IMG/VR virus record: IMGVR_UViG_3300021357_000001 | Length of the DNA stretch: 41,043 nucleotides | Reading direction: 5' to 3' (one strand) | DNA from: a virus | Part shown: one piece after another, positions 1-41,043 of the stretch | How positions within the stretch are numbered: position 1 is the stretch's first letter | Layout of the letters: the number at the start of each line of letters is the position of its first letter | Position numbers and translations under genes: made by a program | The notes under the pieces: model-generated | What the model was told of the DNA's origin: nothing | Seen by the model: only the letters and a program-made list of their open reading frames with translations | Database searches by the model: none

Positions 1-127
1 GATTATGTGTCTGTCCACAACAGGTAGGTGATATGGCTCCTCTGGGTCACAGATAGTCATCCAGAATGGTACTACCTTGGGGCCAGACAGGTGCCACCCG
101 ATAGGCTCCCCTTCTATCATTGCCATT
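1..127. repeat. Terminal direct repeat, copy 1 (identical to 40917-41043)
   Basis: Nt 1-127 match nt 40917-41043 base for base. The repeat lies inside a coding frame, so it is probably a circular-assembly overlap (127 is a common maximal k-mer) or terminal redundancy. Confidence 0.95.
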
Positions 128-399
128 GCCTTCACCTTGTTCGTATTGAAGGTGGTCAGGCGAGCACTCCATCCTTCCCACGCCAGCGCCCTTGCCTGGG
201 TTATGTTGGTCTCCCATGACGTAGCTGGTGAAATCACCGCGACGATTGCAGCGAATCGTCTCGGCTCGACCCCACACTCTGCTGCCGCTTCCCAGACCTG
301 GTTGTGTGCCCTCATATACCAGGCCAAGCCTTCCCAGACCTGGAACGATGTGGCCTGGCGAATAACCTTCCAGAGATTAGCTTTTATATCTGGTTCCAC
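1..399 (-). CDS. 5' part of a hypothetical early protein that runs off the left edge and continues at 41043->40716 (about 199 aa once the ends are joined)
   Basis: The minus-strand frame is open from the stop TGA (405-403) down to nt 1. GTG 399-397 is preceded by GGGGGTGA (410-403); an alternative ATG lies at 315-313. Nt 1-127 duplicate the upstream end of ORF 40716..41042 in the same frame. Confidence 0.7.
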   Translation of the reverse strand, partial: MEPDIKANLWKVIRQATSFQVWEGLAWYMRAHNQVWEAAAECGVEPRRFAAIVAVISPATSWETNITQARALAWEGWSARLTTFNTNKVKAMAMIEGEPIGWHLSGPKVVPFWMTICDPEEPYHLPVVDRHII

Positions 400-428
400 T
401 TTTCACCCCCAAAATTCAAAGTGAGACC

Positions 429-457
429 AGCTTATCAGGTATTTTTGTGCTTGTCAA
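429..457 (-). promoter_or_regulatory. Putative sigma70-type leftward early promoter
   Basis: Minus strand reads TTGACA (457-452), a 17-nt spacer, then TAAGCT (434-429). It sits just upstream of the SD and GTG of the wrap-around gene. Confidence 0.45.
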
Positions 458-550
458 GACCCTGTTTTGTGAGAGAAGACTACTATTATGTACCTCTACA
501 TGTTGTGGTTTTGTGGTATTGGCCTTCGACTGCCGAGGGCATATACTGAA

Positions 551-652
551 TGGATACATATTGTAGGAGTACAATATGTATGGATACATATTGTACTGGT
601 ACATATTGGCCCACTACATATTGAGTACCTACATATTGTACCCATACAATAT
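551..652. repeat. Iteron-like array of the 9-mer TACATATTG
   Basis: Direct copies start at 555, 585, 600, 615 and 630, giving 15-nt phasing. The 15-mer TGGATACATATTGTA is exact at 551 and 581. Inverted copies lie at 571-580 and 644-652, and a degenerate copy at 496-504. The array lies in non-coding DNA between divergent promoters. Confidence 0.85.
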
Positions 653-701
653 CACCGACGGAATCCGTAAGAAACTCGTCAAAATTGGTGGTAAAGTGGT
701 A

Positions 702-730
702 TTGACAAGTGCCTCAGATAGGTTTACCAT
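702..730 (+). promoter_or_regulatory. Putative sigma70-type rightward early promoter
   Basis: TTGACA (702-707), a 17-nt spacer, then TACCAT (725-730). It shares the extended -35 TTGACAAG with the promoter at 457-452. Confidence 0.45.
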
Positions 731-848
731 ATCTAGCAACAACCGAATAAAAGCCGAGCGAAAAGGCAAACAGGTCAGGAAAATCTAAATCCTGACCAAA
801 AGGATGGACGGATAGGCAATCCAGAGATAAAGGCGATGAGGCAATGAT

Positions 849-1046
849 ATGACGAGGTATACCATAATCTGCACAGAGTGCGGAAGATACGCTGTAGTAA
901 AACCCCCGTTGTCTTTAGTTTGCTTACCTTGCAAGGTAGGTAAGCTATCCGATGCGGAGTTTGTGGCACTAGCAAAAAAAGCATCAACGCCTTGGGAAAG
1001 AGATAGGTTAATGGATGCCAAGCTAGTGTATGAGGGGAAACTATGA
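849..1046 (+). CDS. Small zinc-ribbon protein (paralog 1)
   Basis: 65-aa ORF with GAGG 7 nt upstream. Contains CTEC ... CLPC, and the motif C-x-PC-[KR]-VG-[KR]-LS-x-x-EF shared with the next gene. Confidence 0.75.
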   Translation: MTRYTIICTECGRYAVVKPPLSLVCLPCKVGKLSDAEFVALAKKASTPWERDRLMDAKLVYEGKL

Positions 1047-1252
1047 ATTATACGGACGGAAAATGTAGAAACTGTGGGATGTTCTTTCGGCACCTATCTG
1101 GTGCCCCCTGGTTATGCATCCCATGCCGAGTAGGAAGATTGAGTAATGAAGAGTTCCAAGTACGACTCTTTCTCTCTACGCCGGAAATTGCTAAAGAATT
1201 AACGGATGCACGACGGCAGTATTTTGAATCACGAGAGGCGCAAAGTGGATAA
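1043..1252 (+). CDS. Small zinc-ribbon protein (paralog 2)
   Basis: 69-aa ORF with an ATGA overlap onto the previous gene. Contains CRNC ... CIPC and the shared motif RVGRLSNEEF. Confidence 0.75.
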   Translation: MNYTDGKCRNCGMFFRHLSGAPWLCIPCRVGRLSNEEFQVRLFLSTPEIAKELTDARRQYFESREAQSG

Positions 1253-1535
1253 ACAGACTTTAACCTTCACCTTCGAGAAAGAAACCAAAAACACAATCCG
1301 CTACCAGGAACAGACCGATGGGAAGCCACCGGCCATCGGCAGTCTGTACGTCCAGAAGTGGGCGTTAGGAAACCCAGTTCCAGAAATCCTGCAAGTTGTG
1401 GTGTTCGGGACACCAACAGTCCCTGAGGTAACTGAGGCTGTAGAGTTTGCAGGTGGTGGGCTACCATCTGCACCGACACCAGATTCAGCATTGTCTGAGC
1501 CTTCAGCCCCGTTACCTAAGCGGGCGAAGGGGTAA
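1245..1535 (+). CDS. Hypothetical protein
   Basis: Track ORF 1206..1535. The likely start is GTG 1245, 6 nt after GAGAGG. The C-terminus is rich in Pro, Ser and Ala. Confidence 0.55.
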   Translation: MDKQTLTFTFEKETKNTIRYQEQTDGKPPAIGSLYVQKWALGNPVPEILQVVVFGTPTVPEVTEAVEFAGGGLPSAPTPDSALSEPSAPLPKRAKG

Positions 1536-1538
1536 GGT

Positions 1539-1661
1539 ATGCTTGCACTGGCGATGATAGCTGGACTTGTGGCAGTGGCGTCAATGATGTCACTCCCTGA
1601 TAGTCTAGCGGTGGGCGCACTAGCGGGACTATTGTTGGTACGCCTACTACGAATAACATAG
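1539..1661 (+). CDS. Possible 40-aa membrane peptide
   Basis: ATG 1539 lies 6 nt after GAAGGGG. Translation is MLALAMIAGLVAVASMMSLPDSLAVGALAGLLLVRLLRIT. It is below the 60-aa cutoff of the ORF track. Confidence 0.3.
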   Translation: MLALAMIAGLVAVASMMSLPDSLAVGALAGLLLVRLLRIT

Positions 1662-1740
1662 CCAACGGCTCCGATATAGGCTCGTGGCAAGTCTAATGCC
1701 AGTGTCGCCATAAAACCAAAACACTGGCATAGGGAGAAAT

Positions 1741-2028
1741 ATGTTTGCAGAGAGAGTTAAAGCTGCGCTTGCTCAGTTTCCAGCCGAGTTTACCTGGGAG
1801 AGTTGCTATGGGATGGAGTATCTCTACGTAGAGATAGGGGAAAGACGTAAGGAAGTCTTCGTCCTAACACCCCATGAGGTGTTAGGAGAAGACCGACGCA
1901 GTCTCACGCCTTACCAGGCATACCTGGAACTGGAAAAAGCTAAGAATGACTTGGCCTACTTCCAAGCTAGCTTGGAAGACTGGTTAGCAGAGTTTGAGTA
2001 TCTGGTAGAGTGCGCTAAGTCTGACTAG
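1741..2028 (+). CDS. Hypothetical protein
   Basis: 95-aa ORF with GGGAGA upstream of the ATG. Confidence 0.6.
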   Translation: MFAERVKAALAQFPAEFTWESCYGMEYLYVEIGERRKEVFVLTPHEVLGEDRRSLTPYQAYLELEKAKNDLAYFQASLEDWLAEFEYLVECAKSD

Positions 2029-2031
2029 GCA

Positions 2032-2066
2032 ATAGGTCAGTCCAACTTGCGACTGGACTGACCTAT
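2032..2066 (+). terminator. Strong hairpin after the rightward early operon
   Basis: A 13-bp perfect stem, ATAGGTCAGTCCA (2032-2044) paired with TGGACTGACCTAT (2054-2066), with a 9-nt loop. It begins 3 nt after the stop codon. The U-tract that follows is weak. Confidence 0.5.
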
Positions 2067-2124
2067 CCGCTTGTCTAGCGTAGTTGAGACAAGGTATCAA
2101 GTGCAAGTAAGTGTACAATTACCT

Positions 2125-2230
2125 GGAAGTAAGTGAGTGTTCACTTACTTGCTGGTAAGTGAACGTTTACTTACAAGTTGGTAAGTAATGGCTTACTTAC
2201 TTGTTGGTAAGTGAGTGCTTACTTACCAGC
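2125..2230. repeat. Four tandem 26-bp units, each containing a palindrome GTAAGTRA-N2-4-TYACTTAC
   Basis: Palindrome centres at about 2138.5, 2164.5, 2190.5 and 2216.5, exactly 26 bp apart. The first unit is a perfect 10-bp inverted repeat, AAGTAAGTGA-gtgt-TCACTTACTT. Confidence 0.85.
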
Positions 2231-2234
2231 ATGT

Positions 2235-2288
2235 CGGGGGGCGTACAATCTTGTACGAAAGTGTACGAAGTTGTACAGACGTTCCCCC
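2235..2288. repeat. Four 10-bp-phased (T)GTAC repeats enclosed by a G6/C7 clamp
   Basis: GTAC occurs at 2243, 2253, 2263 and 2273. The repeats are flanked by GGGGGG (2235-2240) and CCCCCCC (2284-2290). Confidence 0.8.
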
Positions 2289-2291
2289 CTC

Positions 2292-2310
2292 GCGCTCTGA
2301 TTCAGAGCGC
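2292..2310. repeat. Palindrome GCGCTCTGA-t-TCAGAGCGC
   Basis: Perfect 9-bp arms, followed by an AT-rich tract at about 2325-2365. Confidence 0.8.
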
Positions 2311-2458
2311 ACATTCTGTTACGCTCTTTTCGTATTAAATTTTAGGTTTTAATAGACTAAAAACGCAACTCACCTCAAGTTGCCTAGAGCATGGGGTAGG
2401 TGGGCTTGTCCTCAGCCCTTCAGTCTTGAAGTGCTTGTTGCGGAGATAACATGCGAAA

Positions 2459-2515
2459 GGGTACATACTATATATAGTATGTACCCATTTCAAATAATGC
2501 AAGGTCTTCGCAAGG
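2459..2515 (+). promoter_or_regulatory. 57-nt composite element, copy A (28-bp perfect palindrome + ATTTCAAATAAT + GCAAGG-N5-GCAAGG)
   Basis: Palindrome GGGTACATACTATATATAGTATGTACCC (2459-2486). The tail is identical to the reverse complement of 37782-37800, with GCAAGG at 2499 and 2510. Confidence 0.85.
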
Positions 2516-2622
2516 CTAGAGATGGGGTACTCGTAGGGTGTACGAAGGAAAAGGGGGGATGTTCGCAGGATTGCTCGCACCGATGCTTTGCGAGCATATT
2601 TGCGGGGGAGTTAATTGGGTGG

Positions 2623-2847
2623 TTAGCCGCATATCAGGGTGACTACAGTAATACCAAACAATACCCCCACCAGAGCTGTAATAATCATACACACCACAAA
2701 GCATCCACGCCCAAGTTTTTGCCAAAGTCTGTGTTTCTTAACCATGATAAACATCATTGCCTCCTTCATGCCGTGAGACTTTTGATAAGCAGAAACAGCA
2801 GCAACATTGCGAACAGTCCACCAAATATTACCAGCCCTATGATACAC
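2623..2847 (-). CDS. Possible small membrane protein downstream of thyX
   Basis: 74-aa track ORF with a hydrophobic C-terminal half, CFVVCMIITALVGVLFGITVVTLI. An internal AAGGAGG suggests a shorter product of about 43 aa starting near 2754. Confidence 0.25.
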   Translation of the reverse strand: MYHRAGNIWWTVRNVAAVSAYQKSHGMKEAMMFIMVKKHRLWQKLGRGCFVVCMIITALVGVLFGITVVTLICG

Positions 2848-2881
2848 CCAAACAAAAACGGGTCTCTGTTATTCTCGTACA

Positions 2882-3685
2882 TTACTCTCCTCCTTCTACC
2901 AGTGCGGCCAGGCTAATCGGATATGCAAACTGGGCCAGCCTCCACACCGCATATGCATACTCCCTTATCTCGGCTTGTGCTTTGTCGGCTAGGCGCTCGT
3001 TGAGGAAGTGTGCCACAGCCGCCAGGCTTGCCGTCCAGCGCCAGGTCAAGTAGAGGCTATAGGCGGGCAGGAACAGCCTGGCCTGCTCCGGCGCAATAAC
3101 CTTGATTGCAGAGTGGTAGAGCCGAAGGCCCTCCTCAATGTATTGGACTAGGGCATCCATCCATCTGTCCTCGCAATCCACAGGCTCCTCTCCGCTTCCC
3201 TGTTTCCTGTTAGCTGGGGGGCTTCTCCACTTGCTGGGAATGTAAAACTCTGGCTCGCTAGTCACGTATCGCCTGCTACTCTCATTGCGGGCGTACATCG
3301 GGTCATCAAACCCTGCATCATCGGTGTGGGTACTGCCGACCCGATACTTGAACCATTGTCGTGCCACCATGAGCGGTGCCTTCACCTCAAATGAGAGGAT
3401 AGCGTGGCGGAATGGGGATGTCTCATATCGCCCAGCCAGGAAACGTATCAGCCTCACATCCTTGTCCGTTAGCTCATACGACTCCTTAAGGAACGACACC
3501 CTTGCTGCGTTCACTACTGTCAGGTCGTTTTGCTCCAGCCGCTCGACTAGCGCATCATGCGACCCACCCTCACTAATAATCTGGTACGCCTCACCCATTG
3601 CCCAGGGCATCCATGTCACCAGTCTCACGTACCCCTTGTCCAGACACCTTATCTTTAGCTCCGTGTGTTCTTTCTTTTTCAACAT
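2882..3685 (-). CDS. thyX: Flavin-dependent thymidylate synthase ThyX-like protein (divergent)
   Basis: Contains ThyX-like blocks: KGYVRLV near the N-terminus, RHAILSFEV...ARQWFKYR...ESSRRYV, and ARLFLP...AQAEIREYA. The likely start is ATG 3685 rather than GTG 3709. Confidence 0.75.
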   Translation of the reverse strand: MLKKKEHTELKIRCLDKGYVRLVTWMPWAMGEAYQIISEGGSHDALVERLEQNDLTVVNAARVSFLKESYELTDKDVRLIRFLAGRYETSPFRHAILSFEVKAPLMVARQWFKYRVGSTHTDDAGFDDPMYARNESSRRYVTSEPEFYIPSKWRSPPANRKQGSGEEPVDCEDRWMDALVQYIEEGLRLYHSAIKVIAPEQARLFLPAYSLYLTWRWTASLAAVAHFLNERLADKAQAEIREYAYAVWRLAQFAYPISLAALVEGGE

Positions 3686-3692
3686 GGTTTCA

Positions 3693-3722
3693 ATTTTATC
3701 ACACCCCACTTCTCCCTGTCAA
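3693..3722 (-). promoter_or_regulatory. Putative thyX promoter (leaderless)
   Basis: Minus strand reads TTGACA (3722-3717), an 18-nt spacer, then TAAAAT (3698-3693). The ATG follows 7 nt later and there is no SD. Confidence 0.4.
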
Positions 3723-3725
3723 CCG

Positions 3726-3734
3726 TGCTATAAT
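3726..3734 (+). promoter_or_regulatory. Putative extended -10 promoter for the packaging/structural operon (leaderless)
   Basis: TGCTATAAT at 3726-3734. ATG 3741 lies 6 nt downstream and there is no SD. Confidence 0.4.
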
Positions 3735-3740
3735 AGTACC

Positions 3741-4076
3741 ATGCCAAACGACCTAGCGAAAAGGCCAGTAGGCCGACCACCCACTGTCCAGGCTCAGGCC
3801 CTCGCATACGAAAAGACAGCTCGTCAAATACAGGCAGCAGTAAGGGGGGCGCTTGGCACGATAGCAGAACGTTACCCAGACCTCCTAGACAAAGCCTTCG
3901 AGATTGCGCTGGGCGGAGACCGCTCCATGCTCAAGTTTCTAATCGAGCTGCCGACCCGATTCATGCCAGAGATGGCAGACGAGGACTCCCCATTTGCCAA
4001 GTTGGTTGAGCGAGTTACTCTCAGCCGCACCAGGACTGCTATACTCCCGCAGGCCCCAGATGAGGAGCAGGCGTGA
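3741..4076 (+). CDS. Small terminase-like protein (N-terminal HTH)
   Basis: The start is internal ATG 3741 of track ORF 3285..4076; the upstream part of that ORF is antisense to thyX. The N-terminus KRPVGRPP is terS-like, and the gene sits immediately upstream of terL with a GTGA overlap. Confidence 0.55.
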   Translation: MPNDLAKRPVGRPPTVQAQALAYEKTARQIQAAVRGALGTIAERYPDLLDKAFEIALGGDRSMLKFLIELPTRFMPEMADEDSPFAKLVERVTLSRTRTAILPQAPDEEQA

Positions 4077-5518
4077 AGGTAGTGTGGCAGGACATCGCCT
4101 CTGAGGTACTTGGCACCCTTGGCATCACCCTGTCTGTGGAGCAAGCTGCTGCTTTCTGGTCTCCTGCACGTATTACACTTATTGGTGGGGGGGAAAGGGG
4201 TGGCAAGACCTTCATCTCCAGCCTCAAGGCCCTATGCTACTCCATTGCACTTAGCCTGACCGGACAGCTACCAGAAGTGCTAGTATGGTTTGTGGGGGCA
4301 GAGTATAAGGATGCACGGGCATCCTGGGAATCACCAGACCAACTTATCTCGTGGCTTCGTAAACTCGGTATGTTTAGCAGAGATACATTATCGATGCCCC
4401 AGGCCCGTGATGAGCCATGCTACCTCATTACCCGTGCGATTACTATGCCGGACGGCAGGCGAGTCACCCCCATCCGCTTCGAGACTGTCAGTGGGCATGA
4501 CCCCAGGGACATTGGGCGAGTCGAGCCGCACGTCATAAGCGGGGAGGAGCTGGGCCGCTGGCCCAAGGAACTTTGGGACAGATGTTATGGGAGGCTGGCT
4601 GCAAACTATGGTACTGCAATTGGTGTTTTTTCTGGCTCCTTCGAGTCTGACCAGCAGATGTTCGCTGAACTATTTGATATGGGTGCAGGCCCCAACACCC
4701 ACGACATCCAATCCTTCCCCATGCCTAGCTGGGCAAATCGCCAGAGGTATCCGGCAGGCCGACATGACCCCGCCATCGCTGACCTAGAATCAAGTATGTC
4801 ACCCGAACGTTTCATGGAAAGGCATGGTGGGAGGCCCGCTCCTCCCACCGACAGCGTGTTCCCAGAGTTTCGTACCATCCTGCATGTGAGGCAGTGTGAC
4901 ATGGTGATGGGGGAGCCAGTCTACCTCGCCATCGACCCAGCAAAGTACGTCTATGCGGTGGAGTTTGTGCAGCCAGTAGGGGGAGAAGTCCATGTCCTCG
5001 ACGAAGTATACCTTTACCAAACTACACACGAGCAAGTCATTGCTGAAACGGTTAACCGTCCGTTGTGGCGATACGTGACTGGTGGAGTGATTGATTGTGC
5101 GGGGGAGCGCCACCCATTCGGTCTTATGAGTGCAGCGGAGGCATGGCGTCGTGACACCGGCCTCACCCTCTCCTCCCAATACCTAAAACTTGACCAAACG
5201 ATAGAGCGTGTGCGAAGTACACTCAGCATCTCCCCCATCACCCATCGGCCTCGTCTCGCCATCGCCCCGACCTGCCGTGGCATGATAGCTGAGTTTGGTG
5301 GGGGGCCGTCCCCCATCCCTCGTGGTGGGAGGTGGCGTATGCAAGGGAAGACCCCTCGCACCGACAATTGCGATGCGGTGAAGGCACTAGGCTATCTACT
5401 CAGCCATCTCTACGGCACTCTGCGTCTCGACTTTCTCCCCGAACCAACTGAGCCAGTCACATACCTAACTCAGCGGCCCATGTCCCACCGCCAGGCCAAC
5501 TATCGGAGCAAACCTTGA
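4073..5518 (+). CDS. terL: Terminase large subunit
   Basis: 481 aa with Walker A-like GGERGGKT. The C-terminal half is nuclease-like: LAIDPA, VIDCAGE and NCDAVKALGY. The gene lies upstream of the portal gene, and GAGGAG precedes the GTG start. Confidence 0.85.
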   Translation: MKVVWQDIASEVLGTLGITLSVEQAAAFWSPARITLIGGGERGGKTFISSLKALCYSIALSLTGQLPEVLVWFVGAEYKDARASWESPDQLISWLRKLGMFSRDTLSMPQARDEPCYLITRAITMPDGRRVTPIRFETVSGHDPRDIGRVEPHVISGEELGRWPKELWDRCYGRLAANYGTAIGVFSGSFESDQQMFAELFDMGAGPNTHDIQSFPMPSWANRQRYPAGRHDPAIADLESSMSPERFMERHGGRPAPPTDSVFPEFRTILHVRQCDMVMGEPVYLAIDPAKYVYAVEFVQPVGGEVHVLDEVYLYQTTHEQVIAETVNRPLWRYVTGGVIDCAGERHPFGLMSAAEAWRRDTGLTLSSQYLKLDQTIERVRSTLSISPITHRPRLAIAPTCRGMIAEFGGGPSPIPRGGRWRMQGKTPRTDNCDAVKALGYLLSHLYGTLRLDFLPEPTEPVTYLTQRPMSHRQANYRSKP

Positions 5519-7281
5519 AACCAGATAATCTCACCGACCTCTGGATACAGACAAAGCGGTACTACGAAGGCATGTACGGCGCAATGCACCGAGCCAATCG
5601 TCTCTACAACCGTGAGTTCAGTGGACTCATTGAGGTGCCCGCAGGTGTCACAATCCACGAAAGTAGCACACCTACCCTAATCGTAGACTCACTGCGTGAC
5701 CAGATAAGGGTGGACGAGCCAAAAGTCACATTCGACCCCCGTGGCACCAGCATCAAGGCCAGGAAGCACAAAAACCTCATGGAGCTGTGGGGTCAGCATA
5801 TAATGGAAGGGCTAGCCCTCCACTCCATAGTTGACCCGATTGGACAAGCAGTGTTTGACCTGCTTTTGCGAGGCGCTGCCTGCATTAAGTGTGTGGTGGA
5901 TAATGACCTAGTGCCTGTACCACCTATTTCTGTCGACTACAGCACAAGAGTAAGTTATCTTACCGCCCTAGACGAGTATGAGACTAGACTGGCTAGATAT
6001 TGGCCCTGGGTATGCAAGGCAGTTGACCCACTGAATATCGCACTTGCCCCTGGTAGCCGGAGACCCCCCCAATTCGTCATCGAAAGACAGGTACGGCGGG
6101 CTGGTCAAATTGCCGATGACTATAGCTGGGCTGACCCACGCCGCCGTCACCCCGACTACTCGCCGATGCGGGAAGTGGAGTGGCTAGAATACTGGGACGC
6201 AGATAGTTATGTGGTAGAGGTGGATGGGGTACGCATTATTGACCGGCCCAACCCATACGGCCTCCCATCCTACATCTACAGCTATAGTGGGATGGGCCGT
6301 GCCGATGCGGATGGAGACCCAGTCCATCTCGCCATAAGCATACTGAGTACGGTGGCAGGGGAGCTAGAGGAAGAGGTACGCATTAAGACCGCACAGGCCG
6401 CACAGTGGCTTTATTATGTGTTTCCCATTTTGCTGACCCGTGGACTTCCTGCCACAGTACGCCAGCAAATGATGAGTGGGCCAGGTGCAATAATTCAGGT
6501 ATCGGAAGGGATGGCTGAAAGGCCCCAGTGGTTAGAGGTGCCTCCCCCTACTCCCTCCATGAACGAGTTTCTCCGTGCGATACAGCAGTCCATATTTCGC
6601 AAGGTCAGTCCCGCACTTCTCGAACGGCCTACCGGCGTAGACTATGGAATACACCAGGCACTACTAATCGGACAGGCACTCAAGGTTATCACACCAATAC
6701 GTACCGCACTTGACCGGATGGGCACTGACCTAATCAACCTAATGGCAAAACAAATGTCAACCATGCACATGCGAATGACTGTCATGGGCACAACTGAGAA
6801 GGGTGAACGAGAGTACACGGTTGGCCCAGAAGACTTCACCAACCTTAACTTCCACGTCACCTACGAGGCAACCGACCCAGCAGAGAATGACCGACGCATG
6901 CTCACTGGGCTGAGTGTGCTGAGAGTGCCAGGACTTATGAGTCGTGAAACCTGGCGAGACCGATTCGCCAAGGCAGTCATTCCAGACCCAGAAGCGGAAG
7001 AAGCGAAAATACTAGCCGAGCAAGCCATAGACCAATTTGTCGCCAGCGGCGGCCTTCTCCAACTCATCCAGCAGCAAGTGGGGGAGGAGCAGGTGGCGCA
7101 GGCCCAGGGCCAGGTCGGTGAGAGGCTAAGGGCTGGTGCGGAGCAAGAGTTGAGTCGTGGGCAAGCACTCACCGCAGAGGCAGGCATCCCCGAAGAATTG
7201 ACTGAGGCGGGAGCAGTCACCGCAGAAGGCGCACTTGCCCAGGCAGGCATCGCAGCAGCAGAAGGACAGCGAGGAATCTAA
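5515..7281 (+). CDS. Portal protein
   Basis: 588 aa, directly after terL with an overlapping TTGA. Size and position fit a portal. The C-terminal tail is rich in Ala, Glu and Gln. Confidence 0.7.
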   Translation: MKPDNLTDLWIQTKRYYEGMYGAMHRANRLYNREFSGLIEVPAGVTIHESSTPTLIVDSLRDQIRVDEPKVTFDPRGTSIKARKHKNLMELWGQHIMEGLALHSIVDPIGQAVFDLLLRGAACIKCVVDNDLVPVPPISVDYSTRVSYLTALDEYETRLARYWPWVCKAVDPLNIALAPGSRRPPQFVIERQVRRAGQIADDYSWADPRRRHPDYSPMREVEWLEYWDADSYVVEVDGVRIIDRPNPYGLPSYIYSYSGMGRADADGDPVHLAISILSTVAGELEEEVRIKTAQAAQWLYYVFPILLTRGLPATVRQQMMSGPGAIIQVSEGMAERPQWLEVPPPTPSMNEFLRAIQQSIFRKVSPALLERPTGVDYGIHQALLIGQALKVITPIRTALDRMGTDLINLMAKQMSTMHMRMTVMGTTEKGEREYTVGPEDFTNLNFHVTYEATDPAENDRRMLTGLSVLRVPGLMSRETWRDRFAKAVIPDPEAEEAKILAEQAIDQFVASGGLLQLIQQQVGEEQVAQAQGQVGERLRAGAEQELSRGQALTAEAGIPEELTEAGAVTAEGALAQAGIAAAEGQRGI

Positions 7282-7418
7282 TGCCAGTAAGTTCAAGGAA
7301 AGCGTTCCGACTATTCAAAGGTATTGCAGAAGGGACGATAAAAAAGAAGGGTATCACACCCAGCAAGGCAAAGGAAATGATTACAGGGAAAAAGAAGAGG
7401 AAGCGCACCTACAAATGA
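7281..7418 (+). CDS. Possible 45-aa highly basic protein
   Basis: Not in the ORF track. Its ATG overlaps the portal TAA, and it ends in an ATGA overlap with the next gene. Translation is MPVSSRKAFRLFKGIAEGTIKKKGITPSKAKEMITGKKKRKRTYK. Confidence 0.35.
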   Translation: MPVSSRKAFRLFKGIAEGTIKKKGITPSKAKEMITGKKKRKRTYK

Positions 7419-7654
7419 AAGAAGATATAACTCGCCAGGCTATGAAACAAGCAGCCCACCACATTCTTGCCGCAGCAGCACTCCTACGGGTCAAGATTCC
7501 GTTTGGCCCAACCCACGTACAATTAACACCAGCAGAGCTTCGACATGCGTGGGGACAGGCTGCACCAAATGCCCGTACCCGTCTGCTCGAAGAGCTGGGT
7601 TATGAGAAGCTACTTGAGGTGTTAGGAAGACAAAATGGCCCGCCTACCTACTAA
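7415..7654 (+). CDS. Hypothetical protein
   Basis: The start is internal ATG 7415 of track ORF 7235..7654. This avoids a 47-nt overlap with the portal gene, and the start is coupled to the previous small ORF. Confidence 0.45.
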   Translation: MKEDITRQAMKQAAHHILAAAALLRVKIPFGPTHVQLTPAELRHAWGQAAPNARTRLLEELGYEKLLEVLGRQNGPPTY

Positions 7655-9641
7655 ACCAGTCGCCCGCACGATTACCATACCTGCTGCTGAAATGCTGCGT
7701 GCGATAGACAAACGACTCCAATCGCTAGTCCGCCAGCCAGACGCAACTACGCCAGGTTCCCAGGCCAGCACCGAGATAGCACAGTTGCTAAGGGCGGAAC
7801 TCGCATGGGAAGGCACACTACGGCCAGGCAACCCACGTCCACTTGCCATAGGCGACACGGCCAACTCCACTGTAACGTCCCAGCCATCACTCATTTCTCC
7901 TGCTGCTATAGCTGAGTTTGAGCAACGGGCCGCCGCACTCGATGCGCTACTAGCCGCTTCAAGAGAAGGACAAATTGACCTGAGCAAGTACCAGGGAAAT
8001 ATCCGTCTGTCCGGTGCAACCGACACTCCAGATATAAGTATTGGTGGTAAGAGGACTGGACTTACCCTACGCCGTCAACCTTACGGTGAAGGAGATGCTG
8101 GAAAAGTTAGCCGCAGAGGTTATACCCAGTCAACGGGGCCAATAACTGGTAAGGTAGGGGCGTACCAGGTCAGTGGCACGACTACGCCTGTAGCAACAGG
8201 GCAATTAGTACCACCACCAATTCCAACGCCACCCAAACCTTCCGCAACGCCACCAACGCCCAGGACGCCGCCACCTTCCACAACGCCGCCCTGGACGATG
8301 ACGACGACGGCCATATCTACGTCAGACATTCCAACCTACGATATGTTGAGGAGTTATGGGGTAGACGAGCAAACTGCTAGGCACTTAGCCAAGAATATGA
8401 CACCAGAAAGGGCCGAAGAGTGGGCTATAGAATCAGGTTATTTAGGTTATGCTGGGGAAGGTCAACTTACTTCCAGCTCCTTCAATAAAACACCACCACT
8501 CGCTGAGTTAAAGGCGATATTGGATGCGGCAATGCAATCCATTGAGCGTGGCCTACAGCTCGACGACCCCGAAATGCAACAGCGGCTCCAGCCTCTAGCC
8601 GACAGCCTTGGTATTCATCTCAATCTTATGCTCGCCCTGATTGGAGACCAGCCCGACCTATTTGCTGAGTATATCACCCGTGCAGTCGAGTTTGCAAACA
8701 GGGAAGGACTTCAGCTCGCAGCGGTGTTGGAAGGACAGGCCATCCAGCGAGAAATAAGTGAGGCACGTACTGAGGATGCACGCCTTGACCGAATAGCGAG
8801 ACGTGAGGAGTTTTTAGCAAAGTTTGACCTGGACGAACAGATATTTTCCACCCAAATAGAGCAATTCAACACCTCACTGGCTGAAAATATCAGGCAGTAC
8901 GAAAAAACCTTTACAGAGAATGTGCGCCAATTCGAGGTGTCTGCTGGTTTCGAGGAGCGAAGACTAGACATTAGTGAGGCGGAGGAGGCCCGCAGCCGCT
9001 TCGCCTTCGAGCAGCGTACTCTCCCCATCAACCCCACCACCATCGCTAGTCACAACTCGCTCTTGAGTCGCTATTTCTCCTGGCCTGGCCTGACTAGCGA
9101 CCCTGACCAGCAGGTAGAGTGGGCCTACAACATCCTACGGCTTGCTCCACCTCCCCCTCCCCCTGGTTTCAGTGTAGACCAATTCGGCAATTACACTCAG
9201 GTGCAGGGTGTGCGTGACCCAGCCCTCGAAGACCTAATCCTCCGTCAACAAGTAGCGGTACAGCAATATGCGGTTCATAGGCAGCTCGCCGAGGCAATTG
9301 TAGCAGATGATAGACAATATCGGCTCGGCCAGCGAGAGTTGGAAGCTACACGAACTCAACTTCAGGCCGACCTTGCCACCAACCGTATTGACTCTGCCTT
9401 GGAACTCCAAATACGTGAGCACGAACTGCGCCAGCGTCAAGACGAAATACAAAATAAGCAGTGGTCGTTTAGTGTACTAGCCCTACTCCTGGCCAACCCA
9501 CAAGCCTATAGTGTAGCAACAGAGCAAGGTATGCTTCCCATGATTCAACAGATAACAGGGCTAGACATCCCCCCGTTTGTCGGGTCTGGCATGGCTCCCC
9601 TTGACTTCCGACCCACATTCACCCGCCGAGGTAGAAGATGA
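7635..9641 (+). CDS. Large virion-associated protein (Pro/Thr-rich linker plus coiled-coil C-terminal half)
   Basis: 668 aa with AGGAAG upstream. Contains PPPIPTPPKPSATPPTPRTPPPSTTPP at about 8220-8300. The C-terminal half is rich in Glu, Arg, Gln and Leu. It lies between the portal and scaffold genes. Confidence 0.6.
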   Translation: MARLPTKPVARTITIPAAEMLRAIDKRLQSLVRQPDATTPGSQASTEIAQLLRAELAWEGTLRPGNPRPLAIGDTANSTVTSQPSLISPAAIAEFEQRAAALDALLAASREGQIDLSKYQGNIRLSGATDTPDISIGGKRTGLTLRRQPYGEGDAGKVSRRGYTQSTGPITGKVGAYQVSGTTTPVATGQLVPPPIPTPPKPSATPPTPRTPPPSTTPPWTMTTTAISTSDIPTYDMLRSYGVDEQTARHLAKNMTPERAEEWAIESGYLGYAGEGQLTSSSFNKTPPLAELKAILDAAMQSIERGLQLDDPEMQQRLQPLADSLGIHLNLMLALIGDQPDLFAEYITRAVEFANREGLQLAAVLEGQAIQREISEARTEDARLDRIARREEFLAKFDLDEQIFSTQIEQFNTSLAENIRQYEKTFTENVRQFEVSAGFEERRLDISEAEEARSRFAFEQRTLPINPTTIASHNSLLSRYFSWPGLTSDPDQQVEWAYNILRLAPPPPPPGFSVDQFGNYTQVQGVRDPALEDLILRQQVAVQQYAVHRQLAEAIVADDRQYRLGQRELEATRTQLQADLATNRIDSALELQIREHELRQRQDEIQNKQWSFSVLALLLANPQAYSVATEQGMLPMIQQITGLDIPPFVGSGMAPLDFRPTFTRRGRR

Positions 9642-12600
9642 TGCGCCTCCCCCCACTTCCAGCCGACATACTTCGACCCGACCCACAGCCCAAGCTTGAT
9701 GCGCTAATGGAGCTGGGAGACGACCCTGACCTGTCTCCCAAAGACGCACTCTACCGCTTCATCAAGAAACCGAGCTTCAGGCGTGCCGAGGCATTTGGGA
9801 AGGCCTGGTTAGCCCGCATCACTTCACCCATTGGTCAGCAAGCCCGTGGAAGCTTGGAGGACATAGCTGACCTGGCCCGCCCGCTCAACCTCGTACCTGA
9901 GTTTCTAGCTGGAGTGATGGAGCTGAATAGGCGTGCCCCCTACCCTCAGCTAGTCCAACCCCCTCGCTTCTGGAACGACACTCAAAGCGAGAAGAGTGCT
10001 CAGGTCGTGCGCTCCTTGTTTCGTGGGCAGGTTGGCCCTGCCGAGGCATACCAACTGCTGACTGAGGGGTACGAGAAGCGCCCCATCTACCAGCAACTAG
10101 TTTATGGAGTAATCGACCCAACCAATCTCGTTCCGCTCACCCTGCCAGGCAAGGTTATTGGGAAACTGACCACCACTGCTGGACGGCTCTTCCGTCCACT
10201 CAAGCCTAATACCAGGTATGCCTTTGGCCCCCAGCGCATTGACAGCGACGGCTTGTTTGCCACGCCGAAGGGCTGGGAAAGTGTGGAGGGTAGGCCCAAG
10301 GACGTTGCCCCCCGTCTTGGGCCTATCGGCGCTAGTGGTGGGAAGTCTGGTATCCTACGTGAGCTAGACTATGCGTTAAAGGGGAAGATAATTAACCCAG
10401 ATACCCACTCCCTTACCACTGAGTGGGTCAGGCTTATACCCGACAAGTACCTTGCCCGTTTCAGGGTGGCGTTCCCAGAAACTTTAGACCCAGGAACGTT
10501 TGGTCGCTATTACGCAGATGTCAACCCGCTTGCAGTGGTGTCGGAAGCGGTAGTAAGGGCCAGGCCAGACCTCGCCCCCCGTACAATTATCCATGAAATA
10601 TCCCACCACCTATCTCGCTTCATCCCCGAAGAAGATGTGATTGCGCTAAGAGAACAGTGGGCTAAAGACGTGGCCGACCACGGTATACGCCTGGTCAATG
10701 AAGCGAAAAGTGGTAAGCTGGTTGCTGCCGAGGGTATGGAAAGATTGATGCAGCTTTATCGGTTTACTGAACCATTTAATGAGTGGGTGGCTGAAGTGCT
10801 TACAGACAAAGCACTTGTATCCACTATTGCCCAACTGCCTGAATACAAGCCCTTCTTTCAGCAGATAATAGATATTATACGCCCACTCGCTATGGCAATG
10901 TATAACAGGTTAATGCGTACCGGAGAGGCCGACGCTGCCCAGAACGTATACGATTCCTTGCTGGCTGGGAAGTACCCAGATATACTAAGGCCAACTACAC
11001 CATCAAGTGCGCTTGTCCAGCCCAACAGTGAGTTCCGGTTTGGTGGAGAGGTATTCCGTACTGGTAAAAGGGGTGAGTGGACTGGCCCACAACCTGGCAT
11101 CCCCAATGTACGCCGAATGATACATGGGGAAATTCCTGCCACGGGCAAGCTAGCCTTTATTGAGCGGCTTGCCCTGGAAATGCGTAAGGGCAATATCGAC
11201 CCAGACACCAGAGAGCTTGTAGGTGAATGGGTAAGCCTTGTCCCAGCCAAGTATTTAAGGAACCTAGCCACCTCGTTTCCCCAGGTAATACGACGAAAAG
11301 AACCAACAGCCGGTCTCTATACCACAGATGTAGGTGTATCACCTGCATTAGTCCAGTACGCAGCAAGGTTTTTAGCGGCTAGTCCAGAGTTTGCAAATCG
11401 TACCCTGATTCACGAGGTTATGCACCATCTCAGCCGGTTTGTGCCCAAGAAGCAGGTTGATGCAATGCAGGCCCAGTGGCAAAAAGACCTGGCTGACAAT
11501 GGCAAAAGGGTGATTGATGAGGCAAATAGGCTCAAAGGCCAGGTACGCTTCCTGACAAAAGAGGAAGAAGAGGCTGTAGAGCTTGCTTACCGATATGAGG
11601 GGGGTTTTGTTGAGTGGATAGCCGAGGTGCTGACTGACAATGCTCTCGCTGCAATGATTATTGGGGAGATGCCAGGTTACAAACCCATATTTGCTAGGAT
11701 TATAGATTTGGTGCGTCGCCTCGGCATGGGCATCTATAATTTTCTGTTGCGTCGCAACCCAAATGCTGCTGCCAAAGTCTACCGTGAGCTTATTGCGGGA
11801 GAGTACCCAGCCATAGCAGGCCCGATACCAGGCATCGACCTTGGTGTACCTACCCCATTCGCACCAGGACAGTTGGCCCGCTCCATCCCTGTCGAGCCAG
11901 ACATTCAGGACATCCTTACCAACTCCATCCACTCCGCCCCTACATTCAAGCGCATATTTGACTGGCTAGGTGGCATGGGAGTTGTGAGGATTGGCCCCCG
12001 CACCCCTCTTCACCCCAGGCAACGCAACCTCGCTGGTCTGTTGACTGGGAAGGTCAGTATCGAGCTTGACTCAAGACGCCTATTTGAGCCGCTAGTGGAC
12101 TTTGCGTTTGGGCGGGGTGTACTAGGTAGGCCAATCAAGAGGCTGGCCCAGGCCCTCCATCTCGCCTACAGCATTAGTCATGGACATGCCCGCCTGCTCC
12201 GCCTTAGCCTGGAGAGAGAGGCAGAACCCTTCCTCTCTCTCATCGGCGACGATGGACTAGTTAATGTGCGTGTGCTCTCACCCACCAGCCGAATCACAAG
12301 TAGGTGGCAGGCGGGATGGCAAGGTGTCGTATCTATAGACGACCTGGCCCGCAGCCCTGGCGTCCTCCTCGAACTTAACCGTCAACAGCTAGTCCAGCAT
12401 TATGACTTCGGCCCCAATCAAGGCGCAGTCCTTGACGCAATAGAGCGGCTACAGGATGCAGCAAATCAGATAATTACCCGTGTCGAGACTAGGACTGGCC
12501 AGACCTGGCTGCAACTAACAGGACATCAGAAGCAGCATTACTTTCCTCGCCTGGTTGAGTCGCTTGCCGATACGTTTATACGGGGTAGAGAAGCTAGTCC

Positions 12601-15232
12601 CATCCCCATCCTCGACTATCAAAAACAGTTTGGTGCGGGAACTGGGGCGATGCGTGACCGTGAAATCCACGACTCGATTGAAGCGTGGATATACGATGTG
12701 CGCTACTTCAGCCCTATGGACGCACTCGAAGTATTCATGGCGAGTGCGTATCGGTTTGCCGTGGACAGCCAGGCCGATGCGGTGCTAGCCCCCTTAGCAG
12801 TCAAAAACACTGCCCAGTCTGCATCAAAGCACTTCGACGACATGACGCTCTATAACCAAGCAATCAATCAGCGAATAGCTGGAGCAAACTCGGCTGATAT
12901 ATTTGCCTCCTATCCTCAGTTTGCCAACGACCCATTGTTCCAGCGCATCGCAAACACTCCACCCACTCCCGATTTTTCCGCCCACATAAAGGGCCTGGTC
13001 GAGCTGGCACGTCAGCAAGTGGCCTACCTCAGTTCAATACGTCATAACACATTCGGCATGTCCAAACTCATCTTCGACGATGAGACGTATAAGGCTATTC
13101 GTACCACGCTAGAGGAGGAGAAACTACCATTCTACAACGCCCTGCACGGCGTAAGCAGTACCTCCAACCTAGCTAAGTTTGCAATGACCGGACTCGACCC
13201 CAGTATCCTTCTCATCCAGGCAGTCCCGCTCATGGTTACCAAGCCTGCCATATTTGCAAACGGTGCGCTAACCTGGTTTCGTAGCCTATTTGACTCACGC
13301 CTGGTTGACCAATTCCTCATCAATAATGCAGGGGAGGTGGAGGAGCTGTGGCGCTATGGTGGCGTACAACCTGGTGCGGACTGGAATGACTATCTTATCC
13401 GGCCTGGTCTAGTACAGAAAGTGGTGTCATGGCTTCCAGGTGCTCGTAATTTTGAGCGAGCCTACGCAGGCATGATGTTACAGGCACGAGTCCATCTCTG
13501 GGCATCCCTCAAACACCTCGCCAAGAACGAGTCCGACAAGTACGACATCGCCCAGTACATCAACAAAATTACTGGCTCCATTAACCCAGATGTGGCGGGA
13601 ATGTCTCGCACCAACCGTATGATTGAAAATACGCTTGTGTCATTTGCGTATGGGTATAGGCGTGCTGTTGCGGCGCTCATACTCGACACGATGCAAGGTG
13701 GAATAAGGGGTAGTCTGGCCCGCACTACTATGATGCGACTCATGGCAGCAGGCTTACTTACTGCGGCGGCCTCCTGGATGTGGTTGAAGGAGAAGGATAC
13801 ACCCGAAGATATGCAGGAAGTGCTAGCCTATCTCAGTAGCCCAAAACTCATGTCATTCCGAGTGGGCGACCAGCACATTGGCTGGGGTACTGCCTTCACC
13901 TCCCTCTTCCGTGCCTCCATCAACATTACCCGCCAATCCATCGAGCACCCCGACAAACTCCTGACACTTGACCCACGAGATAACCAGTTTGTTCGGTTCT
14001 GGAGGAGTCAGGCCCCCCCTATTCCATCCTACATCATGGACGTGATAAGGGGGCGCAACTATATTGGTGAACGTCTCGCTGACGAGGACAACAACCTATG
14101 GACAAAAGAATTTGCGCTCCATACACTCAAGCGCCTCACCCCTATGGCAACCGAGTCGCTGTGGGAAGAAGGTTTCAGCCGTGGGTCATGGGTAACTTTT
14201 GTGGACTGGTTTGGACTTCGCAGCTTCCCAGTCAGCGAGTATGAGAGGCTGGCTGAGCTAAGGGCGGATGTACTGGCCCTGGACAATGCGCCACAGGTAG
14301 TTGCTTGGCGCAAGGCTAACCCAGAGGGGAAGTGGGCCGAGCTTCCCAAGCTCCTGCAAATCGACCTCACCAATCGCTATGCCACCCTTGACCAGCTAGA
14401 CAGGAAGGTGGTTGCGGGTCGTGTCGAGACCGGCGACCAGGAACAACGGCTTCTAGGTGAGTTCCAGCAGGCTTTGCGTGCTCGTGACGACCAGATGCAG
14501 CCTTTTTATACTGGACTTGCCCAGGAGTGGACTAGTGGCACCATCGACTCCACCACCTTCCGTCAGCAGAAAAGCACACTAGACTCACAGCGTGCGGCGT
14601 TGACCGCCTCAATCTATCGTGACCCCAAGTTTACATCCACACGACTCTTTCTGGACGAGGCGGCAGAGAAACGGGCTGCTGAAGGAGACACCTTTATCCT
14701 CGACCTGGCCTATGACCGCTACCAGCGTGACGTGGCAAACAACCCAGTCATCCGACGGCCCAGTGGTATCCTCAACTCCTCTGTCTACAAGCGGCTGCTT
14801 AGTGATTTTCGTACCTTCTTTGGGGAAGAAACGTACAAGTATGTACGCTCCCGTCAGGCAGCTCAGCGCAACTTCCCTCCGCCCATCGCCTCGTTTGAGC
14901 TAGCACAGCAGGAATTGGAGCCGTACTGGGACTTGCATAACAAGGTACTCTCTCCAGGCGACGCCTTGACCTTCGAGGAGTACCAAAGCTCCCCCGACTA
15001 CATGCAAGACTGGCTGCTGAAAGCAAAGCCACGCCTGCGCTATCTTATCCGCCGTATGTCCAGAGAACGGGACAAGTACAAGCGTGCCCATTCTGCCCAT
15101 GACTGGCTGCTAGTCAAGTGGTATGGGCACTCCCCACGTTCCCCTGCCAACCGTCGTAGACTATTGCAACTCACCCCTAATCAAGCTATAATAAATATAA
15201 GCGGAACCACCGATAGGGAGCTAACGCAGTGA
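9638..15232 (+). CDS. Giant (1864 aa) virion-associated multidomain protein with two tandem HExxH zincin-like modules
   Basis: ATGA overlap with the previous gene. HEISH lies at 10592-10606 and HEVMH at 11411-11425, inside duplicated modules of about 220 aa (10364-10992 and 11168-11823). Hydrophobic segments occur in the C-terminal third. The gene sits in the slot between portal and scaffold. Confidence 0.75.
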   Translation: MMRLPPLPADILRPDPQPKLDALMELGDDPDLSPKDALYRFIKKPSFRRAEAFGKAWLARITSPIGQQARGSLEDIADLARPLNLVPEFLAGVMELNRRAPYPQLVQPPRFWNDTQSEKSAQVVRSLFRGQVGPAEAYQLLTEGYEKRPIYQQLVYGVIDPTNLVPLTLPGKVIGKLTTTAGRLFRPLKPNTRYAFGPQRIDSDGLFATPKGWESVEGRPKDVAPRLGPIGASGGKSGILRELDYALKGKIINPDTHSLTTEWVRLIPDKYLARFRVAFPETLDPGTFGRYYADVNPLAVVSEAVVRARPDLAPRTIIHEISHHLSRFIPEEDVIALREQWAKDVADHGIRLVNEAKSGKLVAAEGMERLMQLYRFTEPFNEWVAEVLTDKALVSTIAQLPEYKPFFQQIIDIIRPLAMAMYNRLMRTGEADAAQNVYDSLLAGKYPDILRPTTPSSALVQPNSEFRFGGEVFRTGKRGEWTGPQPGIPNVRRMIHGEIPATGKLAFIERLALEMRKGNIDPDTRELVGEWVSLVPAKYLRNLATSFPQVIRRKEPTAGLYTTDVGVSPALVQYAARFLAASPEFANRTLIHEVMHHLSRFVPKKQVDAMQAQWQKDLADNGKRVIDEANRLKGQVRFLTKEEEEAVELAYRYEGGFVEWIAEVLTDNALAAMIIGEMPGYKPIFARIIDLVRRLGMGIYNFLLRRNPNAAAKVYRELIAGEYPAIAGPIPGIDLGVPTPFAPGQLARSIPVEPDIQDILTNSIHSAPTFKRIFDWLGGMGVVRIGPRTPLHPRQRNLAGLLTGKVSIELDSRRLFEPLVDFAFGRGVLGRPIKRLAQALHLAYSISHGHARLLRLSLEREAEPFLSLIGDDGLVNVRVLSPTSRITSRWQAGWQGVVSIDDLARSPGVLLELNRQQLVQHYDFGPNQGAVLDAIERLQDAANQIITRVETRTGQTWLQLTGHQKQHYFPRLVESLADTFIRGREASPIPILDYQKQFGAGTGAMRDREIHDSIEAWIYDVRYFSPMDALEVFMASAYRFAVDSQADAVLAPLAVKNTAQSASKHFDDMTLYNQAINQRIAGANSADIFASYPQFANDPLFQRIANTPPTPDFSAHIKGLVELARQQVAYLSSIRHNTFGMSKLIFDDETYKAIRTTLEEEKLPFYNALHGVSSTSNLAKFAMTGLDPSILLIQAVPLMVTKPAIFANGALTWFRSLFDSRLVDQFLINNAGEVEELWRYGGVQPGADWNDYLIRPGLVQKVVSWLPGARNFERAYAGMMLQARVHLWASLKHLAKNESDKYDIAQYINKITGSINPDVAGMSRTNRMIENTLVSFAYGYRRAVAALILDTMQGGIRGSLARTTMMRLMAAGLLTAAASWMWLKEKDTPEDMQEVLAYLSSPKLMSFRVGDQHIGWGTAFTSLFRASINITRQSIEHPDKLLTLDPRDNQFVRFWRSQAPPIPSYIMDVIRGRNYIGERLADEDNNLWTKEFALHTLKRLTPMATESLWEEGFSRGSWVTFVDWFGLRSFPVSEYERLAELRADVLALDNAPQVVAWRKANPEGKWAELPKLLQIDLTNRYATLDQLDRKVVAGRVETGDQEQRLLGEFQQALRARDDQMQPFYTGLAQEWTSGTIDSTTFRQQKSTLDSQRAALTASIYRDPKFTSTRLFLDEAAEKRAAEGDTFILDLAYDRYQRDVANNPVIRRPSGILNSSVYKRLLSDFRTFFGEETYKYVRSRQAAQRNFPPPIASFELAQQELEPYWDLHNKVLSPGDALTFEEYQSSPDYMQDWLLKAKPRLRYLIRRMSRERDKYKRAHSAHDWLLVKWYGHSPRSPANRRRLLQLTPNQAIINISGTTDRELTQ

Positions 15233-15843
15233 GCACCGAAACCATTCCCCTTGACGAGTACAAAAACTTACAACGCCAGAACGAAAAACTCCGCAAGGAC
15301 TACGCACAGCTCCTCCAGGCCCATCTCGCCAATGAGGAGGTAAAGTCTGGCATGGAGAGAATAGAGAGGGGACTGGACGCATTTTTCGGTGCAGAAGTAG
15401 AGCACGGGTCACTAGACGACGCTAATGAGTTTAAGACCACAGTTGCCGAGCTACGGACTCGCCGAGTTACAGACAAGCAGGCCGCAGCAGCCCAGAAACA
15501 AATAGCCGAGGTGTTGGCCCAGGCTGACGTGGACTGGTCAGATAACCGTCTTGAAACGACCCGAACTCTCTGGGACTCAGGTTCCTATGACCAAGCCGTG
15601 GCAAGCGCACGAGCCGCCCTGACCAGCCCATCTTCTGAGGAGATGAACGCTAGGGTCGAGGCAGAAATACGGCGCAGGATGGGTGAGGTGGGAAAGGTGG
15701 ATACTGGGGATGGTGGGGGAAGTGATTACACCCCTACCATTCCCGCAGACGTACTGAAGAAAAAGTTACAAGACCGCAACTTTGTCCGCCAGCATGGTAA
15801 GCAGGTCTGGGAAGATATAAAATCTGGCAAACTAAAGGTGTGA
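15229..15843 (+). CDS. Scaffolding protein
   Basis: 204 aa, charged and helical, for example EYKNLQRQNEKLRKDYAQLLQAHL. It lies immediately upstream of the capsid gene. Confidence 0.6.
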   Translation: MSTETIPLDEYKNLQRQNEKLRKDYAQLLQAHLANEEVKSGMERIERGLDAFFGAEVEHGSLDDANEFKTTVAELRTRRVTDKQAAAAQKQIAEVLAQADVDWSDNRLETTRTLWDSGSYDQAVASARAALTSPSSEEMNARVEAEIRRRMGEVGKVDTGDGGGSDYTPTIPADVLKKKLQDRNFVRQHGKQVWEDIKSGKLKV

Positions 15844-15844
15844 A

Positions 15845-16723
15845 ATGCCGCTTACTGATACCGCAACTGTCAACGCAACCAACATCATCCCCGAAATATG
15901 GGGGATGAAAACCATCGACACACGAGAAGCATACCTGGTCATGCCTAACCTAATGGACAGGGACTACGAGAGTGAACTGAACTCTAGGTATGGTGGGGCT
16001 GGTGATAGTGTGCGTGTGTTTGGTGTGGACAACTTCGGTGCAGCCAACACCAAGACCATAGCCACAGACGCCACCCTCCTTACTACTGAAGGTGTATTCA
16101 ATGCCGCCCTCAACATCCTGGTAGACCGGCACGCATACATGATGTTTGAGCTGGACTATGTGTTCGAGCTTCAAACACACATCCGAATGTTCGAGAAGCT
16201 AGCTAGCAAGGCTGGTTACGCTGTGGCTCTAGCAGTCGATGACACCTGCGCTGGTCTCATCGACGACTTCTCTCAGACAGTTGGTGCGCTTGGCACGCCC
16301 CTCTCTGATGAGAACGTGCGGGATGCAGTACGTCAGCTTAACGAAGCCTTCGCACCGGAAGAGAACCGCTACCTTCTCTGCTCCCCCAACCAGCAACTCG
16401 AATTTTACAACATAGACAAGTACGTGAACACCTTGTATAAGGAAGCCCTGGGGCAGTCCCTCGATACCCGAAAGTTCAAGGGCTACTTTGGCTCCCTCTA
16501 CAACATGGACTGGTATATGAGCCAGAACGTTGAGGGAAGCACTGCCCTCGGCTTCGACAATGGCATGTGGCATAGAGAGGCCCTCGCCCTCATCATCCAG
16601 GACGACATGCGCTCCGCTGTCGAGTACAACATATTACAGGACTCCACTCGATTCGTTGTCCACGCAGTATATGGCACACTGGAGATGCGTGACAACCACG
16701 GCGTGTTTATGAGGGGTGCATAA
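15845..16723 (+). CDS. Major capsid protein
   Basis: 292 aa, directly after the scaffold gene. The N-terminus NIIPEIWG is typical of phage coat proteins. Confidence 0.65.
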   Translation: MPLTDTATVNATNIIPEIWGMKTIDTREAYLVMPNLMDRDYESELNSRYGGAGDSVRVFGVDNFGAANTKTIATDATLLTTEGVFNAALNILVDRHAYMMFELDYVFELQTHIRMFEKLASKAGYAVALAVDDTCAGLIDDFSQTVGALGTPLSDENVRDAVRQLNEAFAPEENRYLLCSPNQQLEFYNIDKYVNTLYKEALGQSLDTRKFKGYFGSLYNMDWYMSQNVEGSTALGFDNGMWHREALALIIQDDMRSAVEYNILQDSTRFVVHAVYGTLEMRDNHGVFMRGA

Positions 16724-16846
16724 TGCCAGACTCCACTCGACTCAACAAACCTATGAAGCCACCCAAAGGAAGTGGGATTGCCCGCCCCACCAAGCGGCAG
16801 AAGATGGGCCGTGGCCTTCACATCGGACGACCAGGAGTATTTGGCG

Positions 16847-17389
16847 ATGGCCCACAAAAGTAAGCGTCGCACTTCCCGCCAAGTTGTGGCACGTACACCT
16901 CAGCCGCCCCCTGGCTTCTTCCTGCAAGACTTTGCGGCCCAGATTGCTAGGCTAACTCCCCAGCCCGTTACCACCACGATTATTCGGGAGGTGCTGGGGC
17001 CGGAGCGTGTAGTCTATAAGGAAGGCCCGACTGTCTACCTACCCGCCACGACTGCCACCTTCCAGACTGTGGCGGCACCAGCAGCTACCAAGCTGCCAGA
17101 AAGGCGGCCACCTGCTGCTCCAATTACCAACACAGCCTCATATGGGTCAAAGTCTTACGGTGAGGTAAGGCGTTCCTATGAACGGGGTGAAGTCAACTAC
17201 GCTGAGGCAAGAGCGGCGCAAAATCGTGAGTTTGAGCGCCTTATGCGTGAGCGAGACAGAGGAGACCGTGATGAACCCTACGAGAAAACCCGTGAACGCT
17301 ATAGTCGGGGTGAAATCAGCTATGTTGAAGCAAGAGATGCACAAGAGCGTGAATTTGAGCGCAAGATGCGTGAAGCTGGCTATTTATGA
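16847..17389 (+). CDS. Hypothetical virion protein with a C-terminal tandem 32-aa repeat
   Basis: AGGAG lies 9 nt upstream of ATG 16847; the track start GTG 16772 lacks usable spacing. The two repeats are at 17156-17251 and 17279-17374. Confidence 0.55.
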   Translation: MAHKSKRRTSRQVVARTPQPPPGFFLQDFAAQIARLTPQPVTTTIIREVLGPERVVYKEGPTVYLPATTATFQTVAAPAATKLPERRPPAAPITNTASYGSKSYGEVRRSYERGEVNYAEARAAQNREFERLMRERDRGDRDEPYEKTRERYSRGEISYVEARDAQEREFERKMREAGYL

Positions 17390-17775
17390 ACGCCGCCACA
17401 ATATGGCAGAGAGGTAATTTTACCGTGCCAATGGGATGTACTGGCCTGCGTCTTGCCCGTGCGACTGCCGATGCAAAGAACAAGTTCGCCCTCCACCTGG
17501 GTAAGCTGGGCCTCTCCGTGCTGCGTATGCTGGTCAGGCGTACACCCGCCTGGCAAGCCAGTTACCGCCCGTCCGTTGGGAAGCACGGCCACCCTCTCTA
17601 CCTGCCAACGAGTCGTGGGATGCGCCCAGACCACCCATTCTACGAACCCGACAAAGACCGCTACGTGATTGATGCGCTGTGTACACACCGACCAGTCACC
17701 CACAAAATCGAAACAGATGACCCAAAACTAATTGCTCACGGGCTGGCCCGTGGATGGAGATGGATAGATGGTTAA
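17386..17775 (+). CDS. Hypothetical protein
   Basis: 129 aa with ATGA coupling upstream and an 8-nt overlap downstream. Confidence 0.5.
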   Translation: MNAATIWQRGNFTVPMGCTGLRLARATADAKNKFALHLGKLGLSVLRMLVRRTPAWQASYRPSVGKHGHPLYLPTSRGMRPDHPFYEPDKDRYVIDALCTHRPVTHKIETDDPKLIAHGLARGWRWIDG

Positions 17776-18559
17776 GCGCCTGCTCGTTGAGCCAACAGAA
17801 GAGTATCTGCGAAAGCACTACTCCAACGTTCAGACTCTCTCTGACTTCCTTGAACTATTTAGCATGGACGTGGCGACCTGGGAAGATGACTTCATGGGCG
17901 ATGTCATACATGGTATGTACCAGGCTAGTATCTCCGGTACTGGTGCAACCAACTTCGCTATAGAGGCGGGCACGGTCAACGGTATAGCTCGGCTAACATC
18001 CGGCACCACCGATGATGGACGGTCTGACTTCAGTCTCGGTCTGCACTTCCGTGGTGACCAGAACTGTGTAATGGCATGTAGGTTCCAACTCTCCGCAGTT
18101 ACCACGGTAAAGCTAGAGGTTGGGTTTACTGATGTTATCTCTGGTACGGATGCGGGAGCGGTGAACGTACTGACTACCCCCTCATTCACTGCAACTGACT
18201 GCGCTGTGTGGTGCATTGATACCGACCTTGACGCCAACTATCGTGGGGCGAGCGTAGCAAACGGGGTTGCTGCAACCAACGTAGCCCCAGGCATCGGCCC
18301 TGTTGCCGCAACCTACGAAACGCTTATTGTTGCTCTACTCGGCAACACTGCCGCCGACCCCGACTTGTGCGAGGCTTACTACCTCCGAGCAAATGCGGAT
18401 GGTGCAATCACCTACAGGTCATCTCCCCAGCTCCTGGCCTGTCGGCCTACCGTCCTGCTAACTCCGTGGGTCTTCCTCCAGTCACGAGCCGTCTCAGCAT
18501 CCCGAAACTGTGACATAGACTACCTGCGAGTGTGGCAACGCCGCACCGCTACCTTATAG
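17768..18559 (+). CDS. Virion structural protein (beta-rich)
   Basis: 263 aa with GGAG upstream. The composition is beta-rich in Thr, Gly, Ala and Val. It lies in the structural operon. Confidence 0.55.
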   Translation: MVKRLLVEPTEEYLRKHYSNVQTLSDFLELFSMDVATWEDDFMGDVIHGMYQASISGTGATNFAIEAGTVNGIARLTSGTTDDGRSDFSLGLHFRGDQNCVMACRFQLSAVTTVKLEVGFTDVISGTDAGAVNVLTTPSFTATDCAVWCIDTDLDANYRGASVANGVAATNVAPGIGPVAATYETLIVALLGNTAADPDLCEAYYLRANADGAITYRSSPQLLACRPTVLLTPWVFLQSRAVSASRNCDIDYLRVWQRRTATL

Positions 18560-18569
18560 GAGAAATATT

Positions 18570-19211
18570 ATGCCAGATGGAATAGTCCGCCAAGATACCC
18601 TACCTGCAAACAGTGAGGGTTCCACCCCTCAGTACCGGCTAAACAGACGTGCCGAGCTAGTCACCGCATCCATGTTTGACCAGTTCCTCTTCGATGGGAG
18701 GATGTTCTGTGCCGGTGACGCTGATGAAAATGACCTCGTTACTGGTCAGGCGACCTTTGCCGCCACTACCCCCACCTTCCTGCTAGAAGTGCCTTCCGGT
18801 ACAACTGCCATGCCCCTCTGGGTGATACTCAGCCAGGCCGGAACTGTTGCGGGGGGCGTCATTGAGTGTGAAATATCCTTTGACCGTGTGGGAAGATTCT
18901 CAACAGGTGGCACCAGCGAGACCATAACCCACATGCACACAGGCCGTCCCAACTCTCCTGCCTGTCTGCTGTATAGTGGGGCCACTGCTGCCGCTGCCAC
19001 CGACGCAAGGCGAATTTTCAGTGCCTTTCTTGACCAGGATGTGACTGACCCGAACACTACAGAGTCGCTTTACTGGAGCGCAAAGCAAATGTGGGCACCG
19101 TTGTTGGTTGGCCCTGCCGCCTTCCTTGTCTTCACCGTTGGGGCTACAACTGGCCCAACCTGGGCATGGTCTATCGGCTGGCTTGAACTGCCTTCTGCAT
19201 CGGCGGACTAA
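18570..19211 (+). CDS. Virion structural protein
   Basis: 213 aa with AGGAGA upstream, in the structural operon. Confidence 0.55.
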   Translation: MPDGIVRQDTLPANSEGSTPQYRLNRRAELVTASMFDQFLFDGRMFCAGDADENDLVTGQATFAATTPTFLLEVPSGTTAMPLWVILSQAGTVAGGVIECEISFDRVGRFSTGGTSETITHMHTGRPNSPACLLYSGATAAAATDARRIFSAFLDQDVTDPNTTESLYWSAKQMWAPLLVGPAAFLVFTVGATTGPTWAWSIGWLELPSASAD

Positions 19212-19553
19212 ATGCAATACTTCACCTGGCATCTGGCTGGTGGACTAACAGCGTCCACCAGCCAGCAACATAGCTACGTGACGGTAGGGGATTTGCGCCC
19301 ACTACTAATCAACCTGTATGCGAAGACTGCTCCAGGCTCCAATGCACCCCTAACCCTCGACATCAACGACGATGGGGTGTCGATTTTCACCTTCCTTCCA
19401 AATATGTGGACGAGGGGGCCTGTCCGCTTCAGGGGCGTGTTTGTTGATGCGAGGATATTGGAAGGCTCGGTGCTAACGCTAGACATTGACCAGGTAGGCA
19501 GTCCCGAATCTGGCCGTGACCTGACAGTGCAACTGGTTTGTGAGGAGTTCTAA
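19212..19553 (+). CDS. Virion structural protein
   Basis: 113 aa, abutting the previous stop codon. Confidence 0.5.
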   Translation: MQYFTWHLAGGLTASTSQQHSYVTVGDLRPLLINLYAKTAPGSNAPLTLDINDDGVSIFTFLPNMWTRGPVRFRGVFVDARILEGSVLTLDIDQVGSPESGRDLTVQLVCEEF

Positions 19554-20263
19554 TGGCTACCCCCACATCACTCCCCCCAATATCTAGGGTCAGTGGTGCA
19601 TCCCTCGCCCTAACTATCAACCGACTCTATACCCAAAAGCCTATCTGGGCAAGAGAGGCGGAGTTTTACACTCCCGCCGAGGCACGCCTTCTCATCTGCC
19701 CCGCACTTACTGCTGCCTTCTTCTATGACGGAACAACCTACACTGACATCCGCCCCGCAGTAAGCGACCCCGATGCCCTGACCGCCACATTCAACTCCAT
19801 GCCAACAACTGGCTTCTGCTACCTCATAAGCCAGTACCAGTTCAACAGGTTTCGTATCGACGTAACCAACACGAACAGCACTGTCAGCACCATGACAGTT
19901 ACCTACTGGAACGGTTCGGCCTGGACTGGTGTCAGCAACTTCTCGGACGGTACTGCGTTGAGTAGTGCAACCCTTGGACAAGATGGTGAGGTGACTTGGG
20001 ACTTGCCTACCGACGAGGCCACGACCACCCTAACAATTAGTGGCACCCCCTTCACTGGCTGGATAATACGGTTCGCAGTAAGCGTCACACTCGATGCTAC
20101 GGTGAGCATAGACCAAATAATCCTGGGCGGTCAGGGCACCTCCTACGCCTACGTGCAACCTGGTATCCGTACATTCAACCTAGACCGTGCGGCAGGCTTT
20201 ATCTCCCTAGTTGACGCCGCCACAGCCACCGCACGAGTCTCATGGAGCGGTTATAGTGGTTAG
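19553..20263 (+). CDS. Virion structural protein
   Basis: 236 aa with TAATG coupling. Confidence 0.55.
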   Translation: MATPTSLPPISRVSGASLALTINRLYTQKPIWAREAEFYTPAEARLLICPALTAAFFYDGTTYTDIRPAVSDPDALTATFNSMPTTGFCYLISQYQFNRFRIDVTNTNSTVSTMTVTYWNGSAWTGVSNFSDGTALSSATLGQDGEVTWDLPTDEATTTLTISGTPFTGWIIRFAVSVTLDATVSIDQIILGGQGTSYAYVQPGIRTFNLDRAAGFISLVDAATATARVSWSGYSG

Positions 20264-21737
20264 AAGCGTCTCTCCATCCGAGTTGCTTCCCCGCTTCTTC
20301 CCTGACGGGACTGAGGCGGCCCCTGGTATCGCATTTGCCGCAGACAATGATAATGGGGCATACCGTGCTGCTGCCAACGACTGGCACCTGGTTGTTGCAG
20401 GGGATACAGCAATTCGGTTCACCGCCACTTCAGTTGTAGTTAATGAGGATGCGGCTGACCGAGACTTCCGCATCGAGGGTGACACCGACGCTAACCTGCT
20501 AGTTGTGGATGCGGGACTGGACTCGGTATACATTGGCATCGCCACACCCGCAGCGGGTAGTCCCAAGTTCCACGTTGCCGGAGACAGGACTGCTGCGGCC
20601 TGGAGCCTGAATGGTATTCAGGCCAGCTTCGCTGCTGCAACGTATACTGACAACTCAACCCTATCATCAGGCACCGCAGCTACCGCCGCAGCCTACAGCA
20701 TTGGCCGTCCTACCTTCGCCGCCACCAATACCCTTGTGACCATCACCGATGCCGGAACGCTGGTAATTGCTGGCGCACCAATCGCTGGTACTAACGTCAC
20801 CCTCACCAGCGCTTATAGCCTTATTGTTGACCAGGGTACTAGCAGGTTTGATGGCCCCGCCAGAGGTGAGGGCGCAACAGGCGACGCATACATTAACTTT
20901 GGTGGTACTGGGAGCGCTGTCGAACCCAACTATGCCTATACTGGAGACCTCAATACTGGACATTTCCGGCCTGCCGCAGATGTCCTGGCTACAACTACTG
21001 GTGGCGTGGAGCGTATGCGGGTTGACGCATCCGGCAACCTACTTCTAAACGCAACGGCTGTTGGCACTTCTGCCGCCCGCACCCTGGCCCTGGGCAACGC
21101 CTCCATCGTCATGCCGACACTGGCCCTCACCGATTTGGTACACTTGGGCGCAGTGGACATAGCTGCTGCGGATGCTAGGCTTGCCATCCAGTCCGAAGCT
21201 GGTAGTGTGATGTACCTGGGCAACGATGCGCTCAGGTGGGCAAGTGAAGTGGACTTGCGTAGGCTGGCTGCTGGCTCCCTTGCCTTCTACCGAATCACTG
21301 CAAGCTCATCAATAGCGAACGCAGTAGTGCCTGGTGGCACGGTTACATCTGGTGCCAAAGCGTCATGGTCAGTTTTCGGCACTGACTTTGTCGCCGACTC
21401 AACAAACTATGAAGCACTGATACTCAGGGCAGATGCGGCAACACCTGGCACCGGCCTAGTTGCCAATGCGTTCCATGTGGTGATGCGTATAGCGGGGACT
21501 GGCACAGCCCGTCCATTCATCCTGGGCCACTGGAACGGCACTACCCTCAGCGAGCACATCCGCATGAATGTGTCGGGCACAACCGCACAGTTAGGTTTTT
21601 ATGGTGCTACTCCCATATCTCAGGGTGCGTCGGTGGCCGACGCTGCCGGTGGCGCAACAATCGACGCAGAAGCCAGGACAGCAATCAATGCTCTCATCTC
21701 CAGAATAGAGGCCACCGGCTTGATAGTGACAGTTTAG
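20211..21737 (+). CDS. Tail fibre-like protein
   Basis: The N-terminus FPDGTEAAPGIAFAADNDNGAYR and the C-terminus GFYGATPISQ...INALISRIEATGLI resemble termini that recur in phage tail fibres. The middle is rich in Gly, Ala and Thr. The true start may be GTG 20256. Confidence 0.6.
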   Translation: MTPPQPPHESHGAVIVVRSVSPSELLPRFFPDGTEAAPGIAFAADNDNGAYRAAANDWHLVVAGDTAIRFTATSVVVNEDAADRDFRIEGDTDANLLVVDAGLDSVYIGIATPAAGSPKFHVAGDRTAAAWSLNGIQASFAAATYTDNSTLSSGTAATAAAYSIGRPTFAATNTLVTITDAGTLVIAGAPIAGTNVTLTSAYSLIVDQGTSRFDGPARGEGATGDAYINFGGTGSAVEPNYAYTGDLNTGHFRPAADVLATTTGGVERMRVDASGNLLLNATAVGTSAARTLALGNASIVMPTLALTDLVHLGAVDIAAADARLAIQSEAGSVMYLGNDALRWASEVDLRRLAAGSLAFYRITASSSIANAVVPGGTVTSGAKASWSVFGTDFVADSTNYEALILRADAATPGTGLVANAFHVVMRIAGTGTARPFILGHWNGTTLSEHIRMNVSGTTAQLGFYGATPISQGASVADAAGGATIDAEARTAINALISRIEATGLIVTV

Positions 21738-21743
21738 GAGTGT

Positions 21744-22037
21744 ATGGCAATTCAAATTGCATGGACTGACCAGTGGAACACCCTCTACAAACTTGGCTAC
21801 TGCCGAGTCATGGATGTCTCGGTCAACAACTTTGCCCAGCGTGCAACCGTGTCAGTCGGATATTATGGTAGTGCAGCGGAACGGGCAACACTGCCTCCCC
21901 GTGCCTCCTCTACCTTCCTCTTCGTGCAACCAGACTACACCCCACTTTTCCTCACTCCTGGCAAGACCGACGCAATCAATGCGGCATACCTGGCCCTGAA
22001 GGGCCTGACCGAGTTTTCAACTGGAGTGGATGTATGA
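21744..22037 (+). CDS. Hypothetical protein
   Basis: 97 aa with AGGAG upstream. Confidence 0.55.
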   Translation: MAIQIAWTDQWNTLYKLGYCRVMDVSVNNFAQRATVSVGYYGSAAERATLPPRASSTFLFVQPDYTPLFLTPGKTDAINAAYLALKGLTEFSTGVDV

Positions 22038-22363
22038 GGTATATTCCTGACCTGCCTTATCTGGACTGGCGTGGACAGACCGCCTTTGGTGACGATGGGC
22101 AGCAGTTCACTTGGCCCAAGGCCCTATTCACCATCGCCAACGCCTACACTCCGATGGCGCAGTTTGAACTCCGTGGGGACGAGATGCGCCAGTTCAACAA
22201 GGCGATGGACGCACTAGAAACGGGATGTGGACTTGAGGATGCTTGGTTCAACACCCTAGTACGTGTGGTAGACTATTTCTCCACCAAAATGCCGTTTTGG
22301 TGTCGGAGCGGGCCTGCCATATCCGAGTTTCTTTCTGCCTGTCCGTGCGAGAAGCCGGAGTGA
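22034..22363 (+). CDS. Hypothetical protein
   Basis: 109 aa with ATGA coupling. Confidence 0.55.
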   Translation: MRYIPDLPYLDWRGQTAFGDDGQQFTWPKALFTIANAYTPMAQFELRGDEMRQFNKAMDALETGCGLEDAWFNTLVRVVDYFSTKMPFWCRSGPAISEFLSACPCEKPE

Positions 22364-22590
22364 GCAAGCTCACACCACACCTCTCCATGTTCGCCATTGT
22401 GGGGGCATGGAACTTTGTTTACGTGGCTGCGGTGCGCACCTCTGTAGACCAGTCGTTGCTGGCAGTACCAACGACACTTGCCATAGTCGGATTCTGGTTC
22501 GCAGGGACGAGGCTGTGTCGTGACTGGTGGTTGTTGCCAGCCGCACTTGTAGGTGGGGCCATCGGTACTTTCTTAGGGATTAAGGTATGA
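22360..22590 (+). CDS. Small three-TM membrane protein (holin candidate)
   Basis: GTG 22360 overlaps the previous TGA; an alternative ATG lies at 22387. There are three hydrophobic segments: FAIVGAWNFVYVAAV, LAVPTTLAIVGFWFAG and WLLPAALVGGAIGTFLGI. Confidence 0.5.
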   Translation: MSKLTPHLSMFAIVGAWNFVYVAAVRTSVDQSLLAVPTTLAIVGFWFAGTRLCRDWWLLPAALVGGAIGTFLGIKV

Positions 22591-22748
22591 AGGTCGTACA
22601 GCCCACCATCTCTCTTGCCGCAATAGCTGGCCTGGTTGTGCTAGAGATAGTGGCTATACGCTCAGGGATGGATGGTGTGCTATTTAGCGCAGTTGTTGCG
22701 CTGATTGGATTGATTGCGGGCGTAAACTTGAGAGGCAGGAATGGGTAG
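22587..22748 (+). CDS. Small two-TM membrane protein (53 aa)
   Basis: Not in the ORF track. It has an ATGA overlap upstream and an 8-nt overlap with the next gene. Translation is MKVVQPTISLAAIAGLVVLEIVAIRSGMDGVLFSAVVALIGLIAGVNLRGRNG. Confidence 0.45.
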   Translation: MKVVQPTISLAAIAGLVVLEIVAIRSGMDGVLFSAVVALIGLIAGVNLRGRNG

Positions 22749-24036
22749 GACTCGTGCACAGCTCCGTGACTCGGTGGTGAGGAAGTTGGGCCTCCCCCTC
22801 ATCTCCGGCACCTCCAACTCATCCGGCAATACCACCACGCTTCTCGACGACGATGACGTGCTGGCACGCTACGCAGACGATGCACTAATTGGGATGTGGT
22901 TGTATGATGAGGTGCCCAGCACCCCCGTCGACTCCGTAATTACCGATTCGGCCCAGGCAACAGGGGTAACCTTCCGGCCCGCAGCAGCCGCGGCCCCTAA
23001 CAGCGAGGCGTATGAGGTACTCCCTTTCTCTGCTTCCGCTATCCACTCTGCCATTGACGATACGCTACTTTATCTCTTTGATACTGGGCTGCTGGTGCGA
23101 GAGTTCTGGATTGGTGGAGTGACAGGCTCTCCCATCTACAACTCAATGTTCGACTATTGGACTACCTCCACTGCCTGTCATGGCTGGACGAGTACCGGCT
23201 CAATGAACCGCCAGCAGGGTGCCGCAGTCAAATGGACTGGCGAGCAGGTGGCAAGGGTTGCCAACATCGGTGCGACGCACTCGCTTGACCCGACATGGCG
23301 GCGCTTCCTGACCGACCTTGCTGGACAGACCATTAGATTGCGGGCTTGGTGCAATACTGCCACCGCATCAACCTTACGCATCCAAATTGTTGGTGCAGCC
23401 ACAAGCTCATCACCCTACCACTCCGGCGATGGGGAGTGGGAAATGCTTGAGATACAAGCCACACTCGCCGTAACTGACCTGGACTGGATACCACGTATCA
23501 CTACTGGTGACATTGCAACTCAGGACGTAGGGGAGATTTGGATTGACTCAGGGTACGTGCCTGCCGAGCACCCCATCCCCATCGCACTCATGCCTGGCGG
23601 CCCAACTGCCATCTATCTCTCTCACATGCCAGTCAACATAACGGATAGGAAGGCAGAAGTACGCCCGTCAAGGCTACACCCCTGGCACCACTGGCGCTGG
23701 CAACGCTACCACGACCAGAACGCCGATGTGGAATTTGGTACAATTATTTGGACTGAGCGCCCACCCCCAGGTATGCGTATGTGGGTGATGGGTAGTGGCC
23801 CGCTTACCCTCCCCACCTCCACCACAACCATTGTCGAGGTGAATCAGAGTGAAGCCGAACTCATTGCGAACATGGTTGCACTGAGGCTACTTGAGTTGCA
23901 GATGGGTGCACTGCCCGCTTCTGGCAAGTCTGCTCTTGCCGACAGGATAGCCAGACTTCAGCGGGACGCATCCATACTGGCCGAGGGATTTGGTGCAAGG
24001 ACAAGAACCGCATCGCTCCCTAGGCAGTGGCCCTAA
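22741..24036 (+). CDS. Tail protein
   Basis: 431 aa with GAGAGG upstream, in the tail part of the structural operon. Confidence 0.55.
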   Translation: MGRTRAQLRDSVVRKLGLPLISGTSNSSGNTTTLLDDDDVLARYADDALIGMWLYDEVPSTPVDSVITDSAQATGVTFRPAAAAAPNSEAYEVLPFSASAIHSAIDDTLLYLFDTGLLVREFWIGGVTGSPIYNSMFDYWTTSTACHGWTSTGSMNRQQGAAVKWTGEQVARVANIGATHSLDPTWRRFLTDLAGQTIRLRAWCNTATASTLRIQIVGAATSSSPYHSGDGEWEMLEIQATLAVTDLDWIPRITTGDIATQDVGEIWIDSGYVPAEHPIPIALMPGGPTAIYLSHMPVNITDRKAEVRPSRLHPWHHWRWQRYHDQNADVEFGTIIWTERPPPGMRMWVMGSGPLTLPTSTTTIVEVNQSEAELIANMVALRLLELQMGALPASGKSALADRIARLQRDASILAEGFGARTRTASLPRQWP

Positions 24037-26522
24037 TGGATGCTCTTTCATCCGCATACGACCTCACCCTGCAAGACCTATCCACTTCTCCCACCATCAC
24101 GGTACAGCTAGTCCTCGCTGAAGATGAGGAGAGTGGCCAGAAGATGTTGGTAGAGCAGCGCCACCTGCCTGAGCCGAGTCAGGTCGAAGGGGAGGTGTCT
24201 ACCCATCCTGACCCGCTCGTCGACCTGGTATGGAAGCAGGATGACTGGTCGGGTGGCTGTGGTCAACTCCGGTATGACCGAGAACATCCTAACCGCTACC
24301 TTGGATCATCCGGCATTGATGCGAGGGGAGCAAATGCACTTGGCCCTTGGGTAGCCCGTTCCCCTATCAGCTTGTTTGTCCGAAATGGTAGTGCAGAGGA
24401 TGGTACGAACGGCTGGACAGAAGAGAATGGTGCATCCTTAACCCAACAGACATCCGAAGCACAACAGGGCACATACGGCTTTCGTGTCACCGACTCTTCA
24501 GGTGCCCTCAATGATAGGTTATTCTCCCAAACCCTCACCAACCCAACCGTTTATCAGAGCCGAGAAATTAGGGTCTACGCAAACTGTCGCAGGTCAGCGG
24601 GAGCCGAGGCAGGTATGCGTATCCTCATTAATGATGGGGTTAGTACGACACGCAGTACCTCCATCACTAACGCCGCCTTTACCACGGTCTCTGTAGTAGC
24701 AACTATCGGCGCAACTGCCACTGTGGTGCGTATCGGGTTTGACCTGGACGCCGCAATCACCACCACCCACACCTTCGCTATCGACTCGATAAAGGTGTTC
24801 CCTACTGGTGGAGTTGAGTGGTTTGGCACTACCTCGATTATTCAAGCAACAGTGCGGGAATGGTATAGTGCATTTGGCCGTTGCTTATGTAAGTGGAATC
24901 GAACCACGTCAGTATACGAGGCAGTATACATCGACTCAGCGAACCCAATTACCGACATTCTTGGGTTCGATGGTAATATACTAATCGCATTTGGGAGTGC
25001 TGCACGCTACCGATTTGGAAGCGACACCACCTGGACTCAAGTTAATGTGGCCACTGGAGACTCACCCCGCCAGTTTGCCATTGGCCGTGATAATAATGGT
25101 GCACTTGCAGTCTGGCAGTCCACCGCAATCAACGATACCCGATTGCACTACTCACTTGTTCCGGCCAACGCCACTCCAGGTTGGAGTGGTAATTTGGCGT
25201 GTGGCGATGACAGCCTGCTTGTCACCAACCTATTCTCTTTCCTCGACTCGGTGGTGGCAGGAAAGGAAGAAGGACTCTTCATCTACCGACAAGTGTGGCC
25301 CAATACCGGCACCGCCACCGGAGCGAACAGGATGTTCAACCTACTGCCGGAGTGGGAAGGCTTACCCTCCTCCACCCACTGGCGGACAGGAGTGGCACAC
25401 CAGGGCTGGCTCTACCTTGTGACTTCGGCTGGGTCTCTAGTCCGGTATGATGGGGCAGTATTTGAAGATTTAGCATACCTGTTCGATTGGGTAGGAGGGT
25501 TGCCTGGTGTTGGCGATAATATAGTCAACGCTGTCGGAGAACCAAACGGGAACATACGTGGGCTAGTGAGTGACCTGACTACTCTCTGGCTTCTAGTCGA
25601 TTCACTTGAACAGGGCGACACCACTGCTAGACCAGCCAACCTCTTCACCCTTACCGAGTCCGACGACGAATTTATACTACACCAGGTCGAGAATAGCGGT
25701 CTGGTTACTGTGGCGGAGAGCTTCGCTCCTCTAGGAATTACCGAGGCAGACGGCCTGGCCCTGGTGGATGGGTCGATTCATGTCTATGTGCGTAGGTTTG
25801 CGCTTACCCCAACTAATAATGTAGAGAATTTTAGTAGATACCCATTGCCTATCGGGTCTATGTTCCCCTACATGGACGGGAGCAACGTCACAGTAACCAT
25901 CACCGACCAGGGCCTGGTCACTTCGGTGTGGGATGCAGGACTACCCAGCGAGGACAAGGCGTTCCTGTGGCTTGACTTTTGGACTCGTGGCACTAGCGAT
26001 GCATCCAGTCGTAACCTGACAGTCGAGTTTTCGATTGACGGAGGGGCGTGGACAACCCTTGGTTCTACCAACACCAGTGCAGCTACCATACCAGTCTTAC
26101 GCACCCTTTCTTTCAATGACGTGGCTAGCCCCACTACTGCTGCGGTAGGTGGACAAATCGCATTTCGATTCAGCACTAGCGGCATCGGCGCTGCGACCCG
26201 CCGACTCATCCTCTCCTTCGAGCTTCATGCGGCAATAAGGCCACTGCGCTTTAGGCAGTGGGACTTAACTGCGGAGGTGGGGCCAGAAGTGCTTTTACGC
26301 AACGGCACCTTCGACCCTCAATCCCGCACCACAGTGCTGTCTCGCCTCTCCACCCTAGAGCAGCAAGTCTACCCAATTACTCTAATACAGGACTGGGATG
26401 CAGATGGCACTACCACCTCCATCCCTGTATTTATTCGGGAGTTGGTGAGACTGCCTGACTCGTTGCCTGGTCGGGAGCGCATACGTCTGGTGCTACAGGA
26501 AGCGAGGACGACATCCGCCTAA
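24036..26522 (+). CDS. Large tail protein (nozzle/spike-like, beta-rich)
   Basis: 828 aa from ATG 24036 with a TAATG overlap; the track start is 24027. It is the last gene of the plus-strand module. Confidence 0.6.
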   Translation: MDALSSAYDLTLQDLSTSPTITVQLVLAEDEESGQKMLVEQRHLPEPSQVEGEVSTHPDPLVDLVWKQDDWSGGCGQLRYDREHPNRYLGSSGIDARGANALGPWVARSPISLFVRNGSAEDGTNGWTEENGASLTQQTSEAQQGTYGFRVTDSSGALNDRLFSQTLTNPTVYQSREIRVYANCRRSAGAEAGMRILINDGVSTTRSTSITNAAFTTVSVVATIGATATVVRIGFDLDAAITTTHTFAIDSIKVFPTGGVEWFGTTSIIQATVREWYSAFGRCLCKWNRTTSVYEAVYIDSANPITDILGFDGNILIAFGSAARYRFGSDTTWTQVNVATGDSPRQFAIGRDNNGALAVWQSTAINDTRLHYSLVPANATPGWSGNLACGDDSLLVTNLFSFLDSVVAGKEEGLFIYRQVWPNTGTATGANRMFNLLPEWEGLPSSTHWRTGVAHQGWLYLVTSAGSLVRYDGAVFEDLAYLFDWVGGLPGVGDNIVNAVGEPNGNIRGLVSDLTTLWLLVDSLEQGDTTARPANLFTLTESDDEFILHQVENSGLVTVAESFAPLGITEADGLALVDGSIHVYVRRFALTPTNNVENFSRYPLPIGSMFPYMDGSNVTVTITDQGLVTSVWDAGLPSEDKAFLWLDFWTRGTSDASSRNLTVEFSIDGGAWTTLGSTNTSAATIPVLRTLSFNDVASPTTAAVGGQIAFRFSTSGIGAATRRLILSFELHAAIRPLRFRQWDLTAEVGPEVLLRNGTFDPQSRTTVLSRLSTLEQQVYPITLIQDWDADGTTTSIPVFIRELVRLPDSLPGRERIRLVLQEARTTSA

Positions 26523-26847
26523 AAAAGCGCCCATCCCACCCAGGCAAATCTACAAGCTCGCCTTCTCCCACCCCAGCCAAGTATGCGATGGTGAAGGGGG
26601 TGGCCGCATGATACACTCCCAGCTCCAATTTCAGTGCGGCCCTAATTCGGCGTTCAGCATCCCAAACAGGGGGTAAGCCAAACCAGCCCATTCCTGCTGC
26701 TAGGGTGTGATACGCCGCTTCACTCTCCAGGTGAGTTGCCCAACACGTCTTCTCCCTCACTAACATCTCATCCTCTTGGGCTGCCCCTACGGGCCTTCCG
26801 CACATGGGGCAAAAAGAGTTCAGAAACTCTTGGTAGGTGTACTTCAT
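26431..26847 (-). CDS. Hypothetical protein
   Basis: ATG 26847 is preceded by GAGGGAG. Contains CPMC. The 3' end overlaps the convergent tail gene by 92 nt. Confidence 0.45.
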   Translation of the reverse strand: MKYTYQEFLNSFCPMCGRPVGAAQEDEMLVREKTCWATHLESEAAYHTLAAGMGWFGLPPVWDAERRIRAALKLELGVYHAATPFTIAYLAGVGEGELVDLPGWDGRFFRRMSSSLPVAPDVCAPDQATSQAVSPTPE

Positions 26848-26977
26848 TTTTCTCCCTCTGCTGTCGCCCACATATCACACAGTGCCAACACTCATCAAGT
26901 GGATTCCAGTAACAATTTACATTGGCTGGCGAGAAGGGGGCGCAGTGATTGCACTTTCGCCACCTCTGCTCTAGCAT
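26768..26977 (-). CDS. Cys-rich (zinc-finger-like) small protein
   Basis: 69 aa with CNHC...C...C-x-HC-x2-C. It overlaps the next ORF by about 80 nt. Confidence 0.4.
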   Translation of the reverse strand: MLEQRWRKCNHCAPFSPANVNCYWNPLDECWHCVICGRQQREKNEVHLPRVSELFLPHVRKARRGSPRG

Positions 26978-27189
26978 ATTCCAATGGGTAAGATGTCAGT
27001 GACGCAGGCCCTCGGTATGCACTGCCAATTCAGTATTACGTCCTCACTTATGCCCTGGGCCAATTTCACCACCCTCTCATCCTTAGAGATGAGAAACCCT
27101 ACACTCTCCACCTCCGCCAGCTCAAATATGTCTGGGTTTTGTGGAAACCAACCTGCTGCCGAGCACGTATCTAGCCACTTGACCAGCAC
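26971..27189 (-). CDS. Hypothetical protein
   Basis: GTG 27189 shares one nt with the polymerase TAG stop. The track alternative, ATG 27306, would overlap the polymerase gene by 118 nt. Confidence 0.45.
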   Translation of the reverse strand: MLVKWLDTCSAAGWFPQNPDIFELAEVESVGFLISKDERVVKLAQGISEDVILNWQCIPRACVTDILPIGIC

Positions 27190-28904
27190 TAGATGGAACT
27201 CATGTTGCCCCAGTCCTTTCCCATCTGTATCGCTACAGGTAAGACAATGGGCATTAGTCCCAGTGTCATAGTACCCAGGGTCTGTATTGATTGATTGACT
27301 TGACATTCTTCTACCTCCAACACTAGCTCGTCGTGTATGCTGAGGACAAGTCCGCTGGTCTGAGCAGCTACTCGCTGCATGGCCAGCTTGATAACCGTTG
27401 CGGCTGGCCCACTAATGAGAAAGTTAGCTGCTGCACGTACTGCGGCCTGCCTGTCCAGGGGGCTGGCTGACCAGACTCCTGGGAACATTCTTCTTCTACC
27501 AAACCAGTCCCTTAGCCAGCCCTGCCTCATTACCTCTTCTTCGACCCGCTCCGCATAGCTGGCTAGTCCAGGAAACATCCTGCCCACTTCCACATGAGCC
27601 TGACGTGCCCGATTCAGGTCAATCCTAGCATCTATCTCATGTATCTTTTGCCAGCCACACCCATACAGCCTTGCGAGAAAGTAGGTCTTTGCTGTGAACC
27701 ACTCGACCTCATCCCGCTTCGTAATAGGTCGACCATACAGTAGCTCCCCAAACACGGAATAGGGCGCAACCCCCTGGTCAAACAAAGCAGTCAGGGCAGG
27801 CTCCGGTGCGACCAGTCCAGTAATGCGTGGTTCCTCTTGCCCAATATCTCCCGACACCAACACACACCCTGGCCTCGCCACAATGCACTGACGGACTCGC
27901 TTGGCCCACACTGGGTTGCCATGATGTGGCACTTGTTGCAAGTTTGGTACTGAGCAGGACAGTCGGCCTGTACCTGGAGCATCCCTGGCCATTTCAGCCC
28001 GCTCATAGTGTCCGGCCTGATTGAACTGGGGGTGGAGCCGCCCATCGGCTGACCTTAGCTCCAGGAACGACCTAGTATATCCTTCTAGCTTTGCCATCTC
28101 CTTAAATCCTAGAAGCGAGTCGATGAGAGGGGGGTTCCACTCCCTCACCCCATTCAGCGCCGACTCATCTGTAACAAGCTGGTTCTTTGTCGCAGTGCGG
28201 GAGCTAATTGGGCAGCCTAGCTTCTCCAATGCCCAGGCAAGCTGCTCGTGACTGGCGAGGTTAATGGGGCCAAGGATGGTAAGGGTGGCCTGCCTGTACT
28301 CTTCCTTCCTGGCCAGGATGTCGGAGTGTAGTGTGAGAGTTGCTTCTTCGTTGACCAGGACGCCACGCTCTTCCATACCAATAAGGACGTAGACAAGTGG
28401 CTTTTCCACATCTTCGTAAAGCCAGGTCAGTCCCTCCCTCTCTAGTTGTGGCTGGAGAATGAGCCACAGGCGAAGTGTATTATCCGCATCTCCAGAGGCA
28501 TACTGGACTATCTCGGCAGGCTCCAACTCGCTCATGTCTCTGCCGCCAGTTACCTGACTGTAGGTGATTGGGTCAGTCGAGAGTAGCTGGCGGGTAAGAG
28601 ATTTCAGTCCCGTGCTCAAATATCCTAGTAGGTAGGCTGCAATTTTCGTATCCTCGAAGGGATATACTTTGATGCCAAGCCTGTTCAGTCGGCCCAGGTC
28701 AAACTTGGCATTGTGAAAGACCTTCACCCATTCCCCCGATTCGAGTATGTCTTGCATGTCTGGGCCAGGCACGCCTTCCACATACGCCGCCCTGCCTGCC
28801 TCAGTCGCTAGGGAGTATCCTATTATCTCCGCCTCATGCACAATGAACTTGCCCAGGCGGGTTGGGCTGGTCGTTTCGGTATCGAAGCCGAGTAGTCTAG
28901 GCAT
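27189..28904 (-). CDS. Family A DNA polymerase with 3'-5' exonuclease domain
   Basis: Exonuclease motifs are FDTETT and YASGDAD. Polymerase motifs are A (LVSGDIGQEEPRI), B (FTAKTYFLARLYGCG) and C (SIHDELVLEV). Confidence 0.9.
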   Translation of the reverse strand: MPRLLGFDTETTSPTRLGKFIVHEAEIIGYSLATEAGRAAYVEGVPGPDMQDILESGEWVKVFHNAKFDLGRLNRLGIKVYPFEDTKIAAYLLGYLSTGLKSLTRQLLSTDPITYSQVTGGRDMSELEPAEIVQYASGDADNTLRLWLILQPQLEREGLTWLYEDVEKPLVYVLIGMEERGVLVNEEATLTLHSDILARKEEYRQATLTILGPINLASHEQLAWALEKLGCPISSRTATKNQLVTDESALNGVREWNPPLIDSLLGFKEMAKLEGYTRSFLELRSADGRLHPQFNQAGHYERAEMARDAPGTGRLSCSVPNLQQVPHHGNPVWAKRVRQCIVARPGCVLVSGDIGQEEPRITGLVAPEPALTALFDQGVAPYSVFGELLYGRPITKRDEVEWFTAKTYFLARLYGCGWQKIHEIDARIDLNRARQAHVEVGRMFPGLASYAERVEEEVMRQGWLRDWFGRRRMFPGVWSASPLDRQAAVRAAANFLISGPAATVIKLAMQRVAAQTSGLVLSIHDELVLEVEECQVNQSIQTLGTMTLGLMPIVLPVAIQMGKDWGNMSSI

Positions 28905-29016
28905 GTCTCAAGCACTCCTCTAGCAGCGCTATCGACTTACGGTTGTTGGCAAGCCGTGCTTTATTTATACGCCGCTGAGATTTCTGGGCACGCCGCTCGC
29001 CCTTTAGTTGAGCCAT
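28897..29016 (-). CDS. Possible 39-aa basic protein
   Basis: Not in the ORF track. Translation is MAQLKGERRAQKSQRRINKARLANNRKSIALLEECLRHA. It overlaps the UDG stop by 13 nt and the polymerase start by 8 nt. Confidence 0.25.
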   Translation of the reverse strand: MAQLKGERRAQKSQRRINKARLANNRKSIALLEECLRHA

Positions 29017-29630
29017 GCAAGAACCTCACTACTACTCAGTAGCTCGTACTTAGACTCTGGCTCCAACTGTAACGTTAATTGCCCTTTTAGTTTAGTCCAG
29101 TCCTCAACGATAATTGGCCAGAGCCCAGGCTTGTGGAGGCTGGCTGCGGGGTGGTACATGGTGACGAGGGTATAGGTGGTGCCCTTGTGGGTAATGGGCT
29201 GGGCCTTGCCGTGGTCGAGGCCGAGATGCAGGCCAGGGTCAAACGCACGGCCTGCCTTCTCCCCCAGCGTAATGATGACTTGTGGTTTCACCAAGTCTAA
29301 CTCCCTGTCCAGCCATACCGTACACGCATGTATTTCGGAGATGCGTGGCCGACGGTTGCCTGGTGGCCTGTGCTTGACTAGATTGGTCACGTAGACCTCG
29401 GCACGCTTCCTTCCCACCAACTTGTCGAGGCACAGCCACAGGCGCTCGCCCGACTTCCCAACGAACGGACGGCCACTTCGGTTCTCCTCTCGGCCTGGCG
29501 CTTCCCCCACCACCATCCAGTCACAGGGTATTGGGCCTTCTCCCCTCACTACCTGGTACGCTTGCTCGTGGAGCGGGCAGGCACGACAAGCCCACAACTC
29601 CTTTCGCAATTCTTCTAGCTGTCCGGCCAT
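29004..29630 (-). CDS. Family-4 uracil-DNA glycosylase-like protein
   Basis: Contains CRACPLHE, GEAPGREENRSGRPFVGKSG and MYHPAAS. The likely start is ATG 29630. Confidence 0.8.
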   Translation of the reverse strand: MAGQLEELRKELWACRACPLHEQAYQVVRGEGPIPCDWMVVGEAPGREENRSGRPFVGKSGERLWLCLDKLVGRKRAEVYVTNLVKHRPPGNRRPRISEIHACTVWLDRELDLVKPQVIITLGEKAGRAFDPGLHLGLDHGKAQPITHKGTTYTLVTMYHPAASLHKPGLWPIIVEDWTKLKGQLTLQLEPESKYELLSSSEVLAWLN

Positions 29631-30037
29631 AGCCCTCTCTGCACCAACAGCCCGATGATTGCATAGTTTGCCAGGTCTTTCCACGCATCCTCAACCATTA
29701 GGTCTTCCCAAGCCTGGCTGGAGGCATGGGGACGACAGAAGCCAAGGCTGCACCCCTCATGTGCGTGTGTTATTCGAGCGAGCTTATCCGACATCCGTAC
29801 CACCACCCCATGTATGCCAGAGGCAACAATGTTAGAAGGCCCGTAAGCCCTATGCCTCTCCAGGAACAGGTCTTGTAACTCTCCAAGCAAGTTATTTAGT
29901 GTTACTTCCAGGTCGGCGGTGGGACGGTTCGTCCCACACCAGTCACCATGTAGTGGTTGTATCCCTATTGTCGTCTCACCAGTAGCGGTGGTCATCTCTG
30001 GTCTGTGCTGATATATTCCTGCCGTTGTTTCGCTCAT
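29615..30037 (-). CDS. All-alpha NTP pyrophosphohydrolase-like (MazG/DUF1599-like) protein
   Basis: Pattern ERHRAYGPSNI...GVVVRMSDKLARI...EDAWKDLANYAIIGLL. Confidence 0.45.
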   Translation of the reverse strand: MSETTAGIYQHRPEMTTATGETTIGIQPLHGDWCGTNRPTADLEVTLNNLLGELQDLFLERHRAYGPSNIVASGIHGVVVRMSDKLARITHAHEGCSLGFCRPHASSQAWEDLMVEDAWKDLANYAIIGLLVQRGLWPDS

Positions 30038-30588
30038 ATTATCGTTATATCCCCCTTCTTCTCTGCTTGAATGAGGCTGCTGCCCTCGGACTTGGGACGA
30101 AGCTGAAACTCATACTTAACGTGGCGGGTGTTGCGGTGTACTATCTCTACTGTGACTGCATCCCCACGCAGCAGGTAGTGCAGCCCCCACCGCTTATCTA
30201 AAATGATTAGCGGGGCTGGCTCCCACACCACCTCACCTGTCTCCACATTCTCCAGGCGATGAGGACTATTTCGTAACGCCCCATACTCCACGTCGACCAC
30301 CTGGCTGGTGAGGTAGAGAGGGCTGGGCCATCCCTGCCTTTGCATCACCACCCGCACTGCCGAATAGTGCATCGCTGGCTCGTTTTCCTTGCGTACCATC
30401 CTCACGTCAGCCAGTAACCCTTTTATCCGCTTGCGACGCTCACCATGTGCATGTGCTGGAATGTTTGGAAACAAGTCGTCGGCTAGGAAATAGGCCAGCC
30501 CATCAATGAGCGAGCCTACCCAGAGCACATCCCCCGCTTCCGGCTTGTACTGCTCCCATATAATTTGGGCCAGGTCTTGAGGAATCAT
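30034..30588 (-). CDS. Hypothetical protein
   Basis: 184 aa with ATGA-type coupling. Confidence 0.55.
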   Translation of the reverse strand: MIPQDLAQIIWEQYKPEAGDVLWVGSLIDGLAYFLADDLFPNIPAHAHGERRKRIKGLLADVRMVRKENEPAMHYSAVRVVMQRQGWPSPLYLTSQVVDVEYGALRNSPHRLENVETGEVVWEPAPLIILDKRWGLHYLLRGDAVTVEIVHRNTRHVKYEFQLRPKSEGSSLIQAEKKGDITII

Positions 30589-30589
30589 C

Positions 30590-30949
30590 CTAATACCCCA
30601 GTATGTCTGAGTCGGTATTGGGCACGTCCTCCTGCCAGTCCAGTACCATCTTTACTATCGAGTTGAACGGAAAGTAGTAGGTAACAAAGTTGCCTGGGCC
30701 TCGTTTTACCCTCACTCCGAATATTGGCCCCAGGGTCATTATACTTTCCACATCCTTTATGACCATTGTTTCGGTGATGGGTGTCCCATCAGCCAGGATT
30801 GCCTTCATGGTTTCTATCTTGAATGTGCCGGTTGCTAGAGCCATAAACCTCCCCTGCCATCCTCCAATTAAGTTTACCGGAGTCTGGGTGGCCCCACTCA
30901 GGGGCCACCCGTTTGAATCCCGCTCTATATCTTTCCTTGCCAGACGCAC
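30590..30949 (-). CDS. Hypothetical protein
   Basis: 119 aa. An alternative start, ATG 30844 after GGGGAGG, would remove the 25-nt overlap. Confidence 0.5.
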   Translation of the reverse strand: MRLARKDIERDSNGWPLSGATQTPVNLIGGWQGRFMALATGTFKIETMKAILADGTPITETMVIKDVESIMTLGPIFGVRVKRGPGNFVTYYFPFNSIVKMVLDWQEDVPNTDSDILGY

Positions 30950-31497
30950 CCACAGGTTGCATCGGGTGCTTCTGGGCCTATCGCCTTGATGCGTGTGTTG
31001 ACTCGCTTCTCGAAGTTCACCATACTCTCTACCAGCTTTACTCGTGCGTAGAAGGTGGTGTGCTCGATAGCCACGCCAATCTCGTTCATCATTGCCTCGG
31101 CGGTCTCGATGCCTGACTTGCTCCGATTTACCTCAGCAAGTCTCCTTGTGAGCAGGATGAATGGGTATGTATCTCCGCTCATAGCGGACTGAAGCTCTTT
31201 CATGCGTCCGTAGAAGAAACGGTGTGCTCCGTCATCCGCCTCGGCCTCGGTCTTTTTTCCATTCCCACCAGTCTTTCCAAACGCTCGGAAGAAGTCACTT
31301 TGCTTCATGTCTTCTTCTACTCCGCACACCACCTTGTACTGTAGACGTAGGTAGGGCAACCCCTCAGCGTCCTTGTGTACCTCATACCCGTCCACGACCA
31401 TGTGGTATGTGCCTGCGGGCAGGCCGTCGAACTGGCCATATCCCGTCTCTTCCTCGAACTTACGCAGTTCGGCCAGTATTTCTTCACCTATTGGCAT
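30925..31497 (-). CDS. DUF669-like protein (putative ssDNA-binding partner of the Sak4-like ATPase)
   Basis: The N-terminal pattern LPAGTYHMVVDGYEV...GLPYLRLQYKVVCG resembles DUF669. The gene lies near the Sak4-like gene. Confidence 0.45.
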   Translation of the reverse strand: MPIGEEILAELRKFEEETGYGQFDGLPAGTYHMVVDGYEVHKDAEGLPYLRLQYKVVCGVEEDMKQSDFFRAFGKTGGNGKKTEAEADDGAHRFFYGRMKELQSAMSGDTYPFILLTRRLAEVNRSKSGIETAEAMMNEIGVAIEHTTFYARVKLVESMVNFEKRVNTRIKAIGPEAPDATCGCVWQGKI

Positions 31498-31766
31498 ATA
31501 CTCCCTCCATTTTCTACTGTTATGGTCTCGTCTTCGACTGGGTAGAGTCTGGGCAGGTACGGGAGCTGGGGTGGATAACCAGTCAGCTTGATGTAGTCCT
31601 CGAAGATGGTCAATATGGCCTTTTCACAGACCTCAGAGTCAAGCTTCCTGGTAAACCCATTCCACCATTCCCTACCAGCCATCACTACTTCGGTACACCA
31701 GGCATCATACCTGCCAAGTAGCTCCCACAGCACCTCTTGAGATTCACTGTACGTCTCATTCAGCAT
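31488..31766 (-). CDS. Hypothetical protein
   Basis: 92 aa, overlapping both neighbours by about 10 nt. Confidence 0.5.
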   Translation of the reverse strand: MLNETYSESQEVLWELLGRYDAWCTEVVMAGREWWNGFTRKLDSEVCEKAILTIFEDYIKLTGYPPQLPYLPRLYPVEDETITVENGGSICQ

Positions 31767-32526
31767 TTTTTCCCTCTAGGGCTTGCATAATATCAGACCA
31801 GTTCGGGTTGTCCAGATAGCCTGGATGCCCTGCTGCCAACAACCTATGCTCCCAGCAATTCTTCACGAAATAGTCGTTGCCGGAGACAAGGTGGACTCGG
31901 TGGGTCGGCACCTCGGTCAGCTTCCCACCCCTCGTCTGCTTGGTCATCAAGGTATCACAATGTAGCACCAGGTTGGCGTAGTTGGGCATGTTGAACTTTG
32001 TCCACCTGCCACTGATGCCAGGATAATACTCGCTGGATAGGAAGTCTGGGTCGCCCTCGACAAACACCTCTCCCTTCTTATTCAGTATGTCGTCTCGCTT
32101 CTTGTCGATGCGGGCCGTCCAGATGGCAGTGCTAGCTAGGGCGATTGGGCTGGTCAGCCTTGTTATTGCTACGAACGCATCTTTCAGCCCTTTATACTGG
32201 GTCATGTTGTCCTCGCCCTCGTGGTCGTGTAGGTACAGCAAGCTCCACTCCGAGTATCCATCGAACACCCATGGCCCAATCTGCTCTCCCTTCCTTATCT
32301 CAGCCAGCGCAGCCAGCATGTATGCAGCAAACTCCTTGTGAGTGGAGAATTGATGTATGTTTGCTTCTGGGACTAGCACAGCAGGGTTGCTCTCCGCACC
32401 GAACCTAATCCAGCGCCCGTTCGATGTTAGCTCGCCGGTGAGTGGGTTGCAAAAGCTGGTTAGGGCGGTGTAGGTCTTGCCAGACCCACCAAACCCGTAC
32501 AGTATCGCACTAAGATTCATTTTCAC
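31756..32526 (-). CDS. Sak4-like RecA-fold ATPase (AAA_24-type)
   Basis: N-terminal P-loop ILYGFGGSGKTYTA, about 250 aa, placed between the nuclease gene and the DUF669-like gene. Confidence 0.65.
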   Translation of the reverse strand: MKMNLSAILYGFGGSGKTYTALTSFCNPLTGELTSNGRWIRFGAESNPAVLVPEANIHQFSTHKEFAAYMLAALAEIRKGEQIGPWVFDGYSEWSLLYLHDHEGEDNMTQYKGLKDAFVAITRLTSPIALASTAIWTARIDKKRDDILNKKGEVFVEGDPDFLSSEYYPGISGRWTKFNMPNYANLVLHCDTLMTKQTRGGKLTEVPTHRVHLVSGNDYFVKNCWEHRLLAAGHPGYLDNPNWSDIMQALEGKNAE

Positions 32527-33358
32527 CCCCTTTTTCTGGTTCCAAGTTTATCACAACGTTTGCTTGCCTGTCAACCCTTCTGTGCCAATTAGTTTCAATC
32601 TCATACTCCCAGTCCCCTCCAGTCAACCGTATCTCGTCTATGTCACGGTATGGACAATAGAGACAATGCCAGCCCTCGCTGGGTGCGGTTGTGCTACCTA
32701 CACTCCTTGCCTTCTCCAGCATCAAGCCTCTAGTCTGCTCCAGTATTGGGGCAATCATCTTTGGTTCTTCTACCCAGGCCAACCCCCGCTTCTCCGTGCT
32801 AACGATAATGTGCTGGTAGAACACATCACTTGTCTTGTAATAGTCTGCCAGTAGCACCGCATAGAAAGGTAGTTGCAGGTTGTAGGTTGACTCGACCTGC
32901 AACTTGTTGCTCCACTGGTAGCCCTTGCTTCCTGTGGTCTTGAAGTCGGTGACAAGGATTTGGCCGGTGGGGAGTAGTCCATACAGGTCGGGCTTGCCCA
33001 CTACCTCGTACTCTCCATACGTTACGGAGATGAGCTGCTCAGTCACCGGATAGAGAAGGGAGAGTGCATCCCAAGGCATATTCCCTACTGCCACGGCTAG
33101 CTTTGTTTCCGCCGCCACTGTCTGCTCTGGGTGGTTGGCCTGGATGTAGAGTCTTGCCGCACTTAATACCGCCTCTCGGTCAGTCAGCCCGCTCTCCATC
33201 CCAAAGTGTATTGCACTACCGACGATTGGGGCGATGGCCGAACCGGATGGGTCGTTGCGTACGAGTCGGCGTTGCCACTTGTAGTCCCATTTCCAGGGGC
33301 ACTCTCCCCAGTCCTCAAACTCAGTTATACGTACTTTTTTCATTGGGTGACTCGCCAT
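32510..33358 (-). CDS. PD-(D/E)XK Cas4/RecB-like exonuclease with Fe-S cysteines
   Basis: One N-terminal Cys in ECPWKW. Catalytic motif GKPDLYG...ILVTDFKT, then QLPFYAVLL. C-terminal CLYCPYRD. The start may be ATG 33343. Confidence 0.7.
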   Translation of the reverse strand: MASHPMKKVRITEFEDWGECPWKWDYKWQRRLVRNDPSGSAIAPIVGSAIHFGMESGLTDREAVLSAARLYIQANHPEQTVAAETKLAVAVGNMPWDALSLLYPVTEQLISVTYGEYEVVGKPDLYGLLPTGQILVTDFKTTGSKGYQWSNKLQVESTYNLQLPFYAVLLADYYKTSDVFYQHIIVSTEKRGLAWVEEPKMIAPILEQTRGLMLEKARSVGSTTAPSEGWHCLYCPYRDIDEIRLTGGDWEYEIETNWHRRVDRQANVVINLEPEKGGENES

Positions 33359-33492
33359 GCCACCTGAGTGCCAAAGTTGAACTGGACTGGCGGCTCCAAA
33401 CCCATATACTCAGTAAACGCTTCCGCATCCACACTCTCCCCAAATATCGCAGTGTCCAGTATCTCCCTCATTGAGCCAAATTTTCTTGCCAT
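33340..33492 (-). CDS. Possible 50-aa acidic protein
   Basis: Not in the ORF track. Translation is MARKFGSMREILDTAIFGESVDAEAFTEYMGLEPPVQFNFGTQVAWRVTQ. It has an ATGA overlap with ATG 33343. Confidence 0.3.
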   Translation of the reverse strand: MARKFGSMREILDTAIFGESVDAEAFTEYMGLEPPVQFNFGTQVAWRVTQ

Positions 33493-33502
33493 GACCTTGA
33501 AC

Positions 33503-34195
33503 TCACTTTTCCGTTTCATTTAACTCCTTCCTTTTTGCTAGGATGGTGGGGCCTACCCCCCTAACTTCCATCCATAACTTCTCTTCACAGGTTAGTGCAG
33601 TAACCAGGTTGTTGTTGCAGAGGAGGGCGATTTCCCTAGCAAGGCGTGGCCCGAACCGGCTCCCTTGCATCAATCGCCATAGTGCTAGCGCACATCCAGT
33701 CAGGGGTGGCTCAGCTTGCTTATCATGCCCTGCGAGTGGCGAAAGTAGGTGACGGCCTGGCTGCAAGGTTGCACGCAGCGCCCTCAGCATATCCCAGTAA
33801 TCACCTGGAGTGTCTGGTAGCCATGCCAGTACCACCCCTAACACCTGCATCTTCACCAAGTCCAGTGCCAACTTCTCCAGCCAAATATCTGGGAGGCCCC
33901 CCCTTAGCCCCAACACCCCTATGTCCGCTTCCAAAGCAATTCGCCTTAGTTGCCTCTGCATCCGATGGCTAAACCAACTATTTACCAGGTCAGGTGGCTT
34001 CTTCTCTTCAATCAGGATGAGCTGGCCCACCTGATTTACCATCAATATGTCGCCCACGGGCAACTGACATTTCTGTGCATCCACTGGCAATCCGTAGTCG
34101 TGCTGCCTTGAGTCAATGTACATGGTGGTGGCGGGGCCAAGTATACGCTCGCCCAGCAGCAACTGTCCATCCGACATCCTGTATACTCTAGCCAT
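33503..34195 (-). CDS. ERCC4 (XPF/Mus81)-type nuclease with C-terminal helix-hairpin-helix
   Basis: Contains IDSRQ, LPVGD and LIEEKKPPDLVNS...RMQRQ, which matches ERKxxxD. The C-terminus has VRGVGPTILAKR. Confidence 0.6.
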   Translation of the reverse strand: MARVYRMSDGQLLLGERILGPATTMYIDSRQHDYGLPVDAQKCQLPVGDILMVNQVGQLILIEEKKPPDLVNSWFSHRMQRQLRRIALEADIGVLGLRGGLPDIWLEKLALDLVKMQVLGVVLAWLPDTPGDYWDMLRALRATLQPGRHLLSPLAGHDKQAEPPLTGCALALWRLMQGSRFGPRLAREIALLCNNNLVTALTCEEKLWMEVRGVGPTILAKRKELNETEK

Positions 34196-35231
34196 GCAAG
34201 CTCACCAGTCTTCGACGTTTATCCTTCTTGTCTACTGTGCTGTGGACTTGGCCTGAGCGTTCTAGTGTCGCCCTGACGTTCTCGATGGTGCGACGACCCA
34301 GCCCACAAATCTCCGCTACCTCATCGTCGAGCGTACGTGGCGACATGCTCCCTCTTTCCAACAACTCCAGCATCACTGTGGCTGGGTCGGTATCTGCCAC
34401 CACCATCCTTTGTCCATCGAACCTGACTACACGGGCGGGGGGTAGGCCAGCCCTTCTCATCTTCTCCCATCTCAATATGACCTCCGGCCCATCCCTTGCT
34501 TGCCTTACTGCAAGGATGGTGTCAGGCCAGCCAATGAGATTGGAGTGGCCCCGCAGTCCTATATACCCATCCGAGTCGATGGAGATGGATGCTTTGGTCT
34601 GGTGATGGGTTAGGATGACAGACAAGTTGTATTTCTCTACCAGCCAGTCCCAATGCCCTAGGAAATCGCTGGTGGCCTGGTCGTCATTCTCTCCCCCACT
34701 CATAAACTGGTATATGGGGTCGATAATTAAGATGTCAGGCCCATACTTCTCCGCCAGCTCTGCCATGTGAACCCACCTTGCCTCGTTGATGAGCTTCCGG
34801 TCACGCCCTGCCATAATGATATGGAAGCGGCCTAGTGTGGGCTGGCCGGACGAAATACCCTTCGCTCTTGATGCGTACATCGCTGGTACGCCTTCCCCTA
34901 CCACATACAATACCTTGCATATTTGGGCAAAACTGTAGTTCAGCCAGTCTAGGCCAGCCGCAGCGCAATAACCAAGCTGCTGCATTAGGTAGCTCTTGTA
35001 GCTGCCTGGTGCGCCATACACGATGGCCCGACCTTGTGGGAATAGCACACCTGACTCACCCTCCGCCAGCAATGGTCTGTCTTCGGGCCAGTCCCCACCT
35101 ACCAAATCATCATGGTCAAGAACTGGCCACTCCTCACTAATCGAACTCCGGCGGGGGAGACGGCTGCGTGAGGGATTGTGACTGTCCTCCATCATCGAAG
35201 TCAAGTGGTAGCTGGACGGGAAGTACATCAT
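34188..35231 (-). CDS. RepA/DnaB-like RecA-fold helicase (AAA_25-type) with C-terminal wHTH
   Basis: Walker A GAPGSYKS, Walker B ILIIDPIY, and ILTHHQTK. The C-terminus has ICGLGRRTIENVRATLERSG. The start is uncertain (35231 or 35195). Confidence 0.65.
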   Translation of the reverse strand: MMYFPSSYHLTSMMEDSHNPSRSRLPRRSSISEEWPVLDHDDLVGGDWPEDRPLLAEGESGVLFPQGRAIVYGAPGSYKSYLMQQLGYCAAAGLDWLNYSFAQICKVLYVVGEGVPAMYASRAKGISSGQPTLGRFHIIMAGRDRKLINEARWVHMAELAEKYGPDILIIDPIYQFMSGGENDDQATSDFLGHWDWLVEKYNLSVILTHHQTKASISIDSDGYIGLRGHSNLIGWPDTILAVRQARDGPEVILRWEKMRRAGLPPARVVRFDGQRMVVADTDPATVMLELLERGSMSPRTLDDEVAEICGLGRRTIENVRATLERSGQVHSTVDKKDKRRRLVSLHG

Positions 35232-35433
35232 GTTTGTCGGTCAGGCCAAGCAGGTTGATGTATGGCTGGCCGTCGTGAAGGATGCCTCGTGCGTCCACCC
35301 CCAGCAGCTTGAACTCATTGACGATACGAAAGATGTCGGCCCGTTCAAACTGGATTGTCAGGTCAACCACGTAGTTGGGGGTGTGTCCGGCCTGCAACCG
35401 CCGCACCATCTCCGGTAAATCTGAAATCACCAT
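35137..35433 (-). CDS. Hypothetical protein
   Basis: 98 aa. It overlaps the helicase ORF by 59-95 nt, depending on which helicase start is used. Confidence 0.5.
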   Translation of the reverse strand: MVISDLPEMVRRLQAGHTPNYVVDLTIQFERADIFRIVNEFKLLGVDARGILHDGQPYINLLGLTDKHDVLPVQLPLDFDDGGQSQSLTQPSPPPEFD

Positions 35434-35660
35434 AACTCCTCTCCTATTAGGTCTGAGTCCTCATTTTCTGAGCACCCTTCTGTAATAACGTACTTTGGCA
35501 CACGCTTGCGATGGCTATAGCCAGCCAGGTATTCGTCTTGCAGGTATGGGCCTAGCGGCATGACGGGCAGGTAGAGTGGCCTAGCACACGCACAGCACAC
35601 CAGTGCACCCAACCATGCATCAAAGCAGAGCAGCCCCCCACATCTCATACAGTTCTTCAT
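35427..35660 (-). CDS. Zinc-ribbon protein
   Basis: 77 aa with CMRCGG...CCAC. Confidence 0.55.
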   Translation of the reverse strand: MKNCMRCGGLLCFDAWLGALVCCACARPLYLPVMPLGPYLQDEYLAGYSHRKRVPKYVITEGCSENEDSDLIGEELW

Positions 35661-35974
35661 TGCTCCTCCAAATCACTGAGTCCAGTCACACATCCCCGAA
35701 TGTTGGACTCAGGACGCCTAGCCCCCAAGTCGTTCGCATCAACAATACACCTTGCTTCGGCCTTGTTAATCCCAAATGCCTGGGATAGTATATCTGCTGC
35801 GAGTGGATGGGTACAGGGGTATACATAGCCAAGAAGGTCGGCCCCCACCCACCCAGCAAAACAGACTGGCCTACCAGTGAATATGTCGTGGAGCCTGTCC
35901 CGTCCGAGTTTAATGCCACGGGTATGCAGGCTAGTCAAGTAATCTAGGATTGTATTTTGTTGTGATGCGTTCAT
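35657..35974 (-). CDS. Early paralog family member A
   Basis: Shares these blocks with 35977, 36295, 37308 and 39576: IL-x-YL-x-L-x3-[IH]-x-L-x-R, P-x-C-F-A-G-[HW]-V, and AFG...EA..I..AN[DN]-x-G...PE..IR. Confidence 0.7.
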   Translation of the reverse strand: MNASQQNTILDYLTSLHTRGIKLGRDRLHDIFTGRPVCFAGWVGADLLGYVYPCTHPLAADILSQAFGINKAEARCIVDANDLGARRPESNIRGCVTGLSDLEEQ

Positions 35975-35976
35975 GG

Positions 35977-36276
35977 TTACTCCGAAACTGGGCAGAAGTC
36001 TAGGTACTTTCTTATCCCATCCTCTGGTCGTGGCCCGCCCACATCGTTCGCATGAATAATACCCGCTGCTTCAACCCGTTTAACCCCAAACGCTCTGGCT
36101 AGTACCTCGGTTGCTGAGTCATAGTATAGGTAGGGATAGTAAAAATCTTCCATTACGTGTCCAGCAAAACAGGCTGGTCTATTATTTTCGTACAGCTTGT
36201 GACGCTTGAGTTGAATGTGCCTACGTTCCAGGTCAGCCAGGTACTCCAGGATTGTCTCTTTCTGAATACTGGTCAT
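35977..36276 (-). CDS. Early paralog family member B
   Basis: Family blocks ILEYLADLERRHIQLKR, PACFAGHV and AFGVKRVEAAGIIHANDVGGPRPEDGIRKYL. Confidence 0.7.
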   Translation of the reverse strand: MTSIQKETILEYLADLERRHIQLKRHKLYENNRPACFAGHVMEDFYYPYLYYDSATEVLARAFGVKRVEAAGIIHANDVGGPRPEDGIRKYLDFCPVSE

Positions 36277-36294
36277 TTTTTCTCCTATCCGATT

Positions 36295-36597
36295 TCATAC
36301 TTGCTCTGGACAGAGGGCTAAGTATTTCCTTATGTTCTCCTCTGGTAGCCCGCCTTTATTATTCGCACGGACAATGCCTGCTGCCTCGCGACGGCTGATG
36401 CCAAATGCCAGGATCAGGATTTCGGTTGCTGGAAGATAGTTTTCCCACGGCAAGTAGTGGAGCAAGTCTGCTTCTACGTGCCCAGCAAAGCTGGCTGGTT
36501 CGTTTTTGTCATACAGCCAGTCGCGCTTGAGGTGTATGTGCCTAAATTCCAGGTCGTCCAGGTATATCAGGATTGTTTGCCTTTGAGTGTCAGTCAT
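36295..36597 (-). CDS. Early paralog family member C
   Basis: Family blocks ILIYLDDLEFRHIHLKR, PASFAGHV and AFGISRREAAGIVRANNKGGLPEENIRKYL. Confidence 0.7.
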   Translation of the reverse strand: MTDTQRQTILIYLDDLEFRHIHLKRDWLYDKNEPASFAGHVEADLLHYLPWENYLPATEILILAFGISRREAAGIVRANNKGGLPEENIRKYLALCPEQV

Positions 36598-36606
36598 TTT
36601 TTCCCC

Positions 36607-36891
36607 CTATCCAAATAGTATACCTAGCCCATTTGACAGGGCCATGAGTCCCAACATCACTGCGGGCCACAGAAGCCAGTGGAACACTACACCGATGGCC
36701 GAGAGGCCCACTGCCATTACCGTCCCAAGTACGACCTTTATTACTAACGTTTCGGTTGTTCCTAACTCAGCTATCCCCCGCAGTATAAACCAGTTGCACT
36801 CTACTCCGCCACCCCTTAGAATCAACCACGTTGTAGCTGAGTCAACTATGTTTGCCCCCACTAGCAAGGCTGCTGCCACACGAGTATCCAT
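36607..36891 (-). CDS. Multi-pass membrane protein
   Basis: 94 aa with 3-4 hydrophobic segments. The N-terminal part reads NIVDSATTWLILRGGGVECN. Confidence 0.6.
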   Translation of the reverse strand: MDTRVAAALLVGANIVDSATTWLILRGGGVECNWFILRGIAELGTTETLVIKVVLGTVMAVGLSAIGVVFHWLLWPAVMLGLMALSNGLGILFG

Positions 36892-36894
36892 CCC

Positions 36895-37092
36895 TCACCT
36901 TCGCATACGTGCCAGTATGTTATAGCGCATGTCTTCCAGTGCGTCTATCAACCTATCCAACTCGTACTCGGCGTGGGAAAATAGGTCAATCGCCTGCTCC
37001 CTGGATAGATGAGCAATCTCCGGTGATTGTAGGATGGACTCGTGGTTAGTGGGGTCGAGCCATTCCCTCGCTTTTTCTATCATCTCTCTCAT
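36895..37092 (-). CDS. Hypothetical small protein (paralog of 37107..37307)
   Basis: The block P-x-I-x2-LSR-x-[QE]-x-[IV]-DLF...L..L..A.E is shared with the neighbouring gene. Confidence 0.55.
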   Translation of the reverse strand: MREMIEKAREWLDPTNHESILQSPEIAHLSREQAIDLFSHAEYELDRLIDALEDMRYNILARMRR

Positions 37093-37106
37093 TACTATCC
37101 TCGCTT

Positions 37107-37307
37107 TCAGTAGTGTATTACCATAATCTTCAGTTCTTCCACCGCAGCCACCAGGCTATTCAGGTATTCGTCTACATCCCTAAACAAGTCAACTATCTCT
37201 TGTCGGGACAGCCCCTTTATCTGTGGCAACAACGCCCACCTTACGCTAGGCCCACCCATCAACTCCCATCTCGCAATTGCCATGACTATTTCTACATTAA
37301 CGTTCAT
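37107..37307 (-). CDS. Hypothetical small protein (paralog of 36895..37092)
   Basis: LPQIKGLSRQEIVDLF aligns with SPEIAHLSREQAIDLF. Confidence 0.55.
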   Translation of the reverse strand: MNVNVEIVMAIARWELMGGPSVRWALLPQIKGLSRQEIVDLFRDVDEYLNSLVAAVEELKIMVIHY

Positions 37308-37625
37308 CTAGCTCATCCCCCCTAGCCACGCCCTTATTCCCAGCTCCGGCGTTTCATACGACGCATCGTCATTCGCCTCGACCAACCCTTCCGCCTCTGC
37401 CTCAGACAGCTCGAATGAAGCCATCAACGCTTGTCCTGCTACCGATACCTCTAAAGTTCTTGTAAAAGGCTGTCCATACAATTTGTCTATGGATGCGTGT
37501 CCAGCAATACAGTTTGGCTTGGAGTCATCGTTGAACATGGCATAGCGCCCAAGCTTTATTCCTCTACCTTCCAGGTCGGCCATGTATGCTAGTATTGCCT
37601 CGTGGGTTTCCGCTTTCATGTCCAC
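37308..37625 (-). CDS. Early paralog family member D
   Basis: Family blocks ILAYMADLEGRGIKLGR, PNCIAGHA and EAEAEGLVEANDD...PELGIRAWL. Confidence 0.65.
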   Translation of the reverse strand: MDMKAETHEAILAYMADLEGRGIKLGRYAMFNDDSKPNCIAGHASIDKLYGQPFTRTLEVSVAGQALMASFELSEAEAEGLVEANDDASYETPELGIRAWLGGMS

Positions 37626-37650
37626 CCCTCTTTTTCTAAAATCTGGTTCA

Positions 37651-37679
37651 AGGATACCATGTCAGTCACACTTTGTCAA
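37651..37679 (-). promoter_or_regulatory. Putative sigma70-type promoter upstream of paralog D
   Basis: Minus strand reads TTGACA (37679-37674), a 17-nt spacer, then TATCCT (37656-37651). Confidence 0.4.
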
Positions 37680-37771
37680 TGAGGCAAAATGTTCGCAACA
37701 CCCTTTTGCGAGTAATTTTGCGTGTACCGTGTCTGTGTCGTTTCGACAGTCTGGTGCACCCACATCTGAAA

Positions 37772-37828
37772 CCTTGCATCCACCTTGCATTATTTGAAAT
37801 GAGTGGATACTATATATAGTATCCACTC
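37772..37828 (-). promoter_or_regulatory. 57-nt composite element, copy B (inverted relative to copy A)
   Basis: Palindrome GAGTGGATACTATATATAGTATCCACTC (37801-37828). On the minus strand it is followed by ATTTCAAATAATGCAAGGT, then GGAT, then GCAAGG. Confidence 0.85.
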
Positions 37829-38033
37829 ATGCGAGCTTACGGATGTGTTCCTGTACTTCCTCTGGACTCGTTTGGCAACGATTATTGTATTCTATCTGGT
37901 CACGATAATCTAGTGCCATTCCCACATCATCCATTGCTTGACTAAATATCAGACTGTCTTGTGGAGTGGGGGTGTTCCATACCCCATTCTCATACTTAGA
38001 GAACTGGCAGCCCCGTAACTGGGCTACTCTCAT
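37827..38033 (-). CDS. Hypothetical protein
   Basis: 68 aa. Its stop codon lies inside the palindrome arm. Confidence 0.5.
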   Translation of the reverse strand: MRVAQLRGCQFSKYENGVWNTPTPQDSLIFSQAMDDVGMALDYRDQIEYNNRCQTSPEEVQEHIRKLA

Positions 38034-38151
38034 AGCCGGTCAACGACGGCGACCCTTCCCAGGCACCAGACTAGCCCCCCTGGTAGTTACTGCCACACTC
38101 TTAATACCTGCCTTGACCTCTCGGACTTCCTCTTTAGTCAACATACCTCTC

Positions 38152-38328
38152 CTATACTATCCGTGCTATCGCCCAGGCTAGCATAGCCAGCCCATACACC
38201 AAAGCTAGTATTATACCGCCTCCTATAATCAGACCAAAGCACCCAAACGGTTGTCTCCCTTCCATGCTATCTACTCGGATGAGGGCCTGCTCGTAGTCCG
38301 AGTCGGTTATGCGAGACTTGACCTTCAT
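38152..38328 (-). CDS. Possible 58-aa C-terminally anchored membrane protein
   Basis: Not in the ORF track. AGGAGGG lies 4 nt upstream of ATG 38328. Translation is MKVKSRITDSDYEQALIRVDSMEGRQPFGCFGLIIGGGIILALVYGLAMLAWAIARIV. Confidence 0.45.
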   Translation of the reverse strand: MKVKSRITDSDYEQALIRVDSMEGRQPFGCFGLIIGGGIILALVYGLAMLAWAIARIV

Positions 38329-38347
38329 ATCGCCCTCCTGCGTAGGA

Positions 38348-38602
38348 TTAGTCCATCCTGGGAATTGGACGTTGGGTATAGACTACCTCCAAAGCACCGT
38401 CTTCCACCTCTTTAACACTGGTGCGAACAATACACTCGGAGAGTACGACTCTCAATGTCACTTCATTTCCTGTAATCAGGCTGATTATGTCTCCATCTAC
38501 CCATTCAAAGTCGATTGGTTCTTCCTGGAAGTGGTGTCGCAGTGCATAAAGTATGTTCGCCTCTACCAGTTGCTTGACCTGGAGTTTGAGTGAATCTGCC
38601 AT
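38348..38602 (-). CDS. Hypothetical protein
   Basis: 84-aa ORF. Confidence 0.5.
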   Translation of the reverse strand: MADSLKLQVKQLVEANILYALRHHFQEEPIDFEWVDGDIISLITGNEVTLRVVLSECIVRTSVKEVEDGALEVVYTQRPIPRMD

Positions 38603-38625
38603 ATCTTCCTATCTTCGCTGTTGTG

Positions 38626-38904
38626 TTACCAAGGGCCGTAATGCTTGGCTTTAAGCGCAAGGGTTAGAGCCTTTGTCTGCCCATACCGTTCGTGTTCCAC
38701 TGGGACGAATATCTCCGCAAACTCTTCCATCTCGAAGGTGATTCCTGATTGGGGTTCCCAGACATATATACCTTGGGCGTTTGTAAACTCTACCCATGCA
38801 TGGAGAGTCCCGTTTACCCTCCCGTGGACAAGGATAGTGTTCTCGTTTTGGTTATCCACGCATCTCCGCCATGCGTCTTGATAGCATGTTCCCGTAGGTA
38901 TCAT
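38626..38904 (-). CDS. Hypothetical protein with a Cys/His pattern (possible small papain-like fold)
   Basis: 92 aa with GGAGTGAG upstream. Contains TCYQDAW...LVHGRV...LHAWVE...VWEP. Confidence 0.5.
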   Translation of the reverse strand: MIPTGTCYQDAWRRCVDNQNENTILVHGRVNGTLHAWVEFTNAQGIYVWEPQSGITFEMEEFAEIFVPVEHERYGQTKALTLALKAKHYGPW

Positions 38905-38999
38905 GGCTCACTCCGAGGCCCCTTATGGGGCCTGCGTTCTTTGTGATAGTGTAATGTGCCGTCTGAGTTTCATTGTTCTACCTCCTCTCGCTTCTGGCC

Positions 39000-39152
39000 T
39001 TATCGGGCCTGTGGGCTAGTCTGTTGTCGGTTTTGCTCACAATTTCGACATAACTCTTTCCTGGCCCACCGCTGCCAGTCCTTTGCCGCCTGAGCATAGT
39101 CGAAGCGGGCTGTTTCAGTGTGCTTGCACTTGTATGTCAGTACGGTTATCAC
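39000..39152 (-). CDS. Possible 50-aa Cys-containing protein
   Basis: Not in the ORF track. GTG 39152 follows AGGGGGAAA. Translation is (V/M)ITVLTYKCKHTETARFDYAQAAKDWQRWARKELCRNCEQNRQQTSPQAR. Confidence 0.35.
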   Translation of the reverse strand: MITVLTYKCKHTETARFDYAQAAKDWQRWARKELCRNCEQNRQQTSPQAR

Positions 39153-39161
39153 TTTCCCCCT

Positions 39162-39377
39162 TTATTCAGGCCAATCTTTAAGGTCAGCCATGTAGACTTC
39201 CATAGCCCAATCCTTTGCGTCTTGCCTACACTTCCACGGCCCAGCCATTGTCGTGGTGACTGAGCTTGGGTCGGATGGATGACCTAGCATCTCAACTCCG
39301 TACCACTCTTCCCCTACTAGGTTGGCAGAGCGATATACGTCATGGTTTATATTTCTAGCCTCTAATCTGTTGTTCAT
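39162..39377 (-). CDS. Hypothetical protein
   Basis: Internal ATG 39377 follows GGAGAAGG and forms an ATGA overlap with the upstream gene. Confidence 0.5.
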   Translation of the reverse strand: MNNRLEARNINHDVYRSANLVGEEWYGVEMLGHPSDPSSVTTTMAGPWKCRQDAKDWAMEVYMADLKDWPE

Positions 39378-39583
39378 GCCTTCTCCTGGTCTATCTTTAG
39401 CTCCAGCTTGACTGGGCTGTGCAGGGATGGTAGTCTTCCTATCCTTAAGGCTTGGGCTATGTCCTTCCATACCTCGGCCCATCCCTCATCCTCATCGCAC
39501 ATCCCCCCACAAGTCAGCCATGACATCGGGGCAGTGACCCTAACTATTGCGTACCTGGAGTGTAATGGGCCTTCCTCATTCAT
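39374..39583 (-). CDS. Hypothetical protein
   Basis: ATG 39583 follows GGGAGAAG and overlaps the stop of paralog E by 8 nt. Confidence 0.5.
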   Translation of the reverse strand: MNEEGPLHSRYAIVRVTAPMSWLTCGGMCDEDEGWAEVWKDIAQALRIGRLPSLHSPVKLELKIDQEKA

Positions 39584-40010
39584 ACACTTCTCCCTTCTCA
39601 CTTGTCTTCATAACCCATCTTCGTATGGCTGGCGTACCACCCTGGTCATTACAGTTTATTAGGGCGACCACTTCTTTCACAGTAAGGCCGAAGGCCATTT
39701 TCCCAATCGCAGTAGTTGTTAATAGGCCCGTGCTGCTGAGACGGTTGTACTCCTCTGGACTCAGGGGATAGGTCAGGCCCAGCAAGTCCGCTCCTACATG
39801 ACCAAAGAAACAGACCGGCCTTCCATCCATATCATGCAGGGAACGCCTGCCTATCTCTACTCCCATTTCCATTAGGTAGTCCAGGTATGCCCCGATTTTC
39901 TCTGGCCCATTTTCCATATTCACAACGGCTAGGATGTCACACTGGCAAGCTTCTTCGCCGTGCATCTTGGGGTCAAGGCTTAGTGGGCAGTCGTTATAGT
40001 GCTCGCTCAT
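39576..40010 (-). CDS. Early paralog family member E (with a Cys-containing N-terminal extension)
   Basis: Family blocks IGAYLDYLMEMGVEIGRR, PVCFFGHVGADLLG and AFGLTVKEVVALINCNDQGGTPAIRRWV. AAGGAG lies 6 nt upstream of the start. Confidence 0.7.
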   Translation of the reverse strand: MSEHYNDCPLSLDPKMHGEEACQCDILAVVNMENGPEKIGAYLDYLMEMGVEIGRRSLHDMDGRPVCFFGHVGADLLGLTYPLSPEEYNRLSSTGLLTTTAIGKMAFGLTVKEVVALINCNDQGGTPAIRRWVMKTSEKGEVYE

Positions 40011-40013
40011 ACT

Positions 40014-40169
40014 CTACTCCTTACACGCAGCGTAAAACCTATAGGTATCGAAGTGTGGGTTAAACATTCGGCATACATCCGCTATTGCTACTATCACCTG
40101 GTCTTTAGTAGGGTTAGATGGGAGCATAGCGATTGCCAGGGCGATTGCCTTGAAGTGCTTCCTTGTCAT
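40014..40169 (-). CDS. 51-aa protein (paralog of 40188..40376)
   Basis: Not in the ORF track. GAAGGAGAAGG lies upstream. Translation is MTRKHFKAIALAIAMLPSNPTKDQVIVAIADVCRMFNPHFDTYRFYAACKE. Confidence 0.55.
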   Translation of the reverse strand: MTRKHFKAIALAIAMLPSNPTKDQVIVAIADVCRMFNPHFDTYRFYAACKE

Positions 40170-40187
40170 AGTCACCTTCTCCTTCAC

Positions 40188-40376
40188 TTAAAATCTGCCA
40201 GTATTTAGGAATGGCCCAAATATACTCTGTGCCCATATGATTTCATCTAGTAATTGGTATTTGGTGCGGCTGTTTGGCATTGCCATGATTCCCTCTATTA
40301 TCTGCTCCTGAGTAGGATTGACTGGTAGCTTTGCGACCAGCCTTTCGAGTATCTTGAGATGTCTCTTTGCAACCAT
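40188..40376 (-). CDS. Hypothetical small protein (paralog of 40014..40169)
   Basis: ATG 40376 follows GAGGGAAG. MVAKRHLKILERLVAKLPVNPTQEQIIEGI aligns with the neighbour. Confidence 0.55.
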   Translation of the reverse strand: MVAKRHLKILERLVAKLPVNPTQEQIIEGIMAMPNSRTKYQLLDEIIWAQSIFGPFLNTGRF

Positions 40377-40378
40377 TG

Positions 40379-40738
40379 TTATCTTCCCTCTCTGCATTTT
40401 GAACGCCAGATTGCCGCAAGTCCCTGTAATACTGAGTTGTCTGGATACAGCAAGTCAACCGGAGAGAGCAAGGCCAATATCCTGTCAGGACAGTTGTACG
40501 CACATGGCCCCATCCCCTCGTCCATATCCTGCCAGCCAAAGTTGAACTGCTCCCATCGTGGCCTGTAATTGGTAAATAACACTACTCCCATGACCAGCCC
40601 ATCATCCCTCTTGTACGCCATGTACGCCTCATGCAAGCTGGTGGTAGCTAGGTCTACTACATGAATCACTCCATATTCAGCCGTAAATACTTCCAGGTTA
40701 GTTAGGCCCGCCTTCCTATGTATGTATATCCAGCCCAT
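40379..40738 (-). CDS. Hypothetical protein
   Basis: 119 aa, containing FGWQDMDEGMGPCAYNCPDRILALL. Confidence 0.55.
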   Translation of the reverse strand: MGWIYIHRKAGLTNLEVFTAEYGVIHVVDLATTSLHEAYMAYKRDDGLVMGVVLFTNYRPRWEQFNFGWQDMDEGMGPCAYNCPDRILALLSPVDLLYPDNSVLQGLAAIWRSKCREGR

Positions 40739-41043
40739 TATACTTCTCCTCTAGTTGTTCTTTCTGCACTAACCAGATAATCGCCTGGACTTGTTGAGGC
40801 AAGATGTGGAGTCCATACGCCATGTCTCTTATCGCATCCTGGATGAGAGAGACACGCCCCATGCCATGCCACTTGCGCCGTTCGCTATCTGTCAATGCCC
40901 TTCCCACCGCTGCGTGGATTATGTGTCTGTCCACAACAGGTAGGTGATATGGCTCCTCTGGGTCACAGATAGTCATCCAGAATGGTACTACCTTGGGGCC
41001 AGACAGGTGCCACCCGATAGGCTCCCCTTCTATCATTGCCATT
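40716..41043 (-). CDS. 3' part of the wrap-around hypothetical early protein (continues from nt 399->128)
   Basis: Track ORF 40716..41042. The frame has no stop before the window end and continues through the 127-nt overlap. Confidence 0.7.
   Translation of the reverse strand, partial: MAMIEGEPIGWHLSGPKVVPFWMTICDPEEPYHLPVVDRHIIHAAVGRALTDSERRKWHGMGRVSLIQDAIRDMAYGLHILPQQVQAIIWLVQKEQLEEKYNGLDIHT
40917..41043. repeat. Terminal direct repeat, copy 2 (identical to 1-127)
   Basis: Direct comparison of the two window ends. Confidence 0.95.

Follow-up and report, generated by a model that had tools for sequence, protein, structure and literature searches.

The λ nutR site lies just past an early gene and just before a terminator. 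λ also has activator-dependent antisense promoters, pRE and paQ, which carry TTGC-N6-TTGC sites for CII, and two-site replication systems are found in P4 (ori and crr) and in SPP1 (oriL and oriR). Nut sites are defined as a boxA, a spacer and a boxB (PMC2724277). Another kind of repeated element occurs in T4-type phages, where PeSLs, short multi-copy repeats of a stem-loop and a σ70 promoter, are found at insertion/deletion hot spots (PMC4122927, PMC2839356). PeSL cassettes are the nearest described reused stem-loop-plus-promoter motif. Here we describe a conserved signal of ~65 bases, a hairpin-forming palindrome joined to an invariant tail, of which one phage genome carries two copies, A and B. 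The element most likely acts in cis to mark a boundary of transcription or regulation, a broadly known type of signal, and its form is unusual in that a perfect 28–32-bp palindrome with an invariant one-sided tail is used once per arm.

The window, that is, the whole 41,043-nucleotide stretch of DNA analysed, is a circular assembly in which bases 1–127 are identical to 40917–41043, so that the circular genome is ~40.9 kb; an independent MEGAHIT contig of the same phage has 40916+141 bases. Small plus-strand genes run from 849 to 2028, and the plus-strand structural genes begin with TerS (about 3735) and TerL (4073–5518) and continue to 26522. The minus-strand arm, from the junction down to about 26431, encodes primase/helicase, nucleases, UDG and PolA. 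A convergent thyX operon (Pfam Thy1) occupies the minus strand from 3709 down to 2623, and TerS is served by an extended −10 promoter of its own (about 3727). Megablast of 1–8000 found no close relative among cultured phages; by tblastn, PolA and TerL are at most 25–30% identical to proteins of cultured phages, and the best TerL homologue outside the phage's own species is 49% identical. The group to which the phage belongs is known from metagenomes alone, and nearly all of the phage's early proteins are without a recognisable family. The features considered below are as follows.

702–730, plus strand: rightward divergent early promoter, TTGACA-17-TACCAT, from a promoter scan
457–452 (the TTGACA), minus strand: leftward divergent early promoter, TTGACA with TGaTAAGCT, from sequence reading
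2459–2486, plus strand: copy A palindrome (stem-loop 1), 28 bp, perfect, halves GGGTACATACTATA and TATAGTATGTACCC
2487–2524, plus strand: copy A tail, ATTTCAAATAAT + GCAAGG + TCTTC + GCAAGG + CTAG + AGATG
2564–2604, plus strand: copy A second dyad (hairpin 2), CGCAGGAT-TGCTCGCA-N9-TGCGAGCA-TATTTGCG, −20.3 kcal/mol, z = −2.5
2465–2493, minus strand: inward promoter-like match in copy A, TTGAAA-17-TAGTAT, 9/12
37799–37830, minus strand: copy B palindrome, 32 bp, perfect, halves ATGAGTGGATACTATA and TATAGTATCCACTCAT
37763–37800, minus strand: copy B tail, ATTTCAAATAAT + GCAAGG + TGGAT + GCAAGG + TTTC + AGATG
37684–37721, minus strand: copy B hairpin 2, GCAAAAT-TAC-TCGCAA-AAGGGTG-TTGCGA-AC-ATTTTGC
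37651–37679, minus strand: σ70-like promoter of the next gene block (first gene 37308–37625), TTGACA-17(TG)-TATCCT
37794–37822, plus strand: inward promoter-like match in copy B, TTGAAA-17-TAGTAT, 9/12

By direct reading, both copies are present exactly as an earlier note on this DNA described them, with B inverted: copy A (2459–2515, plus strand) is GGGTACATACTATATATAGTATGTACCC + ATTTCAAATAAT + GCAAGG TCTTC GCAAGG, and copy B (37828–37772, minus strand) is GAGTGGATACTATATATAGTATCCACTC + ATTTCAAATAAT + GCAAGG TGGAT GCAAGG. The two have in common 16 bp of palindrome core and 18 nt of tail, both invariant. The 28-bp palindrome that had been noted in each copy is correct for A; in B those 28 bp are 37801–37828, and AT/AT extends them to 32 bp. 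Similarity between A and B reaches as far as AGATG (2520–2524 and 37767–37763), and the element is the leading part of a ~150-nt module. Within the tail, conserved blocks alternate with short variable blocks, and the blocks TTTCAAA, GCAAGG, GCAAGG and AGATG follow one another with a period of about 10–11 bp. Hairpin 2 starts 48 nt past the second GCAAGG in A and 49 nt past it in B, and the length of this spacer is fixed in A, B and the related contig L014, while its sequence drifts. In both copies hairpin 2 is flanked by A and T runs, and its significance is weak (z = −1.1 to −2.5). Since the window is circular, A and B both face outward from the divergent early promoters, and the statement that outgoing early transcripts would read them in the same sense is borne out.

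In the genome there are two occurrences each of the 18-nt tail and of the 16-nt palindrome core, a number that stays at two when 3 mismatches are allowed; the chance expectation is 0.04, and two matches were reached in 0 of 100 shuffles. Exact matches to GCAAGG-N5-GCAAGG are likewise confined to copies A and B. The two palindromes, 32 bp at 37799–37830 and 28 bp at 2459–2486, are the longest perfect ones in the genome, and the longest in 200 Markov simulations was 22 bp. A and B differ in the first arm at positions 2, 5 and 6, and each difference is matched by its exact complement in the second arm, at 27, 24 and 23 respectively; the calculated probability that three random second-arm substitutions would mirror the first arm is about 1e-4. 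There are three informative sequences, A, B and L014, and when these were aligned, 12 of the 12 scored pairs were Watson–Crick in every sequence, 3 pairs being double-changed. No mismatch was found among the 36 scored stem cells, and slid-register controls pair at 19–61%. Taken together, the three sequences have four compensated pair states over three stem positions. The arm differences are truly compensatory, as had been proposed from the three mirrored A–B changes, to which L014 adds another pair. The lower stem covaries, and the upper stem, loop and flank are invariant. As judged from this alignment, the outer stem is under selection for base pairing, and the core and tail, relative to the diverged flanks, are under purifying selection. 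The A–B differences are embedded in identical sequence, and so the copies cannot owe their identity to gene conversion.

The suggested RNA folding gave a stable stem-loop at both sites, the 101-nt contexts folding at z = −6.0 for A and −3.4 for B. Copy A RNA forms a 12-bp stem with a UAUA loop and an extension, GAAA/UUUC, with one bulge, and the copy B 32-mer hairpin has an energy of −19.7 kcal/mol. There are no G-U pairs in the stem, all pairs being Watson–Crick on both strands, and the fold of the window module has no sense preference (−34.45 kcal/mol outward vs −33.77 inward). Of the proposal that the palindrome is selected as an RNA hairpin or as a dimer-binding site, selection for pairing is upheld; an RNA level is plausible from the sequence, and DNA fits equally.

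A metagenome scan with the element itself returned a single informative contig, L014 (Ga0213870), which is the only diverged relative found and is about 80% identical in nucleotide sequence over 35.2–39.5 kb. L014 retains copy B at the same stop codon, in answer to the question of whether relatives keep the element. The L014 arms, GAGTAGAT.../...ATCTACTC, have one extra pair changed from G:C to A:T on both sides, so that the palindrome is again a perfect one of 32 bp. Over the 49 nt from the palindrome to GCAAGGTGG, window and L014 differ solely by this compensated pair, the tail being identical, and the 44 nt past GCAAGGTGG are about 50% diverged. Beyond that segment the second dyad, near-invariant in L014, and the downstream promoter are again almost unchanged; the promoter's hexamers and 5' leader are conserved and its spacer has diverged. 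The same phage was assembled from other samples three more times, and these assemblies match the window exactly at A and B. They run collinear with it across either one or both of the copies, as does L014 across copy B.

Elsewhere the element was not found. The exact tail 18-mer had 3 matches in IMG/VR and 44 in 185,579 genomes, all of them coding or unrelated and none with the palindrome; since these are chance matches only, the element is neither a host repeat nor a prophage sequence. Nothing in IMG/VR matched the palindrome core plus tail or either of two blocks taken from the promoter region of copy B, and the 68-aa and 103-aa neighbours of copy B had no homologues beyond themselves. The covariance search that had been suggested was negative: the element's model matched nothing in about 1 Mb from about 90–105 relatives' loci. 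With Rfam 15 there was nothing at gathering thresholds in the whole window, and at E <= 5 there were only chance miRNA and snoRNA matches around A and B. The element is specific to this phage lineage. Two coding explanations were rejected. An open reading frame crosses both copies in the same frame; in L014 it has no start codon and an early stop, and all codon positions are invariant. A small frame after the second GCAAGG would encode 4 residues in A but 29 in B, and in L014 it lacks an ATG.

The early-gene block spans 5.7 kb and has one copy at either outer edge, the distances to the early promoters being about 1.7 and 3.6 kb; both copies share the sense of their outward flanking genes. Copy B starts within the TGA stop (37827–37829) of a 68-aa gene, 37827–38033, the last of the leftward early block. 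The conserved σ70-like promoter of the next block is about 90–120 nt downstream of copy B, the centre of hairpin 2 being ~58 bp upstream of its predicted start. Thus in both the window and L014, copy B is positioned between a stop codon and a conserved promoter. Copy A is within a 600-nt non-coding, highly structured stretch (2029–2622), 430 nt past the last plus-strand gene and not at a gene end. Upstream of it are three strong plus-strand hairpins at 2035–2066, about 2236–2290 and 2292–2335, the last with a T-rich tail, and with these hairpins standing in front, early rightward transcripts may never reach copy A. Past it lies the convergent thyX operon rather than middle or late genes, and the TerS promoter is 1.2 kb away. 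No promoter follows hairpin 2 of copy A, and a minus-strand ORF of the thyX cassette ends at 2623. Near copy A, at 230–330 bp, are four exact dyad iterons of 26-bp period, GTAAGT-N8-ACTTAC at 2129–2226, and an AT-rich stretch is found at 2335–2365. The earlier note's idea that the element marks the early-to-middle/late boundary on both sides fits copy B, with its stop codon and promoter, and is weakened for copy A, which is followed by thyX.

Neither copy has a U-tract, and a hairpin-plus-T-run scan calls neither of them; the tail is AUUUCAAAUAAU. Strong stop-proximal hairpins after 2028 and after 39000 are likewise without a U-tract, so a missing U-tract is not unusual in this genome.

An analogous pair is present in L004, a metagenomic contig from Hainich groundwater with the same two-arm layout and a TerL 46% identical to that of the window. 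L004 has its own inverted pair, of about 130 nt and with 78% identity between copies, at the equivalent two positions. The left-arm copy is just past a gene end and ahead of a promoter; the right-arm copy, directly ahead of TerS, is behind a canonical terminator (9044–9077) and an iteron array. Strong σ70-like promoters follow both copies at 40–50 bp, TTGACC-17-TATAAT before TerS and TTGACA-17-TAAGTT on the other arm, unlike the situation at copy A of the window, where there is no downstream promoter. The outward consensus fold of the L004 pair is −22.2 kcal/mol, with 34 pairs, 10 one-sided changes of the G-U type and no broken pair, and the inward fold is −12.1 kcal/mol, with 17 pairs. Besides the layout, the L004 and window pairs have in common AT-rich sequence (TATATATA), internal palindromes and an inward promoter-like match, whose hexamers are at aligned positions in both L004 copies. 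Their sequences are unrelated, there being no covariance-model match, and L004 has repeated ATGTCG/CGACAT half-sites in place of the one long perfect palindrome of the window. Among the 27 loci with at least 5 kb upstream of TerL, a long-range inverted pair was seen in this phage and in L004 only. The paired layout is recurrent, and it is not universal or family-wide.

The likeness to λ nutL and nutR that had been proposed is one of geometry. As in λ, each of the two divergent early operons has its own copy, oriented with transcription; a hairpin adjoins a conserved linear tract; and copy B shares with nutR a place just after an early gene and just before a terminator. The constituents of a nut site are missing. 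No match to boxA (CGCUCUUA or UGCUCUUUA) was found on the transcribed strand beside either copy. The genome counts of boxA-like matches, 11 and 25, equal the shuffle expectation of 12.9 and 24.5, and the nearest match, at 2322–2330, is 130 nt upstream of copy A and part of another hairpin. The linear tract of the element is 3' of its hairpin and that of the λ nut site is 5'. The element's stem is 12–16 bp with a UAUA loop, but boxB has a 5-bp stem and a purine-rich pentaloop, which is bound by the arginine-rich N. The element sites are, unlike λ nut sites, kilobases from the promoters, and no N-like, arginine-rich or Q-like protein was recognised among the phage proteins scanned.

The alternative suggestion of paired early terminators is borne out in part. 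Copy B resembles an intrinsic terminator or a 3'-stabilising hairpin, being a stable stem-loop over the stop codon at the end of a gene block with a promoter downstream; unlike an intrinsic terminator, the element has no U-tract, has invariant sequence past the stem that is reused on the other arm, and in copy A is not at a gene end. With PeSLs it shares a conserved stem-loop and σ70 promoter reused in one genome beside an insertion, here the thyX cassette. It is unlike PeSLs in having two inverted copies at symmetric boundaries, a much longer and perfectly palindromic stem, and a promoter that is about 120 nt off after B and missing after A. The opposite strand recalls pRE and paQ, with CCTTGC-N5-CCTTGC followed by a −35/−10-like pair directed against the early genes. 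Differences are that these repeats are upstream of the −35 and do not flank it, that their period is 11 bp vs 10, that no CII-like protein was identified, and that reading the element as an antisense promoter leaves the stem covariation unexplained.

The reading that we favour, at a probability of roughly 0.38, is that the outgoing transcript forms a stem-loop at the element and that this structure closes the early units, as a terminator or as a signal for 3' ends that is read by a factor. When an outgoing early transcript reached the module, the 28–32-nt palindrome would form a long stem-loop with perfect pairing, which in copy B would coincide with the stop codon of the final early gene. This structure would then end or punctuate the early transcript, by inefficient or factor-assisted termination, or alternatively might act as a 3'-end-protecting or processing hairpin. 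The tract 3' of the stem (ATTTCAAATAAT GCAAGG ...) would be read by a phage or host factor that sets passage into the next block. Among the early proteins, candidates for such a factor include two CxxC proteins (849–1252) and a five-member paralogue family. Mirrored compensatory change means that intrastrand pairing is required, and the simplest place for such pairing is the outgoing transcript; the position of copy B, at a stop codon, in the sense of transcription and just before the next promoter, also favours this reading. The better outward fold of the L004 pair, as an analogy, may be counted in its favour as well. We infer that the pairing is in RNA rather than DNA, that transcripts are stopped or processed at the element, and that a factor reads the tail. 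Arguing against a stem-loop of this kind are the lack of a U-tract and the situation of copy A, which is behind terminator-like hairpins with no promoter after it and nothing beyond for it to control; the L004 right-arm copy is likewise behind a canonical terminator. Further, the all-Watson–Crick pairs fit DNA as well as RNA, the module is without sense preference, and an ordinary terminator needs no invariant 18-nt tail; the tail can be accounted for just as well at the level of double-stranded DNA, by a regulator site or an inward promoter, and the informative sequences number only three. The 10–11-bp period of the blocks and the spacer of fixed length and drifting sequence look like recognition of double-stranded DNA on one face. 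A composite, in which an outward hairpin overlaps DNA-level signals, is possible.

Such recognition would be expected if the module were a double-stranded-DNA regulatory region in which regulator sites switch on, or hold off, the first middle/late promoter of each arm. A phage-encoded regulator would bind at the palindrome, at the GCAA-type repeats and at the second dyad, and the use of the same upstream region on both arms would account for the inversion of the copies. We regard this as a doubtful reading, which the following points favour: in B and L014 the module is directly upstream of a conserved σ70-like promoter, with the second dyad near −58; GCAA occurs six times in the B module, 4 direct and 2 inverted, at 11–12-bp spacing; spacer length is conserved and spacer sequence is not; the L004 copies, built of ATGTCG/CGACAT half-sites, are 40–50 bp upstream of strong promoters; and each stem pair is Watson–Crick on both strands. 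An operator bound by a dimer, however, gives no reason for mirrored complementary change of the arms within one genome, copy A has no downstream promoter and yet has a core as intact as that of B, and no DNA-binding domain was recognised in any of the early proteins. The same difficulty over arm covariation within a genome led us to reject a hairpin-telomere site, since protelomerase is a dimeric enzyme, and no such enzyme was found. Copy A would be no obstacle to an inward promoter, which would work without any outward one. Here the tail would supply the −35 (TTGAAA) and the activator repeats CCTTGC-N5-CCTTGC, immediately upstream of the match in copy A, and the palindrome the −10 (TAGTAT); antisense or small RNAs made back into the early block would help early shut-off, by the logic of λ pRE and paQ. 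The 9/12 σ70 match with its 17-bp spacer is at the same place in both copies, is retained in L014, covers every invariant block, and has its counterpart in the aligned inward hexamers of the L004 pair. At A, a minus-strand terminator, GCAACTTGAGGTGAGTTGC + GTTTTTAG at 2383–2365, is 75–95 nt downstream and would give a ~100-nt RNA; at B, the putative transcript would be antisense to the 68-aa gene. We nevertheless consider an inward promoter quite unlikely, because such matches occur about once per kb by chance (4.3 expected in 4.2 kb) and the element is AT-rich, because the predicted start is just outside the palindrome and leaves the compensatory changes unexplained, and because no terminator is downstream at B, nothing downstream is conserved between A and B, and the putative 100-nt RNA is not unusually structured (z = −1.5). 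Promoters for a phage RNA polymerase were rejected, no such polymerase being detectable; the 1864-aa protein matched nothing in Pfam or PDB and is without a DxDGD motif.

Antitermination of the nut or put kind would have the nascent hairpin and tail load a factor, or act on polymerase, with read-through of hairpin 2. Besides the nut-like arrangement of one copy per early operon, the covarying lower stem with invariant upper stem, loop and flank is typical of RNA hairpins recognised by proteins, and a second hairpin with A and T runs stands at a fixed distance in both copies. This is a very unlikely reading given the lack of a boxA, a stem and loop unlike boxB, no Rfam match even at E <= 5, sites far from the promoters, no arginine-rich or Q-like protein, and the weak significance of hairpin 2; moreover, a promoter follows B anyway, and read-through at A would lead only antisense into thyX. 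Slightly less probable still is a replication structure, in which the AT-centred palindrome would be extruded as a cruciform or single-strand hairpin and serve, with the repeats, as an accessory site of an origin. Perfect Watson–Crick symmetry on both strands and the (TA)4 centre would suit extrusion, copy A is near the four iterons and the AT-rich stretch 2335–2365, and L004 has an iteron array ahead of its right-arm copy; but there are no iterons near copy B, no initiator gene was identified, GC skew does not switch at either site, and the orientation rule relative to transcription is left unexplained. We think it most improbable that the copies are recombination sites by which the early block could be inverted, or that a mobile regulatory cassette has been duplicated, leaving PeSL-like remnants of a terminator/promoter unit that spreads by recombination. 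It is true that inverted repeats of 57–74 nt flank a 5.7-kb segment, that the thyX cassette, by comparison with L004, was inserted right beside copy A, and that an association with insertions and deletions is described for PeSLs, which are conserved composite terminator/promoter motifs (PMC4122927). Among the three same-phage assemblies and L014, however, there was no inverted isomer, all of them being collinear where they span the copies; no recombinase domain was recognised in the window proteins scanned; a mobile cassette would be represented by two copies only, one of which, A, has no promoter half; and both copies are under strong purifying selection, which speaks for a function at the present day.

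One further possibility, which we rate as unlikely, is that the element is the recognition site of a new phage-encoded factor whose action on the transcription complex takes place at either edge of the early block. Its target would be the hairpin in nascent RNA, or else a hairpin that the (TA)4-centred palindrome extrudes as DNA, and the factor would time the early-to-middle switch by termination or antitermination unrelated to N/nut, Q/qut or put. Co-evolution of such a factor with its site would explain why an unrelated pair is found at the same two positions in L004. In sum, the element is a rare sequence-readable handle on the order of gene expression in this metagenome-only phage group. 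If a factor reads it, the pair would constitute a simple, testable switch, and its sequence could serve as bait in the search for the factor. Should the element be an ordinary cassette of the terminator or operator type, annotation of the group would still gain a marker of the early/middle boundary.

The genome form was apparent from the ends of the window. Positions 1-127 are repeated without a difference at 40917-41043, and with its two ends overlapping exactly over 127 bp, the window is shown to be an assembly closed into a circle, the genome measuring 40,916 bp. Assemblies of this phage also come from a minimum of three further samples (ENA ERZ27245926, JGI 3300035409 and SRR7080745).

The divergent early promoters at about 457 and 702 are separated by a gap that is filled by copies of one short repeat, and the rightward early genes begin with two whose protein products are related.

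543-652, both orientations: seven to eight copies of TACATATTGTA, spaced by about 15 bp
849-1046, plus strand: 65-aa protein with CxxC...CxxC motifs
1043-1252, plus strand: 69-aa paralogue with CxxC...CxxC motifs
1819-1836: 18-bp perfect palindrome TATCTCTACGTAGAGATA, in the 95-aa early gene 1741-2028
1959-1978: 20-bp perfect palindrome CTTCCAAGCTAGCTTGGAAG, in the same gene

The repeats probably make up the operator array that serves the early switch. In copy A, the palindrome-plus-tail element at 2459-2515, the arm TACATACTATA agrees with the repeat motif at 9 of 11 positions, a resemblance that may be coincidence. The two CxxC proteins are 35% identical (E = 6e-9) and may be zinc-ribbon regulators. 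Neither matched Pfam at E <= 0.01, and they are therefore unlinked to known zinc-finger activator families such as Ogr/Delta. Within the first early gene, TACCTTGCAAGGTA (925-938) presents the GCAAGG motif in palindromic form.

An array of dyad iterons occupies part of the stretch that separates copy A from the rightward early genes, and potential RNA structures follow on both strands.

About 2105: fifth, degenerate iteron unit
2129-2226: four 20-bp dyad iterons GTAAGT-N8-ACTTAC, starting at 2129, 2155, 2181 and 2207
2232-2345 region, plus strand: long hairpin with G6/C6 closing and repeated TGTAC motifs inside
Within 2232-2345, plus strand: first alternative hairpin, GCGCTCTGA-TTC-AGAGCGC
Within 2232-2345, plus strand: second alternative hairpin, AGAGCG-N12-CGCTCT, then TTTTCGTATT
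2357-2458, minus strand: candidate small RNA, about 100 nt long, between the inward promoter-like site of copy A and a terminator
2383-2365, minus strand: terminator GCAACTTGAGGTGAGTTGC+GTTTTTAG

The spacing of the iterons is exactly 26 bp, none being expected by chance, and the array looks like an origin or an operator array. L004, a distant metagenomic relative, has different iterons of the CTGAGGTT.GTTATTATCTGA type at 9120-9280, in the same relative position. The two alternative hairpins, which follow the G6/C6 hairpin, are mutually exclusive, and the whole structure resembles an attenuator, or a terminator, placed where the rightward early transcript truly ends. On the opposite strand, the fold of the candidate small RNA is not unusual (z = -1.5), and its terminator could alternatively mark the end of the thyX operon.

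2623-3735, minus strand: thyX cassette, comprising thyX and two tiny hydrophobic ORFs
3722-3693: thyX promoter TTGACA-18-TAAAAT
About 3727: TerS extended -10 promoter TGcTATAAT

By comparison with L004, the cassette is an insertion between copy A and TerS. The thyX and TerS promoters are arranged back to back, and TerS appears to be nearly leaderless.

The leftward side carries a family of five paralogues and a further hairpin.

35657-35974, minus strand: paralogue of about 100 aa
35977-36276, minus strand: paralogue of about 100 aa
36295-36597, minus strand: paralogue of about 100 aa
37308-37625, minus strand: paralogue of about 100 aa
39576-40010, minus strand: paralogue of about 100 aa
38908-38936: GC-rich hairpin AGGCCCC-TTAT-GGGGCCT, between two leftward early genes

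The paralogues are 32-38% identical and share the motif ILxYLxxLE...RPxCFAGHV...AFG...ANDxGG...IR; no homologues were found in Pfam, PHROG or the database. Three of the five genes are in tandem, and one member lies directly downstream of copy B, the inverted counterpart of copy A, and its promoter. The T-run of the hairpin is on the plus strand, opposite to the direction of the genes.

Among the relatives, L012 (5873-11847) and L019 (8080-13557) encode giant proteins of 2328 and 2547 aa, longer than the 1864-aa protein that occupies this position in the window. Both have a precomputed Pfam Phage_integrase match, that of L012 being flagged as weak; the 1864-aa protein has no such match. In L021, a distant relative, a 42-nt inverted repeat (750-791 and 1249-1290, 81% complementary) brackets an Endonuclease_7 gene, and together they may form a small mobile unit.

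Follow-up and report, generated by a model that had tools for sequence, protein, structure and literature searches.

The window analyzed here, a 41,043-nt stretch of viral DNA (IMG/VR record IMGVR_UViG_3300021357_000001), contains five related small genes, W1 to W5 (Table 1). The window corresponds to ENA contig k141_868335 of sample ERZ27245926. The assembly is circular, with bases 1-127 repeated at 40917-41043, and the true genome thus measures 40,916 bp. Terminase and portal genes open a long plus-strand block of structural genes which, after the portal, lack Pfam matches. On the minus strand, a run of small genes leads directly into the replication module, which encodes an AAA_25 helicase, nucleases, a protein of the UDG family and a DNA polymerase of family A. 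No phage RNA polymerase was found in the window, and tRNA and Rfam scans of the window returned no matches.

The phage is uncultured and deeply novel. An 11-kb megablast query gave no nucleotide match to GenBank phages, and the terminase and Pol A are less than 30% identical to anything in 50,697 GenBank phage records, so that no annotated relative can lend context to the small genes. Matches to PHROG and Pfam profiles are missing for nearly every small gene of the early block. For small early phage genes, the lack of an assigned function is the norm. An all-versus-all search of the genome finds three paralog families only; all three are arranged in tandem and lie inside the early block, and duplication is evidently a habit of the early module.

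Table 1. Features of the window and of the sibling contig L001 (window positions unless L001 is named)
Feature	Position	Strand	Remarks
Terminase	4073-5518	plus
Portal	5515-7281	plus
Family-A DNA polymerase (Pol A)	27189-28904	minus	replication module
ERCC4-like nuclease, PD-(D/E)XK nuclease, UDG-family protein		minus	replication module
AAA_25 helicase	34188-35231	minus	directly after the small-gene block
Small-gene block	from the origin-proximal divergent region through 41043 to ~35100	minus
W1	35657-35974	minus	105 aa, pI 5.8; last of the tandem trio; HMM E 4e-43
W2	35977-36276	minus	99 aa, pI 6.1; very aromatic H2-H3 loop (FYYPYLYYDS)
W3	36295-36597	minus	100 aa, pI 5.5; Ser for the near-invariant Cys
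Paralog family 2	36895-37092 / 37107-37307		early block; genome-wide all-versus-all search
W4	37308-37619	minus	103 aa, dispersed; strongly acidic (pI 4.4, net charge -10)
Control region 5' of W4	37626-37830	minus	intergenic, ~200 nt
Sigma70-like site	37679-37651		TTGACA-17-(TG)TATCCT; best match of the region; hexamers identical in L001
Hairpin	37830-37803		perfect, 28 nt, starting at the upstream gene's stop codon; dG -22.5 kcal/mol, z -4.6
W5	39576-40010	minus	144 aa, pI 4.9, dispersed
Paralog family 3	40014-40187 / 40188-40397		early block; genome-wide all-versus-all search
L1, ortholog of W5	L001 1140-1580		81-83% aa identity, dN/dS 0.30
L2, ortholog of W4	L001 4374-4724		63-64% aa identity, dN/dS 0.39
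L3, ortholog of W3	L001 5437-5748		70-73% aa identity, dN/dS 0.30
L4, ortholog of W2	L001 5745-6056		69% aa identity, dN/dS 0.18
Extra tandem copy	L001 6053-6349		60% identical to L4, 57% to W2
L6, ortholog of W1	L001 6352-6669		85% aa identity, dN/dS 0.24

Five paralogs and their putative expression signals

The original prediction of a five-member paralog family is borne out: all the ORFs lie where it placed them, and BLASTP connects every pair. With some 1,000 six-frame segments as the database, the pairwise E values run from 1e-34 to 9e-6, while the best unrelated genome segment has E > 0.1; whole-length alignment of the five copies gives pairwise identities of 27-58%. W2 and W3 are the strongest pair (58% identity, E 1e-34), and W4 and W5 share 28% identity at E of about 5e-6 to 9e-6. 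A family HMM searched against the six-frame segments retrieves exactly the five copies (E 1e-35 to 6e-44), with the next match at E = 0.57, and finds no remnants or fragments of further copies in the window. The family occupies 1,674 nt, or 4.1% of the 40,916-bp genome.

Three shared motif blocks had also been described. They are right as a consensus, but individual copies depart from the letters: W1 has W for H in the central CFAGH and S/H for D/E in the N-terminal DLE; in W3, S replaces the C of CFAGH; W4 reads CIAGHA, and SFE instead of AFG; W5 has IG instead of IL and lacks the PE. W5 is further distinguished by an N-terminal extension of 31 residues, in which H4, C8, C22 and C24 are kept in the ortholog, and by an 11-residue insertion in the variable loop.

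The tandem trio is tightly packed, with gaps of 2 and 18 nt, and the stop codon of W1 shares bases with the start codon that follows it (ATGA) in an operon leading into the helicase. A Shine-Dalgarno-like motif lies 5-10 nt upstream of each of the five copies, e.g., GGAG for W1, AGGAG for W2 and AAGGAG for W5. For W4, GAGGGG is found 7 nt 5' of the ATG at 37619, the most likely start, which yields the 103 aa of the public gene call; the GTG at 37625 is the less likely choice. W2 and W3 share a 143-nt 5' block that includes the ribosome-binding site and is 73% identical at the nucleotide level; the duplication unit takes in the ribosome-binding site. The codon adaptation index of the copies (0.71-0.81) is in or just under the range of the long genes of the phage (0.75-0.80).

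From 5' to 3', the intergenic region in front of W4 presents the hairpin, a conserved 20-nt motif (CATTTCAAATAATGCAAGGT), a second stem weaker than the 28-nt hairpin, the sigma70-like site, the Shine-Dalgarno motif and the ATG. Comparison of the three known copies of the hairpin reveals compensatory changes in its arms, and blocks of the region are kept in L001, a contig of a sibling phage. Upstream of W4, an ORF of 14 codons extends over the start codon; in L001 it is fused in frame to the gene. One copy had been thought to lie directly behind its own promoter: W4 does follow a 200-nt gap with a conserved sigma70-like site, which remains a putative promoter assigned by consensus matching, with a predicted 5' end at about 37645, and the 10 promoter-like sites of the region are no clear excess over the 6.5 ± 2.7 found in shuffles. 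The early timing assigned to the family is read from the layout: it lies among small genes that share one strand and precede the replication module, which fits early or middle expression.

Relatives, selection and duplication history

Members of the family are known from two phage genotypes only, in both protein searches. Profile searching with a word index retrieved nine out of 5.8 billion proteins, each from this contig, from L001 or a 58-aa fragment identical to W2. HMMER, run exhaustively over 1.84 billion cluster representatives, contributed one extra L001 copy and two spurious repetitive proteins. No homolog outside the phage lineage was found in either set. The family, which had been described as unrecognized, is unrecognized also by the profile libraries: Pfam-A, PHROGs v4, NCBIfam r20 and PADLOC-DB v2 gave no family match among the 11 members, the best library scores (E = 0.06-0.5) being far under the curated cut-offs, different for each copy and never recurring across the 11 members. 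The HMM search for a well-characterized family came back empty, as did an hmmsearch of PDB sequences with the family profile (0 matches at E ≤ 10). Among the 50,697 GenBank phages, a permissive tblastn (E ≤ 10) picked up only noise; a search anchored on the helicase drew a blank in IMG/VR and JGI metagenomes; and the literature on comparable phage paralog families offered nothing usable. The conserved 20-nt intergenic motif, used as a query, found a single JGI contig, L004.

Several candidate relatives were rejected. P0011 (2,139 aa) and P0012 (415 aa), considered as distant homologs, are internally repetitive and match over short stretches, P0012 through repeats of RPSCFAGQ. ORF339 of Xanthomonas phage XacN1 ('DSAVLEVVLARGVKLAQAAEI..VGGP'), the most promising tblastn match, is a predicted membrane protein with an hhalign probability of 0.15%.

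L001, a 10.3-kb contig that shares its genotype with L004, comes from the same sample as the window. It shows synteny with the early region of the window and carries six members, four in tandem and two dispersed; copy number therefore differs between the siblings, with five in the window (three in tandem) and six in L001/L004 (four in tandem). The extra tandem copy, given its identity to L4 and W2, is an older paralog whose divergence precedes the split of the two phages; either the window lineage lost it or only the sibling kept it. The origin of W2 as a recombinant of the L4-like and L5-like copies, by an unequal crossover that would account for three versus four tandem copies, was considered and rejected: no breakpoint is apparent at the informative sites (permutation p = 0.31; best Fisher p = 0.04). 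In the stretch between W5 and W4 the gene content differs between the phages, as is typical of accessory regions: three genes of the window have no counterpart in L001, which carries a DUF2958 gene and others absent from the window.

Selection was measured by the Nei-Gojobori method on the five window-L001 ortholog pairs. With dN/dS of 0.18-0.39 in every pair (dS 0.34-1.16) and reading frames intact in both phages, all five are real, maintained coding genes. The alternative that they are non-functional, i.e., decaying duplicates or chance ORFs, is effectively refuted by these ratios, and the intact frames, Shine-Dalgarno motifs and confident predicted folds (see below) also speak against it. 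The copies had been called diversifying; taken as positive selection, this has no gene-wide signal. Their dN/dS values resemble those of other small early genes (0.18-0.71) and indicate looser constraint than in the replication genes (0.07-0.18), and, being below one and no higher than in the neighbors, carry no arms-race signature at gene-wide resolution.

The retention of every copy as an ortholog in both phages, under purifying selection, would be expected if the proteins were subunits or accessory factors of one phage machine, all of them needed, e.g., a hetero-oligomer with the helicase and replication proteins in which the paralogs assemble with one another. The tandem trio does lie in the operon of the AAA_25 helicase, two small genes away from it. 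However, five versus six copies in siblings is awkward for a fixed stoichiometry, two copies are dispersed, one of them behind its own hairpin and promoter-like site, and no known replisome component is similar. Membership in a single machine is distinctly unlikely on this evidence.

Predicted fold and the variable loop

W2 was modeled with AlphaFold2 from a 10-sequence family alignment, and W5 was modeled independently. The W2 model is confident (pLDDT 90.9, pTM 0.84) and predicts a fold of five helices and a hairpin: helix 3-18, hairpin 29-34, and helices 37-45, 55-63, 67-79 and 84-94 (residue numbering here and below is that of W2). The W5 model has the same core and helix order, with pLDDT of about 88 over residues 32-140 of W5; its loop insertion is modeled as an extra helix and its N-terminal extension has no resolved structure. 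In Foldseek searches with the two models, the confident prediction found no analogue in the PDB (best E 1.6 and 0.85, TMq ≤ 0.39).

In BFVD, four uncharacterized phage proteins match at TMq 0.53-0.62 (E 0.03-0.8, probability 0.75-1.0, about 100 aligned columns): A0A6J7XDA0 (218 aa), A0A6J7XFP3 (428 aa), A0A2U8UM49 (130 aa) and A0A7S5R449 (127 aa), the first two of them from uncultured Caudovirales. These are the only structural matches with TM > 0.5. Sequence identity is 13-23%, the E values are weak and HMMER draws no connection to the family. By these matches, the domain may recur in phage dark matter, and a similar helical domain may be found in further phage proteins, in some cases embedded in a longer chain; the matches carry no functional information.

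Conservation was compared across the 11 known members. L16, P34, G39, D44, F63, E69, N77 and I88 are invariant in all 11, and the invariant or near-invariant set comprises L16, R25, P34, C36, A38, G39, D44, A55, A62, F63 and G64 and, in the C-terminal part, E69, A70, A76, N77, D78, G80, P84, E85, I88 and R89. Most conserved positions appear to be scaffold features, i.e., hydrophobic core, Gly/Pro turns and helix caps. Helix 4 would start with an S/T/N-x-x-E capping box and end in an N-D-x-G-G C-cap, and P-E would open helix 5. The invariant residues look structural, of the kind that hold a fold together rather than form a catalytic set. A catalytic Cys/His pair in C-F-A-G-H was considered and is rejected, since the Cys is replaced in one copy (Ser in W3) and the His in three (Trp or Tyr in W1, L6 and L2).

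The same substitutions count against a related proposal, in which a conserved polar site would bind a small molecule or metal and the proteins would serve as sponges or sensors. C36, H40 and D44 recur at four-residue intervals (i, i+4, i+8) along one face of helix 2 and, with R25, E69, N77, D78, E85 and R89, make up an unusually large conserved polar set for divergent 100-aa proteins. Most of the other conserved polar residues, however, lie at the ends of helices and can be accounted for as caps; there is no match to solved sponge proteins in the PDB, and five to six copies are not expected of a sponge. Ligand binding of this kind is very unlikely.

Divergence between the motif blocks is as strong as the original prediction held, and it is concentrated in one element, the loop between helices 2 and 3, where paralog identity falls to 12% versus 40% elsewhere. 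This loop varies in length from 9 to 23 residues, has the lowest pLDDT within the core and is enriched in aromatic residues in nine of the 11 members (e.g., FYYPYLYYDS and ILRCPPWQWYIQ). Between orthologs it is conserved in three of the five pairs and nearly wholly rewritten in the other two (10 of 12 positions in W2-L4, 11 of 15 in W4-L2); it is a substitution hotspot in these two pairs, with a pooled Fisher p = 0.03 drawn from two genotypes. Charge also varies: the pI lies between 4.05 and 6.7 in 10 of the 11 members and reaches 8.5 in one.

The family also bears a local resemblance to helix-turn-helix (HTH) and winged-helix proteins, which is a lead at most. HTH proteins are enriched among the weak Foldseek matches (Rex, homeodomains, HipB, TetR, BEN, serine recombinase), at TMq of only 0.22-0.39 and E mostly above 1. 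The likeness to the Rex N-terminal domain, homeodomains, HipB/Xre and the TetR N-domain lies in the pattern of helices 3-4 and in the N-terminal ILxYLxxL helix; the family differs in that helix 1 is separated from the HTH-like unit by an inserted hairpin, helix 2 and variable loop, and in that its members are acidic and their 'recognition' helix bears an invariant Glu. The proteins might accordingly be read as sequence-specific DNA-binding regulators, a derived HTH/winged-helix family whose paralog-specific operators time early, middle and late transcription. The helix 3-4 pattern, A-x-x-[AS]-F-G-[VIL]-x-x-x-E-A-x-x-[IL]-[IV], is HTH-like; the loop behind helix 1, R-[GH]-I-[KRQ]-L-[GK]-R, is basic; several short-repeat families in the genome, such as the repeated motifs at 543-652 and 2105-2226, are possible operators; and the apparent lack of a phage RNA polymerase would suit transcriptional regulators. 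However, no HTH family is significant by sequence and structural similarity to HTH proteins stays at TM ≤ 0.39. Ten of the 11 members are acidic or neutral, and the net charge of the HTH-like segment ranges from -9 to +2, W4 and L2 lying at -8 to -9. Helix 4, the would-be recognition helix, has the invariant Glu and no conserved Arg or Lys, and variation peaks in a loop outside the HTH rather than in this helix. A family of DNA-binding regulators is unlikely, although the HTH-like element and the basic R-G-I-K-L-G-R loop leave nucleic-acid binding possible for the near-neutral tandem copies.

Candidate functions and known systems

The best explanation, which we favor tentatively, is that the family consists of protein-binding accessory factors with different targets, made together with the early and replication genes. 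Its members would be small, soluble cytoplasmic proteins of one compact fold, in which an N-terminal helix and a beta-hairpin precede four further helices; helices 3 and 4 resemble an HTH. Repeated, mostly tandem duplication produced the copies before the sibling phages split, and each copy has since been retained under purifying selection. The scaffold, i.e., the core, the Gly/Pro turns and the capping residues, stays constant while mainly the exposed aromatic loop and the surface charge vary, so that each copy could present the scaffold to a different macromolecular partner, most likely a host protein and possibly a phage protein. Synthesis would occur early or mid-infection with the replication genes, and the proteins would be accessory factors in takeover or counter-defense. 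The timing, protein binding, distinct targets and link to defense are what we infer here.

A role in counter-defense or host takeover, as originally proposed, is a reasonable guess which makes the family a candidate only. Solved anti-defense proteins, e.g., DNA mimics of the Ocr/ArdA type, Acr proteins and Tad/Acb sponges, are absent from the Foldseek PDB matches and the PDB sequence matches; with no PADLOC or PDB match, nothing ties the family to defense specifically. A bolder version, in which a new fold was amplified into an array of five to six genes and each rewritten aromatic loop neutralizes a different host defense or takeover target, is possible but rather unlikely.

Two known systems offer partial parallels to the family. 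AsiA of phage T4, an early protein that is small and all-helical, carries an HTH-like motif and binds the host sigma70, not DNA. The likeness is in kind only: about 90-100 aa, helical, acidic, early and with an HTH-like element that serves protein binding. AsiA is, by contrast, a single-copy protein with no sequence similarity to the family, and no AsiA chain is among the Foldseek PDB matches.

The second parallel is with viral multigene families or 'genomic accordions', such as the amplification of poxvirus K3L, the ASFV MGF and the baculovirus bro genes. These families belong to large eukaryotic DNA viruses and have demonstrated roles in host range and immune evasion, with episodes of positive selection. 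The phage family resembles them in its tandem array and dispersed copies of one small accessory gene, in a copy number that varies between close relatives (three versus four in tandem), and in a conserved scaffold with a varying surface element. It differs in that the genome is only 41 kb, the duplications predate the split of the genotypes and selection is purifying gene-wide.

Expanded small early phage proteins without an assigned function are a familiar kind of thing. Many anti-defense and host-takeover proteins came from small orphan phage genes, and most phage early genes are unexplored. The family described here is new by every test run, with no sequence family, no solved fold and members in two genotypes. 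What is out of the ordinary is a five- to six-fold expansion in a genome of 41 kb, a copy-number difference between siblings, a confidently predicted fold with no solved counterpart, and the concentration of variability in one loop. This makes the family a tractable candidate, and a solved structure would probably define a new fold family. If the proteins do prove to be loop-diversified inhibitors, they would represent a phage counterpart of the accordions of eukaryotic viruses and a new modular inhibitor scaffold.

Genome ends and structural module

An exact direct repeat of 127 bp closes the window on both sides (1-127 = 40917-41043), and the sequence is a rotated circular assembly whose source is a 41,057-bp MEGAHIT contig (k141); the true genome length is thus 40,916 bp. 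In the structural module (7635-26522, plus strand), no Pfam match was found anywhere at E <= 1e-3. Its 1,864-aa protein carries an internal duplication, recognized by eye from the segments 'IHEISHHLSRF...' and 'IHEVMHHLSRF...'.

Features of the genome besides the shared core of the five-member paralog family. W4 and W5 are the two dispersed members of that family.
Feature	Window position	Strand	Description
Iteron-like direct repeats	543-652		At least four; unit about 15 nt, core ATACATATTGTA
Repeat cluster	2105-2226		Four x 44 nt; inverted AAGTAAGTG...CACTTAC units
Hairpin element, second copy	2456-2505	plus	In the gap where the 576-2028 operon and the ThyX operon converge
1,864-aa protein	9638-15232	plus	Structural module
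77-aa protein	35427-35660	minus	Cysteines spaced CxxC...CxxC, as is typical of zinc ribbons
Small-protein tandem pair	36895-37092 / 37107-37307	minus	Adjoins W4; BLASTP E 4e-5
Upstream ORF	37616-37660	minus	14 codons, MVSLNQILEKEGWT then stop; ATGA overlap with W4 start
Hairpin element, first copy	37780-37830	minus	At stop codon of the gene 5' of W4
W5 N-terminal extension	39918-40010	minus	Residues 1-31
Small-protein tandem pair	40014-40187 / 40188-40397	minus	Adjoins W5; BLASTP E 5e-6
DUF7178 gene	40716-41042		Runs on past the circular junction

Intergenic repeats and the W4 start

The hairpin element is present in exactly two copies in the genome, and a third known copy lies at 4205-4255 of L001, a 10.3-kb contig of a sibling phage from the same sample. 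The element is conserved: a perfect 28-nt hairpin, whose core is TACTATATATAGTA, precedes CATTTCAAATAATGCAAGGT. Compensatory changes distinguish the arms of the three copies (GTGGATAC, GTAGATAC and GTACATAC). Rfam contains no match for the hairpin, which may act as a terminator or as a palindrome bound by a protein. The 44-nt repeat cluster lies upstream of the second hairpin copy, in intergenic DNA between convergent genes. The iteron-like repeats are located in the divergent intergenic region where the plus- and minus-strand early operons begin, and are candidate operators or a candidate origin.

The short ORF in front of W4 contains the -10 hexamer of a sigma70-like site. In L001, the equivalent sequence is joined in frame to the W4 ortholog, giving a protein of 116 aa.

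Cysteine-bearing features

The W5 extension may form a small zinc knuckle: His4, Cys8, Cys22 and Cys24 are kept in the L001 ortholog, and AlphaFold leaves the segment unresolved, with pLDDT below 45. The 77-aa protein, encoded two genes upstream of the helicase and translationally coupled to the final family copy, has no match in Pfam and PHROG searches. Within the family alignment, Asp44 (numbering of W2, the middle tandem copy) is invariant and Cys36 and His40 are nearly so; their i, i+4, i+8 spacing would place all three on one face of helix 2 in the AlphaFold2 model of W2, a pattern that could reflect a partial metal site or mere packing.

Gene content and duplication in the early block

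Between W5 and W4, gene content differs between the window (38040-39377) and L001 (1980-3466): three window ORFs (39162-39377, 38626-38904 and 38040-38144) lack counterparts in L001, which in turn encodes a DUF2958 protein and two further ORFs that the window lacks. On this comparison, the interval is an apparent hotspot of accessory genes. Copy number also varies: a sixth family member, the fourth in tandem, is found on the minus strand at L001 6053-6349, equal to 808-1104 of L004, a JGI contig of the same genotype; it is absent from the window, where the 2-nt gap between the tandem copies W1 and W2 holds no trace of it.

Besides the five-member family, the sole paralogs in the genome are the two small-protein pairs that adjoin W4 and W5 (51-69 aa). 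Both are tandem and none lies elsewhere; tandem duplication is evidently how the entire early block evolves.
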